From assembly GCA_047967505.1 (NCBI GenBank), contig CM106538.1: DNA of 64,000 nt. The stretch is one strand, 5' to 3'. Shown here in pieces: positions 1 to 64,000 of the stretch; positions within the stretch are counted from its first letter, which is position 1, and every line of letters begins with the position of its first letter. The notes under the pieces are model-generated. The model was not told the DNA's origin. It worked only from the letters and a program-made list of their open reading frames with translations, and made no database searches. The position numbers and the translations under genes are program-made. Source of the stretch: Dipteris shenzhenensis. Taxonomy: Eukaryota.

Positions 1-29
1 TAAAAGAAGCTAGAAAGATTTGACTGATT

Positions 30-275
30 TGAAAGAAGCTAGCAAGATTTGGTTGCACAGCCAAATCTCTCCAGACCCTAGTGCTTTGAAAGAAGCCCAC
101 AAGATCTGGGCATAAGGCCAAATCTCCCCAAACTTTGGTGCTTTGAAAGAAGCCCATATGATTTGGCCACACATCCAAACCTCCCCTTCTAGTGCTTTAA
201 AAGAAGCCCATAAGATTTGGCCACACGGCCAAATCTCCCTAGTGCAACCAAATCTCCCTAGAATCTAGTGCTTTC
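30..275. repeat. Tandem array of about four 54-58 bp units, each with an AGATTTGG-N7-8-CCAAATCT inverted repeat
   Basis: Units of the form GAAAGAAGC..AGATTTGG..CCAAATCTCC..TAGTGCTTT start at about 30, 88, 146 and 199. Confidence 0.85.
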
Positions 276-500
276 TCAAATCTACTACTATGTCTAGAGT
301 CAATTCTAGATTCTATTTTAGACACAAATGTGAAGAAGGTTGAGAAAGTTGTAAGTGGATTTGGAGAAAAAAGCATACCTTGGTACTTTGACATATATAG
401 TATTGAGGGAGCATAGTTAACACGAGTTCACTTATTTGTTTTGTTACCTAATAAAAGTGCATACACTTGTGTTGGATCGGCACATTAAATCACTGAAGAT

Positions 501-3084
501 GTGGTTGGAAAAGAGGGAGATATTGGATTGTTGACCATTATAAATCAAAAATTTCTCTTGGATCCCAGTGATTATGAAGCATCTCGTATGAAGTCTGATG
601 TAGATGACAACATGCACTCAAGAGGCTTGATAAGTGTTGAATCAATTGATGGAAATAAAATTGACACAGTGACAACAATGATTGAATCATATCGCAAAGT
701 TTTAGCAACATTAAAAAAGTGTAAGAGTGGGGAAGGAACAGAGAAAGGAAAGTCGACTATGGTTCAAGCACCAGGTGGTAGCAGAGAAGGGGCAAAGAAA
801 GGAAAGCTAACTGTAGTTGATGTACCACAAGAAGGAACACCTCCAGAGGGTATGCTAGCAGTTGTGGAAAGAAGCAGTGGTAGTGAATTGTAGCCAAGTG
901 GAAAGGTCATAGGAAAAAAAGAGCAAAAGAAACCATCAAGCTTGGTGGAATATGAAAAATACTATCCATTCGGGTTGCATGCAAGATTTCCAATTCCGGT
1001 TGCAAGATGTGTATATAGAGGGTTGAACAAAGAGCATGTCGAGAAGCTTGCTACAGACTTTGGTTATAACTCTAGGCCTCCTACTACTGTAGCGGATTTA
1101 ATGCCTTTCAATCCTAAAACAAAGCAGCCCCTGGAAAGGGTAGATAAAAAGGATTTAACCAAGTGCCACTACTGGATACTATCTGGACAACATTCAGTAT
1201 ATGCTACTAAAATATTCACAGCTAATGGTGATAACAGCACGGTCCAAAGAAAGAACTACTACCACACCCACCAGGCGAGGATTGTAGTGAATTGTCCCGC
1301 ACGCTTTTGTGTGGAGATATCAAAGATGGCAAACCTGGAGTCTCAAAATATCTTGAGACAATCTCCATACATTGATATACTTAAGCAGGTGAGGGGACAA
1401 TGGATTCTCTTTAACAAACCCAAGAAAGCACAATAAGGGCTTGCAAAAGGACATCCAGATCGTGAGAATTGGGATGTAAGTACAGATTTTAATTATGAAT
1501 CATTTTTTACAAGTCTGTTTTCTTAATTATTGCATTCTAATGGATTTTTATCTTTTGTAGGCTTTCATTGACACTGGCAAGGTAACATTGGGCAATAGCT
1601 TTGCCACGAAGGATGTACATATGATAATCATAAGCGATGTCATTTATGATGGTTGGATCTCCATCCTTGAGGATTACATTGCAGGAAAATATTCACAAGA
1701 TGGAAAATGCTATAGGTAACCCATAGTCTCAATGTTTAGATGCTTGCATGGATTGAGTGATGACCAAATTAGTCAAATTCAAAATGACATTAAGGAAGGT
1801 AGAGTAGTCATAGCTAAAACAAAGACTGATGCCATGATTCTTGATATTGAAGGATGAGCTATGCAGATCAAGAGAGATGCTGCACTATAAGAAGAACTTT
1901 ATATGTTTATATCGGCAGAACAACCTTCCTTAATGTTAAAAAATTGGGATGAGTGCAGATTACATTTTAAAATTACTCTAGAATTGTATCATCAGATTTG
2001 TGGTTGTTCTAACTCATGGTTAAAAGTGAAGGGCAAGTAGCCAATCATGATGTGATTGTGTTGTTTGACTCAGCATCAACACACAATGTAATCAACTCGA
2101 AGACTGCATGTTGTTTCTTAGAGAGATTTTTGATAAGGAAACTCCACCATTGCCTGATGCTGCAAAGGGGTATCTGAGGTGGATTATGGGACAAAGTGAA
2201 GGTGCAAGTCATCCACCTGGCCTTGGAGGCTCTACACAGTCGGTTCAAACATGGAGGGTATGGAATTTATACATAATGTGTACCAAGAGCAAATGGCAAT
2301 AGGGGTTGCTTTTTTGGATGTAATGTATGGACCAAGCAGAAGTAGAAATTGGAACGAGGATCGCTTTGAGTGTTTGTTGAAAATCTTGATGACAATCACT
2401 TCTCCCCCAGTGCAATTCCTTCTTGTGGTGTTCTTGACCATGGATCATGTATCATGTTTGAAGAATGCATTAAATAAGACATGCAGACAATATAAAATAC
2501 ACTTCGATTGCCTTAATTTTGAAACTACAGATATATTTGTCACTGGATCTATGGATGGCTTAATTGCCTGTGTACTGGCAAGCAAGGAAAAGCATTTCAA
2601 CAATATTGAGCGCTATACCAATGCATAATGTAAGCCATCAATATATGTTGCACGTGAAAAATATGAAAAATCAAGTGGTGCAGAAGAATTAGCTGATGAG
2701 GATGATGATGATGAATTTGACATTGAATTGTCCTTGAAAAGAAAACGTTCAAGTATCATGAAAGACATGATCATGGGTTTCTGTCAAGAAGATGAGTATG
2801 TATTAGACTTGTTCTCTGAGGGGCTTGCTGCAATAGAGTCTCTTTCATGTAAGAGGCGTGTTGTTTTAGTTGTTGAGACTTATGAGGAGTTGGCAAAGGT
2901 TGAAAGTATATGTTGCATGTATGCTTACAGTAATCATGAAATTCGACAATGGGCTAGCTTGCAAGAACCAATATTGGCAATAGAGGGGGTACCAAAAGAA
3001 GATGATACAACTGAAGGTGGAGGGGATAAAGAAATTGATACCATACTAGGACAAAAAGAGCTTCAACCCTTCAATGAAGAGTAG
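501..3084 (+). pseudogene. Decayed gene: putative ParB/Srx-like N-terminal domain, helical middle region, beta-class amino (N6A/N4C) DNA methyltransferase-like C-terminal domain
   Basis: ORFs 501-893 and 942-1436 are in frame across a TAG. There is a GT-AG intron at 1476-1560, and the frame then continues through single stops. Motifs: YWILSGQHSVYA (~1170-1205, ParB-like), GVAFLDVMYG (DVMYG at 2317-2331, DPPY-like motif IV) and EDEYVLDLFSEG..KRRVVLVVE (~2790-2880, motif I FxGxG-like). Motif order IV then I is that of the beta class. Confidence 0.55.
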
Positions 3085-3890
3085 CATGAGCATTTACAAA
3101 AACACGCTTCAAAGTTTTGGGAAACAGAAGAGGAAGCAACAAGTCCTTGAAATTGTCCTTTTATATACTATTTGTGTTTTCCATATGTTATCTTGCTATA
3201 TTCTCCATATGATGTATTAATTTTGTTCCAAAGATATTTTAATATTACTTGGAAATTTCTTCTATCTCATTGCCATAATTCAAATATTCATATATATTCT
3301 TGAATATGTTTAATTGTCTATATTTCATGAAAAGATGTGTTTGCATGTTGTAATACCTTCGGAGTGTGATACACATCCAAATTTATTTATGAGTTCATAA
3401 ATGTTAAAAAGTGTGTTGAGTCTTGATCGTGATGAATGAATTAGTGTAAATTGTTGTTTCTATCCTTATTCACTTCATATGAATGTTCAAATATGTTTTG
3501 GCCACTTGGCCAAATCTTTTCTTAGTGGGAACACTCAGGCAATGCTAGATAATGTTGGACTCCACTCTATCTATTATGCAAAGGTTTTTGGCATTGTAAG
3601 GATATGTAGTTTTGGGGATTAAAATAACTTGAAAGGATATAGATTCAACAACTTTAGGGGGTATACTAAGCATATAAACATGAATGCTTTCTTTTTTTTA
3701 GTAATCCAATTTTGTTTTGAAAAAGAAAAACATGAATGCTTTCACACAAACAAATTGCATTAATAGCACACAACCTAAAGTTTGACAATTTGGTTTTCCA
3801 TCTCAATCTTCAGTTTGTTTCTACTTATGAATTTCATTTCCTTGTTTATCAACAGATCTTGGCCATCTCAATTTCACATCGCTAGAAGCA

Positions 3891-5141
3891 TTGCCTATAC
3901 ATGTGACATCTAATCCAATGATTCGTTATGTGCCTAATTTGAACATTAGCATGCAAGTTCCAAGCTCAACATGGTTGATTGAAAATGTTGAGGATGCAAT
4001 GTCTGGAGTTAATATTCCATTAACAAATGTGGATGCAAGCTTAGAAGGTAAAGGAGAAGATGCAATGTCATTGTATGAAGCCAAGGTGCAAGAAGAAATC
4101 TTAGAAGGTAAAGGAGAAGACATAATGTCATCCTCAGAGATAATGTCAAAAGAGGTGATAACAAAAATAAGACTAGCAGTGATAATAGATTTGAAAGGGT
4201 TATTACTCGAGCGTTGTTTTTTGAAGTCAAATAAACATATGAGCTTGCACAATGGGAAGCATTGGATTGTTCTTTGTCTTGGGTGTTTAGAGTTTCTACA
4301 ATGTTGCTCGATCACAACCATGTTGGCATTTGGTCCATTGGAGGAGAAAAGTGCATGGTGCAACACATGCTGGAAACTTTGGAGCATCATGTTAAATGAA
4401 AGTTACATTTCTTCATGGTTTGGGGTGCGATGGCATGCCACAAGCATACAAAGAGTAGAATCATTCAACCAGATAGGATGAATGTGGAAGCAGAGTTTAA
4501 ACCACTAATGAGAGTGTGGTGTTGTTTTAAAGAGGAATGCAAACCGGCAAGAACAGTGTTCATTGATGTTTTGCCTTACACGGGTTGTGTTAATCCAGCA
4601 AAAAATTGCATTTTCCCTACAAAATTTGATATAGATTGTGGTGATTCTATTTTGCTTCATGAGTTATTACCATACCTACATATGCTAGATGATGTAGTAG
4701 ATGTGCATAGTGCCATCTCTTCTAACAGATTTGGTCAAGCTCCGATTGTTGAAGGGCATGATATGTTCTATTATTTTCAACTAGTGATCCTTGAATTCAA
4801 AGAAAAAAACAAAGAAGTGCTCGAAAGGATATATCGAATCTCATATGTCTACTCGTAGTTCAAAAAAAGACACAAAGAAAGGTATTACTTCACCTATAAC
4901 CAAAACTAGAGTGAGAGGGACTTGTCCTACTACAAGAAGTATGGTGCATGCTCAACATGTTACATTGAATGAAGAGGAAGAGTGCATGCTAGGAAAAATT
5001 GCCAAAATGGGGCCATTGAAAGATAGTGAGGCAAAATGCTTTGCTATGGTTCTTGGATGCAAGGAAAGAGGAATCACTACTGATGCTGCAAGGGCATTCT
5101 TAGCCAACTTGATTCGATTTTATTGCATAGACAACCCTTAG
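3891..5141 (+). pseudogene. FCP1/NIF-like HAD-family phosphatase, frameshifted
   Basis: VIIDLKGLL (~4180-4205, DLxGLL HAD motif I), GCLEFL followed by VGIWS in a shifted frame, FKPLMRVW, and TVFIDVLPY..NPAKNCIFP (cf. IDDSPYK..NP..IFP of plant NIF-domain proteins). Confidence 0.75.
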
Positions 5142-6099
5142 TGAATCTGAGTGATCTTGTTAATTAGAGTTGCAGACACAAATGCTCAGCTAAAACATTT
5201 TTTGGTTCATGTAGCAAGAATGGATGTCCTATTGGCTATTGGAGAACTAATCATCGCTCCCTCTCTTGGCTGAAGTCTTAACTTGATTAGGTAAACATGA
5301 CTTTGGAAGGATTCTGTTAAAGAGATTTCTGTAGGACAGTCATGAAATGGCTGCAAATGCAGTGAACAGCAAACGAGCGTTCATACTAAAACACAGTTTA
5401 TGAACAGTTCACACAAAGTGAGAGAGCTTGAGAACAACTTATCATGCAAGAGTACATAGGGGTAGTTATGGATTTATGTTTAGTTCCTAGTTAATATAAT
5501 TAAGATCCACACACTAAGTTCAGAAGCGTCATCTAGATTGCGAAAAGGCTTTCAGCCATCCCATCACCTTCTTTTGAATCAAAAAGGAGTTTAAGGCCAT
5601 CACAATTTATCATTTCCCACCTCATTTCATCAAGGCTGATCCTTCATCCCATCACATCCAATATTCTTATTATAAAGAATTATGGAATACAATATAGAGT
5701 AAAATAATGCACTAAAATAAGCGAATATAGGGCTAGAGTACCTACAACATCTTTCGGGGGGGTCACTAAGCAATATGTAAGATAGCAAATGCAATCACTG
5801 AAAGGGGTTTTATATTTTTATGAAGTTACATAAAATATACATACAAAAGGGATTTCTTAATTCAAAAAGTGAAATTTTTTTACATAAGGGATAGTTTTAT
5901 CATTTAAAATTACATAGAAGGGGTGTTACATAGGCTATAAAAATCCAGCAATAGGGGGTTTTCCTAATACCCCTTGATCGCACGGATGGACATAAATGCT
6001 TGTAAGTTATCTAGGTTAGCCTTTTGGTGAATGTGCATTGCTCTACAAAACATAGCTACTTCTACAAGCAATGTAAAATGGTAAAATGAGAGTAGCTCA

Positions 6100-6870
6100 C
6101 CCTATTTACTTTGCAAAATTATAGGGAAAAATGAGACTAATCCCAATTCTTTTAAACTCTCTCATCACAATTTTTAACTGTAATCAGAATTCCCCAATAT
6201 TCCTCGACCTAGCTTAAAACTGTTTTCCCTAAAGAAATATTATCTGTCAGGGTGGTCACTATATCACGTGCATTCAAGCCCTATTTTGTAAACTACCTTA
6301 TCTATAAAATTTTCATTAACCAAATAGGGCCTCCAAGAGATGTCTTTACAAGATGCACCATTGTTGGTCCTGTTGTTTACTCCTAGTAGCAAATCTTTGC
6401 TTGATTGGGCCCAATTTCTCACTCGTATAGATGCCTCAAGTAAGAGGCCTAGCTCGCTTGCACTAAACAATATGGGCAATGACTCAATCAATTCTACACG
6501 AGAATTAATGATGTCATTCTAATGTAGAAAAAATCTTTTGAAACTTCCCACTTCCTCTTCATTTCCATGGTCTCAAGCTTCTTCAATGTATCGCCATTGC
6601 TCAAAGAAAGCAATAAAAAGCTATGTGGTTGATTGTGTATGCTCCCTTTCTTGAAATGTCTCCATATGCTCCCCATTCATCAGCAATGGTGGATGTTGCA
6701 ATCCAATACAAACATCATCAAGGCCAAAGATATTAATATGCCCCTCTTTTGGTATGATTTCTTCTTCTGGAATAGCGATGTCAATACATAAAAGAATGTA
6801 TTTTTCCATTGTCCAAGCTTTATGTAACATTATTGCGCAACCAAGGCACCTAAGCTTACCTTTCTCCAAT
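6100..6870 (-). pseudogene. Unidentified decayed coding region
   Basis: Chain of abutting or overlapping minus-strand ORFs (6621-6869, 6494-6676, 6264-6491) with protein-like composition; no family recognised. Confidence 0.3.
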
Positions 6871-8257
6871 TTTAGATTGGATGCGTCAATTTTACGAGCA
6901 AAAACCTATGAGCAGGTTTATCCGAGCGTGTTTTTCAAGAGATTTTTAAAAATGTTTTTCTTTAGGAAACATGGTTTTTACACTTTTATTTTCACTAGAA
7001 CTAGATCCCTTTATCATAAAAATATACAGACTAGTCACTCATTCATTTTTACACAACATAATTTTCTTATTTAGAGACATCCCTTTGTACCCCTGTTATT
7101 ACCTTAAAAAAGTGTTGATTCCTTTAAGAAACATTCCTCATAATCACTCTCAATGTAATAATACTATGCATATATAATTACTTATTAACACATTTATATC
7201 ATATGGCAATATCTTTTTAGTGTTTTTATAGCATATTTATGGACATGTTTCTAAAGAAGTTTAAATTACTATAAATAAGTATTAACTTGGGCTTATATAT
7301 CACTCTCACAAAATACATGTAATATTTAATACTATATATGGAAGATTTTCGAAAATATAACTTCATAGATGTGCTCAAATGGGGTGTTCCGATCAATTTG
7401 AGTGGTTGAATGACTATATTTGGACATTGGATATGAAAGTTATGTCACTTTTAAAAGTGCTGTCCAAGGTAGTTTCGCCAGCGAAACTACCTTGGGAGAC
7501 TTGCTTCAAAGGGGTTTCGCTGGCGAAACTACCTGGATGGCTTACTTCAATGAGTTTTCTTTGAAGAAACTCTTTCATGAAGATAGGTTGAGAGAGGGTT
7601 TTCAATGTCACCCCCTATTAAGTAAAAGTTGTAAGAAGGATCATAAGGGAATTTTCATAGAGAAGTCTACTCTACATGTGGGTTTCTTCAAAAGCCATCC
7701 CATTATGCTCTCACCATTCCTACAGATTCACCTAAATATTTTTGTATAAAATAGGCATTGCTATAATACTTTGCATATTTCTAAGTGAAACTATGTTTTC
7801 TTCTGATCGATTTTTGCCATATTTATGCATAGTGGGAAGCTTTTTTTTTCCTTCGCTCGGACGCTCGGAAGATTTCGCTCAGAAAATGCTCGTCCCCTTT
7901 TAGATTTCCTCCTAATATATGAATCCCTTTCCCTCTCCTCAGTACTCACTTGGCACTAATCTGAAATGATGGGCATGAGCAAAAAATATTTTACTTTGAC
8001 ATGAATGGAACTAATCTTCTCCCCTCTCTCACACCTTGGCCTTTTTGGGGGAATTTGCCTTTTGTCCATGCTTGGGATGAAATGGGCTTGAAAGAGGTGG
8101 AGAACAAGGGAAGGAGGGGGGAAAATCTGAGCAAGTAAAGAGCAAAGAAGCAGACGGATTGTAAGATGAAGCTCATGAAGAATAAAAATAAGTTAGAAAA
8201 GAAAAATGTAAAAATCCAAACTACGCTTTTGGGCTTAGATCATAAAATAGATCAAAA

Positions 8258-10468
8258 TGTTAGATATCAATGCTCCACTCTGGTGTAACTCTGCAGGAAC
8301 TACTTGTAAGCCCCCCATATGAGGAGAAGGCATTTGAGTAGCTAGGTTATCTAGTAGGTCCTGGTTTAGACACCAAATGGGGGCCATGTGTGGCCTGATG
8401 GCTAGACAACTTTAGATAAAGTTGGCACACTGCCAACTAGGCTACATGCAAGTGTGGGAAGGCATCCCATGACTGACCGCACTAAGGGTAGATGGAGCAT
8501 TTCTCAAGGCAGCCCACCTCGGGTTGCATGGCCCGTTTGGAGCCCCAGATGAGGCTTTGGGCCAAACGGACACCGTAGGTTAGTTGCTCTATTCTATGCC
8601 ACGATTCTATTGTGTGGTCAGTGGCCTAATTTGGGACGATTGTCAGACGTTTTGGGCTGACTGGGTCGGTCTCCCAATTGGGTCTAATCGATTACGACTA
8701 GTGGCTATATAAGAGTAAGCTCATGAAGCCCATCATCATCACTGGCTATAGCAACCCTGATTCCTTAGCATCCAACCTCCGTCATCTACTATTTCTAGCA
8801 TGCCATTGAAGCTTCTCACATAGGAGTGCATTGCTGGGAGGCAGCGCCATCTATTGTATCAGTTTTATGGTAATCAACTTTTTGATTCTCCATACTATCT
8901 GCTTTTCTCTCTTGCATACGAGATCTTGTTATTTGTTGAGCACAGACGTTGTATTATTTTCTTACATGGTATCAGAGCTTGGGCTCTAGCAAGAAGATTC
9001 GGTATTGTGTTTCTGTTTGCGAGCAAATTGTGAGAGATAGCCTAGCCCACAAGATTGCAAATCCCACCATTCAGTGAAAGCGAAAAGTTAGACGACACTA
9101 ACTATCCACTCTGGAAGTTCAAGATAAAGACCATCCTAAGCGCATACGAGCTTCGGGATACTGCTATTGGGGTGGATGTGAAGTCGGTTGCAAGACTGGA
9201 TCTAGCCAATGCAAGACAACAGATAGTACCAACTGCGGATCAGATTCTCGCGTGGACAAGAAGAAATGCAGATGCGCAATGTTCTATTGTCTGCAGGTTA
9301 AGTGATTCTATCATGGCATTAATTCAACATGTCACCACAGTGGAGGAGGCATGGACATCTTGAAAATCAGTACGAGACCATGAATCATATGCGGATTCAG
9401 AATCTAGAGACTCAACTCATGAACGAGAAACTGTCCAAGTCTGAAACGGTAGAGAAGTTCATCACTAGGGTGATGCGTGATCAGATGACTGCGATTGGCA
9501 TCACCATCACCAGCGAGAATCTAGCACAAAGGTGAATACGGATTCTCCCACCAAAGCATGATGGTCTTGTTATGGCCCTGAATACGCTGAGCAGAAATCC
9601 GCCCCTCAACTTTGAGGATTTTAGTGCAATGCTTCTGGAGGAGGAGACTCTTGGAAGAGACTTGTTGGAGAGGCATCTTCATTGACTTGGCATTGAGCCG
9701 AAAAAGTAAGTTTACTTGCAGGTGGACATTGAGGGGGGGTGTTAGATATCAATGCTCCACTCTTGTGTAACTATGTGGGAACTAGCTAACTCTACTTGTA
9801 AGCCCCCCATATGAGGAGAAGGCATTTGAGTAGCTAGGTTATCTGGTAGGTCCTGGTTTGGACACCAGATGGGGGCCATGTGTGGCCTGATGGCTTGACG
9901 GCTTTGGATAGAGTTGGCACACTACCAACTAGGCTACATGCAAGTGCGAGAAGGCATCCCATCATAGACCGCATTGAAAGTAGATGGAGCATTTCCCGGG
10001 GTAGCCCACTCTTGGGTTGCGGGGCTGTTTGGAGCCCCAGATGATCCCGGACGGCTCTAGGCCAAACGAAGACCGTAGGTTAGTTGCCCTACTCTACGCC
10101 ATGGTTCTATCGTGGTCGGTGGCTATTTTGGGACCGACATCCAGTCTGCCATTTTGGGCCGACTGGGTCAGTCTCCCAATTGGGTCTAACTGACTATGTC
10201 CGGTGGCTATATAAGGGCAAGCCTGTGAAGCCCATCATCATCACTGGCTATAGCAAACCTGATTCCTTAGCATCCAACCTCCGTCCTCTACTATTTCCAG
10301 CACACCATCGAAGCTTCTCACACAGGAGTGCATGGCTGGGAGGCAGTGCCATCTACTGTATCAATTTTATAGTAATCAAATTTTTGATTCTCCATACTAT
10401 CTGCTTTTCTCTCTTGCATATGAGATCTTGTTATCTGTTGAGCATAGACGTTGTATTGTTTTCTTACA
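8258..10468 (+). mobile_element. Ty1/copia family A, internally deleted non-autonomous copy
   Basis: LTRs 8258-8966 and 9740-10468 (TGTTAG..CTTACA), TSD CAAAA on both sides, PBS TGGTATCAGAGC 8967-8978, PPT GAGGGGGGG before the 3' LTR. Gag remnant at 9055-9647 is fused to the last codons of RNase H. Confidence 0.95.
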
Positions 10469-10940
10469 CAAAATTCACACCGTTAAATTTGTATGAAATC
10501 AATGTGCATGATTATGACAAGTGTCTTCATGAGGATTGAGAAAACCCAAACCTTCTATAGGCTGCCTTGCATAAAGAGTTAGTAAGCACAATCAGTTTTG
10601 TTCTTTACTAGATTTCAGAAAATGGAGTATTAAAATATATACAATATTAAAGAGGGGAAAAATAAAGTGTGAGCATGTGTGCGTTTCATGAATGCAACAA
10701 TTAGATTTTGTTTATTGAAAATATTAGTTTTTACAAAATATTCATCCCAAACTTTTGTAGACTAATAAGACCTCTAATGAATGTAAATAATGCACATGAG
10801 TTTGATTGGATAATAGAATCTTATAATATGAATTTGATATTTTTGCTTTTCCAAAAACCGAGGTCAAAACACACAACCAAAAAAAATAAAAATTTGAAGT
10901 ATTTCTTATTTTTTGACCAGCCAATGTTGAGATTTGTATT

Positions 10941-11675
10941 TGTAAGAAAATAATACAACGTCTGTGCTCAACAGATAATAGGATCTCATACGCAAGAGAG
11001 AAAACAAGATAGTATGGAGAATCAAAAATTTGATTACTGTAGAACTGATACAATAGATGGCGCTGCCTCCCAACCGTGCGCTCCTGTGAAAGAAGCTTCG
11101 ATGGCATTCTGGAAACAGTAGAAGATGGAGGCTGGATGCTAAGGAATCAGGGTTGCTATAGCCAGTGATGAAATGAGCTTCACGGGCTTGCTCTTATATA
11201 GCCACTAGTCATAGTCGGTTAGGCTCAATCGGGCGACCGACCTAGTCCACCCAAAACGGTCGACTGGGGGTCGGTCTTGAAATAGACCATTGACCATACG
11301 ATAGAACTGGTGCGCAAAACAGATCAACTTACCTACGGTTTCCGTTCGGTCCAGAGCCATCCGGGATCATTTGAGGCTCCAAACGGGCCCCACAACCCGA
11401 GAGTGGTGGGCTGCCCTGAGAAATGCTCCATCTATCCTCAGTGCAATCAGTCAAGGGATGCCTTCCCACACTTGCATGTAGCCTAGTTGGTGGTGTGCCA
11501 ACTCTATCTGAGGCCGTCCAGCCATCAGGCCACACATGGCCCCCATCTGGTATCCAAACCAGGACCTATCGGATAACCGAGCTACTCAAATGCCTTCTCC
11601 TCATATGGGGGGCTTACAAGTAGAGTTAGCTGGTTCCTGCATAGTTACACGAGAGTGGAGCATTGATATCTAACA
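10941..11675 (-). mobile_element. Solo LTR, copia family A
   Basis: Reverse complement of the family A LTR; flanks GTATT/GTATC (TSD with one mismatch); no PBS or PPT adjacent. Confidence 0.93.
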
Positions 11676-11687
11676 GTATCAATAAGT

Positions 11688-11870
11688 ATGAGCCCTTAAA
11701 ATTTGAAGTAGTGGGGTTTACATAAATGTGGAAGCCAAGGAACCATCAGTGGGGTTTCTATCATTTGTATGAGCCCTTAAATTTTGAATTAGTGGGGTTT
11801 ACATAAAGTATGAGCCCTTAAAGTTTTTAATCAATGAGGTTTACATAAATGTGGAAGCCAAGGAACCATA
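11688..11870. repeat. Short degenerate tandem repeat (TATGAGCCCTTAAA..GTGGGGTTTACATAAA)
   Basis: TATGAGCCCTTAA occurs three times and GTTTACATAAATGTGGAAGCCAAGGAACCAT twice. Confidence 0.7.
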
Positions 11871-13559
11871 AGGCTCGTGAGTAACCCACATGGTTGAAGT
11901 GCTATGGTTATTATGCAAGGAAGGCCTTGGATTCAATTCTTGCCCATATGACTAGAGGGCTACTCTTGTAATCATATAATTCTACACCCTAATTCCAATT
12001 CATGGATTCCCAATCGATCTACCCATACCACTAGTTCTAACAAATCCCAGACCACCTATCTAAACAAATACCATACCATTGGACTATCCTATTGACTTTA
12101 AACAAGCCCATAGTTCCCAATTCAAACTGATCTCAAACCAGTAGCCTTTCCAAAGAATCTTGAATTTTTCTACTAGCCACACTAACCCATAGCTTTTGGC
12201 ACATCCATAGAATCACCAAGGGATCGACCCACAATAGGCAGGTGAACCATTGGCCTCTCTACAGAACAAACTGGGTGTAATCCCCACAACCAACTAACTA
12301 CAACACATTTGACCTAATTGTGACCTACTCAATGGTGTAGCACAAAGACAAATAGTTACTCTACCACGTAGCATTTATGCAATTTCAAAAGTCATAAGAC
12401 TTGACTACATTGTAAAATTCCAGGACCATGAAAACATAGCACCACTATGCAAAACTTCTACTTATAGCTATGAAAACTAATTGCATTTCTAATGTCTTTA
12501 GAAATACTGATTAAGTTTGCAAGACTAACAACCAGGGATTTTTTTTAAACGTTTTTTTGGTAAAAATTCATTTAAAATGTTTTAAGTACCCAAAAAAGCA
12601 TACAAAATAATTTTTGGTCGCTTCTTTTAACTGACCAGGGGTGATCGGTCAACCAACTATTTACCGCATGGTATCAAACACTAACCACATGCTATGTCCC
12701 AATACCACCGCACAGTGCTCCCTCTATACTATGTGGTACCTTGGAGTATTGCGTGGTGTTAGATATCAATGATCCACTCTCCTGTAACTACGCGGGAACC
12801 AGCTAACTCTACTTGTAAGCCCCCCATATGAGAAGAAGGCATTTGAGTAGCTCGGTTATCCGGTAGGTCCTAGTTTGGACACCAAATGGAAGCCATGTGT
12901 GGCCTGATGGCTGGACGGCTTTAGATAGAGTAGGCACATGGCCAACTAGGCTACATGCAAGTGTGGGAAGGCATCCCTTGACTGACCGCACTGAGGGTAG
13001 ATGGAGCATTTCCCGGGGTAGCCCACTCTCAGGTTGCGAGGCCCGTTTGGAGCCTCAGATGATCCCAGATGGCTCTGGGCTGAACAGTGACCGCAAGATC
13101 AGTTGCTCTATTTTGCACACCAGTTCTATCATATGGTCGGTGGCCTATTTCGGCTGACTTCCAATCGACCATTTTGGGCAGACTGGGTCGGTCACCCAAT
13201 TGAGCCTAGCCGACTACGGCTGGTGGCTATATAAGAGCAAGCCCGTGAAGCCCATTTTGTCACTGGCTACAACAACCCTGATTCCTTAGCATCCAACCTC
13301 TGTCTTCTACTATTTCTAGCATGCCATCGAAGCTTCTTTCACAAGAGCGCACGGTTGGGAGGCAGCGCCATCTATTGTATTAGTTCTATAGTAATCAAAT
13401 TTTTGATTCTCCGTACTATCTTGTTTTCTCTCTTGCATACGAGATCTTGTTATCTGTTGAGCATAGACATTGTATTATTTTCTTACATGGTATCAGAGCC
13501 TGGACTCTAGCAAGAAGATTTGGTAGTGTGTTTCTGTTTTGCGAGTAGATTGTGAGAGA

Positions 13560-16435
13560 TGGCCTAGCCCACAAGACTGTGAATCCCACCATTCGGCGAA
13601 AGCAGAAAGTTGGACGGCTCTAACTATCCACTCTGGAAGTTCAAGATAAAGACCATTCTAAGTGCATACGAGCTTTAGGACACTGCTACTGGGGTGGACG
13701 TGAGGCCGGTTGCGAGACCAGATCTAGCCAATGTAGGACAATAGATAGTACCAACTATAGATGAGATTCTTGCATGAACAAGAAGAAATGCAGATGTGCT
13801 GTGTTCTATTGTCTACAGTGTTAATGATTCCATCATGGCATTAATTCAACATGTCACCCCAGTGGAGGAGGCATGGATGGTCTTGAAAAATCAATACGAG
13901 ACCATGAATCAGACACGGATTCAGAATCTAGAGACTCAACTCGTGAACGAGAAGTCGTTTGAGTCTGAAGCGGCAGAGAAGTTCATCACTAGGGTGAAGA
14001 ATCTGCACGATTAGATGACTGCGATTGGCATCACCATCACCAGCGAGAATCTAGCACCAAGGTGCATACGGATTCTCCCACCAAAGTACGATGGTCTTGT
14101 TACGGTGCTGAATACGTAGAACAGAAATCCACCCCTCAACTTTGAGGATTTCAGCGCGATGCTTCTAGAGGAGGAGATGCGTCAAAAGACGAGGACTGGA
14201 GAAGATTCAGCTTTCTGGACCGGTCAAAGAAAGGTAAGGGTAAGGACTCTAGTAACCCATCTTCTTCTGATGATAAAAAGAGAAAGAAGAAGATCAAGTG
14301 CTTCTATTGCAACAACGCAGGGCACAAGCAGAATGAGTGCCGAAAGAAGATTGCAGATGAGAAGAACGGAGTAAAGAAAGAGTCCAGCAACAGTGCGCAT
14401 AGGCAGTACTAGTAGAGCTGTTCATCGCAATTGAGGAGATTTGCATGGAGGCAATTCATGTACCTATGGATGAACCGTGGATCATTAACAGTGGTGCGTT
14501 GCGCCACATGACCAGTCGGAAGGATTGGTATACCTCTCTACAGTCCGTAGGGAATGACATCCTGGTAGCAGTCGGAAATGATGCAAAATGTCCAGCAAAA
14601 GGAAAAGGTACAATTGCTCTCAAAGTAGATGGAGTTGTAAAACAGTTGTCCGATGTTCTTTATGTGCCAGATATCAAGAGAAACTTGTCCGTTTCCGCGA
14701 TCACGAATCGGGACCTCAAAGTTCAATTCGATAAGAATGGTGCACAGATTCTGGATCTTCAAGGGAAGGTTATTGGTAAAGGTACACGGTGCAACAACAT
14801 TTACGAACTCTCAGCTTTCAGTGCTCGAGTGGATGTGAAGAACACTAAGTTGTGGCATGAGAGGTTTGGTCATCTAAACCTTAGTTCATTGAAGGAGATG
14901 CATAAAAGTGGAATGATTGCAGACCTACCAGAAATTTCAAATCTGCCCGATGTATGTGAAGCTTGCATGATGGGCAAGCAGCATCGACATCCATTTCCTA
15001 AAGAGGCCAGCAGCGCAAAGGCTCCTCTAGAGCTCGTTCACACGGACCTCTACAAAAATATGGAGACGGAAGCTTTGGGTGGTTCCTACTACTTCATGAC
15101 GCTGATCGATGACTACAGTAGAAGGATATGGATATACTTCCTAAAGACTAAAGATGAGGCTTTTAGTAGGTTCAAGGAATGGCATGTAATGGTTGAGAAA
15201 GAAACGAGGAGGAAGGTGAAGAAGTTGAGATCAGACAGAGGTAGAGAGTTCACATCAACTAAATTCGAAAGTTACTGCAAAAGTCACGGAATTAAGAGGC
15301 AGAAACCCCCACCACATACATCACAGCAAAATGGAGTAGCAGAATGCAAGATCCGCGTCATCTGTGAAATGGGCCAGAGTATGATGAAAGGGAAAGATTT
15401 GCCAAAGGCTTTATGGGCTGAAGCATGTAACACTGTAGTTTACATCCTGAATCGTAGCTCCACAAAGGCTGTGAACGGGATGACTCCACTGCAAGCTTTT
15501 TCTGGTAAGAAACCTTCAGTTGCACATTGCAGAGTTTTTGGATGTGAATGTTTTGTGCATGTCCCTGATGCTACCAAGACCAAATGGGAACCGAAGAGCC
15601 GGAAGTGTATTTTCTTGGGCTACAGTGAAGAGGCGAAGGGTGACCGTCTCTATAACCCTATTACCAAGAAGGTAATTGTAAGTCATGATGTGGTCTTCTC
15701 AGAACAGCCGCATCAATTAGAGGAGGATGCTTCCTTCCTAGACAACCAAGACAAGGATATCCATCCAGTACCGCCACCAATAGCAGACGAAACTCCCCCA
15801 ACAATGCTTGGGAGGATTCAAGACAAAGAAGATGAAGAAGAGCCTGCAGAACCACAACGGCAATGGCCATTCCCGAAGTGTGTAAAGCAGCTTTTGGATG
15901 GTAGAGAACCTCCAGCCATTGAGGAGGAACCATCCGTATACCACCGATCGAAGAGATTAGAGGAGCAAAAAAGGGTGTAGGAACACTTGGTCAACTATGC
16001 TTTGATGACAAAGTGATCCGTGCTGATGAACCCAAGTGTCTTGAAGAGGCACAAGGCGATGATAGGTGGATGGAGGCTATGCAGTCGGAGTATGGCTCCA
16101 TAGTGAAGAACAACATTGGGACCTTGTGGATTGACCACCAAAACGTAAGGTAATCAGAACCAAGTGGGTGTACAAGACCAAGTACAAGTCCAACAGCACG
16201 TTGGATAAGTACAAGGCTCGACTCATGGCAAAAGGATTTGCACAGGTAGATGGTTTTGATTATCAAGATACTTTTGCTCCCATAGCTGGACTAACCACAA
16301 TTCGCAGTGTTTTGGCTTTAGCTACCCAAGGAAGTTGGCCCGTGTTTCAGATGGATGTGAAATCTTCCTTTCTGAATGGAGATCTCAAGGAGGAGGTATA
16401 CGTGGAACAACCACCAGGTTTTGAGATCCCCGGTT
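13560..16435 (+). pseudogene. Copia A gag-protease-integrase and start of RT
   Basis: Gag homologous to 9055-9647; protease WIINSGALRHMT; LWHERFGH..CEAC; integrase IDDYSR/RSDRGREF/QQNGVAE; RT KARLMAKGF..QMDVKSSFLNG; several stops and frameshifts. Confidence 0.93.
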
Positions 16436-16780
16436 TGACAAAATATGAAGAGGGGAGAGGAGAAGAGAGGAGATGAGGAGAGAGGGCACAGCTAGAGAGC
16501 ACACCACAAATGACTAACTGTACACTAGAATTAGTTGAAAAAATAGAATATATACAAACCCTTTTAGGGTTAGGGTTAGGGGATCTAACCCTTTCCTTTA
16601 TAGCACTCTATAAGGTTAGTGCTATGCACATATGATCACGTGATGGTGCTATGCACACATGATCACATGATGTTGAGCGTGAACTCTCAACACCTTCCCT
16701 CAAGATCAACATCATGAAGTAGGCCTTCCCTCAAGATGATGATTCTGGGGAATCGAAGAAGGACTGAGCATTACATTCCA

Positions 16781-19700
16781 TCACACCCCTTTAATGGGAA
16801 TGTCCTTCCTCTGCATCAAACCAAGAGCTAGTCGGTGTTTCTCGAATAGCTCTTTACCGAGTGGTTTGGTAAAGATGTCTGCAACATTTTCTTTGCTATC
16901 ACAATGCTGCAGTGTGATTGATGAAGTGCTCTCTGACATCAATGTGCTTTGTTCTGGAGTGATATACTGGATTTTTGGCCAATGCTTGAGCCGATTGATT
17001 ATCACAGTATATTGTTGTTGGCTTTGACTCATCAAAGTAATCTGTTTCTGACAATAGTCTTCTGAGCCATATAGCCTCACATGCACCTGTAGTGAGTGCC
17101 CTATATTCTGCTTCAGTTGAAGACAAAGAAACAGTTGGCTGTTTGTTTGTTGACAACCATGATATAGCACCTTGACCAAGGAAAAATGCATATCCCTGTG
17201 TCGATCTCCTGGTCTCATGATCTCCAGCATAGTCACTATCACAGTATCCATGCAACCGTGGATGACTTCCTCTGTATTCTATCCCAAACTGTCTTGTACC
17301 TCTGATGTATCTCAAGACTCTTTTGGCTGCATTCCAGTGAGACTGTTTTGGATTTGCCATAAACTGTGCTAGTGAGCTTACTGCATAACAAATATCTGGC
17401 CGTGTGATTGTCAGATATATAAGAGATCCAATGAGTTGCCTGTAGTATCTGTCATTGACTGTAGGCTTTTCTGAATCTTTAGTAAGTTTCAAACTCTGTT
17501 CCATGAGAGTGGCTGCAATCTTGCAATCTGCCATATGAAACTTCTTCAGGAGACTGTCAACATATTTGAGCTGACTCATTGTGCTATCGGAATCTCTCCA
17601 GAACTCAATTCCAAGACAATAGTGCATAAGTCCAAGATCTTTCATGTCGAACTCTGCAGATAAGTCTTGTTTTAATTTTCTGATGAAGCTATCCTTGCTT
17701 CCTGTCACAATGAGATCATCTACGTACAAAAGTGCAATAGTAATATCTTCCCCTTGAACTTTGTAGTAGAGAGTATGATCTGCATTGGACTTCATGTATC
17801 CCAGATCAGCAAAATACTTGTCAATTCTGCTGTACCAACTTCTGGGTGCTTGCTTTAAGCCGTAGAGACTTCTCTTGAGATGGCAAACCTTGTTCTCTTG
17901 TCCTGGTTCAACATAACCGGCTGGTTGTTGCATGTAGACATCCTCTTCTAGATAACCATTGAGAAATGCATTCTTGACATCGAGCTGATACACATTCCAT
18001 TTACTGAGTGTCGCTAGTGATATCAAGAACCGTATGGAATCCATCTTTGCTACTGGAGCATAAGTCTCATCATAATCTTGGCCATATTGTTGTGCAAATC
18101 CTTTTGCAACTAATCTGGCTTTGTATCTCTGAATACTGCCATCTGGATTGTACTTCACTTTGTATACCCATTTGTTGGCTATGGCCTTCTTTCCTGGTGG
18201 AAGGTCGCATAATTCCCAAGTGTTATTTTTATACAAAGCATCCATTTCTTCATTCATAGCAGTTTGCCATTCTGGCTTATCTACTGCGTCTTCGAAGTAC
18301 ACTGGCTCTTCTGTAGCCATGATGGTAGTCATAAGAGCATAGTTGGTGGTTTCCACCTGAATTGCTTTGCCTTTTTGAGCATATGTCAATCTGGCTGGTG
18401 GTCTGCTTTCCCTAGTAGACCGTCTCAGCTGCTGTGGCACTGCTTGGGGTGTTGCTGGCAATTCTTGCTCTTCTTCATCAACCTGTTCTGTAGATGACTG
18501 TGAAGTCGATGCTTCTATCTCCTGTGTAGGTGAGGTTTTCCATTCTGATTCCTCATCAAAGATTACATCTCTGGAGATAATGACTTTGCGGTTGATGGGA
18601 TCATACAATTTGTATGCTTTGCTTTCTTCACTGTAGCCAACCATGATGCATTTGCGTGACTTCGCATCCAATTTCCTACGATGATCATCATGTATGTGGG
18701 CATATGCTATGCAACCAAATATGCGGAGATGCCCAATGCGTGGCTTTTGGCCAGTGAATGCTTCATAAGGAGTCATACCTTGTATCGGTTCGGTAGGAAG
18801 CCGATTAAGCAAGTAGTTAGCTGTAGCTATTGCTTCTGCCCAATATTGATTTGGAAGATGCTTTTCACTAAGCATTGCTCTAGCACTGTCTGCTAAAGTC
18901 CCATTCTTCCTTTCAGCTATTGCATTTTGCTGAGGAGTATCTGCACATGTGAATTGTCTTCGAATGCCGTGAGTTTTGCAAAAGTTGATGAAGGCTGAAG
19001 ACATGTATTCACCTCCTCTGTCTGATCTCATGACCTTGATCTTTCTGCCTGTTTGGTTTTCTACCATGGCTTTGAATTCTTGAAATCTGGCAAACACTTC
19101 AGATTTCTCTTTCAGAAAGTAGACCCAACAATATCTGCTGTAGTCGTCGATGAAGGTCAAGTAATAAAGTGAACCATTGATGCTGCGGGTCTGGGCATAA
19201 CCCCATACATCTGTATGAATTAAATCAAGAATACCTCATGCACGAGAGGTACTTCTGACAAAGTTGGTTCGCTTTTGTTTGCCGAAGCAGCATGCTTCAC
19301 AAACCTTTCCAAGAAACTGTAGCTTCGGAATCCCAATTGCCATATTTTGATTCCTGAGATCTAACAAGTACTTGAAGTTGACATGACCATATCTCTTGTG
19401 CCATTTTGCGGATAGTGGCATTTGTTGCATTTGAGCTGACATGGCATGCTTATCTGGTACTGTAGCTAGCATCCTGTATAAGCGTCCTTCCTTGACACCT
19501 TTTGCTACTAGCTGACCTCTTTTGGATTTGTCTCTGATAGTGCATTCATCACCGTCGAAGATGACTTTGTAGTTGTGTTCCGTCATTTGACCTACTGACA
19601 AAAGGTTCTTGCTGAGCTTCGGAACATAGAGCACATCTTTGACTAATCCTTTTGTACCAGTGAAATTGTTCATAGGGATAACACCTGTCCCTTGAACCGG

Positions 19701-21029
19701 ATTCGGTGTATTGTCTGCTGTGTAGATGACATTATTTTGACCTTCTAATGGCTTCATTTCTGTGAACCATTCCTGATGATTTGTCATATGAGATGATGCA
19801 CCGCTGTCGATGTACCAAGGATCCTGTTCCACTTGGTCGACTTGATAGCTGAAATCCTCTTTGGGATTGAAATCAGTGTCTAGGTACATTATTGTATCAG
19901 TCTGATGCAATTCCTCACTTGCAAGAAACATATTTCCATGTTCATTTGCAAAATGATTGTGACTAGAATGTCCACCACGATGATTTCCTCTTCCTCGGGA
20001 ATTCCCTCGATTACTGCTGGATTGACCACCTTGGTCATACTGCTTCTTGCGGCAATCTCTTTCATAGTGTCCAAACTTGTGACAATAGTTGCATTGAATG
20101 TTTGACACATTGGTGGATGCATTCCCTCGTCCTTGGAATCTTCCTCTGTTGGAATGATTTCCTCTTTGCTAATTTTGATGTTGCTGAGGATGCTGCTGAT
20201 GCTGGTGCTGATTCTGACTTTGATTTTGTTGATGATGATGACCACTTTTCTGATATGATCTACCTCTGTTTCTGCCTTTGCCTCTGCTTCTGTCTGAAGC
20301 TGTGAATGCTTGATCATTAGAATGACCTTTACGTGCTTGAATGGCCTGAGTCCTGAGTTCTTCACCAAGTAGAACTGACTGAAGTTCTTCAAGTGTTGGA
20401 ATTTGCCGTTGGATGGCAATACTCTGGACTAGATTCTCATATCCTTCTCCTAGTCCATTCAGGATTACTTGAACCATTTCTGCGGGATTCATAGTTTCTC
20501 CTGCTACTGCAAGTTGATTGTTGTAGTCTTTAATGCGGAGTACATAAGCATGACCGGTTTCATTGCTATTGCGGAAACTCTGGTTGATCTGGTTTCTCAG
20601 GGTGAGAATCCTGGATGTGTTCTTGGACTCGTAGAGAGCTGCGAACATATCCCATGCTTCTTTTGATGTCTTAACTGTGTTGAGCTGTCCTAGCATGACA
20701 TCTTGCACATTCTGCTTGATCAGGTGATAGGCATACTTGTCTTTCTTATCCCATTCTGCTTGAGCTCGGGCAATGGCAGGATCTGCTATTGGTGCGGAAA
20801 CTATTTGTGTAGATGTAGATCCCGATGTAGATCCCGTTGCTGGTGCTGTGACAACAGATGGAGTAGAGCTACTGGTGGCTGGATCGGCCAATGGTCTAGG
20901 TATGGATCCATCGACATACTCCCATTTGTCGTGAAGCACAAGAATGGTCTCCATTCGGTATTTCCATGTACCATAATTGGAGTTGTCTAACTTAGCAGAT
21001 GCCTCCAGATTGAGGTTGCTAGTTGACAT
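16781..21029 (-). pseudogene. Copia C gag-pol polyprotein with two in-frame stops and a 3' frameshift
   Basis: ORFs 20169-21029, 19236-20108 and 16899-19160 share one frame. Motifs: zinc knuckle CNYCHKFGHYERDC, WYIDSGAS, integrase core, LYVDD, RNase H DSDYAG/IYCDNQSA; ADIFTKPL lies in a shifted frame. Confidence 0.96.
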
Positions 21030-21799
21030 GGTGCAAACAATGTACTCAAAAGTGTCCTGAAAAACTCTGTATGAATCAACTGCAAATACACTGAAGATGC
21101 CAAGTGAAATCTCTGTACCGTCGGTGAAGATAGAACTGCAGTAAATAAGATCTGCCCTGTGTTACAAGGCTTGTGGCAATGATGCCAGGAATAGCCAAGA
21201 GGCTTTACAAGGCTGAAAAATGATGTGCACGATGCCGTGAGATAGCCAAATAGGCTTTACAATGGTGGCATGTGTGTGTGAAATCAAGTGCTATCTGCCC
21301 ACTGAATCAATCTGCAATGCCTCTGAACTCTAAAGTCTGCTCACTGAACTGATGAACGTAAGGTTTTAGGTAATGTAATGATGTGAAATCGGATGTGAGC
21401 GTATGGACTGACTCCGAGTAGGTACTAGTCGGGAATTTCGGGCATGGCTTAGATTGGCAACTTGGGGAATTCAAAGCGTCCCCTCTATGGCGATCTAGTC
21501 TACTCTGATCTAGATCTAAACCAACCATCGATCGATGAAAGAGCAGCAAATAATTCCTTTTCCTTTGTTCTTTTTAAGTGCTGGGTCAGATGCGTCGATG
21601 TAGAGGCAAATGTGCGTGAAGGAAGTGGTTTTGTCGGCGAAGCTCAAATGTGAGTGTAACTTGCGCCGAAATGTGCGCGTGATGTAACGAGCGCGTAGAG
21701 CATGAAAAATCGAGCGACTTTCCTTTTTGGAGCACCCTCAAATTCTTCCTGGATCAAGAGATATGACTTGATCTAGGTGGAGGGGCAAAAGGAGTGCAA

Positions 21800-22292
21800 A
21801 TGGTGCTCAATGATGATGTGTCACTATGAGTCACATGCAGTGATGATGTGGCACTGTGCTTAGCAAGAGGTGTGCCAGTGAAGCTCTGTGCTGAGGTGGC
21901 AGGAGTGTGCACATGCAGTGTGTGCACAGTGTGCCTGGCAAGGGACTGTGCCTGCAGAGGTCAGTGCTGACTGGACTGCTGAGGTGGCACTGATGATGTC
22001 AGCAGGGTGATGTGGCAATGTTGACGTGGCACTGATGATGTGGCATAGGTGACGTGGCATTGATGATGTGGCAGTGCTGACGTGGCAGATGTGCTGATGT
22101 GGTTGATGACATGGCACTGCTGATGTGGCAAATGATGTGGCAGTGCTGACGTGGCAGTGATGACATGGCAGCTGACATGGTAGTGATGACGTGGTAGTGT
22201 GGATAGGCTGATGACATGGCAGATAGGATTGACACGTGTCAAGATAATGTGGTGACGTGGCACGTGGGTAGGATAAGGTTGCCACGTGGCAC
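21800..22292. repeat. Degenerate array of TGACGTGGCA/TGATGTGGCA units in the copia C leader
   Basis: Many 10-20 bp spaced units, including at least six intact ACGTGGC cores. Confidence 0.85.
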
Positions 22293-23985
22293 AAATTTGG
22301 CCAACCAAACCTAACCCAAGTAAACTTGATTGTACCAACCTAGCATGGTTATCTGAACCTAACCGTAGTTATATGTTATCCGCCACGTGTTGATTTCTGG
22401 AGGATCGGAATCTATGAAAGATTCTGATGGAATCTTGGAGATTCCGTCTCCCTGCGGATTTCCATCGATGGGCTGGAGGCGTTGAAGCCGTCGGTTGGCT
22501 TGCTGAAGGCTTTCGTTGGAGGTCGCCCTGCTTGTGGGCTGTTGAGCGTTGAAGCTTGTGTTTGTAGATGGAGCAGTGGAGACCGTGGAGGGAGGCTGCC
22601 ACTACTATATTGGCGTTGCGGATGGAGGTCGGCTGTAGGCCTTCGTTAGTCGTTGAGGCCTAGGCGCAGTTGCTGCTGCGGTGCTTGCTTCCGGCTGTAT
22701 GTGGCGCTTAAGGTAGTTCGTTGGGGCTTGGGATGAGGTTGCCTTATCAGGCTTCGTGGCATTGTGGCTCTGTCATGCGGACTGGCAATCTTTTTGAGCC
22801 GCTTGCATGGCCGTAAGAGGCTGTTGTTAGCCATTGAAGGCAAGGCGTGGATTGCTTGTTGGGTCGAGGCCGGCAGGAGCTAGGGATCACAGCTGATGTC
22901 GATGAAGTCATTGATGGCATCGCTTGAAGATGGCCGAGCTCGGTGTTGCAAAGTCGCTGTAGGGCGGCCGTCTAGGAGTCGCGGCTACGGGACTATTGTA
23001 GGAGACACCATTGCAGTCGCGCATCGTAGAGCAAAGGCTGGAGATGCTTGCTCGTTGGTGCTATTATTTAGGAGGTCGTGGTCGTGTCGCTGGAGGGCTA
23101 TCACAGAGACTGTTGTCGCTCGTAGTCGCTCGTCGTTGATGGAGCTTAGGAGCCGCTGGTGCAACGAGAGCCGCTGTTGTAGAGGTCGTCGAGGAGGTGC
23201 AGCTTTGTATGTCAATACTTGGAGAGGTGGCTTGCATGGGCAGTTTTGAAGCGTTGCCCGTGAGCCCGTGAACCCGACGGGTCAAAGCTTGGAGAAGCAG
23301 GCCGTCGTGGATGAGCCCTCGCTGAGAACACTATGCATAGAGAGCCTTATTTGTTGTAGGCATGTAGTCAAGGTCTTGGAGACTTGGCGAGCATGCAAGG
23401 GCTGATGCGCCTCAGGTATGCAGTCGTTGAGGGAGTCTAAGAACTCTTTCTCACAGATATCTCAAAACCTCTCTCTCTTTCACACAATCTCTCAGAGTGG
23501 ATGGAAACTTTCTCTCTATTTCTCTTAAGAAGAAGAATCAAATCTCTCACAAACTCTTGAAGGAGATGAACGGAAATATCTCACCAAATGGACGGAATTT
23601 TCTCTCAACGGAAGTGAAGGGAAGGATCTCACAATCACTCAAGAGAACTCTCAATCTCACAATCTCTCTCACACTCTCAAGAATCACAATGTCTCAACGG
23701 AAGACAAGGGAGCTCTGATACCATGACAAAATATGAAGAGGGGAGAGGAGAAGAGTGGAGATGAGGAGAGAGGGCACAGCTAGAGAGCACACCACAAATG
23801 ACTAACTGTACACTAGAATTAGTTGAAAAAATAGAATATATACAAACCCTTTTAGGGTTAGGGTTAGGGGATCTAACCCTTTCCTTTATAGCACTCTATA
23901 AGGTTAGTGCTATGCACATATGATCACGTGATGGTGCTATGCACACATGATCACATGATGTTGAGCGTGAACTCTCAACACGGTT

Positions 23986-25092
23986 TAAAAGGTAAAGTCA
24001 ACAAACTGAAGAAGGCACTTTGTGGGCTGAAACACGTCCCACGAGCATGGTACCAGTGAATTGATGCCTACTTTTTGCAAAACGGGTTTAGAAGGAGCCC
24101 ATCTAATGCGAATTTGTATATCTTTAGAGAAGGAGATAGGTGTATGATCATGGTCCTTTATGTGGACGACCTTGTCATAACAGGGAACCATGAAGAGAAT
24201 ATCTCACAGACGAAGCATTTGCTAGGAAGAGAGTTTGAAATGACTGATGCATTTCTATTTTGGGATTGAAGTTTGGCAGGAGCCAAAAAAAATCTTCATT
24301 TCACAGCGGAAGTATGCTAGAGAGATACTGAAGGCATTTGGCATGGCTGAGTGCAAGACAGTTGGTACCCCTATATATGGAGGTTGATGTGAAGCTCTCA
24401 AACGAGGATTCATCACCACTAGTGGATGAAGCGAAGTACAGAAGGCTTGTGGGTAGCTTGATTTACCTATGCAACACACGGCCAGACATCAGTTTTGCAA
24501 CTGGTATACTAAGCAAGTTTTCCAATAAGCCCCAGGAGAACCATTGGAAGGCAGGGATGTGGGTGCTGAAATACATCAAAGGCACACTTGATTATGGCAT
24601 CACCTATACCAAGGGCAACATCTTGACCGGATCTGTGAGTCGGATTGGGCAGGAGACGTGGAGAGTAGGAGATCAGTGACAGGTTATTGTTTCTCACTTC
24701 GATCTGGAGTTGTGTCATGGGTCAGCAAGAAGCAACCCACAGTTTCTCTTTCTTCTACCGAGGCCGAGTACAAATCTGCATGCTTTGCTTCTTGCGAGGC
24801 AGTGTGGTTGAGGAGGATTTTGGAGGACATGGGTGCAGTGTAGAACAAGCCTGTGCAGTTATCATGTGACAATCAGAGTTGCATGGTGATTGCAAAGAAC
24901 CCAGTGTTTCACACTTGCACAAAACACATTAAGATTCAATATCACTTTGTACGCGAGCTCATCATGGATGGAGAGGTCGACTTGGTGTACTGTCCGACTA
25001 TAGAGAATGCTGCAGACATCTTCACGAAGGCTCTTGGAAGAGACTTGCTGGAGAGGCATTTTCATCGACTTGGAATTGGGCTGAAAAAGTAA
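23986..25092 (+). pseudogene. Copia A RT (remainder) and RNase H
   Basis: Resumes after the TSD: KLKKALCGLK, LYVDDL, TRPDISF, SWVSKKQ, CDNQS, AADIFTKAL. Confidence 0.93.
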
Positions 25093-26081
25093 GTTCACTT
25101 GTGGGTGGACATTGAGGGGGGGTGTTAGATATCAATGCTCCACTCTCATGTAACTACGCAGGAACCAACTAACTCTACTTGTAAGCCCCCATATGAGGAG
25201 AAGGCATTTGAGTAGCTCGGTTATCCAGTAGGTCTTGGTTTGGACACTAGATGGGGGCCATGTGTGGCCTAATGGCTAGATGGCTTTAGATAGAGTTGGC
25301 ACACTGCCAACTAGGCTACATGCAAGTGCAGGAAGGCATCCCTTGATTGACCGCACTGAGGGTAGATGGAGCATTTCCCGGGGCAGCCCACTCTCGGGTT
25401 GCGGGGCCCGTTTGGAGCCTCAGATAATCTCGGATGGCTTTAGGCCGAACGGTGATCATAGGTCAGTTGCTCTGTTTTGTGTACCGGTTCTATCATATGG
25501 TCGGTGGCCTATCCGACCCCCAATTGGGCCTATCGACTGTTTTGGGCAGACTAGGGCGGTCACCCAATTGAGCCTAGCCAACTACGACTAGTGGCTATAT
25601 AAGAGCAAGCCTGTGAAGCCCATTTCATCACTGGATACAGCAACCCTGATTCCTTAGCATCCAGCCTCCGTGTTCTACTGTTTACAGCATGCCATCGAAG
25701 CTTCTTTCACAGGAGCGCATGGTTGGGAGGCAGCGCCATCTATTGTATCAGTTCTACAGTAATCAAAATTTTGATTCTCCATTCTATCTTGTTTTCTCTC
25801 TTGCTTACGAGATCCTATTATCTGTTGAGCACAGACATTGTATTATTTTCTTACACGTGGTACCACTTATATACCGCATGGTACCCCAAAAGAAATCAGC
25901 GCATGCCATGTGGCCATGCAATACCAGTGGGGTACCGCATGGTACCCCCAATTGGAGGTATATAAAAAATGGCCCCCACTACGTTTTTACCACATTTGGT
26001 GCACAGTTTACCATCTAGCACTTTCATAGAAGCTTTTTAGTGAGCTTTTGCCCATGTTTCAAGGTTTTTTTTTGTCTTTTT

Positions 26082-26400
26082 CAAGGTCGAGTGTGTGGCT
26101 CGTAGTTCTTGGCCTTGATCACCTCATGCACTTGTTTAGGCTTTTTTATTTTGTTGTTTCGCAATCAAGTTCTATTGTTTTACTTACAATTGTTAGCCTT
26201 GATCGCCTCGCCTTACAATTAAGGTCGGGCATGTGGCTCACAGTTCTTAGCCTTGATCACCTCACCCACTTATTTAAGCTTTTTATTTTGTTATTTCATA
26301 ATCAAGGTCTATTGTTTAACTTACAATTATCGGCCTTGATCGCCTCGCTTTACAATTAAGGTCCGGTGTGGCTCGCAATTATTGGCCTAGATCAATGCAC
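26082..26400. repeat. Degenerate tandem repeat of about 140 bp (AAGGTCG..TGTGGCTC..GCCTTGATC)
   Basis: Units start at about 26082, 26221 and 26358; GCCTTGATC recurs, with a further copy at ~26640-26685. Confidence 0.7.
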
Positions 26401-26450
26401 CTTGAGCAATACGTTTATAGTTATTTTTTCCATGTTGGAAGTTTCTAACC

Positions 26451-26454
<4 letters not shown>

Positions 26455-26490
<36 letters not shown>
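26455..26490. repeat. (GA)n microsatellite
   Basis: Perfect GA run. Confidence 0.95.
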
Positions 26491-26493
<3 letters not shown>

Positions 26494-26979
26494 TGACGTT
26501 CTTTTATTAAAAGATAGAAAATTTTAAATGGGAGAGAGGGAGAGAAAAAGAGAGTGAGGGAGAGAAAAAGAGATTGAGGGAGTAAATATATAAGTAATAC
26601 TTATGTACATAGGATATTGAGTATAGCCGGTAGTTTTTGGGTGTGTGGCTTGCAGTTGTTCGCAACTGTCGGCCTTGATCACCTTGCTTCCAACCTTCCT
26701 AGCCTAATGTGTGATTGGAAAAGTTGATCTAGATCATCATGGCTTTGTATTGCTGTTACATGTTACAAGATTTCAATTGACATTTTGTATCTAGTTTTTT
26801 GAGTGTGTTGTTATATGTTTATCTAAATATATATATACAATACGTTGTCAGTGTGTTATGTGATGTGATTTGTAAACCATCATTGTGATTATCTGAGAGA
26901 GTATCCTTTCATATCTTAGATGTGGTTGCATCTAGTTTTTCAATCATAGTAATGAATTGTAGTTCTTATGTTTTGTAGA

Positions 26980-27427
26980 TCACTCTATGTACTCGAGTAA
27001 TTCATCATGCCATCTAATATCTCCCTTGAAATGAAGAAGGAGATACAAATTCTCATCTATGAAGTCACAATTTGCTCTATTTATAAATTGATAAATGAGT
27101 AGATTCGTGATTGTGTGTCTTTGGCTACAAACTTCCACTTGAAATTCCATGGGTGTAGTGAGAGAGTATCCCAACTTCCACTCCACCCTTTCCTTCCTCA
27201 TGTTGAGTGAAGAACCAATTCCTTCTCTTATCAACACATTTGAGTCGACTTTCAAGAGAAGTACTACAAACTTTGACCTCTTGTAATGTAAGAAAAGTGG
27301 GAGAAAGGTTGTTGGCTCTAAGCCAATAAGCTATCTCTTCCCCTCTACCAGAGTCAGTAAGGCCTCTGACATTGAGGGAGAGAATGGATATTGGTTTATT
27401 TACCATTCTTTCTATTCCCCTTTCCAT
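26980..27427 (-). pseudogene. LINE (non-LTR) ORF2 APE-endonuclease N-terminal fragment
   Basis: ISILSLNVRGL, LTLQEVK and GKGGVEVGI match the L1/Tx1-type endonuclease motifs (SxNVRGL, LQE, GGVA). Confidence 0.8.
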
Positions 27428-27429
27428 AT

Positions 27430-27900
27430 GAGATTCACAAAAATCTCAGCAGAAATGAATTGTAATGAACATAGGTCTCTCTCTCCCTCATAAGAAACTA
27501 TCATAAGCACTCAAGCAATGAACGAAAATATGGATGGAAACTTCTCTCACAGAAGAGAAAACTCAATCTCAATCTCTCAATCACTCAATCTTTGTCACAC
27601 TCTCAAGAATCACAATGCCTCGGCGAAAGGCAAGGGAGCTCTGATACCATGACAAAATATGAAGAGGGGAGAGGAGATGAGTGGAGATGAGGAGAGAGGG
27701 CATAGCTTGAGAGCACACCCCAACTGACTAACTGTACACTAGATTTAGTTAAAAAAATAGAATATATACAAACCCATTCAGGGTTAGGGTTAGGGGATCT
27801 AACCCTTTCTTGCACTCTATAAGTTAGTGCTATGCACATATGATAACGTGATGGTGCTATGCACACATGATCACATGATGTTGAGTGTGAACTCTCAACA
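27430..27900 (-). mobile_element. Truncated copia family C: 5' LTR (27650-27900), PBS and short leader
   Basis: Homologous to 23724-23980; GCTCTGATACCA at 27638-27649; leader similar to ~23480-23720; no second LTR found. Confidence 0.9.
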
Positions 27901-27968
27901 AAGGTGACGACTTGTCACATCGCTCTTCTAAGCCTTACCAAGAGTTGATCCTCTGATTTGACTTACGG

Positions 27969-28034
27969 ATAGCTATATAGCGACTTTTACAAAAGTCGCT
28001 ATATAGGGACTTTTAAAAGTCGCTATATAGCGAC
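27969..28034. repeat. Overlapping palindromic repeats AAAAGTCGCTATATAGCGACTTTT
   Basis: Three GCTATATAG cores joined by GACTTTT/AAAAGTC arms. Confidence 0.8.
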
Positions 28035-28527
28035 ACTGAGACTCTACTTCACCTGGACATATCTCTGGAGAAATCTAAGGTAGAATCCCAAGGTATATTA
28101 CAACATCTAGATGCTTCTCCTCTACCTCTGTGTCTATCTTTTCCTTGTGCATTAGATCATCTTGTACGACTCGCTCAGGACTACCTTCTGCTCCAGCATC
28201 TCATCATCATCATATCATCATCTCTTCTTAATTTTTCAATTTCTATACTTTCAATTATTAGGGAACCATACTCAAGGAGATCTGCTCCACCAGTCTAGCT
28301 TTGAAGTTATTACATACTCCAAATTGTAGCTATCCTCCTTTAGCTGTAACAAAGAGTAATGAAAACTCAAATTTTTTGATCCTATATGAAACTTTTGTAC
28401 GTGAATTTTTTAACAATGAAAATATTATGGTTCTTACAATAGCTCTTGTACAATGACTCTGTTAATGCACTCTTTGGTTGTAATCTCAGCATTATACATG
28501 CTTTTTAAATATATAATCATCTTCATG

Positions 28528-28532
<5 letters not shown>

Positions 28533-28566
<34 letters not shown>
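28533..28566. repeat. (TC)n microsatellite
   Basis: Perfect TC run. Confidence 0.95.
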
Positions 28567-28569
<3 letters not shown>

Positions 28570-29139
28570 AGATAGACCATTTCTATAGCATTTTCCTTTA
28601 TGATACATGCATACATGTCAAGAGAAGTTATCTTGTATTACAATCTAGAATCATCCCTCAAGGGAGTACAATTTGCCATGTAGTTTAATGTTGAACTCAT
28701 GTTTGAGGTTGGGAAAAGAAGAGAAAGCATAATTCTATGTAAAGACATACCAAATGGGATTAATCATAGGGAGAAATCCAAACCTATACTATAGATCGAT
28801 TGTATTAATACAAAAATGTGAGAGTCATAATCAAAGACATCCCAAATGGGATTGCTGAGATAGATCTAAACTCATATTACAATTTTGGTTTCAATACAAA
28901 AATGAGTGAGTCATAGTCAAAATTAAAAGTACATCTATGATGATAGTATCTACTCCTATGCATATGTAGTCATAGGCTACTGTGAAGGTTGTTCATCAGG
29001 TAGCTTAGGTAGAGGCTATTGTGAAGGCTATTGGACCTCCTTGGGAAGGTTCTCCTCCATTGTAGGATGGTCCTCATGTCCCTGTTCCTTCACTTTGGTA
29101 GAAGCAGCAAGCTCCACTTTAGCACAGCAATAGGCTCCT

Positions 29140-31028
29140 TCACTTCAACAATAGGCTCCTTAACTTCAATAGCAGTGGGCTCCTTTGTTCCAGAGCCACT
29201 ACCTCTCTCCCTGTCTCTTTATGTCTCGAGGATTCTTTATGAGCATAGCCAAGTAGCATATCTATGACCATGGATCTATATGCAACCACATACATGGATG
29301 TAAAGCTATCCTCTATACGCTGCAAGTAAGAACAAGGGTAAGAAAGATTAAATTATATTTTGTTTCACAATCATCATTTGTACAAGAGAGATTTTGAATA
29401 TACATATTTATATACTTACCCTCTCTGGTTGCAGATCTTGAAAGTATGTATCTAATAAATACTTGGCATGGATCATTGTCCTCCACCCACATGAATGGGG
29501 ATCCTCTTGTTGTGGAGCCTACACAAACTGAACAGCTTTAAGATATATCTATGGTTTGTAATGCCGGAGGCAAAAACCATTGTTGAACACACATAAATTT
29601 CCTTACCCTTAAGCTAATGATTTCAATAGAATCTATTAGGTTTACATGTGGAGGAAAATGATCCAAGACATCTAATAACCTCTTTAGGTAGATAAAATCC
29701 TATTGTTAATAATGCTAAAGAAGCCACTCAGAGCTTTATTTATAGGGCTATAGTAAAGAAAACATACAGGTCAATCTCCTTATGTGTTCCATAGAGGGAG
29801 TTCATGCAAAAACATTGTTTTTGTTGGAGATCAATACAGACTAGGCTCCAATGGTTACTGAAAAAAAAGGCAAATGCATCAATCAACATTACAATAACAA
29901 AATGCTAGAAGATATGAAATAAAATGTCTTATTCACTTACTCAGCATGATAAGGTAACAAGATGATAATGATCTTGGTGAAGTCACAATGCTTAAACCAC
30001 TTAACAAGATCCACCATGGAAACCGTTGGATTTCTAAGCAAGGGAGAGATGCAGGGATCTAGTATATGAACTTTGATTTGATGCTGCTCTTTTAACTGTG
30101 CTCTATACATGCCGGTAGAAAAATTGTTATCAGTGCATTGCATATAAGAAACTTAGTCCATGTCATTACTTAATCAAGTAACTCAACCAATATTGATAAT
30201 TTAAAGCATGAAGATCAGTTACAATAGAACTGCTATAATAATTGATTCTGTCACCCACTCTTCTCGTGACTTCAAAGCTCTCAAATAGTCCTGCGTCATT
30301 TCAATACTCCTTACAATTAGGGAATCTGATAGCTTGATGGCAATATTTGAGCCTAGTGTAGTTAGCCTTTGATTATTTTAAAGTTCTCTTAGGCCACTCT
30401 CTTGAATATACTGCCTATTGGAAGCCTCCCTTTGCTCTCTCATGGCATGCTCATATGCAGCCTTGCCCCTTGTGTCCCTACTACATGTTACCTCCTATAC
30501 ATCTATCCCTACATCCTTTGGCTTCCTTGATGGTGGAACTAATAAAATATCTCTCATCTTGAAGTCCACCCAATCTCATGGACTAATGAGTTTGTCATAT
30601 CTATACCGAACTCTCTTGAGTGTCTCAAAATCCTTTACCATTAAGGTGACTCTATGAGCGTGAGCTGCTACAAGCATGCTATCCTGGAAGAATTCTATCA
30701 TAAAGTCTTCAGCTCCCTCTGGGAGGGTAAACATTAAAGACCTATGCCACCTATATCCTAGCTAATTATCATTGCAGATCTCCCTTATAAGACTTTAAAA
30801 GGGAGCCTTTGGAATAGCATATCCCATGGCCTTTTGTGCCTTCCTTATCTCCCTCAGTACACTCACCTTTTGTGAAAACTTTCTCTTTTTTGTTTGTTGG
30901 AGAATGTGCATTGACTTCCCTTTCCTCTTATGAGACCCCCTCAAACTGGCACTCTTTTGTGTGGCAGCTTTGGCAATGGGTGGCCCCTCACTGGCTACCA
31001 CCCTGGCTGTTGACTTTGTCCTTGCCAT
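29140..31028 (-). pseudogene. Histone H3-like domain fused in frame to a Ulp1/SENP (peptidase C48) protease; about five exons
   Basis: MARTKSTAR..VLREIRKAQK..IPKAPF*SLIREIC..EGAEDFMIEFFQDSMLVAAHAHRVTLMVKDFETLKRVR (31028-30606). The same frame continues to DYLRALKSREEWVTESII (~30290-30235). Later exons give LLPYHAD-NHWSLVCIDL (HW at 29848-29853), MNSL and APQQEDPHSCG (Cys at 29489-29491). GT donors lie after 30223, 29941 and 29420; AG acceptors before 29857, 29518 and 29319. Confidence 0.85.
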
Positions 31029-31149
31029 TAGCTATGAAGAAAGTCTGTCAACGTGTATAACCAAGATATTAATTACAAAACTGCTCCAAATTGACCATGA
31101 GGAGGGATAAGAACACACAAAAACATGACCCTTTACCAAAGGAAAAAAT

Positions 31150-32820
31150 ATTCTTAAGAAAGTGATTTTGATAGTTGGACATATAACCAATAGATCAAAT
31201 CGCTTTCTTAAGCAGATTTTCAACAAACAATGAAAATATGATTAAGAAAGTGATTTTGAGAGTTGGGAGATGTCCAACAGACCAAATTTCTTTCTTAAGC
31301 ACACTTTTTGAATGGAGATCCAACAAATCAAATATATTACACAGATTCACAATGAGTGCATTTTTTTCTCTTTTCTAAGTTCCAAATTACAAATAGTAAC
31401 TAATGGAGAAGGAGCAATACACAAAAATCAAGAAACAATAGTACCTCTAAAAATATGCTTAAGAAAGTGATTTGGAGGGTTAGGGATAGGTCAAATAGTC
31501 CAAATCTCTTTCTTGAGCACATTTGCTAAATAATGGTCCATACAAATGAATATGCCTCCCAGATTTCTAACTCTCTGCCCAAATACATCAAGGATTGCCC
31601 TATCATTCATACAAACTACATTTGAAAAGGAAGAGCATCAAATAGATTTCTAATTCTCTACCCAAATAGATCAACAATTCCATTCTATGCTCCTTTATCA
31701 GTTACTAACTACATTCAGTAGCTTGGACAGTTACTAACTACATTCAGTAGCTTGGAGAGGAAGAAAAACACCTAAAATCAGAAACAAAAGCTTTTGTAAA
31801 AAAATGCCTAAGAAAGTGATTTGGAGTGTTGGGGACACGCCCAACAGCCCAAATCGCTTTCTTAAGCACATTTTCTAATTGTTGGTCTACACACTTAAAT
31901 AAGCCTCCATAAGTTCTAGCTATCTACCCATATATAATAGGAGTCGCATTTGGTGCTCTTTCCTAAGTTACTGACTACCTTCAAGTACTGACACAGAAAT
32001 GTGCCTAACAAAGTGATTTGGAGTGTTGGGAATAGGCCCAATAGCCCAAATCACTTTCTCAAGAGCACATTTTGATTAAAATAGTGCACACATACAAAAA
32101 CCATCAGATTTACTAAAAGACTAGATTCCACATACCAAGTGGTAGAGTCTGCTTGCGATTTTGAGTGAGTATGCTTATACTTGTGGTAGAGTCTGCTTGC
32201 ACTTGTGGTAGAGCTTCTATGTACTTGCAATGTTGACTTCCAGGAAGATAAGCGGATGAAGGATTGAGAAAACCAAACAAATGAGGTTGGAGCATAGCTA
32301 TATGAAGAAGCCTCCAAAAATGGTAACGTGCTCCCTTGTGAAGTGTGCCCACATGTGTGCCATAAATAGCTTGGTACCTTCCATAAATAACAACCGGTCA
32401 CATCACCTAGATGCTTGTGCCCAAATGTGTGGTTCGTATGGACCTCGATACTCGTGCTCAAGGGTACACAAAGCTGTCATGGCTCACGAGTCATTTATGC
32501 CCTCCTTCTTCTCAGATCCCTTTGCCTCTTATTTCTTTCGACTACTCTCACAGCCCCCATACATTTATCCTCCTCAGTCAAGTGTGCAATGGAGCAACCT
32601 ATGCAAGGTATGCAATCAGGAAACCTATCCAATAGGCCAAAATTATTTTCATAGCTTGAGTTTTGGAAAATGTGCCTAAGAAAGAAATTTTGCCCTATGG
32701 AAGGTTGGCCAGCTAGCCAAATCGCTTTCTTAAATACATTTCTTGAAAATGTGCTCTAGAAAATGATTTGGTGTTTTAGAGGACTTGCCAATATGCCAAA
32801 TCAATTTCTTAAGCACATTT
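31150..32820. repeat. Seven dispersed 60-75 bp imperfect palindromes (TAAGAAAGTGATTTGG..loop..CCAAATCGCTTTCTTA)
   Basis: Copies at about 31153-31212, 31242-31300, 31455-31523, 31803-31873, 31997-32072, 32668-32741 and 32747-32820. Confidence 0.9.
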
Positions 32821-34349
32821 TGAAGAACAACTCTTCTTTTGTCACTTTTGGAGTTCCTACATTACAAAAATTATGTTTGCTCTTTCAGATCCAAGGGAAA
32901 AAGCCAAAGGATCCCAAGCAAGGAAGGTAGACAATGGTGGAAAGGACCCCAAGGGAAAAAGCCAAAGGGAAGAGGGGAGTGAAGGGGGATGGAGTGGCAA
33001 ACAAAAGGGCACTACAATGGAAACAAGGGAACACCCAAAAAACTCTTAGAAGAGAAGAGGGAGCTTGTATTCAAACTTGTGCAAACAACAATGAAGACCA
33101 AATTCAACACTTTGGCCTTTTATACATGTCACCTTTTGAAGGGAGGGCCAAGCCTATTGGAAAATGGAGGAGTACAGTTTTTGATTGGACATTTTGGGTA
33201 AATGCCTGCATCACACAATAAATCAACATGTTGTAAGCCTTCCATCCTCATATTCTCTCTTTGCATTGCACCTACTTGTGGACCCTTCCATCGTTTTTGC
33301 ATAGGCACATTTTCTTCTTCTAAATCAATATGGATATGGTAAAGTCTCTTCTTACTAGATTTTTCTTCAATGGCATGGTCACATGTTGCCTTTTTTTTTA
33401 GAAACCTTGTCCCATTGTTTCACACCCTCGCCAGCTTTTTTAAAACAAAGTGTTAGCAATGGACTTACCGTGATAAATCCATGTTAATATTTTGTGGCGA
33501 TGTTTAAGTGGGGATGTTTCAAATTTCAAAAAAAAAAGATACTTAAAGGTTATTTATGGGTTCCTAACCACAAAATCTTACAGGCGGCATAAGTCTACCA
33601 TGAAAATTCCATGTTTACTGTAATAAGTCCATGTTTACCTTTCATGTGGGCGTTTAAAATTTTGAAAAACACAAAATCTTAAATGTTAATTATGGGATCC
33701 TGACACAGAAATCTATTGACTGTATGAGTTAGGACCCACTTTAGAGAGAGAATATGATAGAAGAATTTTATGCCAATTCATTTTTGTGGATTTTGGAGGA
33801 AAAAAAATGAAGAGATTGCAGATTTCTTACAGGGCCCCAAAATGAGTTTCCTTTTTTCCTGATGCAGTACAAGCCCATCTTGAATGACCCTAATGTATGC
33901 ATTTGTCCTGAGAGTTTTGATCTCGAGGACAATCAGCAAGATTCCTTTTATCTCACAAAAACATTGATTCACTAGCTGCCAATGTGGAACATTGCATATG
34001 ATTACAAAAACTTTTGTAAAATGAACAAGTAAGTAATCCAAAGAATGAGGTATCTATGCCCACAGAGCAATATTACCACCATTTTGTGAGTACACAACAT
34101 GAGGGGCACTTTCATCATTAGTTTTGTACATATATTATGGTTCACAGGATGTAAAACACTATATTATAAAGGAGCTAGAGCTTTTGTAAGACCAATGTAA
34201 CTACCAAATATTTTTTTGTAATTAAACATATATTCAATTGTTATCTTCTGATGTTTGTCTATGCTGTAAAGTAGATTGCACATCCACAAGTTCTATCTTA
34301 ATGTTATGCAGTTGTATGAGTTCTCTTTCACATGGATAAAATTTACTAT

Positions 34350-34545
34350 GTGTTATATAGCACTAAATCGGTTACTGTTTTTCAATAGATCATGTATATA
34401 GCACCAAAATAGTTCAGTGTACCTTCTAGATAACACTAAATTGGTTATTGTCACTACCATATAGCACAAAATTGGTTACTATTTGTCAATACATCACCTA
34501 TATAGCAACAAATTAGTTAGTATATGTGCTATATAGCATTGAATG
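34350..34545. repeat. Degenerate short tandem repeat (TATATAGCAC..AAAT..GGTTA)
   Basis: ATATAGCA recurs about five times at 30-60 bp spacing. Confidence 0.6.
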
Positions 34546-37500
34546 GTTGCACCCTATTTGACTATTTGATATAATGATTTTGTTGTACCATGATTAAAAA
34601 ACTTTCTTCCTTTGTGCCCAAACATGTTGAACCATAATCAAATATAAGAAGCCCATAAATTTTGGTTGCAATAGTGGGAATGGTTGCTTTTTTTTCTTTG
34701 AGGATACCCATGTGTTGAGTTCTAGACTCTGTTATTTTACTGGTTGTTCATGAGGGACTTTGGGAGTAATTCTCATGTTCATGTTGATTGAACTTATGAT
34801 CATGTAGACTAAGATAAGTTCACAGCTATTGTGTGGATGGGTGTCTTAAAAAAAGAAGAGCAATGAAATTGGTGGATGAAAATATTGTTGGGTTTTTTTA
34901 CATTGAGTCTTTTTTTTTTTGGGTTGTTTTTGCATTGAATAGAAGAGATGGAACATAACCGTAGAACAAAATAGGTCTAAAATGAAACACAACAGATCAT
35001 CGTTTGATAGTATTTTGCACAACCCTGTGAACCATGCATACAAAAAAGGTTTGGATTGAATTTTTACTGAAAAGCTTGATGAAATGGTTGTTTATTGAAA
35101 ATATTGTTTACTGAAAAGATTAATGAAATGTTTTGAGTTTACAGGTCACATTTGCCTCACATTCAGGCTTGGTAGGGTAATGCATTATAGATCGTGCACC
35201 TGCGAGGATAGGTAGTATATGTTACATTTGGGATCCACCAATTCCATGTAGAATTTCATGGCTCTAATAAGATGAGAAAAGATAATGGCGAGTGGCTTGT
35301 TTTCGAGCAAATAATATTAATGGTCACTGCGTTGTTCATAATACCATCTAGTAACGTAGTGTGATCTCCTACCACACTTAGTGCCTAAACCTTGGAACCT
35401 CCTTCTAACCCTGGACTCCTTCTAAACCTTGGAACCCCCTTCTAAACCCTGGAACTCTTTCTAACCCTGAACTCTTTCTAAACCCTGGATCCTCCTTCTG
35501 AACCCTTGAACTCTTTCTAAACTCTGGAACCTCCTTCTGAACCCTTAAACTCCTCCTAAACCCTACAACCCCCAATGAAGGCGAAAGCCTTCATTACCCC
35601 AACAACTATGGTTTACGTGCCTTTTACACATGCTTGCATTTTGTTTACTCACCACACTTAAGCCTACGTCTCTCACCGGAACACGACTCGAGGTCCTAAG
35701 CTACACATATACTACAACGACAAACCCAATATATCTGTAGGTGACAAAAAGCCTCGGAACCCTGCAACATAGAATACCTAGCTCTTCCTACGAAAGAAGT
35801 AGGAAAGAGCCAACAGTAGTAGAACTAGTGGCAAAGGCGCTCCCCAAGGTGATGGTCCCCGTGGCTCCAAGGATTCCCATAGCCTACCAAGGACACGAAG
35901 AAGCCAGGCCTCTTAAGTCAAGCTACCTAGCAAAAGAAAGGACCTAGGGTGGCACACCGCCCCATGAAAGAACTCATATGGGTCCCTAAGAGGAAGCCTT
36001 GATCACAAAATCCACTTTCTCCTACACCTCCTACAAAATCGATTACCTTATCAAAGCCTTAAACACTAAGGAGCCAGCCTCAATGACAAAAGCAAAAGAC
36101 CTGCTCACAATGGGTTTTAAAATGGTAGCCTAAGGCCACTACCAAGGCTAGCAACAAAACAGATTTGGATTTTGAAACCTTAAAAGTCAAAAGGCCCTCA
36201 AGCCATAGGACAAGCCAAATCATTGTGCCATAAGATAGCAACAAAGGATCTCCAATGGTAGAGACACAAGAACCTACCTTGAAAAAAGAACCGATATGGC
36301 AAGAACCTACTAGGGCCCCCACTTTGAGAAAGGACTCCAAGAGCCAAGGAAGTGAAATGGCACCATGTATATTATGGCCGCAAGAAAGCTCCAAGCAAGC
36401 TAATAAGGGAGAAACACAAGAACCAACCCCTAAAAAAGGGGAAGTCACACAAGAACCTCCCCCTTGTAAAGAGGTAGGGCTACAAGAACCTATGAACTTT
36501 GAATCAAGGATTCAAGGTTCAGAGTAGAATACAAGGTGGAGAACTCGTCTCCCTCGTAGATCATGGAGTTTAAGGGTTTAGGAAAGCATAGGAGTGGGAG
36601 AGGAAGTAGGTGTAAGAGCATGGGTGAAGGAAGAGGAGGGAAGAGGAGGAGGGAGGGGGAGGAGAGAGGAGGAGGAGGAGGAGGGAGGAGGAGGAGAAGG
36701 AGGAGGAGGAGGAGGAGGAGGAGAGGAGAGGGTGGGTTGCAGGGATGGAGGAGAGGGGAGAAGGGTTGCAAGGTTAGGACATGCTTTTGGACGTGCAGTG
36801 CAAGAAAGCATGGACACTTGAGACAAATGCTTGGAATACCAATGTAGACTCAACACAATGCCCCAAGAGTGTGGGCTTCATTCCATTATGGGGTATTTAT
36901 ACAAGTTGGAGAGCTTCTCTCTCTGCATGTAACACAAAGTCGTATCACAAAGTTGTAACACAAAGTTGTATCACAAAGTTGTAACACAAAGTTGTTACAC
37001 AAAGTTGTTACACATTCTTTCTCTTCATGTAGAAGTTGTAACACAAAGTTGTTACACAAAGTTGTAACACAAAGTTGTAACACAAAGTTGTGTCACAAAG
37101 TTGTGTCACAAAGTCGTAACACATTCTCTCTCTTCATGTAGACAAACTCGTAACACAAAGTTGTTACACAAAGTCGTAACATAAAGTTGTGTCTAGAAGT
37201 TGTAACACAAAGTTGTAACACAAAGTTGTATCACAAAGTTGTATCACCTTCTCTTTCTTCATAAGTTCATGTTGGCACAGAGTCAACATACTCCCGGATC
37301 CATTTTATTACCCGTCCTCGGGTTATGGCTTATTTTGATTTCAGAGTTGGGATGCCATGTGCATAATTCAGTGGCTATTTAGCTTGTGGTATGTGAGTCG
37401 TTCCTGCTGTAATTCTTTTGCATCACACAATTTGTAGTCAATAAGAAACTTATCTCCTCTTAAGGAGGGGTAGATGACTATGAATGTCAGAGGGGATCTC

Positions 37501-38191
37501 GTTGCTGAGGTTGCGGACGCTGCCATCGAATCTTCTTGGGAAGAGGTTTAGCGGGGGTCTCGTTGTGGAGGATTGGTATAAAAGGATGTTGGTCAAGAAG
37601 TTTATCTCCACTTAAGGAGGGGTAGATGACTATGAATGTCAGAGGGGATCTCGTTGCTGAGGTTGCAGACACTGCCATCGAATCTTCTTGGGAAGAGGTT
37701 TGGCAGGGGTCTCGTTGTTGAGGCTGTCATTTCTTGCTATCTTGCATACATGTTGGATGCGATTGCACCTTAGCATTGAGCTTGTAGATAATTAGTATGC
37801 AAGTTTGATATTTTTGCATATAGGAGACGGCTGTGATGTTTGGCGAGGGTCTCGTTGCGGAGGCTGCAGACTCTGTTGCCAATTCATCTTGAGTTTTGGC
37901 ATAGCTTTGTGTACTGCGTGTGAATTCATTGCATGCTTTGAGAGTATGGAATGAAAGTGTGTGATACTATTTTTTATGCAATCTATTATGTGCCTATGCA
38001 AAATCATGTGAGTGCATGTGATGTGTCTAACTATATGCTTATTTGTGGGATTTGATAGGGAAACTAAGACTCAAACATCCCTAATGTGCAAAAAACGTGC
38101 GTATGCAGTGAGTGTGCATGTAACAATCTAGTGCAAACTATATGTGTAAAAACGTGCATATGCGAGTGAGTGCTTGTGATACAATCTAATC

Positions 38192-41100
38192 CTAACTAAG
38201 GAAGACTTGGTTTCCCAAATCTTCGTTTTTGTCGGGGATGGCTCGCGTGTTGATGTAGTAGCGCTTCAGTCGGCTCCCGTTTATTGTTGTGTTGAATTGG
38301 ACTCCATCTAGTGTTTCAAGTAGCACAGCTCCGATGGGATTCATCTTTCGTACTCGGTAGGGTCCTTGACCTAGATACTTCAGTTTTCCCTTGTGTACTT
38401 TGGCATTGTATAACAGGACTAAGTCGCCTTCCTTGATGTCTTTAGCTTTCAGATTCCTGTCCAAACCATGCCTTTCTTCGACGTTTTTCTGTTGTCATGG
38501 CATGATAAGCAACTAGTCTTGTCTCTGTATGCTTTTCCAACTGACAGAGCCTTTCTTTCAAGGACTCATGATCACCCATGCGTTCCTGTATTGCGATGCG
38601 TAGACTTGGTATTACAAATTCGAGTGGGACCACGGCTTCACGGCCGTACACCAATTGAAAAGGTGTGTTCCCTGTACTGACCTTGAATGTGGTTCTGTAT
38701 GCCCATAAGGTTGCATTTAGTTTCTCTGCCCAATCAGAACGCTGTGGTTCTACTACCTTGGTGAGGATATTGCATATGATTTTGTTTGTGGATTCTGCTA
38801 GTCCATTCCCTTGGGGGTAGTAGGGTGTGCTTTTTCTATGAATGACCATGAAGCCAGACAAGAGTTCTTGGATTACCTCATTGACAAAATGTGTGCCTCT
38901 ATCCGACACAATTTCAAGGGGGCATCCGAATCGGGTGATCACATGTTCGTACAAGAATCTTGCTGTGCTTTTGGCATCTGCCTTTATGACTACTTTAGCT
39001 TCAGCCCATTTTGTAAAGTAATCAGTGGCCACAATGATGTAGCGTGCCTGTGTTCCTTTTGCTGCTAGATGTATGGGACCTACATAATCAATCCCCCATT
39101 TTTCAAATGGCTGTTGTGCAACAACTGTTGTTAGGGGATTGAACTCTTTGTGTTGTGGTTTAATAGTTCGTTGGCATACATCACAGCCTTTTACATATTC
39201 ATAGGCATCTGCCCACGGTGTTGGCCACCAGTAGCCGGCGAGGAGAACTTTTCTTGCTGTGGCTTCTCCTTGGAAGTGTCCTCCTGCAATGCCTTCATGG
39301 ACTTCACTCAGGATAGGCAGGATCTCATGAGGCATTACACATCTTCTGAATATCTGGTCCTTGCCCATCTTGTATAGTTGTCCTGCAATGAGTTGATATG
39401 GTGCAGCCTTTAGAATCAATTTTTTGGCATCTACTGCTTTCATGTCAGGGGGTGGTCTTCCTGCCATCAAGTACCCAATGATATCTCCACACCATTCTGG
39501 AACAGCATCTATTTGAAATAGTGTGGCATCTGGTAAGTCATCTTCTACTCCAGTGGCTTATTCTCCTGTCTTGACTCGAGACATGTGATCGGCAATGTAG
39601 TGTTGGGCACCTTTGCGGACCACAATTTTGAAGTTGAATTCTTGCAGCAAGAGGAGCCATCTGGTTATTCTTCCTATGGTACACGGACGGTTCACAAGAT
39701 ATAGCAATGCTTGATGGTCGGTGTAGAAGACAAAATCATTTACGAGAAGATAGTGCCAAAATTTCTTTACACTGTACACCATTGCTAGGGCTTCTCTTTT
39801 GTGGTTGTATAGTTGATCTCTGCATCATTGAGTTGTCGACTGGCGAAGTAGACGGGGTAGTCTTTCTTATGTTCACCCGGTTGACAAAGCACACTCCCAA
39901 TTGCATACTTGGATCCATCAGTATGAACATGAAAATCAATATCCCAATTGGGAGATAGAAGGATGGGTGCTGTGATTAGGCGCCACTTTAAAAGCTCAAA
40001 GGCTTGGTCGCACTCTTCGGTCCATAAGAACTCCACTAATAATTTGTAAAGTGGTCTAGCTATCATGGCATACCGCAATATAAATCTTCTATAATAGCCG
40101 GCATGTCCCATAAAGACCTGTACACCTTTGGAATTTGTAGGAGGAGGCAATTCCATGATGATTTTGATTTTGTCCATGTCAGTTGCAATTCCATGTTAAG
40201 AGACGATGTGTCCCAACACAACTCCGTGGGTGACCATGAACTGGCATTTTGTTGGATTTAGGGAGATGCCATACTCCCTGCATTTGATTAGTACTTCTTC
40301 CAGACATTTGAAGTGGTCCTGTTTGGTTGAATGGATGCACAAATCATCCAAGAACACCTGTAAAAACTTATTCAAAAATGACTTGAAAGCTGTGAACATG
40401 ACTCGCTGGAATGTGGCTGGGGCATTACAAAGGCCGAATGGCATGACTCTATATGCAAAAATACCCCATTCTGTAGCAAATGTTGTTTTTGATTGGTCTT
40501 GAGGAGCAATTTGTACTTGGTTATAGCCACTGAAGCCATCCAAGAAGCTATATATTTCAGATCCTGCCACCTTTTCCAACACTGTTTCTGTTAAGGGTAG
40601 GGGGTAGTGATCCCTAATTGTGGCGGCATTCACATTTTTCAAGTTTACGCATATTCTGAGCTTCTTGTTGTGTTTAGGCACAATGACAATGGGTGAAACC
40701 CAATCAGTGTGCTCTATCTCGTAGATGAATCTGGCATCTAGGAGTTTTTCCAGCTCGTCATAAACCATGGTGCCATATTTAGGATTTGTGCGATAAGGTC
40801 CACATACCTTAGGGCGAGCACCTTCCCTTATAGGGATCGTGTGAACTGCCACTTCTGGTGAAATTCCTTTCATCTCTTTGTATGACCATGCTAGGCAGTC
40901 ACGGTATTCCATTAGGAGGTCTTTGAGTTTGATTTCATCTTCTTGGCGGAGCTGTTTCCCAATGAAAACCAACTTTTCTTCCTCCCCTTCAAGGGCGAGG
41001 TTTATTGTGCATGTTTTTGCCGGTCCCTCATAGATTGGAGTTTCTCCAATGCTATCGGTTTCTTGAACTTCAGATTCTCTGATTGGTCTTGGCATTGCTA

Positions 41101-44100
41101 TGAGTGCACTGCCACTTGTATAATTCTTAAAGTATTCCGGCACTTCTCGAAGATCGGCCTCTGATGGGGTTGAACTAGCCTGAGATGTGTCATGAGTACT
41201 GGGTGGCATAGTTGCATTTAGTAATTTGTTAGGCTCTTCTTTCCTTTCTTTTTCTGAAGTCTCTGGATCGAGCTTCATCCGCACATGTGGCTTATATTTC
41301 CGAAACTTCTTACGTTGGGAACTGTGGGGTAACTTTTCCACTGGCAAGGTGTTTCCAAGTAAGGGTTCATGTGCTGCACATACTCCTTCCAGCCCCTCAG
41401 GGGACCATTCAAGAGGTGGTGGTTTTGACTTTGAGGGGACTACCTTTGCAAGATACAATTCCACAATCCGTGTTTGGACTCGTTCGAATTCATTGAAGTG
41501 CTCGGCCTTGGCTCTTCTGCGATTTCCTCCTGCAGCTTTCTTGCGGGATCGTCTGCTGTTATGCAACTGTGGAGGTTCAACTTTTGGGAGCTCCACTGCC
41601 ATTAGGGCATGCAGAATGGCTAGGTCATTATCAAAGATTTGATCTTCAATTTCAGTATTCGCAGCCTCTGTGTCAAGGTCCCAAGGAAAATCTGAGTCAT
41701 TATTGGTATGGGTACCTTCTTCAGGTTCATTATCCCATTCGAGGTCAGCCATAAAGAAGGGCATCTCTAGATCGATTGGTTCTTCATGCGTCGGTGGAGG
41801 ATCGACCTGTAGTGCGTTAACATCTATCTGTGAGAAGATGGGGTCTAATGAATGGTAGTTGTCGATGGTTGCCAATGTTTGTATCCAGTTATTGACATTG
41901 CTTTGTGAGTTACCTGCTATGGCATGCTGTTGCAAGGGATCTGATTTGCTCGAGATTGTCGTGGAAGATGTGTCATCCAATGCTCTAGGAACAATTGGTT
42001 TAATAACTCCTATCCTATCCCCACATTCACCCTGACTGCAGTGTCTCGATTCTGGATTGTCAATCTATCCGTTCCCCAGTCATGGAGGACTGATGCTTCC
42101 CGTAACCAAGGACGTCCCAGTAAGATTTGATAGGATTTTTTGGGGAGATCCAAGATTGTGAATTGAAGGGAAAAGCGGACTCCTGCGATCTTTGTGGACA
42201 CGCCATTCACTATTCCCAAGGGTTTAGCCCGTGAATCATCGGCAAGGTGTATGTTGAAATTAGCCTTTTGCATTGGTGGGAGACCCCATTCTTCGTAAAG
42301 CTCCTTTGATAGGACATTGACACCTGCTCCACCATCCACTATGGCTTGGATTTCATTATAGGCCTTGTGGATCAAAGGCACAATGATGTTGCGTATGTCA
42401 TCTTTCTCACCCATCCACACAGGGATATCATCAATGTCGTTCATAGGTGGAGGGGGATTTGTGAGTTCAATCCATCCTTTGAAACTCTCCCAGAGATTGG
42501 GACAATTTCGTAAGAGGATTCCGATGGGAATGGACACAGGGCAACTCATAATGCTAGAGAGTAATGCTAGAGAGTGCAGCTCCTTCAAGTTGACGTGGCG
42601 GTACATTCTGTTGTGGAGTCTGTTGTTGGAACAAAGGCTCGAGTACAGTATCAATACTTTGTGGGGCCAAGTCTTGGGGTGGGTCTTGAGCTTGTTTCTG
42701 AGCCTCAAATTGAGCTTGTTCATTTTGGACCCATTGCTGAAGTGCCTGAAAATGAGCCTTCTCCACCTCTGCATTCGGGAATGGAGCTTCTTTTATTCGA
42801 GGCTCGGGAGTTGATGTGGATGAGCTCGACTGCTCATTGCTTGGTGGAGGTGCAGGCACTTGTGCTTTCTTTTTCAGAAGTCGCTTCGGTTGGATTGGAA
42901 TGATAGGGTCCTTTGTGGCCTCTTTCTGTTGGCGTGTAATTACATTGATAGGTTGTGACCTAAGACTTGCCGGACCCAGACTTTGATGGTCCACCCCAAT
43001 GATGCCGATGGGGACGTCAGGCTTAACCTCTGTTTGTTCTGGGACCTTATTTTTCATGGGACAATCCATACATGCATGTCCTATGCCACAATCTCTGCAG
43101 AGTGGTTGGAAAGTGGCTGGGTTACCGCGATGAGGGCACTCTGCGATCCTATGATTTTCTCCACAACCGTAACACTTGATTGGTGCTCGAAATGTGTTGG
43201 GTCGCACTTGATTTGCATAGACTGGTATTAGACCCTCTGCACCTTCTACATAGTACACTGGGTACTCTGCTTCATACTCAAATAGTGAGTCTACTTCTTC
43301 GGCTTGTAATTGATGTATGGGAACTGCCTACGGCGGAGCTGGATTTGGTGCTCTTGGATACGGTCATGGATTCGGATTCCTGAGTAGTTGTGGGACTTGT
43401 GTCCGAACGGGAACATGATTTAGTCTCGGAGCTGGGGGCGCTTGTGCAAGTGCCGGTTGCCTGTATACTGGCATGGGTGCCGCTTGGTATTGTGGTGGTC
43501 GAGGCGGATTGTTGCGCATGTTGAAGATGCAACTGGTCTCATCATGGCCGCCGACGACACAGATATGGCACCACAACCGTGGCAGTGGATTTGCTTGTGC
43601 AGTGATTCTTGCTCTTAGGACCGGGCATTCATTTGCTGTATGATTTGCCAAGCAGTGTGGGCACCAGACATTTTCTCGCCGTGGATATGTTTGAGTTGGC
43701 GGCTGAGACAAGTGAAGTTTTTGATCCATGGCCTGCATCATATCTTCTTTCAGCTTCAAGGTCATGGCCTCGAGGCGATCTTCATTGGATGTTTTGGTAG
43801 AGTCCTTTGATTTACCTTTTTTCGAGCGCTTATCTCGTGTATTTGATCTAGCATCATCACTGCTATTGTCTGAATCTGTCATGCCATCTTCGATGTCAAT
43901 GGAAGCCGCATGAGCAGCACTGAATGTTTCATAGCTACTTATCTTTTTCATATCCTTGCGGATTTTCTTTCGTAGACCTGCTATGAACCATGCCGTGAGG
44001 TACTTTGCATCTGGGCGTGGGTCACATTTGGCGATCAATCTCTTCATCTTTCCCAGGTATGTGTGTACATCTTCCCTCCGGCCTTGTTCGATCTTGCTGA

Positions 44101-44464
44101 GTTGGAGAGCGGGATCATCTTGTAGCCTCTCCGTTTGAAAGCGACGTTTGAATTCGGTTTGAAGTAGGTCCCATGTGGCACGTTCTTCCACGAGAAGGTC
44201 GAGGTACCATTCCGACGCCTCATCGGTTAAGGCCATTGGAAACCAAGCCACCTTGGTTTCATGGGATTGATCACCACCTGCTCGACATGCGGCATCAAAA
44301 TGCTGGAGGAAGCGAGCTGGGTCTCCCCTACCATTATATTTGGGAAGTTCCAGTTTTCCCAAGGGGCGTCGGCCGTTATTGTTGTGATTGCGTCGATTGA
44401 AGAAGTTGTCGGCCTCGGCATCGAGCTCGATGTCCCCATCATGCTCAGGATGACGTCCAGCCAT
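38192..44464 (-). pseudogene. Gypsy gag-protease-RT-RNase H-integrase, with stops and frameshifts
   Basis: Gag 43364-44464, CCHC-like knuckles, AIVDGGAGVNV protease, FLDGFSGYNQV/MPFGLCNAPATFQR/VFLDD RT, HTDGSKYAIG and YTDHQAL RNase H, WGIDYVGP/IVSDRGTHF/PQGNGLAE integrase, GPYRV module; gypsy domain order. Confidence 0.96.
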
Positions 44465-45329
44465 GTTGGGGCGTGGAGGAGTTAAAGGAAGTCGATGAAT
44501 CTCAGGGGGGGATTCGGGGTAGAGGATTGGCGAGGGCGGTTGTTGCAGTGGAGTTAGTTGCGGATTGGGCGAGCGTTGGAGTCGAAGTCATTGGCCGGAA
44601 CGTAACTGCATGCAGAGGGTGCGTGATTTGCCAAGGGTATCGCTACCCCAAGTGCGGGTGTGGAGGTGATGTTGTTAGGAGAGTTAGAGTGATGTTAGTT
44701 TGTGTAGGGACCGTCGTGTTAATAATGTGCCTAGGATTGTCCTACGTGTGTAGGGAAATGTGCCGGTGCAGACGGATCGTTAATCGGAGGTCGCGGCGTG
44801 AAAATACGAGTGAATTAATGCAAAATGAGGCCCACACGGGGGCACGAATGAACGTGTGCTAGGGATGCCAAAATGGTGTGCAATGGGCTAGAAAAATACC
44901 CCATAACGTGGTGTTTCCGTGTGTGAAATCTGGGTTCAAATGGGGTTCAATTCGGGTCCCAAACGGATGAGTTTCGAGGGGTTAAAGGAGGGCTAAATTT
45001 GGCGTTTTGGGGGGTCCTAATGGTGGTGTGAATGGACTTTAAGTCCAACCGAGGGGTAGAAACCAAGTGACTCTAGTTAGACTAACTAACCTAGATCCTC
45101 CCACTAACTGTAGTTAAATACTAACTGAAGAGTTAGTCTAACCTAACTGAGGGTTAACTAAACTAACCTCAGTTACTACTAACCAAACCTAAGTAGCTAA
45201 TCTAACTGAGGTTAACTAACTAGCCTAGGGTTAACTAACCTAACCTAACTGTAGTTAGTACTAACCTAACTATGGTTAAACTAACCCTAGAGTTTAGTTT
45301 GGTTTTTTTTTTTTTTTTTTGGTGTGTTT

Positions 45330-46872
45330 GGTTAGGTGGGGGGCTGCCCGGCGGCGGCGCCCGGGGGGGGGGGGGGTGTTTCGCGGGGGGGTGAGGGGGG
45401 GTTGCGCGGGGGGTGAGGGAGGGCGAAGGGGTGCGCGGGGGGGGGGGGGGGGGTTGGCGCGGGGGGGTGAGGGAGGGCGAAGGGGTGCGCAGGGTGCGAG
45501 GGAGGGCGAGGGAGGGCGAAGGGGTGCGCGGGGGGGTGAGGGAGGGCGAAGGGGTGCGCCGGGGGGCGAGGGAGGGCGAGGGCGAGGGGGCGGGGTGAGT
45601 GCGGGCACGGGGAACGGGGCGGGGGAGGGCGGGGGGTGAGAGAGGAGAGAAGGCGGGGTGGCGCGGGCTGGGGGGCGCGGGGACGGTGGCGGGGGGGCGG
45701 CGCTACGTGCGCCGCCGCGGGGGCGGGGCGGGGGACGGCGTGGGCGGGGGGCTGGGCTGCGGGCGGGGGCTGGGCTGCGGGCGGGGGTGGCGCGGTGCGC
45801 GCCACCGCGGGGCGGCCCTAGGCTACGGCGGGGTGGCGAGGTGCGCGCCGCCGCGGGGCGGCGGCAGCTCTACGGAGCGCCGCCGCGGCGGGGTGGGGGG
45901 TCACAGAGAGGGGAGAGGGGGGGTAAGGGGGAGGGGGTAAGCGTGAGAGAGAGGAGAGGGGGGGCGGGGTGAGAACGAGGGGGAGAGAGGGGAGAGGGAG
46001 TGAGAGAGGGGGTGGGAGAGGGAACGAGGGGGAGAGAGGAGAGAGGGAGTGAGAGAGGGGGATGGGGAAGGGGGAGGGGGAGATGAAGGGGGAGGGGGAG
46101 GGGGGAGAGGGAGAGGGGGGGGAAGAGGGGGAGGGGGGGGGGAGAGGTGGAGGGGGGGAAGGGGGAGGGGGGAGGGGGGGGAAAGGGGGAAGGGGGGGGA
46201 GGGGGAGGGGGGAGAGGGGGAGGGGGGAGGGGGAGGTGGAGGGGGGGGAAGGGGGAGGGGGGAGGTGGTGGTGGAGGGGGAGGGGGAAAGGGGGGTGGAG
46301 GGGGAGGGGGGAAGGGGGGTGGAGGGGGAGGGGGGAGGTGATGGTGGAGGGGGAGGGGGAAAGGGGGGTGGAGATGGAGGGGGGAGGTGATGGTGGAGGG
46401 GGAGGGGGAGAGGGGGGGGTGGAGATTAAGGGGGAGAGGGGGGAGGTGGTGGTGGAGGGGGAGGGGGAAAGGGGGATGGAGATGGAGGGGGGAGGTGGTG
46501 GTGGAGGGGGAGGGGGAGAGGGGGGGGTGGAGATTAAGGGGGAGAGGGGGGAGGTGGTGGTGGAGGGGGAGGGGGAAAGGGGGATGGAGATGGAGGGGGG
46601 AGGGGGGAGGGGGGAGGTGGTGATGGAGGGGGAGGTGGTGGTGAAGGGGGAGGGGGAGGGGGGAGGTGGTGATGGAGGGGGAGGGGGGGTGGAGGGGGAG
46701 GGGGGAAAGGGAGGTGGTGGTGATGGAGGGGGAGGGGGGAGGTGGTGGTGAAGGGGGAGGGGGAGGGGGGAGGTGGTGATGGAGGGGGAGGGGGGAGAGG
46801 GGGAGGTGTTGGTGAAGGGGGAGGGGGAGGGGGGAGGTGGTGATGGAGGGGAGGGGGGAGAGGGGGAGGTGT
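45330..46872 (+). repeat. About 1.5 kb extreme G-rich low-complexity tract in the gypsy 5' leader
   Basis: CpG-rich G-runs at 45330-45900, then almost pure G/A with GGT (GGGGGA/GGAGGTGG units) to ~46870; preceded by poly-T at 45303-45320. Confidence 0.95.
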
Positions 46873-48294
46873 AAACAAAAGACGGAAATCGAAAAGCAGG
46901 GAGAAGTGGTCACCTGATCGCTCTCCAAGTCTTTCTCGATGTAACGGGATTGTCGCGGAACAATGGACGGTGGGTGGAAGGCTAGGTCATCGCTGCGAGA
47001 AGGGCTCGATGATGGCGAGGATAGGAGTAAGGGGGTGGTCGATGGAGAGGGAGGAGTGTCTTGCGTGGGGCTCGGAATGAGGAAGAGAATGGAGGCAAAA
47101 GTGAAAGATGAAGAATGAGGGGGGTGGAGTAGGTTTTTATAGGTTTGGATTTTAGGTTTAGGGTTTAGGTTTAGGGTTTAACCCTAAACTCTTCCCGAGC
47201 CATAACTCTTTATGGAGAGCTCGGTTTGCCTTTCTGTAAAAAGGTAAAATGATCGTAATTGAAAGCTCTACGCAACCGTGTCCACTACCTAGCCTAATTG
47301 TACATCATGTGGCTTTTACACCTACCTACGCATGTTTACTCGCTACTTAAGACGCTAGTCTCCCCGGTAACGGCACCAAATGTTGGCTCTTTCTTACTGC
47401 TTTCATAGGAAGAGTTGGGTTTTCTATGTTGTAGGGTTCCGAGGCTTTTTGTCACCTACAGATATATTGGAATTGTCGTTGTAGTATATGTGTAGCTTAG
47501 GACCTCGAGTCATGTTCCGGTGAGAGACGTAGGCTTAAGTGTGGTAAGCAAGTAAAGTGCAAGCATGTGTAAAAAGGCACGTATCCATCGTTGTTGGGGT
47601 AATGAAGGCTTTCGCCTTCATTGGGGGTTGTAGGGTTTAGGAGGAGTTTAAGGGTTCAGAAGGAGGTTCCAGGGTTTAGAAAGAGTTCAAGGGTTCAGAA
47701 GGAGGATCCAGGGTTTAGAAAGAGTTCAGGGTTAGAAAGAGTTCCAGGGTTTAGAAGGGGTTCCAAGGTTTAGAAGGAGTCCAGGGTTAGAAGGAGTTCC
47801 AGGGTTTAGAAGGGGGTTCCAAGGTTTAGAAGGAGTCCAGGGTTAGAAGGAGGGTCCAAGGTTCGGAGTAGAGTACATGGTGGAGAACTCGTCTCCCTCG
47901 TAGATCATGGAGTTTAAGGGTTTAGGAAAGCATAGGAGTGGGAGAGGAAGAAGGTGTAAGAGCATGGGTGAAGGAAGAGAGAGAGGAGGAAGGAGGAGGA
48001 GGGAAGAGGAGGAGGGAGAGGGAGGGGAGAGGAGGAGGAGGAGGAGGGAGGAGGAGGAGGAGGAGGAGGAGGGAGGAGGGAGGAGGAGAGGGAGAGGGTG
48101 GGTTGCAGGGTTGGAGGAGAGGGGAGAAGGGTTGCAAGGTTAGGACATGCTTTTGGACGTGCAGTGCAAGAAAGCATGGACACTTGAGACAAATGCTTGG
48201 AATACCAATGTAGACTCAACACAATGCCCCAAGAGTGTGGGCTTCATTCCATTATGGGGTATTTATACAAGTTGGAGAGCTTCTCTCTCTGCAT

Positions 48295-48898
48295 GTAACA
48301 CAAAGTCGTATCACAAAGTTGTAACACAAAGTTGTATCACAAAGTTGTAACACAAAGTTGTTACACAAAGTTGTTACACATTCTCTCTCTTCATGTAGAA
48401 GTTGTAACACAAAGTTGTTACACAAAGTTGTTACACAAAGTTGTAACACAAAGTTGTAACACAAAGTTGTGTCACAAAGTTGTGTCACAAAGTCGTAACA
48501 CATTCTCTCTCTTCATGTAGACAAACTCGTAACACAAAGTTGTTACACAAAGTCGTAACATAAAGTTGTGTCTAGAAGTTGTAACACAAAGTTGTAACAC
48601 AAAGTTGTATCACAAAGTTGTATCACAAAGTTGTAACACAAAGTTGTTACACATTCTCTCTCTTCATGTAGAAGTTGTAACACAAAGTTGTTACACAAAG
48701 TTGTTACACAAAGTTGTAACACAAAGTTGTAACACAAAGTTGTGTCACAAAGTTGTGTCACAAAGTCGTAACACATTCTCTCTCTTCATGTAGACAAACT
48801 CGTAACACAAAGTTGTTACACAAAGTCGTAACATAAAGTTGTGTCTAGAAGTTGTAACACAAAGTTGTAACACAAAGTTGAATCACAAAGTTGTATCA
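48295..48898. repeat. 13-bp ACACAAAGTTGTA minisatellite inside the gypsy LTR
   Basis: Also present at ~36927-37247 and ~58872-59105 in the other LTR copies, with different lengths. Confidence 0.93.
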
Positions 48899-49592
48899 CC
48901 TTCTCTTTCTTCATAAGTTCATGTTGGCACAGAGTCAACAACTACCCTCTTCTTTGCATCCTCTCATAAAAATACTATGGAATTGTGTCCTTCATAGGTG
49001 CAAAAGGCCGTGTGTTGGCACCAATCGATATGGCAATTCATTTGCCAACACTACCCTCTTCCTAGTATCACTCGTTCTTCAATCAAGCCCGTGGGAAAAA
49101 CATAAAAGCATGATTGCACATGGTTATTTACAGAGGCATTGATTGTTATATACCCTAGGATGCACATATATTTTCCATTTATAGCATGTACTTCTTTGGG
49201 ATTAAAGATGAGAGGTACTTGGAGTTGCTCCCAAGATGAACTTGTGATTCATGCCCGAGCCGATGAGTGCATTGCAAGATTGGATCATCCTATTCTTTGC
49301 CTAAAACTTGAAAGGAACCCTAGTTGGATATATTGTTATATTCTTAGAATCTCCTACTGCTTCTAGGGTGGCCTTATATATATGGACATCTATCTTTTGT
49401 GCCTCAGTTTAACATTGTAGACCTTGCCCTCTTCGATGGCCTAGCATTTCATTCTTGCCACTTTGGCCTTGAGTTCCTTTTCCCTATGGTTTGCATAAAG
49501 GGTTTGGAGAGTGAGAGGATCTTAGACCATAGTGTCATTTTAGTTTGCTACCACATTGAAGTAGTGGTTCATCTCGACTCCATCTAGTGTTG

Positions 49593-51115
49593 CTATTCTA
49601 TAAGTGCCTTGTGGAGTGACTCCACTATGCGATCGGGACCCATGCCCCCGTATTTGAGTTTTTGCTTTGTGTTTTGAACACTATAAAGGGGTGTTAGGTC
49701 TCCTTCATTCAGTTCCTTATTCCTTACGTTGTGGTTGAGCCACTTTTTGCATCTAGCCTTCTCAACCTTGAGGTAATACACGGTTGGCAATCTTGTGTCA
49801 TTGAGCTTTTCAAGCTCTATTAGGCACTCGACTAATGCATTCTTGGTGAGCCTCTCCCCATAATTGCAATGCATAGGCTGGGTACCACATATTCCATTGG
49901 CATAAGCCTCTACCCCAAAAGCTAAGCTGAAGGGGGTACAATTGGTTGTTACCACCTTGTATGTCATGCAGTATGCCTCCAATGTTGTACAAGCTTGTGC
50001 ACCTAGTCTATGCAATTGGCTTTGATGTGTATCTAATAATCATGCAACAAGTTTTATTCAAGATCTTGGCTAATCCATTTGTTGGTGGGTAGTAAGGTGT
50101 GGAATTCCAATGGATTATCATAGACTCGCTAGCTAAGATTTCTAAGGTTTCATTGAGAAAGTGGGCACCTCAGTTTTCACTAAGAGCTCCAAAGGACAGA
50201 CAAACCTTTTAATTACTTGCTCATACAAGAACTTGGTTGTTCACCTTGCATTAGCCTTCTTTGTAGCCCTACCCTACACTCACTTGCTAAAATAATCTGT
50301 AAGCCAAGGTGATGTATCTAGCTTCCATTCCCTTAGCTACTGGGCTTATTGGGCTAATAAAGGCTATGCCCAATTTTTTGAATGGTTTGTCCAATAGGAT
50401 ACTGATGAGGGGCATCATGTCAGTCTTGTGTGGAACCTTAGATCTCTGGCATGGATGACAACATTTAACAAACTCAACCACATCTCCATGTAGGCTGCTA
50501 CAGACCCATTTGTAGCACCTGGCATGTTGTAAGGTGTGTGGCAAAATGACCACCTACTATGCCTCAATGTTCCTCTTTGAGCACATTATGTAGTTATATT
50601 TTCAAGCAGACCTATGCATGATGCAATCCCTCCCCATGCGATAAAGTTGCAGCATCCTTGATGAGTTTATGGGCCCGCTCCTTGTTGAGGGGCTTGTCAA
50701 TGAGAAAGTTATTGCCCAAAAGTGGCCTATTTTTGTCACCCATTTTGGGATTATATCTATTAGGAACAAGGGGCCATCTAAGAGGTCATCCTCCAATCCA
50801 GTTGGGGGGCTTCCTATTAGGTATTCATAATATATGGTCAGCCAGCCAAGACGTGGGGGTTTCCCTTACACATTGCGATTGCAAAGTTGAACTCTAGGAG
50901 AATTAGCATCCACCTTGTGATACACCCAGTCATACATGGCTTGTCAACCAAATATAGCCTAGTGATCTTCAAACAAGACAAACTTGTTTGCCAACAAGTA
51001 ATGTCTAAACTTCTTGACTATGTACCCCATGGTAAGGCCTTCATGCTTTGTGGTGGTATAATTTACTTTGACATCTTTCAACTACCGATTAGCAAAGTAT
51101 ATGGGGTAATCTAAG
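49593..51115 (-). pseudogene. Old, heavily decayed gypsy RNase H/integrase
   Basis: VKCCHPCQR, KPFKKLGIAFISPI, TPFSLAFGVEA and GMGPDRI are collinear with the integrase at 38192-39470. Confidence 0.85.
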
Positions 51116-51738
51116 TTGTTTTCCATCACTTTTTTTCAACGACCGATTAGCAAAATATAGCAAAGGCCAATCCGTGTGGTGTAAGAGAAGAAGAGAACCT
51201 CCTCTGTCATGTTCGTCTCCTCAACCCGAGCTGCTCTCTTGGATCCCACTGCAGCTCACAAAGAGGGCGGCCCTCCCATAACCTGAGTCGCCAAACCGAA
51301 CCCTTTGTCCTTGAGAGCACTCTGTCCAGATCAATATGCCAAAGCTTGCCAAGGCGGCCTACCACCCTGATCTGCTGCCACTCCATGCCTAAGGCGTCGC
51401 CTCCTGCTCCCCGTCCCCCTACCGGGTCTCATCCTACAAGAGGCCTCCTAGGCCCACTTTGTAGTAACACTGCCGAAAGGAGGTGATGGTCTCTTGAAAG
51501 AAACAAACCTTGAGAGGTACTCCTGTACATGAGAACTACCCATCCCAACAATCGAGACCGATGGGGGTGCACAGTGCCTCCCACTAGGATGTCGGGATCA
51601 CTGCCTCAATCTCTGTCATCTTGGCCTCCGCCCCTCACAAGTGAGAGAGCGCCTAAAGTCAATGAGCCTCTCCCTGGGGCAACCGCCGCCAGGACCCAAA
51701 GGATCGCGTCGGGCCAGTATCCCACTGCGTTGGTAAAA

Positions 51739-52412
51739 TGAAAGGAAAGAGTAGAGTGGACACAAATTCAGAATACTTGCATATAGAATGAAGAAGAGTG
51801 AGGTCCTTATGTAGGCACCCCTTACATGCTCACTAACATCACTGATGACTTCAGAGCTCCACAATCATCTCCTCAATCTGCTCCTAGATTCTCTCAATCA
51901 TCCTATGTGGCTTACCACCACCTAACTGTGCTTATGGGCACCTAACTGTGCCTCTAGCACTCACACATAGAAACCAAGGTGTGCCTAAGTCATACATCTT
52001 GAGATATCCCAACAAACCCCCCCTCAAGGGAATGCCTCAGGCTATGTCAAGGATACAGCTAGCACAAGGTGTCTCATGCCATCTCATGGTGGTCATGGAT
52101 CTATCAATGGCTAGGATCTCAAGCTAGCAAGGGTTCCCATGGGTGTAAGGTAAATGAAAGGGATACAAAAAGACCTTCCAATGGTTATCTCCCCTACATG
52201 TACATGCACACAATGTCTGCAGGAGGTACCATGGAGTAAAACACATACACATGGCCTACATCATAAGGTGACCAGAGGTGTTTACAAAACACACAAAAGT
52301 TTATTTCATTCATTTTGGAGGACTATCCAGGCTGAGTACCTTGACTCAACATAAAAAGAGAGATCTGGAGCATACATAGAGATGATTCAAAAAGCATAAT
52401 CTTCATGGGATG
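51739..52412 (-). mobile_element. Probable 3' LTR, PPT and 3' internal region of another LTR element (host of element F)
   Basis: The minus strand reads CTTGAGGGGGGTT (PPT-like) then TGTTGGGATATC from 52014; the left LTR boundary at 51739 is a guess. Confidence 0.45.
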
Positions 52413-52541
52413 TGTTGGCTCTTTCCTACTGCTTTCGTAGGAAGAGCTGGGTTTTTCTATGTTGCAGGGTTCCGAGGCTTTTTGTCACCTACAGATATAT
52501 TAGGATTGTCATTGTAGTATATGTGTAGCTTAGGACCTCGA

Positions 52542-55500
52542 TGTGAAGATAGTGGGAGAGAGGGAAGGAGTCTCACTTGCTGCTTTCTCACATGCACAAT
52601 GGGGGAATACACACAAAGGTGGAGGCTGAAAACAGTTTTCCTCTTCTTAGTTGTGAAAGCCAAAAGAACTCTAGTACAAAGAAATAGAAGAACCCTATAT
52701 GTGGGTCTCAAACCAAACTCAACTAACTAAGGTGGCATACTAACTGAGCCACAACTAGAGTAGATAAGGATAGTTGTCATCTAGCTATTATTCGTGGGCG
52801 GTGTACCAACCGCATCTCCAGCTAACAAATCGGTGACATAAATACACAACGGTCACCCTGGCATATCGCGAGTGGAGCTCGATATCTCAACACTCCCCCT
52901 CGAGCTCAATCCAATTGCTGCACACCAAGCAGGTCTCTGAACTTGCGCAGCTTCTCTACACCCAATGCTTTCGTGAATATGTCAGCTACCTGATCCTCTG
53001 TGCTGACATAAACTAGATCAATAAGACCTAGTAAAACCTTCTCCCGCACATAGTGATAATGCACCTCAATGTGCTTTGTTCTAGCATGAAAGACTAGGTT
53101 CTTTGCCAAGTGTATGCTGCTCATGTTGTCACAATAAATGACAACTGGCCCATCTGTAGACTGATGCATATCATAGAGTAGCTTATGCAACCAAGCTACC
53201 TCACATGCAGCCATTGCTGCACCTCTGTACTCAGCCTCTGTGCTCGACAAGGCAACTGTAGGCTGTTTCTTGCTGCTCCAAGTGACTGCAGCACTCCCAA
53301 AAGAGAACACATATCCACTGGTAGATCATCTATCAGAAATACTACCAGCCCAATCAGCATCAGTGTATCCATGCAACTGTATCTGAACCCCAGCCTCATA
53401 AAATAGTCCATACTGCAATGTGGACTTCACATACCTGAGTATGCATCTAGCCGCATCCAAATGCGGTTTCCTTGGAGCCTGCATAAACTGACTTACCAAC
53501 CCAACAGCATAGCTCAAATCTGGCCTGGTAATAGTCATGTAAATCAAACTTCCTACTATGCGTCTGTACATAGTAGGGTCTTCCAGAAGCTCACCTGCAT
53601 CTGCACTCAGCTTCACATTCTGCTCCAAAGGAACTGAAATAGGCTTATAGCCTGTCATCCCATATTTGGACAGCATGTCCAATCCATACTGCCTCTGCAA
53701 GAGCTGTATCCCACTTGGTGATCTAATCACCTCAATGCCCAAGAAATAACGCAGCTCTCCCAGATCCTTCATCTCAAACTTTTGCCTCAATAGCATTTTC
53801 ACATGAAGGATATCTTCATCACTATCACCTGTGATGATCAAATCATCAACATAAATGACCAGCAGCATAATCCCTTTCTCTGTTTTTCTCACATAGAGTG
53901 AGAAATCTGCCTTGGAAATCTGAAAGCCAATAGTGACAAGATACTGTCCTATCTTGTCAGACCATGCTCTAGGTGCTTGCTTCAAGCCATACAAGGCTTT
54001 CTTCAACCTGCAAACAAACTCAGGATGAATAGCATGAACATAACCTACTGGCTGCTCCATAAAGACCTCTTCTTGCAAATCACCATGCAAGAAGGCATTC
54101 TTTACATCCATCTGATGTAAAGACCATCCCTTTGATGCAGCCATAGCAATGCCTGCTCTTACGGTTGCCATCCTTGCAACCGGGCTGAAAGTTTCTTCAT
54201 AATCAATGCCATATGTCTGTGCATACCCCTTGACAACTAATCTTGCCTTGTATCTATTCATAGAACCATCTGCATTGTGCTTGATCTTATAAATCCACTT
54301 ATAGCCAATTGCATTCTTGCCTTTAGGCAAAGGCACCAATTCCCATGTAGCATTAGCATCCAAGGCATCCATTTCTTCATCCATGGCTTTCTCCCATTTT
54401 TCATTTCCCATGGCTTGCTCAAAAGAAGTGGGTTCTGGTTCCTGTATCACTTTGACCATATAGGCATAGTGAATGGCTGTAAATCCATCATATTTCAGCC
54501 TATCCACAGGATACCTGACCCTGGTAGACCTGCGCAAAATAGGCTCACTTCCAGGTGCTCTCAAAACATCCCTGGTCTTCCTTACTCCAGGTGTAACAAC
54601 AGAAGGAATACCCAACTCATCATCAATGCTCTGTTCTGAGCCACTGGATTCACCATCCACATAAGAGTGACCTGCATTCACATCAAACATGGGCTGATCT
54701 ACCTTCTCTTTTCCTTTTCGTGATACCTGCATACCACTCTCTGCATTGCTTTGAGGAGATTCTCTTGATCTCAATCTGCCTGTCCATGGCGAAGTATGTG
54801 AACCACTGCTAGACGACACTCCAGGTCCACTAATATTTTGTGATTGCTGCTGTGAATTCTGTGCAGCATTACCATTTTGTGCATCTACATCAATCATCAC
54901 ATTTACTGGTTTATACCAGCTGCTCATCTCATCAAAAACAACATCTCTGCTCACTGTAAACTTTCGTGTAGAAGGGTTATAGCATCTATAACCTTTTTGC
55001 TGCAGAGAATAACCAATAAAGACGCACTTCTCAGCTTTTGGATCCAACTTGGACCTCAACTCATTTGGCACATGGACATAGGCAATGCAACCAAAAATTT
55101 TCAAATGAGAAATATCTGGTTTCCTACCAGTATACATCTCCTCTGGCGTCATGCCATGTATTGCTGCAGTGGGAGTCCTGTTCATTATATAAACTGCTAT
55201 AGCAACTACTTCAGCCCAATAATAATTTGGTAGATCTTTTTCATTTAGCATAGCCCGAGATACCTCTCCAATATGCCTGTTTTTCCTTTCTGCAATTCCA
55301 TTTTGCTGTGGGGTATGACTGCATGAATATTGCTGCTTTATACCATGCTCCTGCAAGAACCTTGCAAACTCATTTGAGAGGTACTCTCCCCCTCCATCTG
55401 ACCTTAGACATTTTATTTGCAGGCCTGTTTCTTTTTCAACCATAGCTTTGAAAGCTTTGAAGTGCCCAAACACTTCACTTTTCTTTTTCATAAAATACAC

Positions 55501-58107
55501 CCACAGTTTTCTGCTGAAGTCATCAATAAATGTGACAAAATAGTGACAGCCTCCAATAGATGCAGCTTTTGTAGTCCACACATCAGAGTGGATTAATTCC
55601 AATGACTTTTTACTCTCTTGAACATGCCTAGGAAAAGGTTTCCTTGCCTGTTTCCCAAATTGACAGGCTTCACAAACTTTGTGCATTTCTGCAACCTTGA
55701 ATTTAGGCAATCTTGCAACAATATTTTGGGCTTGCATTGATTTAAGTCGCTATATATTAACATGACCAATGCGTTTGTGCCAGATATCAATATCTGCAAC
55801 TACACCGGTCCCATGTGCAAACATTGCTGCACTCAATTCAGGCATGTCCGCATCCAACGTAAACATCCTGCCCTTCTTCTTTCCTTTTGCTATCAAGCGA
55901 CCATTATTTTTCATATCCTCAACAAAGCATCCATGAGGATTAAATCTGACCTGCAAGCCCTGCTCAACCATCTGACCAACAGAAACCAGGTTCCTGGTGA
56001 TGTTCGGGACATGAAATACATCAGACAAGTATTTCTTTTTCCCATCCTGCATAGACAAAGGAATTTTGCCAATCTGCACAATAGGATGTGCAGTATCATC
56101 ACCAGTCTCCACAAATCCTGGTTTTTTTCATTTCCCTTGCATCCTGCATCCATTCAGCATGACCTGTCATGTGGTTTGACGCACCTGAGTCAACATACCA
56201 CACATCATTGCTTTCTTCTGCACTTGTCACAGAATTTGTCATATGCTGCACCATAAACAAATGCTCATTTCTATCATCACCCTATCTACTAGAGGATGCA
56301 TAATTGCCTTGCTGCAATTTTCCATTCATAATGTCATTCTGCTTTTTGTAGAAGTCCTTAGCCATATGACCCATTTTGCCACAATAGTAGCATTCAACAT
56401 TGCTGTTTGCATTTTGGCCTCTCTGCCATCCACCACGGCCTCTTTGGCTCCCCCTGCCTCTAGAGTTACCACGTCCTCCTACATAGGACTGGTTTTCTTG
56501 TGTTTGCTGCATATTCTGATTTCTACCATGGCCTGCAGATCGGCCTCCTCTACCTCTGCCTCTACCTCTACTAGCATTTGAGTAGAAGACAGTTTCTTTT
56601 GAAGTTCCTGCTGAAGAAGATGCACCCCCATTTCTCTGCTCTTCAGAAATTAGAAGAGCAATCAACTCCTCAAAATCAGGAAATTTTTCACGGACGGCAA
56701 TGGATGTCCGGAACTGTGCATAATCCTTTCCTAGACCATTCAAGGTCACAGAAACCAAATCGTCATCATCCACTGGCGACCCAATGGAAGCAAGTGCATC
56801 TGCAATTTTCTTCACCTTCATGTGGTAGTCATTGATGCTCATGTTTTCTCTCTGCACATTGTGCAACTCCTGTTTGAGTTGCATTTTCCTGGCTTACATA
56901 TTTGTGCTGTACATTTTTGCCAAAGTATCCCATGCCTCCTTTGGCGTACTTGCATCCTGAATATGCACAATCATGGAGTCCGAAATACTGATAGACAGCC
57001 AGTACATAACTTTCCTGGCTCTCTCATGCCATCCTTTAAATGCCTGCATTTCCTGTTGACTAGGAACATTAGGAAGAACAGGTTCTTCTTCATTTCCTAT
57101 AATGAACTCCCAATAGCCTTTTCCCATCAAGAAATTCGTCATTCTGAACTTCCATGCCTGGAAGTTGTTCTTGTCAAGCTTTTCAGTGACAATCTGCGAA
57201 AGAGAATCAGATGCCATTACAGAACACTGCAAAATATTCTATCACTGCAAAGAACACAGTTTTTGCCTCACACGGGCAGATCTGCAAAACTGACGAAAGT
57301 GGTATTTCACCACACAGTCACTTCCTAGTGATGATTTTGCATCAACAGGCAACAAGCATGAATCTGCAACTCCCAATATCTCTGCACACAGGCATACGAT
57401 GCAATTTCTGCGGCAACTTTTCACCGACCCGCAGAACAGTGGTCGCACAGCAAAAACAGGGCCTTTTTCTGAGTGCTTGCGGAGAACTTCCACCTCCAAA
57501 ATGGGCCCTAAAACGGCCTCAAATCAGAAAAATAAAGTCACTGAGGGCTTTGCCCATACCCGCAGCATATACTGCGCTCTCGCCACACCGCGAAGGGCTT
57601 CTCAATCTGAGATAGTGCACTCTTGCACTTCTGGCTGTGCTACCTACAGAGATTTGCTCCCAAACTCGAAATAGGAAAGCAACACTGGTCCTCTTACCAG
57701 GACACCACGAACTTGGCTTGCTTTCTTGAGCTCCTTACCACGAACAAGGCGCTGAGTGTGAAGATAGTGGGAGAGAGGGAAGGAGTCTCACTTGCGGCTT
57801 TCTCACATGCACAATGGGGGAATACACACAAAGGTGGAGGTTGAAAATAGTTTTCCTCTTCTTAGTTGTGAAAGCCAAAAGAACTCTAGTACAAAGAAAT
57901 AGAAGAACCCTATATGTGGGTCTCAAACCAAACTCAAATAACTAAGGTGGCATACTAACTGAGCCACAACTAGAGTAGATAAGGATAGCTGTCATCCAGC
58001 TATTATTCGTGGGCGGTGTACCAACCGCATCTCCAGCTAACAAATCGGTGACATAAATACACAACGGTCACCCTGGCATATCGCGAGTGGAGCTCGATAT
58101 CTCAACA
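52542..58107 (-). mobile_element. Ty1/copia element G nested in the LTR of element F
   Basis: 351-bp LTRs at 52542-52892 and 57757-58107 (about six differences), TSD CTCGA, PPT GAGGGGGAG; no canonical TGG-type PBS. Confidence 0.96.
52906..57216 (-). pseudogene. Copia G gag-pol with four in-frame stops and one +1 frameshift
   Basis: KLDKNNFQAW gag, CYYCGKMGH knuckle, WYVDSGAS, WHKRIGH, integrase core, IYVDD, DADWAG/IYCDNMS/ADIFTKAL. Confidence 0.96.
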
Positions 58108-59180
58108 CTCGAGTCGTGTTCCGGTGAGAGACGTAGGCTTAAGTGTGGTAAGCAAACAAAGTGCAAGCATGTGTAAAAAGGCACGTAAACCATCGTTGTT
58201 GGGGTAATGAAGGCTTTTGCCTTCATTGGGGGTTGTAGGGTTTAGGAGGAGTTTAAGGGTTCAGAAGGAGGTTCCAGGGTTTAGAAAGAGTTCAAGGGTT
58301 TAGGAGAAGTTCCAGGGTTCAGAAGGAGGTTCCAGGGTTCAGAAAGAGTTCCAGGGTTTAGAAGGAGGTTCCAAGGTTTAGAAGGAGTCCAGGGTTAGAA
58401 GGAGGATTCAAGGTTCAGAGTAGAATACATGGTGGAGAACTCGTCTCCCTCGTAGATCATGGAGTTTAAGGGTTTAGGAAAGCATAGGAGTGGGAGAGGA
58501 AGAAGGTGTAAGAGCATGGGTGAAAGAAGAGAGAGGAGGAAGAAGGAGGAGGGAAGAGGAGGAGGGAGGGGGAGGAGAGGAGAGAGTAGGAGGAGGAGGG
58601 AGGAGGAGGAGGAGGAGGAGAAGGGAGGAGGAGGAGAAGGAGGAAGGAGGAGGAGGGAGGAGGAGAGGGAGAGGGTGGGTTGCAGGGTTGGAGGAGAGGG
58701 GAGAAGGGTTGCAAGGTTAGGACATGCTTTTGGACGTGCAGTGCAAGGAAGCATGGACACTTGAGACAAATGCTTGGAATACCAAAGTAGACTCAACACA
58801 ATGCCCCAAAGAGTGTGGGCTTCATTCCATTATGGGGTATTTATACAAGTTGGAGAGCTTCTCTCTCTGCATGTAACACAAAGTCATATCACAAAGTTGT
58901 AACACAAAGTTGTAACACATTCTCTCTCTACATGTAGAAGTTGTAACACAAAGTTGTTACACAAAGTTGTTACACAAAGTTGTAACATAAACTTGTAACA
59001 CAAACTTGTAACACAAAGTTGTTACACAAAGTCGTAACACAAAGTTGTGTCTAGAAGTTGTAACACAAAGTTGTAACACAAAGTTGTATCACAAAGTTGT
59101 AACACCTTCTCTTTCTTCATAAGTTCATGTTGGCACAGAGTCAACATACTCCCGGATCCATTTGATTACCCGTCCTTGGG

Positions 59181-62100
59181 TTATGGCTTATTGCGATCAC
59201 GTACCTGGGTTGCCATGTTTTTAGTCCAGTGGCTGTGGAACTTGTGTCGTGCCAGTCGATCCTGCTGTAGAGCCTTAGCACCATACAATTTTTGCGCAGT
59301 TTCCAGGTAGCATGTATCTACCATTTGCTCGAACAGAGATATGTGGCGTGCCTCCAAGAAGATCACTCTTTGATAGAGTCGGCTGGTAATCTGAGCATCA
59401 ATCCGTTCATTGGGATTAAAGCTGAGTGGAGGCAAATGGGAATCAAGGTAACATGGGACCTCCAGAATTAATGCTAATGTTTTACAGAATATGGCACTTT
59501 GGCGAAGGAAGCGATCAATGTTGCCGCGCATTGTTTGTTCATGCTGCTGAAGTGCTCGGATCATGGTGCCTTGGATATTCCATTCTACACCAGAGTAGAG
59601 TTCGATCATTGGCCAATTAATGACTCGATCTTCAGCCAAAGTGTGTATGTTGGCTTCCCATTTTTTACGCCATGGAACTGCATAGAACTTGGGATGGGTT
59701 CTGAGACATGGAGGTGCCCGTAAGTACTCCTTTAAGAAGATTACATCAAAGAGCTTGGGACGGCGCCAATCAGGTTGTGGATCCAATTTGCTAATCCAAC
59801 CTTCACTTATTTGTTGCTGACGAAGATTGGTAGGAAAGTTACCTAGGGTCCATCCACCGCGAGTTTTCATATCAGGATATTTGCTCCAAAATTCCTTGAT
59901 GGGGTTACGGGGAAGTGGTATTTCATCAAAATCATACCCATCATTGGAACTTGGCATGGGTGTACGAATTGGATTATCTGGATCCTGATATTCAAAATCA
60001 AATACTGCATCATTTTCTGCTGATGGAAGCACCAGAAGTGTCGGAGGTGATGACGGGGCCGAGAGAGAATCAGGGGACATGGGGGAGAAATATGGCTGAG
60101 TGATAGTGGCAGAAGGGGGAGCAGAGGGGAGGGGGGGAAGAAATGGGCAAATGGTTTGAGCAACTTGGTAATCCTCAAGGGTAGGATTAGCAAGGGAGGG
60201 GAAAAAGCTAGGTGTGAGGGGCTCGTAAGTTTGTGACTGTTGGGTAAGTTGAAAATGGTGAGAGGCATGAGCAAAGAGATGATGGAGGGAATAGATGTTA
60301 GGATGGAGCTCGGGGAAGGTTAAGAGGGTGGTAGCAGCAAGGGGAAGTGAGGTTATGATGTTGGCAGAAAGAGTGGTTAGATATGGGAAGTTGGATGTGA
60401 GATAGGCTTTGTCATCTTCCGACACTTCTTTTTGCTGGTGCGATGGGATGATCAGTTGCATGGGTTGGTTGGATGTCGGTTATGTCGTGCCGTGCAAATA
60501 GTAGGGATGGCCTTTGTAGCAATGGCAACAAACCTGTAATAACCCTGAGGGGAGGACTACCCATGAGGCAGACATATGCAATGAAAGCATCCGTCTTGAG
60601 TGTTATAAACCCGGCATGTGTAGACAGGCAGAAGATATTCTTCTCATCTTCAGACAAGTCTTGGCAAATTATGCGCAGGGTTTTAATCCCGATGGATCAT
60701 TTCCAGTTGATTGTTGGATGAGCAGATATGATCCTGAGTTGGAGTTGCTTCCATTGGATAAGCACGCGTGCGTTGAGGTGATCTTCCACTTGTAGAGCAG
60801 ACACAAGCTCTTCGTACACCACGGTTGTGCATTGTAGTGGGGCGTCATTGGTGTTGTCTTCCAATGCCTCATTGTTGTGTACTAGCAATTGGAGTTCAAG
60901 CTTGGAGATGGCTATTTTTTGGGAGTGCATCTCATTCATCTTTTCTTTGTACTGATGGTAGATGGTTGTGTATGCCTCCTTAAGCTTTTTCATTTGCAAG
61001 GTGACCTTTGCCTGTTGAGGAATGTCTTCAGTGGTATTGGACCATTGGTCCAAGAACTGGGCTTGTGAAGTGCTGGTCTCTTGAACAGTAGCAAGTTGGT
61101 CTTTTAAGAGTCGACATTCCCTTGTAAGCTCATCGATGCTAAAGGCACGTACTGCCAAAGATTGTTGCATGTCTTCAAGCTTGTCCTTGCAATCCTGGAG
61201 CTCTTCTTCTTTGTGAATGAGAGTGAGTCGAGCTTGTGCCACTACCTCTGTTTGTTGCGCATGTGCAGATGTCAGGGAGTTATAGGAGGTCTGTAGGATT
61301 GCCATTGCTTCTACTGCCGCAGTCAGTTGTGTTTGACTTTGGTGGAGGTTGGAGGTCACATCCCTTACGGCCTTCTCTTGAGCTTGGAAAGCCTGGTTCA
61401 TGCACACTTCTTCTACCTCCTTCTCATCTATCTGTGCTCGAAGTGCCTTGACCTCTATGGCGATTGCCTGGAATTGGTCTTCGATTTCTGATGCCGTCTG
61501 CCTTTCCAATTCTCTTGCATATGCTTCTTTAGCCAAGCTAGTGAAGAGTTCTGACATTTGGATCATTTGGCTAGCTTGATGTTGGAGAATGATAGACGGT
61601 GATGAGGTCTGGTGATATTGCTGATACAAGTGGTGCCCATGTAGCCATCCCGATGATTCTGTTGTACTTGGGGGAGGTTGTTCCAATGGCATTTCAGTCC
61701 CTTGTGTACAATAGTCATACTGCTGATCTGGCACTAGCTCTCCTTGGGGCTCATCGACTGGCATGGCGTCGATGGGCGGTTCGAGTGCTGATGGTGGTCT
61801 CAAGCTCTGGTGCTGATCGTTCCTCAAGTTTGGGTGCCACCCTTGTCTCGAGCTCGGGCTGGTGCTGTTGGTGGAGACTTAGGGGTTGTAGTTGTGCACC
61901 GAGCTGTAGCATTTCCTGGGGCAATTCCGCAATCCTGCTTTCCAGAATAGGTACTTCTGTTAAGGCATCTGTACTTATCAATGTGATAGCTGGAGCAGTT
62001 GATGACGGCTCCCATACTAGTGAGAAGGGTATGTCCAACTCCTCAATTGGCTTTGGAGACTGGGGCAGCGTCATTTCTCTTTCTTGTAGTTCTTTTTTGA

Positions 62101-62939
62101 TGATTATAGCCAATAAGTGTGGAATTTTACATTTCTGACCTGAAGAACCATTGAGTTTTTTGGTAAAGAAAATGACGAAGTGTTGGACCCAGTCCTGTTT
62201 GAGTTCCTACTCAGCAAAACAAATGTGCGGGGTGGAAGGGAGCGTTCCTTGTCGTTCTTTATTCCCAGGATTGTGGTGCTGCTTCCTTGAGTCGAGGGTC
62301 AAGGATTGTGCGAAGCAATATGCCATCTCTATGGATCAGGGTACCCTTGGTGAGGAGAGGCTGTACTTCGATAAACTTTGCATCAGCAGACCGTTTAGGG
62401 TATTGTCCACCTTGTTCTGGTAGTGAGAAAGCCCTTTGAATGACCGTACTATTGAGGATAATGTTCAGTGGGCTCTGATGTACAGTGATTGTACCATACT
62501 TGCCATCCGTTGCATTGCTGGAGTAGTAAGAGTGGAGAAAGTCCTTGATGTAGGTGGTCATGATAGGACTGTCCTCCAAGGATTTGAGGCTCTCATGCAA
62601 ATTGCCTAGACGCCGTTGCTCTAAGTAAGATGTTGCTTCCTGGGAAAGAGCATAAGTCGATGTGGGTGGCCAGACAAGTTCTAATGATTGGGCCTTGTTA
62701 ACGGTTGTGTAGGCCGACTGTGACTGGGGTGGCATTTGTTCTGCTTGGACATGCACTGAATCTTCTTCGGAGCTATCGCTTTGGACCACGAACGCCTGTG
62801 GTCTCCGTGGTTGAGAGGATGTAGATGGCTGCGAACTCTGGAGGGGGTCCTGTGGTTGAGGCGGTGGGCTCTTTCTGCGCATCCTCTTTAGTGGCAGCAT
62901 CTTTTCTGAACCTGCATCCATGTACATGTAGTGTACCAT
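59181..62939 (-). pseudogene. Extra 3' ORF of gypsy F (Athila env-like/ORF-1 position), about 1200 codons, frameshifted, function unknown
   Basis: ORFs 62259-62939, 61751-62113, 60697-61827 (coiled-coil-like), 60412-60657 and 59181-60461 are all on the element sense strand and end 35 bp from the LTR; no gag/pol motifs. Confidence 0.7.
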
Positions 62940-62960
62940 TGATCATTAAATTGATTGGCA

Positions 62961-64000
62961 TGTTGAGAGTTGTGGTGCCATGAGCACATGTAGAGCAAAG
63001 GTATGAGTAAAGGGAAAGCTGCCACATGGCATGGAGGAGATATCCCACATGTGAGCAAGCAAATGGATGTAAGTACCCTCACCTATAAAAGGGAGGTTCA
63101 TTTGAAGTAATATAAATCAAGCACTTAGCACTATCTCAAGATTCTCTTTATGAGTCCAAGCTAATCTATCTTGGAACCTAATTGACTTGAGATACATGTC
63201 ATGAGCACTCTCTTCATTATGTTTCCACACAGGTTCCATCCACCTTAGAGTGCTCCATAGATCCTGAGGCACACATGTTTTGTCATGGTATCAGAGCATA
63301 GGTTTAGCTCTCCTAGTTTAGCTCATTAGTAGTTCACTAGGATTGCTCCCATTCCTAGATTAGTTGTAGGCATGCCTTAGGAACTCATGTTTTTATCCTA
63401 GGATATTTTCAGTTTTAGAGTGAGGTTCTTTGCGGGAGAAAGGATTGAAGAGTGAGATTTATGATCATTATGTTTGAGTGAGTTTTGAGTGGGAGAGACT
63501 CTCTCTGTGTGCAATTGAGAGAGAAAGAGAGACTCTTCTGTGGGCTTCCATGTGGAGCGTAGCTCCAACAAAGTTGCAAATGAAGCTTCTATCAATTCTG
63601 CTCGCGAGATGTGATCAAGCACTCCAAGCTCCAGAAACAACACTTTAGCGGCTGCTCGCACTGACCTTCTGCAATGCCATAGCGCCCAACGACTTCTTTT
63701 GCCAGCAGAACCTCACGACTCTCTGCCAGCGCAACCCCAACCCCGATCTGCAGCAGCTAGCAACTCTAGCATCATTTGTGACACAAATAAAAGGTTCGGG
63801 CTTGTTCATCAAGGGAAGTTCAACAATGGAAAGCACGTTGCTGTCAACAGACTATCGCCAGCGTCTCGTCAAGGAGCAATTGAGTTCCTAAATGAGCTGC
63901 TGTGGCTTCTTGTGCCATCCATAAGCTGAGGATAAGGCAAAAACGGCTCTATCTACGGGTGACCTCCAGCCAACTACTCTCGGCTCCAACTCCCTTCATC
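62961..64000 (+). mobile_element. LTR element H: 5' LTR 62961-63285, iMet PBS 63286-63297 and leader, truncated by the window edge
   Basis: TGTTGAGAGTT..TTTTGTCA termini as in family C, TATAAAAG at ~63084, TGGTATCAGAGC directly after the LTR. Confidence 0.85.
63790..63899 (+). pseudogene. Receptor-like kinase (RLK/Pelle) subdomain I-III fragment
   Basis: RFGLVHQGKFNNGKHVAVNRLSPASRQGAIEFLNEL matches the consensus GFGxVYKGxLxxGxxVAVKRLSxxSxQGxxEFxNEV. Confidence 0.85.

Follow-up and report, generated by a model that had tools for sequence, protein, structure and literature searches.

A decayed copy of a multi-copy fern gene family with ParB-like, methyltransferase-like and phosphatase-like domains

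The plus strand of the window (the whole stretch of 64,000 nucleotides of Dipteris shenzhenensis DNA that was analyzed) carries a decayed copy of a multi-copy fern gene family. The family exists and its domain order could be established; it was previously undescribed. Judged by its sequence, the window's own copy is most likely a pseudogene and would have no function itself. An intact protein of this family would comprise ∼1,100 to 1,300 residues and run from an N-terminal domain through a ParB/Srx-like domain, a helical middle domain, a beta-class methyltransferase fold and an acidic linker to an NLI/FCP1-type HAD phosphatase-like domain and a short C-terminal tail. Since every catalytic signature is degenerate family-wide, the intact proteins are probably non-catalytic binders, and a function as non-catalytic DNA- or chromatin-binding scaffolds is the reading that we hold with reasonable confidence.

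Extent, splicing and decay of the copy

An earlier note on this DNA had described a single intron-bearing, stop-broken gene on the plus strand at 501 to 3084. Such a gene is indeed present, and every motif claimed for it was found at its position in the sequence and the translations, but the extent had been set too short (Table 1). Family homology in tblastn spans 321 to ∼4894, and the C-terminal tail ORF extends to 5141. The earlier note had missed the NLI/FCP1-type phosphatase-like domain at the C-terminal end of the gene, which was detected with the PF03031 profile, by tblastn and through homologues. Between the methyltransferase-like and the phosphatase-like domains, an acidic coding continuation is followed by an AT-rich stretch without protein homology and then by an ORF that leads from 3831 into the phosphatase-like domain. 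In tblastn, family proteins left 3048 to 4161 unmatched; at the equivalent position, homologues carry an acidic linker of ∼120 residues. A match to the C-terminal tail was also found among homologues in the domain map, and from its sequence the tail gives the impression of being SAP-like.

Table 1. Features of the decayed gene copy and the evidence for each
Feature	Position	Strand	Basis
Whole gene copy	321-5141	+	tblastn homology and tail ORF
Exon region 1	321-1475	+	tblastn: P0048 residues 5-438 to 321-1490 (joint E 1.5e-86); P0051 to 543-1517 (E 1.3e-52)
N-terminal domain, no fold assigned	within exon region 1; IPWYFDIYSIEGA at 375-413	+	translation
ParB/Srx-like domain (putative)	about 960-1433; ILSGQH at 1176-1193	+	ESM Atlas structure rows
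Spliceosomal-type intron, 85 nt, GTAAGT...TTTTGTAG, phase 0, frame shift +1	1476-1560	+	sequence; paralogue ORFs
Helical middle domain of no known family	1561-2031	+	phmmer matches to query residues 2-158; domain map; P0004 model helical over residues 30-191
Filler segment, foreign to the gene	2032-2134	+	absent from other copies, which have 12 nt there
Gene stretch in shifted frame	2135-2211; LPDAAKGY at 2150-2173	+	tblastn: P0023 residues 354-379 to 2135-2212, frame 2
Beta-class amino-methyltransferase-fold domain (predicted)	2212-3084	+	phmmer E 8e-54 to P0004; P0004 model; Foldseek; VIA; hhalign; motif table
Linker and probable intron	3085-4160	+	ORFs, sequence; no tblastn match 3048-4161
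NIF/FCP1-like (HAD) phosphatase-like domain	4161-4894	+	PF03031; tblastn E about 1e-53 to NIF parts of P0048 and P0005
C-terminal tail (MSTRS...)	4895-5141; stop at 5139-5141	+	ORF 4788-5141 compared by eye with C-termini of P0007, P0023 and P0048

The GT-AG intron that had been proposed held up, its +1 shift being exactly what the flanking ORFs require. Its position is supported by donor read-through in paralogues and by contiguous homologues: six genomic paralogue ORFs (P0050, P0051 and P0053 to P0056) read through the donor as '...WDVS...', equivalent to a GTAAGT-type donor, and P0021, P0005, P0045 and P0048 run uninterrupted across the exon junction as spliced or annotated forms. P0015 begins within an intron and runs on into exon 2. 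Two RNA runs labeled as the same species yielded 17 and 35 reads at a likeness of at least 92%, with near-zero depth over 1448 to 1611. Most of the RNA reads are 90 to 99% alike, and these therefore derive from paralogues. The TAG at 3082 was considered as a splice donor and rejected, because the reading frames would not match and CAG stands there in other copies.

Interruption of the reading frame by stops was likewise confirmed, with 2 in-frame stops in 489 to 1475 and 13 in 1561 to 3084 of the read-through translation. In the homologous frames of 321 to 3084, nine premature stops were located (first letters at 414, 486, 891, 1434, 1717, 1855, 1888, 2626 and 3082). Those in exon region 1 end at 416, 488, 893 and 1436, those in the middle domain lie at 1717-1719, 1855-1857 and 1888-1890, and those in the methyltransferase-like domain at 2626-2628 and 3082-3084. 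Six of the 13 stops in 1561 to 3084 fall inside the 103-nt filler segment, and 2 more arise from the resulting frame change. Other copies have the 12-nt replacement at the joint 2031>2135, as seen in two DNA contigs, X1 and X3, and two RNA reads of X21; read in another frame, the filler resembles a gypsy protease motif (DSASTHNVI; ORF 2013-2177). Frame changes occur at ∼2212 and, in the phosphatase-like part, at ∼4304 to 4319. DNA runs labeled with the same species contain other copies, which have GAG at 891 and CAG at 3082 (T>C) and are free of the filler.

The gene family and its genomic setting

An exhaustive phmmer search with the read-through translation of 1561 to 3084 recovered 41 relatives at E ≤ 1e-3, 20 of them at E ≤ 1e-10 and 5 at E ≤ 1e-30, the best being P0004 (E 8e-54); since the translated region has these database relatives, the gene region is not a chance reading. 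A ParB-like profile added 13 further matches, and the domain order was mapped over 49 proteins. Source names were looked up for 20 proteins, the 13 that carry one being hypothetical proteins from two ferns alone: 12 belong to Adiantum nelumboides and a single one, KAH7436354.1, to Ceratopteris richardii. The remaining 7 are ENA, Logan, JGI or NCBI records. The family surfaced in exhaustive phmmer only; a word-indexed protein search gave no match with either the 180-residue ParB-like piece or the 508-residue read-through, and no Pfam, PHROG, NCBIfam or PADLOC model matched the ParB-like or methylase-like parts. A tblastn search of phage genomes with P0023 gave a single chance match (E 6).

As a separate observation, the ESM feature neighbors were DUF3723 clusters (0.95 to 0.96), and no Pfam match confirmed DUF3723. 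A link between the family and DUF3723 is a lead to follow; in a passage of the Starship paper, DUF3723 is described as unknown and SMC-like.

The earlier note had further supposed that the gene is element-borne. This was not borne out, as neither a transposase nor terminal repeats could be found next to the gene: a six-frame Pfam scan of 5100 to 8400 and 26000 to 35900 detected no transposase or integrase belonging to it, and the repeat search returned no inverted repeats framing it. Compatible with our preferred explanation, it is possible, if somewhat doubtful, that an element so far undescribed, either a large DNA transposon or an endogenous viral element, carries the gene as cargo or as an accessory, and that transposition accounts for the gene's copy number. 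There are many diverged copies: different Adiantum contigs bear 12 named gene models, and DNA contigs from runs labeled as the same species are 90 to 99% like the window. The decayed copy has copia and gypsy elements around it, and just upstream of the gene, at 28 to 237, is a 57-nt tandem array. Chimeras with RT/RNase H or Tf2 SH3 domains occur among the gene models (P0017 and P0033). Phage ParB-methyltransferase fusions are, moreover, tied to mobile elements in the part of PMC12704722 that deals with them. However, besides the missing transposase, integrase and terminal inverted repeats of the gene's own, the family member in Ceratopteris is annotated as a chromosomal gene, and homology between copies begins at 320, an apparent exon edge (an acceptor-like ...TTTTTACAG in the loose ends). 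This start fits ordinary gene duplication.

Folds of the three enzyme-like domains

The methylase-like part of the window, when folded alone, gave a pLDDT of 36.8, too low to use. Evidence for its fold came from the intact homologue P0004, which shares 33% identity with the window's translation across query residues 216 to 453, and not from the window's own broken sequence. An AlphaFold model of P0004, based on an 18-row family alignment, reached a mean pLDDT of 74.4, and of ∼85 to 93 within the domain. The elements of the model (E202-E321, linker, H358-381, E387-391 and E407-412) present the beta-class order, i.e., a Rossmann methyltransferase fold with motifs IV to VIII followed by the target-recognition region and then by motifs X and I to III. 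Of the 40 PDB matches that Foldseek returned at E ≤ 1e-3, M1.HpyAVI came first (8.7e-7), followed by CcrM, MboIIA, RsrI, M.BceJIV, TTHA0409, rotifer N4CMT and PvuII. In VIA, ranks 1 to 20 (Z 15.6 to 12.4; 176 to 217 aligned residues) were occupied throughout by beta-class or Type III Mod methylases (20/20), and MT-A70 enzymes came next (Z ∼10 to 11). Matches of the model in BFVD were phage and giant-virus N4/N6 methylases as well as one protein named ParB/Sulfiredoxin. The family profile also aligned with the F-plasmid DNA methylase in hhalign (E 4.3e-4 over motifs X, I and II), with VLDxF..G / R..I placed on VLDPFAGSG / RRYIGIE and a one-residue gap in the glycine loop. Resemblance to beta-class amino-methyltransferases, as claimed in the earlier note, was thus corroborated by Foldseek, VIA and hhalign, the model matching beta-class N6/N4 enzymes first and almost exclusively. 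On the strength of the P0004 model, the domain is shown to have a predicted beta-class (N6/N4, permuted) DNA amino-methyltransferase fold.

For the region from 960 to 1433, a ParB/Srx-like fold is suggested by weaker evidence. The ESM Atlas model of P0051 residues 150 to 325 was of low confidence (pTM 0.43, mean pLDDT 0.54); with this model, 8 of the 10 ESM Atlas structure rows were ParB_N, KorB, DndB or DUF6551 clusters (TM 0.57 to 0.64 over 127 to 152 residues), and both ESM Atlas searches count as a single source of evidence. An hhalign comparison with 24 plasmid ParB N-domains scored 21.9, but was not significant (probability 1.3%, E 0.039); 40 column shuffles as a control averaged 13.8 ± 2.8 with a maximum of 20.5. 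This non-significant alignment had the right register, GQHS falling on GgRR and ENIE on EN.qR. With the ParB-like profile, hhalign found no match to the 652-residue F-plasmid ParB taken singly, and PF02195 matched none of 14 members at E ≤ 10, nor P0013, P0023 or the window piece. The proposed ParB-methyltransferase fusion consequently stands for its methylase part and, less firmly, for its ParB part. The outcome that the earlier note had named as a refutation, a lack of structural or profile similarity to both Rossmann-fold methyltransferases and ParB/Srx proteins, did not occur.

That both resemblances are artefacts, either of generic Rossmann-like and alpha/beta folds or of the structure predictor, appears very improbable. 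It is true that PF01555 produced no match at E ≤ 1 among 8 window pieces and none at E ≤ 0.01 among 28 homologues, that searches of PDB sequences with three family profiles and P0048 yielded only chance-level rows and no ParB (proteasome alpha-7; Esa1, E 0.023; N-methyltransferase 9wj7, E 0.08 to 0.17; M.RsrI, E 1.2), that PF02195 found nothing significant, and that identity to the structural matches is just 8 to 14%. However, the top 20 in VIA all belong to one enzyme class with the same circular permutation, lie 2 to 4 Z units above the next class, and align over ∼200 of the ∼235 domain residues. An independent sequence-profile alignment gave the same motif X-I-II register; M.RsrI, the sole methylase-type near-match of the PDB profile search, falls on the same region; and the order of ParB-like, helical and methyltransferase domains agrees with known phage fusions.

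The phosphatase family of the homologues is shown by the sequence profile to be NIF/FCP1 (PF03031). P0005, P0007 and P0023 score 62.3, 55 and 35 bits, respectively, over the cut-off of 21.8, and the window's own match (E 0.0046, 17.1 bits) lies below it.

Catalytic signatures, proposed role and comparison with known systems

The canonical motif IV of these methyltransferases is (D/N/S)PP(Y/F/W), the DPPY type, and SAM-binding motif I is FxGxG, with an additional acidic residue ending strand 2. The window has DVMY at the motif IV position (2317-2328, within FLDVMYG at 2311-2331), VLDLFSEG at that of motif I (2800-2823) and VLVVE at that of motif II (within RRVVLVVE at 2854-2877). The deviation of both catalytic motifs from the consensus, which the earlier note had seen in this copy, turned out to be family-wide: a search of the family for DPPY/SPPY-like or FxGxG residues counted 0 of 24 sequences for each. 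Motif IV begins with D in 23 of 24 sequences, has PP in none and an aromatic fourth residue in 3. At motif I, the family pattern is [DE]x[FY]xxG, with F/Y..G in all 24 and the acidic residue in 23, and 11 of 23 sequences retain the acid of motif II. In ParB, the nucleotide-binding P motif is worded GxxR. The family reads (S/D)G(Q/L/K)H(S/F) at this position, and arginine follows the histidine in none of 14 members; a conserved arginine of ParB/Srx-fold proteins is named in a passage of PMC12704722. The phosphatase-like domain, too, deviates at its motif 1 position (IIDLKGLL at 4182-4205 in the window). The catalytic motif of NIF/FCP1-SCP phosphatases is DxDx(T/V), and DxDxT was found in 0 of 5 sequences, which have DLNG (P0005 and P0048), SLCG (P0007 and P0008) or DLKG (the window). 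Motif 4 is decayed in the window (FIDVLP at 4559-4576).

The parallel loss of signatures in all three "enzymes" suggests that the folds have been reused for binding, and activity of the methyltransferase-like domain seems unlikely from its motifs. Of the two possibilities raised in the earlier note, the motif counts favor a catalytically dead DNA binder over a writer of 6mA or 4mC. It is quite improbable that only the window's copy is dead while intact members write 6mA or 4mC in ferns as active, if atypical, amino-methyltransferases of DNA (or RNA). The fold does match that of beta-class N6/N4 DNA methylases, among them the enzyme that writes 4mC in rotifers (8s9m, 8s9n and 8s9o), and the residues retained at motif I are nearly invariant (F/Y..G and its acidic neighbor). 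Since all but one of the 24 sequences retain the aspartate of motif IV, and a subgroup that includes the window's copy keeps D..Y (3 of 24) together with the motif II glutamate, atypical activity would still be conceivable. On the other hand, the two motif IV prolines and FxGxG are absent throughout, the glycine loop is one residue short in hhalign, PF01555 is found in no member, and the ParB-like and phosphatase-like partners degenerate in parallel, as a scaffold would predict. The non-catalytic reading thus remains the most likely one from the sequences. In such scaffolds, the ParB-methyltransferase core would have descended from phage- or prophage-type ParB-N6/N4-methylase fusions; the ParB-like and methyltransferase-like surfaces may hold DNA, the phosphatase-like module may hold a phosphoprotein partner, and the intact proteins would write neither 6mA nor 4mC.

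A bolder proposal, speculative and rather unlikely, is that ferns co-opted a phage-type ParB-methyltransferase module and joined it to an RNA-polymerase-II-CTD-phosphatase-like domain, making the intact proteins a new kind of DNA-anchored regulator. If true, these proteins could be scaffolds of three pseudo-enzymes linking a DNA or chromatin mark with the transcription machinery, e.g., for the control or self-promotion of transposons, or else atypical enzymes that modify bases in spite of lacking the canonical PP and GxG motifs. Bacterial-type amino-methyltransferases are rare in eukaryotes, and each case has raised 6mA or 4mC as a possible eukaryotic mark. Here, such a fold, together with its usual phage partner ParB, forms a diversified intron-bearing fern family that current domain libraries do not see; annotation by Pfam alone misses acquisitions of this sort. 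The window's own copy is a dead relic without functional interest, but the family offers a concrete test case in Ceratopteris, a transformable model fern.

Among the closest known systems are the ParB-N6/N4 methyltransferase fusions (PF02195 and PF01555), which are enriched in phages and prophages according to the portion of PMC12704722 that treats them. They have the same N-to-C order of ParB-like, helical and beta-class parts, and BFVD gave long alignments of the fern homologue's model to phage proteins. In contrast, the fern gene is eukaryotic, intron-bearing and invisible to Pfam, lacks DPPY, FxGxG and the ParB arginine, and adds an N-terminal domain and a C-terminal NIF/FCP1-like domain. 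Solved beta-class enzymes (M1.HpyAVI, CcrM, M.MboIIA, M.RsrI, M.PvuII and TTHA0409) share the fold and the circular permutation with the fern model (Z 13 to 15.6, rmsd 3.2 to 4.2 Å, 176 to 209 aligned residues), whereas identity is 9 to 14% and the fern family has D-x-x-x at motif IV and F-x-x-G at motif I. Bdelloid rotifer N4CMT (Z 13.5 to 14.0) likewise represents a bacterial-type beta-class fold within a eukaryotic multi-domain protein; it was horizontally acquired and is reported to write 4mC (PMC8885841), while the fern proteins are devoid of the catalytic signatures and combine the fold with other partner domains.

Literature searches found no description of a ParB-methyltransferase combined with a CTD-phosphatase-like domain. 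The fern homologues above the Pfam cut-off resemble NLI-interacting-factor/FCP1-SCP CTD phosphatases (PF03031), and the DD/DN of motif 4 is kept in 4 homologues; unlike in those enzymes, DxDxT is replaced in all five sequences and the domain is fused behind a ParB-methyltransferase-like core. METTL14 and MTA9 of the MT-A70 clade are catalytically inactive methyltransferase-fold partners. They differ in belonging to another clade (Z ∼10 to 11 for MT-A70), in forming heterodimers and in having neither a ParB nor a phosphatase module, but, as proposed here for the fern proteins, their fold is kept while the catalytic motif degenerates, presumably for nucleic-acid binding.

Extent and decay of the gene copy

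Tblastn with ten family proteins located one gene copy in the window. Frame-consistent ORF pieces ran along the plus strand over 489-3084, and their read-through translation contained two stops in 489-1475 and 13 in 1561-3084, bearing out an earlier description of the gene as broken by stops. The intron proposed at 1476-1560 was likewise recovered: it spans 85 nt, starts with GTAAGT and ends with TTTTGTAG, and its +1 frame shift fits both flanking ORF sets. The motifs named in the earlier note, ILSGQH (1176-1193), FLDVMYG (2311-2331), VLDLFSEG (2800-2823) and RRVVLVVE (2854-2877), were found at the positions it gave. Its extent of 501-3084 was too short; gene matches continued to 4894 and a tail ORF to 5141, so that this span takes in only the initial ~60% of the gene. 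All eight ORF pieces of the window gene lacked a match to any Pfam model (E<=1).

Features of the gene copy and of the long ORFs around it
Feature	Coordinates	Strand	Basis
P0048 (family protein) residues 5-438	321-1490	+	tblastn
P0048 residues 439-769	1588-2643	+	tblastn
MTase-like matches	up to ~3048	+	tblastn
Phosphatase-like domain	4161-4304 and 4304/4319-4894, two frames	+	tblastn
Tail ORF	end 5141	+	likeness to homologue C-termini
Ty1-copia/Ty3-gypsy polyprotein ORFs, several, some long and open	14403-21161, 38442-44587, 53326-56893		RVT_2 8e-77 and 2.6e-77; rve, gag, protease

Six paralogue genomic ORFs (P0050, P0051, P0053-P0056) stop soon after '...WDVS(S/L)', as expected from read-through of a GTAAGT donor at the same codon as the window intron. 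The homologue P0015 begins with an intron-like leader and continues into the next exon, which opens with 'EFVNV...', and the junction is contiguous in P0021 (a Logan contig) and in the Adiantum models P0005, P0045 and P0048. Taken together, these sequence comparisons indicate that the intron position is conserved across the family; over the intron of the window copy itself, RNA reads gave no coverage.

For comparison, the window was aligned with contigs from two DNA runs and with reads from two RNA runs, all under the same species label; these match it at 90-99% and so derive from other copies. These have GAG at 891 and CAG at 3082, the window TAG at both. They also have 12 letters in place of 2032-2134, a joint seen again in two RNA reads. 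The 103-nt filler contains six of the 13 read-through stops of 1561-3084, and because of it 2135-2211 lies in a shifted frame. Its frame-0 translation (…VIVLFDSASTHNVINSK…) resembles, out of the gene frame, a Ty3/gypsy protease motif, so an LTR element probably supplied this filler DNA inside the pseudogene. In homologous frames, nine premature stops fall within 321-3084, and the frame changes at ~2212 and ~4304-4319. The window copy is a pseudogene, a relic. RNA coverage of the gene amounted to 17 and 35 reads in the two runs, mostly paralogue-derived, and showed only low-level transcription of some family members.

A fern family with ParB-like, MTase-like and phosphatase-like modules

Two word-indexed protein searches with the window gene translation returned no relatives. 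Exhaustive phmmer comparison of the read-through translation of 1561-3084 with 1.84 billion representatives established a family, with 41 relatives at E<=1e-3, 20 at <=1e-10 and 5 at <=1e-30 (best, 8.1e-54); a ParB-like profile search added 13 further relatives. Among 20 looked up, the named ones were all from ferns: 12 Adiantum nelumboides 'hypothetical proteins' and one from Ceratopteris richardii (KAH7436354.1). Domain order was determined by mapping probes over 49 collected proteins and inspecting the longest members, P0048 (1125 aa), P0023 (990 aa) and P0007 (857 aa). From N to C terminus it comprises an N-terminal region (WYxDxYDxxG), the ParB-like domain (YWI(S/D)GQHS), a helical middle, the MTase-like domain in two halves, an acidic linker, an NLI-interacting-factor (NIF; PF03031) phosphatase domain and a short tail. 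Single gene models omit differing parts, so none serves as a clean full-length reference. The phosphatase family is clear in homologues (P0005, 5.8e-17 and 62.3 bits; P0007, 1e-14; P0023, 1.4e-8); the window phosphatase-like ORF matched PF03031 at E 0.0046, under the cut-off.

Folded alone, the window MTase-like piece reached a pLDDT of 36.8. The homologue P0004, modeled with an 18-row family alignment (A1), gave a mean pLDDT of 74.4, with ~85-93 across residues 200-430. Foldseek against the PDB returned 40 matches for this model at E<=1e-3, led by M1.HpyAVI (8.7e-7), with CcrM, M.MboIIA, M.RsrI, a Type III Mod subunit, M.BceJIV, TTHA0409 and M.PvuII among the other leaders and the bdelloid rotifer cytosine-N4 methyltransferase at 1.5e-4. 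In VIA re-alignment, ranks 1-20 were beta-class or Type III Mod enzymes throughout (Z 15.6-12.4, rmsd 3.2-4.2 A, 176-217 residues aligned), each covering model residues ~199-432; MT-A70 enzymes came next at Z ~11. Matches among predicted viral structures were phage, archaeal-virus and Pandoravirus N4/N6 methylases, some with long alignments into the helical region, and one such protein was named ParB/Sulfiredoxin. The family profile matched a 227-residue plasmid F protein named 'DNA methylase' (E 4.3e-4), setting KKKHVINATIKAFNDEHEVVLDVFAC-GLASKAALFNHKKTIAVV on KPVTSLQPLIESFTHPNAIVLDPFAGSGSTCVAALQSGRRYIGIE, that is, motifs X, I and II. A PDB profile search yielded matches at chance level, with M.RsrI as their sole methylase, over the same region (E 1.2). 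Structure matches to the predicted model and the profile register together identify the fold and permutation of this domain as those of beta-class amino-methyltransferases, and the methyltransferase likeness noticed earlier is borne out in a homologue.

The ParB resemblance is less firm. No Pfam model matched the ParB-like region in any of 14 members (E<=10), PHROGs, NCBIfam and PADLOC gave no model match for it, and three PDB profile searches with the family had no ParB among their matches. By ESM Atlas features, a 180-residue window piece lay nearest eukaryotic hypothetical proteins and fungal DUF3723 clusters (0.96), with a ParB_N cluster at 0.92. For an Atlas model of P0051 residues 150-325, eight of ten structure rows were ParB/RepB/Spo0J, ParB_N, KorB/HTH_ParB, DndB or DUF6551 clusters (TM 0.57-0.64 over 127-152 residues), the model itself being of low confidence (pTM 0.43, mean pLDDT 0.54). 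Hhalign of the family profile against 24 plasmid ParB N-domains, relatives of the F-plasmid leading-region ParB, scored 21.9 (E 0.039, probability 1.3%), compared with 13.8 +/- 2.8 (maximum 20.5) for 40 column shuffles and 13.5 for the reversed alignment. Its register was as expected, with IPV..C on iPlsrl, YWIlsGQHSI.AA on y.v.aGgRR..A and ISKMENIE on sliEN.qR. A ParB/Srx fold is probable, short of established.

For the ParB-like part (window 894-1433; P0051 residues 150-325), the closest clusters by features were those of fungal DUF3723 (0.95-0.96), along with cnidarian, molluscan and poriferan hypothetical proteins. DUF3723 belongs to the conserved cargo of Starships and has no assigned function. 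These neighbors hint at a wider, unrecognized ParB-like domain of eukaryotes with links to mobile elements, one with no supporting Pfam match.

Catalytic signatures

Motifs were counted over all collected family proteins aligned to the family HMM, scored against their canonical definitions. Motif IV reads D-x-x-x, with D in 23/24, an aromatic fourth residue in 3/24 (including DVMY of the window) and the two prolines in none. Motif I reads [DE]x[FY]xxG with a one-residue gap relative to the canonical loop, and FxGxG occurs in 0/24; the acid at the end of strand 2 is kept in 11/23, the window among them. The deviation of both catalytic motifs noticed in the window is therefore family-wide and extends beyond its relic, and the search for DPPY/SPPY-like or FxGxG residues across the family, window included, came back empty (0/24 for each). 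That intact proteins with such motifs are atypical active methylases seems quite improbable.

The other two modules have also lost signature residues. The ParB arginine after the G..H/R position is absent from all 14 family sequences; according to PMC12704722, nucleotide binding is lost when the conserved P-motif arginine is mutated. Phosphatase motif 1 reads DLNG (P0005, P0048), SLCG (P0007, P0008) or DLKG (window), so that 5/5 lack the second aspartate of DxDxT; four homologues retain the later DD/DN motif, which has decayed in the window copy. The parallel loss of all three signatures suggests that intact proteins bind rather than catalyze, a reading we hold with reasonable confidence, with DNA and a phospho-partner as ligands. 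DNA would be contacted by the ParB-like and MTase-like surfaces, and the phospho-partner would be held in the phosphatase-like pocket.

Surroundings and origin

The window is repeat-rich eukaryotic DNA, and long ORFs outside the gene are Ty1-copia and Ty3-gypsy polyproteins. Carriage of the gene by a mobile element would suit this transposon-rich setting, the many diverged gene copies, the chimeric gene models P0017 and P0033 (with RT/RNase H or Tf2 SH3 domains) and a 57-nt tandem array at 28-237. However, a six-frame Pfam scan of 5100-8400 and 26000-35900 turned up no transposase for the gene, a repeat search of the window no framing repeats, and inter-copy homology begins at 320, at an acceptor-like edge, which leaves such carriage a somewhat doubtful prospect.

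The array holds 3.7 copies with 75% matches and an internal palindrome (AAGATTTGGCC...GGCCAAATCT), immediately upstream of 320; similar words recur at 31146-32827 in a less regular 81-nt repeat family that is palindromic in part. On the minus strand, a six-frame read-through scan gave a core histone fold match at ~30620-30910 (PF00125, E 6.7e-17), which may mark a histone gene, intact or decayed, amid repeats; the same strand has a weak Ulp1 protease C48 match at ~29775-29860 (PF02902, E 6.6e-4, just under the cut-off), a domain frequent in plant DNA transposons. Three long minus-strand ORFs at 59181-62942 (432, 393 and 227 aa) had no Pfam match (E<=0.01). The segment 45300-47200 is GC-rich (0.58-0.60) with strong G skew, short-period repeats (~8-14 nt) and long spurious ORFs on both strands.

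Literature searches, with passages of PMC4738411, PMC12704722 and PMC9156397 among the texts covered, gave no account of the fern family or of a ParB-MTase-NIF architecture; supplements may contain such architectures. PMC12704722 and PMC4738411 trace eukaryotic methylases to ParB-N6/N4-methylase fusions and to ParB-terminase loci of phages, and the ParB-like and MTase core probably descends from such phage or prophage fusions. Although the fern family falls outside ParB-MTase fusions as defined by sequence, it is like them in layout.

Follow-up and report, generated by a model that had tools for sequence, protein, structure and literature searches.

A pseudogenised histone H3-peptidase C48 fusion gene in Dipteris shenzhenensis is a member of a many-membered, diversified fern-type gene family

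In macroH2A a core histone fold is followed by a linker and a large C-terminal non-histone domain, an arrangement which places that domain in chromatin, and experience with C-terminally tagged H3 indicates that the H3 C-terminus tolerates added domains. To our knowledge fusions of a core histone with an enzyme are exceedingly rare. According to the available part of a 2026 review on genes captured by transposable elements of plants (PMC13317346), KAONASHI (KIU) is found in the non-TIR Mutator-like (VANDAL) elements of angiosperms, where it consists of an Ulp1 domain attached to VANC, and the short motifs that the KIU-carrying VANDALs, which are MULEs without TIRs, recognise are situated in the non-coding parts of these elements themselves; the word 'histone' does not occur in that part of the review. 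The accessible sections of a 2024 survey of SUMO proteases in plants, ferns among them, mention neither a histone H3-protease architecture nor transposons. An earlier note on the DNA described here proposed a fusion of histone H3 with an Ulp1/SENP (C48) cysteine protease and knew of no published example, and in the main text of openly searchable articles we likewise found no H3-C48 fusion described.

The window, by which we mean the whole 64,000-nucleotide stretch of Dipteris shenzhenensis contig CM106538.1 (GCA_047967505.1) that was analysed, contains a single copy of the gene, on the minus strand at 31028-29140, in which an H3-like ORF, a linker and a C48 protease follow one another in one reading frame. 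Its features are as follows.

Exon 1, 30223..31028, minus strand: H3-like tail and fold (codons 1-~142), extension/linker and first C48 motif WVTESIII, colinear with relatives
H3-like part, 30579..31028, minus strand: MARTKSTAR tail, alpha-N and fold, C-terminal end RVRYRYDKLISP, then TGA at 30578-30576
Exon 2 (C48 domain), 29941..30102, minus strand: AQLKEQ...LLPYHA, preceded by AG and followed by GT
Exon 3 (C48 domain), 29768..29857, minus strand: catalytic His in NHWSL, Asn at the catalytic Asp site in CMNSL
Exon 4, 29607..29679, minus strand: LLDVLDHFPP...IISLR, alignable to the Adiantum models and to loci L001/L002
Exon 5, 29420..29518, minus strand: oxyanion Gln and catalytic Cys, APQQEDPHSCGWR
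Exon 6 and tail, 28960..29319, minus strand: RIEDSF..., stop at 29142-29140, then a frameshifted KEP/EE-rich repeat tail to ~28960
Upstream array, 31143..32827, no strand assigned: seven ~81-nt units, 115-1800 nt 5' of the ATG

The start codon is the ATG at 31028 on the minus strand and the protein begins MARTKSTAR. The ORF track ends at the TAA of codon 78 (30797-30795), and further in-frame stops are found in exon 1 at codons 89 (TAG, 30764-30762), 151 (TGA, 30578-30576, directly after the fold), 178 (TAG, 30497-30495) and 217 (TAA, 30380-30378). The exon 1 frame extends to WVTESIIIAVL at ~30255-30223 (read-through end EEWVTESIIIAVL), leaving a linker of ~107 aa between fold end and first C48 motif. 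The six-exon model has GT..AG borders at all five introns, 1410 nt in frame and no stops in exons 2-6, and it is colinear with spliced gene models of Adiantum nelumboides. With X placed at the stops, the read-through product matches PF00125 Histone over residues 40-136 (E 3.5e-18, 66.5 bits, cut-off 26.4), and exon 3, running from HWSL to MNSL, by itself matches PF02902 Peptidase_C48 at 27.4 bits (cut-off 20.7). Every element of the architecture that the earlier note had read through the stops, namely an H3 fold, a linker and a spliced C48 protease, is thus present in the sequence. Beyond 29140 the original frame seemingly resumes, frameshifted, as KEP-rich repeats to ~28960.

The window gene is a pseudogene belonging to a larger gene family. 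It is dead, as had been proposed, because of five in-frame stops, all of them in exon 1, together with the frameshifted tail, and with a further exon of some relatives (the NIF/FCP1-like exon described below) also missing this copy is itself without function. Word-based searching with the window's read-through product returned 27 proteins and a HMMER search of 1.84 billion representatives returned 18 at E <=1e-30. The named relatives are 11 hypothetical proteins of Adiantum nelumboides, located on 11 contigs of differing length, and the members other than these are apparently unspliced genomic ORFs. Two of the Adiantum proteins, P0037 and P0170, are spliced fused models from automatic annotation: in a Pfam scan of ten long matches P0037 carried both Histone and Peptidase_C48 (83 and 25.6 bits), and for P0170 both PF00125 and PF02902 are given in the source table. 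P0170, P0172, P0171 and P0044 share 84-96% identity with P0037, some Adiantum members are fragmentary and one, P0287, is chimaeric, being part Copia reverse transcriptase. When the linker and protease alone were used as query six proteins were matched, all from Adiantum, while a Protein Atlas search with P0037 matched generic C48 clusters alone (scores ~0.76) and one with P0003 gave no usable match.

The position of the post-fold TGA of the window is a sense codon in all 16 aligned relatives, and all 16 run on through a conserved extension and the linker. Those that are full length share an end point, (E/D)(V/L)(T/N)D.(I/V)...LR, which corresponds to the first C48 motif; the sequence beyond it resembles read-through into an intron. 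Of the other proteins fetched, 36 match a strict pattern that requires fold and linker in one ORF; a further ~20 members, whose motifs vary slightly, stay open past the fold as well, and the fold is the end point of none. The relatives therefore have neither a stop after the fold nor a separate start for the protease, and the fusion put forward in the earlier note is genuine. In a tree of 143 H3-like rows, being all those that cover H3 positions 50-125 out of ~170 proteins examined, a single separate clade of 49 unites the 38 motif-labelled members with 11 that are truncated or variant, at an SH-aLRT support of 98, the measure used for the monophyly of the family. The H3 tree that the earlier note had called for hence returns the family as a single group, with at least 49 distinct H3-like proteins in public data. 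A scan of viral contigs gave only two distant H3-like matches (25-31% identity), and so there is no sign of a viral origin. The H3-protease fusion is a many-membered and diversified fern-type gene family, and not an accident of the window locus.

Independent DNA loci were obtained from a scan of metagenome contigs, in which the family is represented by 11 loci, L001-L010 plus L059. They share a single source assembly, and in L001 nt 1-680 are bacterial, which makes this contig a chimera. Using tblastn with the conceptual product of the window and P0170, the exon order was found to be shared by L001, L002, L003, L005 and L009, with HWSL, NS and SCGW present. The earlier note had advised searching for intact copies in this way, and exon 1 is indeed unbroken in eight of the 12 loci that include the window (L001-L005, L007, L008 and L009), and broken in the other four (L006, L010, L059 and the window). 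Its proposed estimate of dN/dS could be carried through in part: dN between loci is 0.35-0.77, whereas saturation of synonymous sites makes dS, and with it the ratio, incomputable for nearly all pairs. The sole close pair, L009/L059, has a dN/dS of 0.16 on 81 codons with very few changes. Across loci whose synonymous sites are mutually saturated the 100-130 codons from the fold to the first C48 motif have stayed open, and such long open frames in strongly diverged copies argue for purifying selection.

The H3 module is 34-54% identical to canonical H3 across the family and is recognised by the Pfam Histone model in genomic loci also (84.8 bits in L001, 64.9 in L002). An N-terminal MARTK is found in 18 of the 19 aligned members (MARTKSTARV in the window), and the same number keep the first eight tail residues including K4; the remaining tail is rewritten, with a K at tail position 9 in 10 of the 19. 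Unlike H3 proper, the family ORF never ends shortly after alpha3 in members that reach that point. After the family's own members the next-best HMMER matches are canonical H3 at ~1e-28, with other variants at ~1e-15. An identity as CENH3/CENP-A was considered and rejected given the canonical-like start of the tail, canonical H3 as next-best match and the separate clade; the first two of these point to an H3 module that probably descends from canonical H3 and not from CENH3.

When the fold and extension of one member (P0002) were modelled with a histone H4 taken from one of the fetched proteins the predicted pairing scored 0.85, against 0.00 for the best of three controls. Of 78 solved complexes 51 attained the mark set for this comparison, as did 2 of 108 mismatched pairs; as H3-H4 is a solved pair the score may derive from those known structures, and it shows likeness and not binding. 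Contact agreement across the runs was at least 77% and partner pLDDT at least 69. In the predicted complex residues 157-162 of the post-fold extension touch H4, which may echo the solved H3-H4 complexes. Taken with the conserved H3 fold, the in-silico pairing with H4 makes incorporation of the H3 module into nucleosomes plausible.

With regard to the protease, the window retains HWSL, PQQ and SCGW (His, Gln and Cys) in order and colinear with the relatives, as in the alignment to SENP8. At the site of the catalytic Asp every one of the 11 sequences with coverage has Asn instead, these being the window (CMNSL), P0037, P0170, P0172, P0174, P0287, L001, L002, L003, L005 and L009, and with this substitution throughout protease activity is not assured; His-Asn-Cys triads do occur in other cysteine proteases. 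A search of PDB sequences with P0172 found SENP8 (1e-4) and then SENP2, SENP1 and Ulp1. The AlphaFold model of P0037 has a mean pLDDT of 60, with ~70-79 for the histone, 80-89 for a helix in the linker and 32-50 for the protease core. Foldseek with this model, in which the protease core is at pLDDT 32-50, returned SENP2 (2.6e-4), Ulp1 and NEDP1 (about 3e-4), and its N-terminal part returned nucleosomal H3 at 38-46% identity. The earlier note's assignment of the C-terminal part to peptidase C48 is supported by the Pfam match and by PDB and Foldseek matches to SENP/Ulp1. On these likenesses the family protease appears to be of Ulp1/SENP type, and the level of the matches would fit either SUMO or NEDD8 as the substrate.

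Two of the loci carry an additional module 3' of the tail ORF on the same strand, where L001 scores 95.5 bits and L002 58.5 bits against PF03031 NIF (cut-off 21.8). L001 has two such NIF/FCP1-like ORFs, and in both loci a short GT-AG intron connects the tail ORF to a NIF ORF in frame. The catalytic motif of NIF/FCP1-SCP phosphatases is DxDx(T/V), and in all three ORFs it is present as ILDVNGLLL, with Asn at the second Asp and Leu for T/V, so that the module with DVNG may be inactive. No NIF exon was detected 3' of the window gene, and the Adiantum models lack it as well. This exon in the relatives, the change of Asp to Asn in the triad and the repeat array upstream of the gene had all been overlooked in the earlier note.

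The upstream array is built from units that each comprise an inverted pair of ~19-nt arms of the GCTTAAGAAAGTGATTTGG type. The arm is matched 13 times in the window against 0.07 expected, with all matches at 31152-32814 and none elsewhere in the window. Arrays of inverted pairs with 68-87-nt units are located just 5' of the ATG in the window, L003, L004, L007, L008 and L009/L059; they are similar in build and different in sequence, each being specific to its subfamily, and no array is present in L002, L006 or L010. In L004 a TATA-like sequence and a leader lie between the array and the ATG. A common 7-9-nt core, ATCGCTT, was considered and set aside: it occurs in the window and L009/L059 and is missing from the remaining loci, and is thus probably due to chance.

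The earlier note held that the fusion was encoded by a mobile element. Six-frame Pfam scans of the flanks (minus strand 22.4-38.4 kb, plus strand 24.0-38.4 kb) showed no DNA-transposase domain and picked up nothing besides the histone, the C48 exon and a fragment of Copia RT, and L001 and L002 likewise contain no transposase domain. Terminal inverted repeats were not detected by repeat search, by self-BLAST of the whole window or by sensitive BLAST of one flank against the other. With transposase domain and flanking inverted repeats both absent from the regions scanned, that part of the note did not find support. A CACTA-type end motif, CACTACAA, was rejected as a candidate, having three matches against 2.28 expected and the nearest of these facing away from the gene. 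The window gene is surrounded by LTR retrotransposons. Multi-copy dispersal, recent near-identical copies and many fragments are all compatible with a selfish element.

We consider it rather probable that an intact member of this family is an H3 which carries its C48 protease tethered to chromatin by way of pairing with H4, the window being a pseudogenised member. The intact polypeptide would comprise a full H3 (ARTKQTAR tail including an invariant K4, alpha-N and fold), a conserved extension (R-x-R-Y-D-K-L-L-x-P...D-x-K-M-x-D-I-L-x-I-P-P), a charged helical linker and the C48 protease, which has His, Gln and Cys but Asn at the Asp site, and would end in a low-complexity tail, after which at least two full-length relatives appear to add one or two NIF/FCP1-like modules. 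Paired with H4, the H3 module could be handled as an H3-H4 dimer and so carry the protein onto chromatin and possibly into nucleosomes, where the tethered protease may strip chromatin proteins in its vicinity of SUMO or of a different ubiquitin-like modifier.

It is conceivable, if somewhat doubtful, that the gene is instead the cargo of a DNA transposon and acts as an anti-silencing factor like VANC/KAONASHI, with the arrays as the recognition sites of the element. Such a reading is compatible with the chromatin-protease mechanism and differs from it only in how the gene spreads and whom it benefits. The family is multi-copy and dispersed (as the 11 Adiantum proteins on 11 contigs, the group at 84-96% identity, the fragments and the Copia chimaera P0287 illustrate), four of 12 loci are broken, the window copy sits amid LTR retrotransposons, and subfamily-specific inverted-motif arrays lie just 5' of the ATG, while VANDALs with KIU, as far as the available part of the review describes them, bind their own non-coding motifs and lack TIRs (PMC13317346). 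Against cargo status stand the scanned window flanks and L001/L002, which have no transposase domain, the lack of flanking inverted repeats, a CACTA-type end motif that is no commoner than chance and wrongly oriented, and the TATA-like sequence and leader 5' of the ATG in L004, which resemble an ordinary promoter. We think it unlikely that the protein is a soluble H3 mimic or decoy which is never deposited, and in which H4, chaperones or the readers and writers of the H3 tail guide the protease (and NIF). Retention of the first eight tail residues with K4 in 18 of 19 members, the remainder being rewritten, would suit a decoy, as would the predicted contact of extension residues 157-162 with H4, but the entire fold is conserved including alpha2-alpha3 (AAHAHRVT, KD..L.R.R), which exceeds the needs of a tail mimic.

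The two remaining readings both separate the histone from the protease and seem to us very improbable. The earlier note had offered a self-cleaving histone precursor, in which the protease cuts the linker and a free H3 variant is released. Ulp1-fold proteases process precursors, and this general precedent is what can be cited for the idea; the aligned linkers, however, contain neither a ubiquitin-like (including SUMO-like) domain nor a Gly-Gly or comparable site that is conserved, and their best-conserved motif, a hydrophobic one rich in proline, is predicted to lie packed against H4, such that the suggestion is not borne out. Equally hard to credit is the absence of any true fusion, with adjoining H3-variant and Ulp1 genes and an open frame between them that reflects chance or an annotation artefact. 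The TGA directly after the fold in the window would fit two genes, yet that codon is sense in every relative examined, the stretch from fold to C48 motif is open over 100-130 codons in loci with saturated synonymous sites, and the histone and the first C48 motif lie in the same exon.

If the tethered-protease reading is true, a family that joins H3 to a SUMO/NEDD8-type protease would have an eraser activity written straight into chromatin. A bolder proposal, which we regard as speculative and improbable as a whole, is that these are fern-type 'enzymatic histones', nucleosomal H3 variants bearing a Ubl protease (and, when full-length, a CTD-phosphatase-like module), each with its own array, that act selfishly or against silencing without a classical transposase. 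The family offers a handle on the purpose of the Ulp1 domains that plant selfish DNA has repeatedly captured and on the cargo capacity of nucleosomal H3, and it flags fern 'hypothetical proteins' that present annotation splits or truncates.

Compared with known systems, the family shares with canonical H3 (H3.1/H3.3) the ARTKQTAR(K) N-terminus, the alpha-N motif LREIRKAQK, the motifs PFQRLVREI, LQEAAE, AAHA.RVT.M.KD and L.R.R, the Pfam Histone match, a predicted H4 handshake and Foldseek matches to nucleosomal H3, but its tail is shortened and rewritten past residue 9 and at least 300 extra residues with enzyme domains follow alpha3. In macroH2A the histone is H2A and not H3, the macro domain binds ligands and is no protease, and the gene is single-copy and vertebrate. 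SENP8/NEDP1, SENP1/2 and Ulp1 are the nearest matches in sequence and fold, with HW, QQ/KQ and CGW in the same order, although E-values reach only 1e-4 to 1e-2 and the family has Asn for Asp. In KAONASHI the partner is VANC where here it is histone H3, the present family being of fern type with Asn for the catalytic Asp, and the mudrA-type transposase of a KAONASHI-type MULE was not found near the window gene or in L001/L002. The two nevertheless have in common, going by the available part of the review (PMC13317346), a multi-copy plant gene in which a transduplicated Ulp1 is fused to a chromatin-directed N-terminal part, and arrays of short motifs in the adjacent non-coding DNA, and by analogy KAONASHI would appear to be the closest precedent for the family.

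In the related H3-C48 loci (L001, L002, L009 and L003, on metagenome contigs) the stretch after the protease domain consists of tandem coding repeats that are unlike from locus to locus.

L001, 2598-3014: acidic, EE/Q-rich tail repeats
L002, 2114-2511: proline-rich tail repeats
L009, 2265-2608: proline-rich tail repeats
L003, 2299-2430: K/E-rich tail repeats

This divergence indicates that the tail is low-complexity and fast-evolving. Nucleotides 1-680 of L001 code for a bacterial diadenylate cyclase (CdaA/DAC) that runs on the opposite strand and scores 137.5 bits with PF02457. Assembly has probably made this contig a chimaera, and the region upstream of this locus is therefore not trustworthy.

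The window also holds three copies of an LTR, two of them at the ends of a Copia element.

16436-16693 and 23724-23981: LTR pair, 99.6% identity, flanking the element on both sides
16.9-21.2 kb, minus strand: Copia gag, integrase and RT
27574-27900: third LTR copy, 92-93% identity

The tail of the pseudogenised H3-Ulp1 gene is followed, 1.1 kb further downstream, by the third copy, which may be a trace of the event that took away the 3' part of the gene. Elsewhere, imperfect tandem repeats make up a block rich in G+C at 45800-47200, where GC is 0.58-0.60 and GC skew reaches 0.72; the block contains long minus-strand open frames.

A degenerate ORF resembling the NIF/FCP1-like (PF03031) exon, which in L001 and L002 is joined in frame after the tail ORF, lies near the start of the window, with four open frames upstream of it.

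489-3084, plus strand: four open frames of 134-180 aa each
4179-4732, plus strand: degenerate NIF/FCP1-like ORF (ORFs 3831-4481 and 4400-4858)

The four frames gave no Pfam match at E up to 0.1, and one of them contains the sequence ...CHYWILSGQHSVYATK.... The NIF-like ORF reads VIIDLKGLLLER...CIFPTKFD...LLPYL, is matched by the L001 NIF ORF at E 1e-7 (tblastn) and scores 17.1 bits with Pfam NIF, under the cut-off of 21.8. It is 25 kb away from the H3-Ulp1 gene, which is on the opposite strand, and may be the leftover of a second, related unit.
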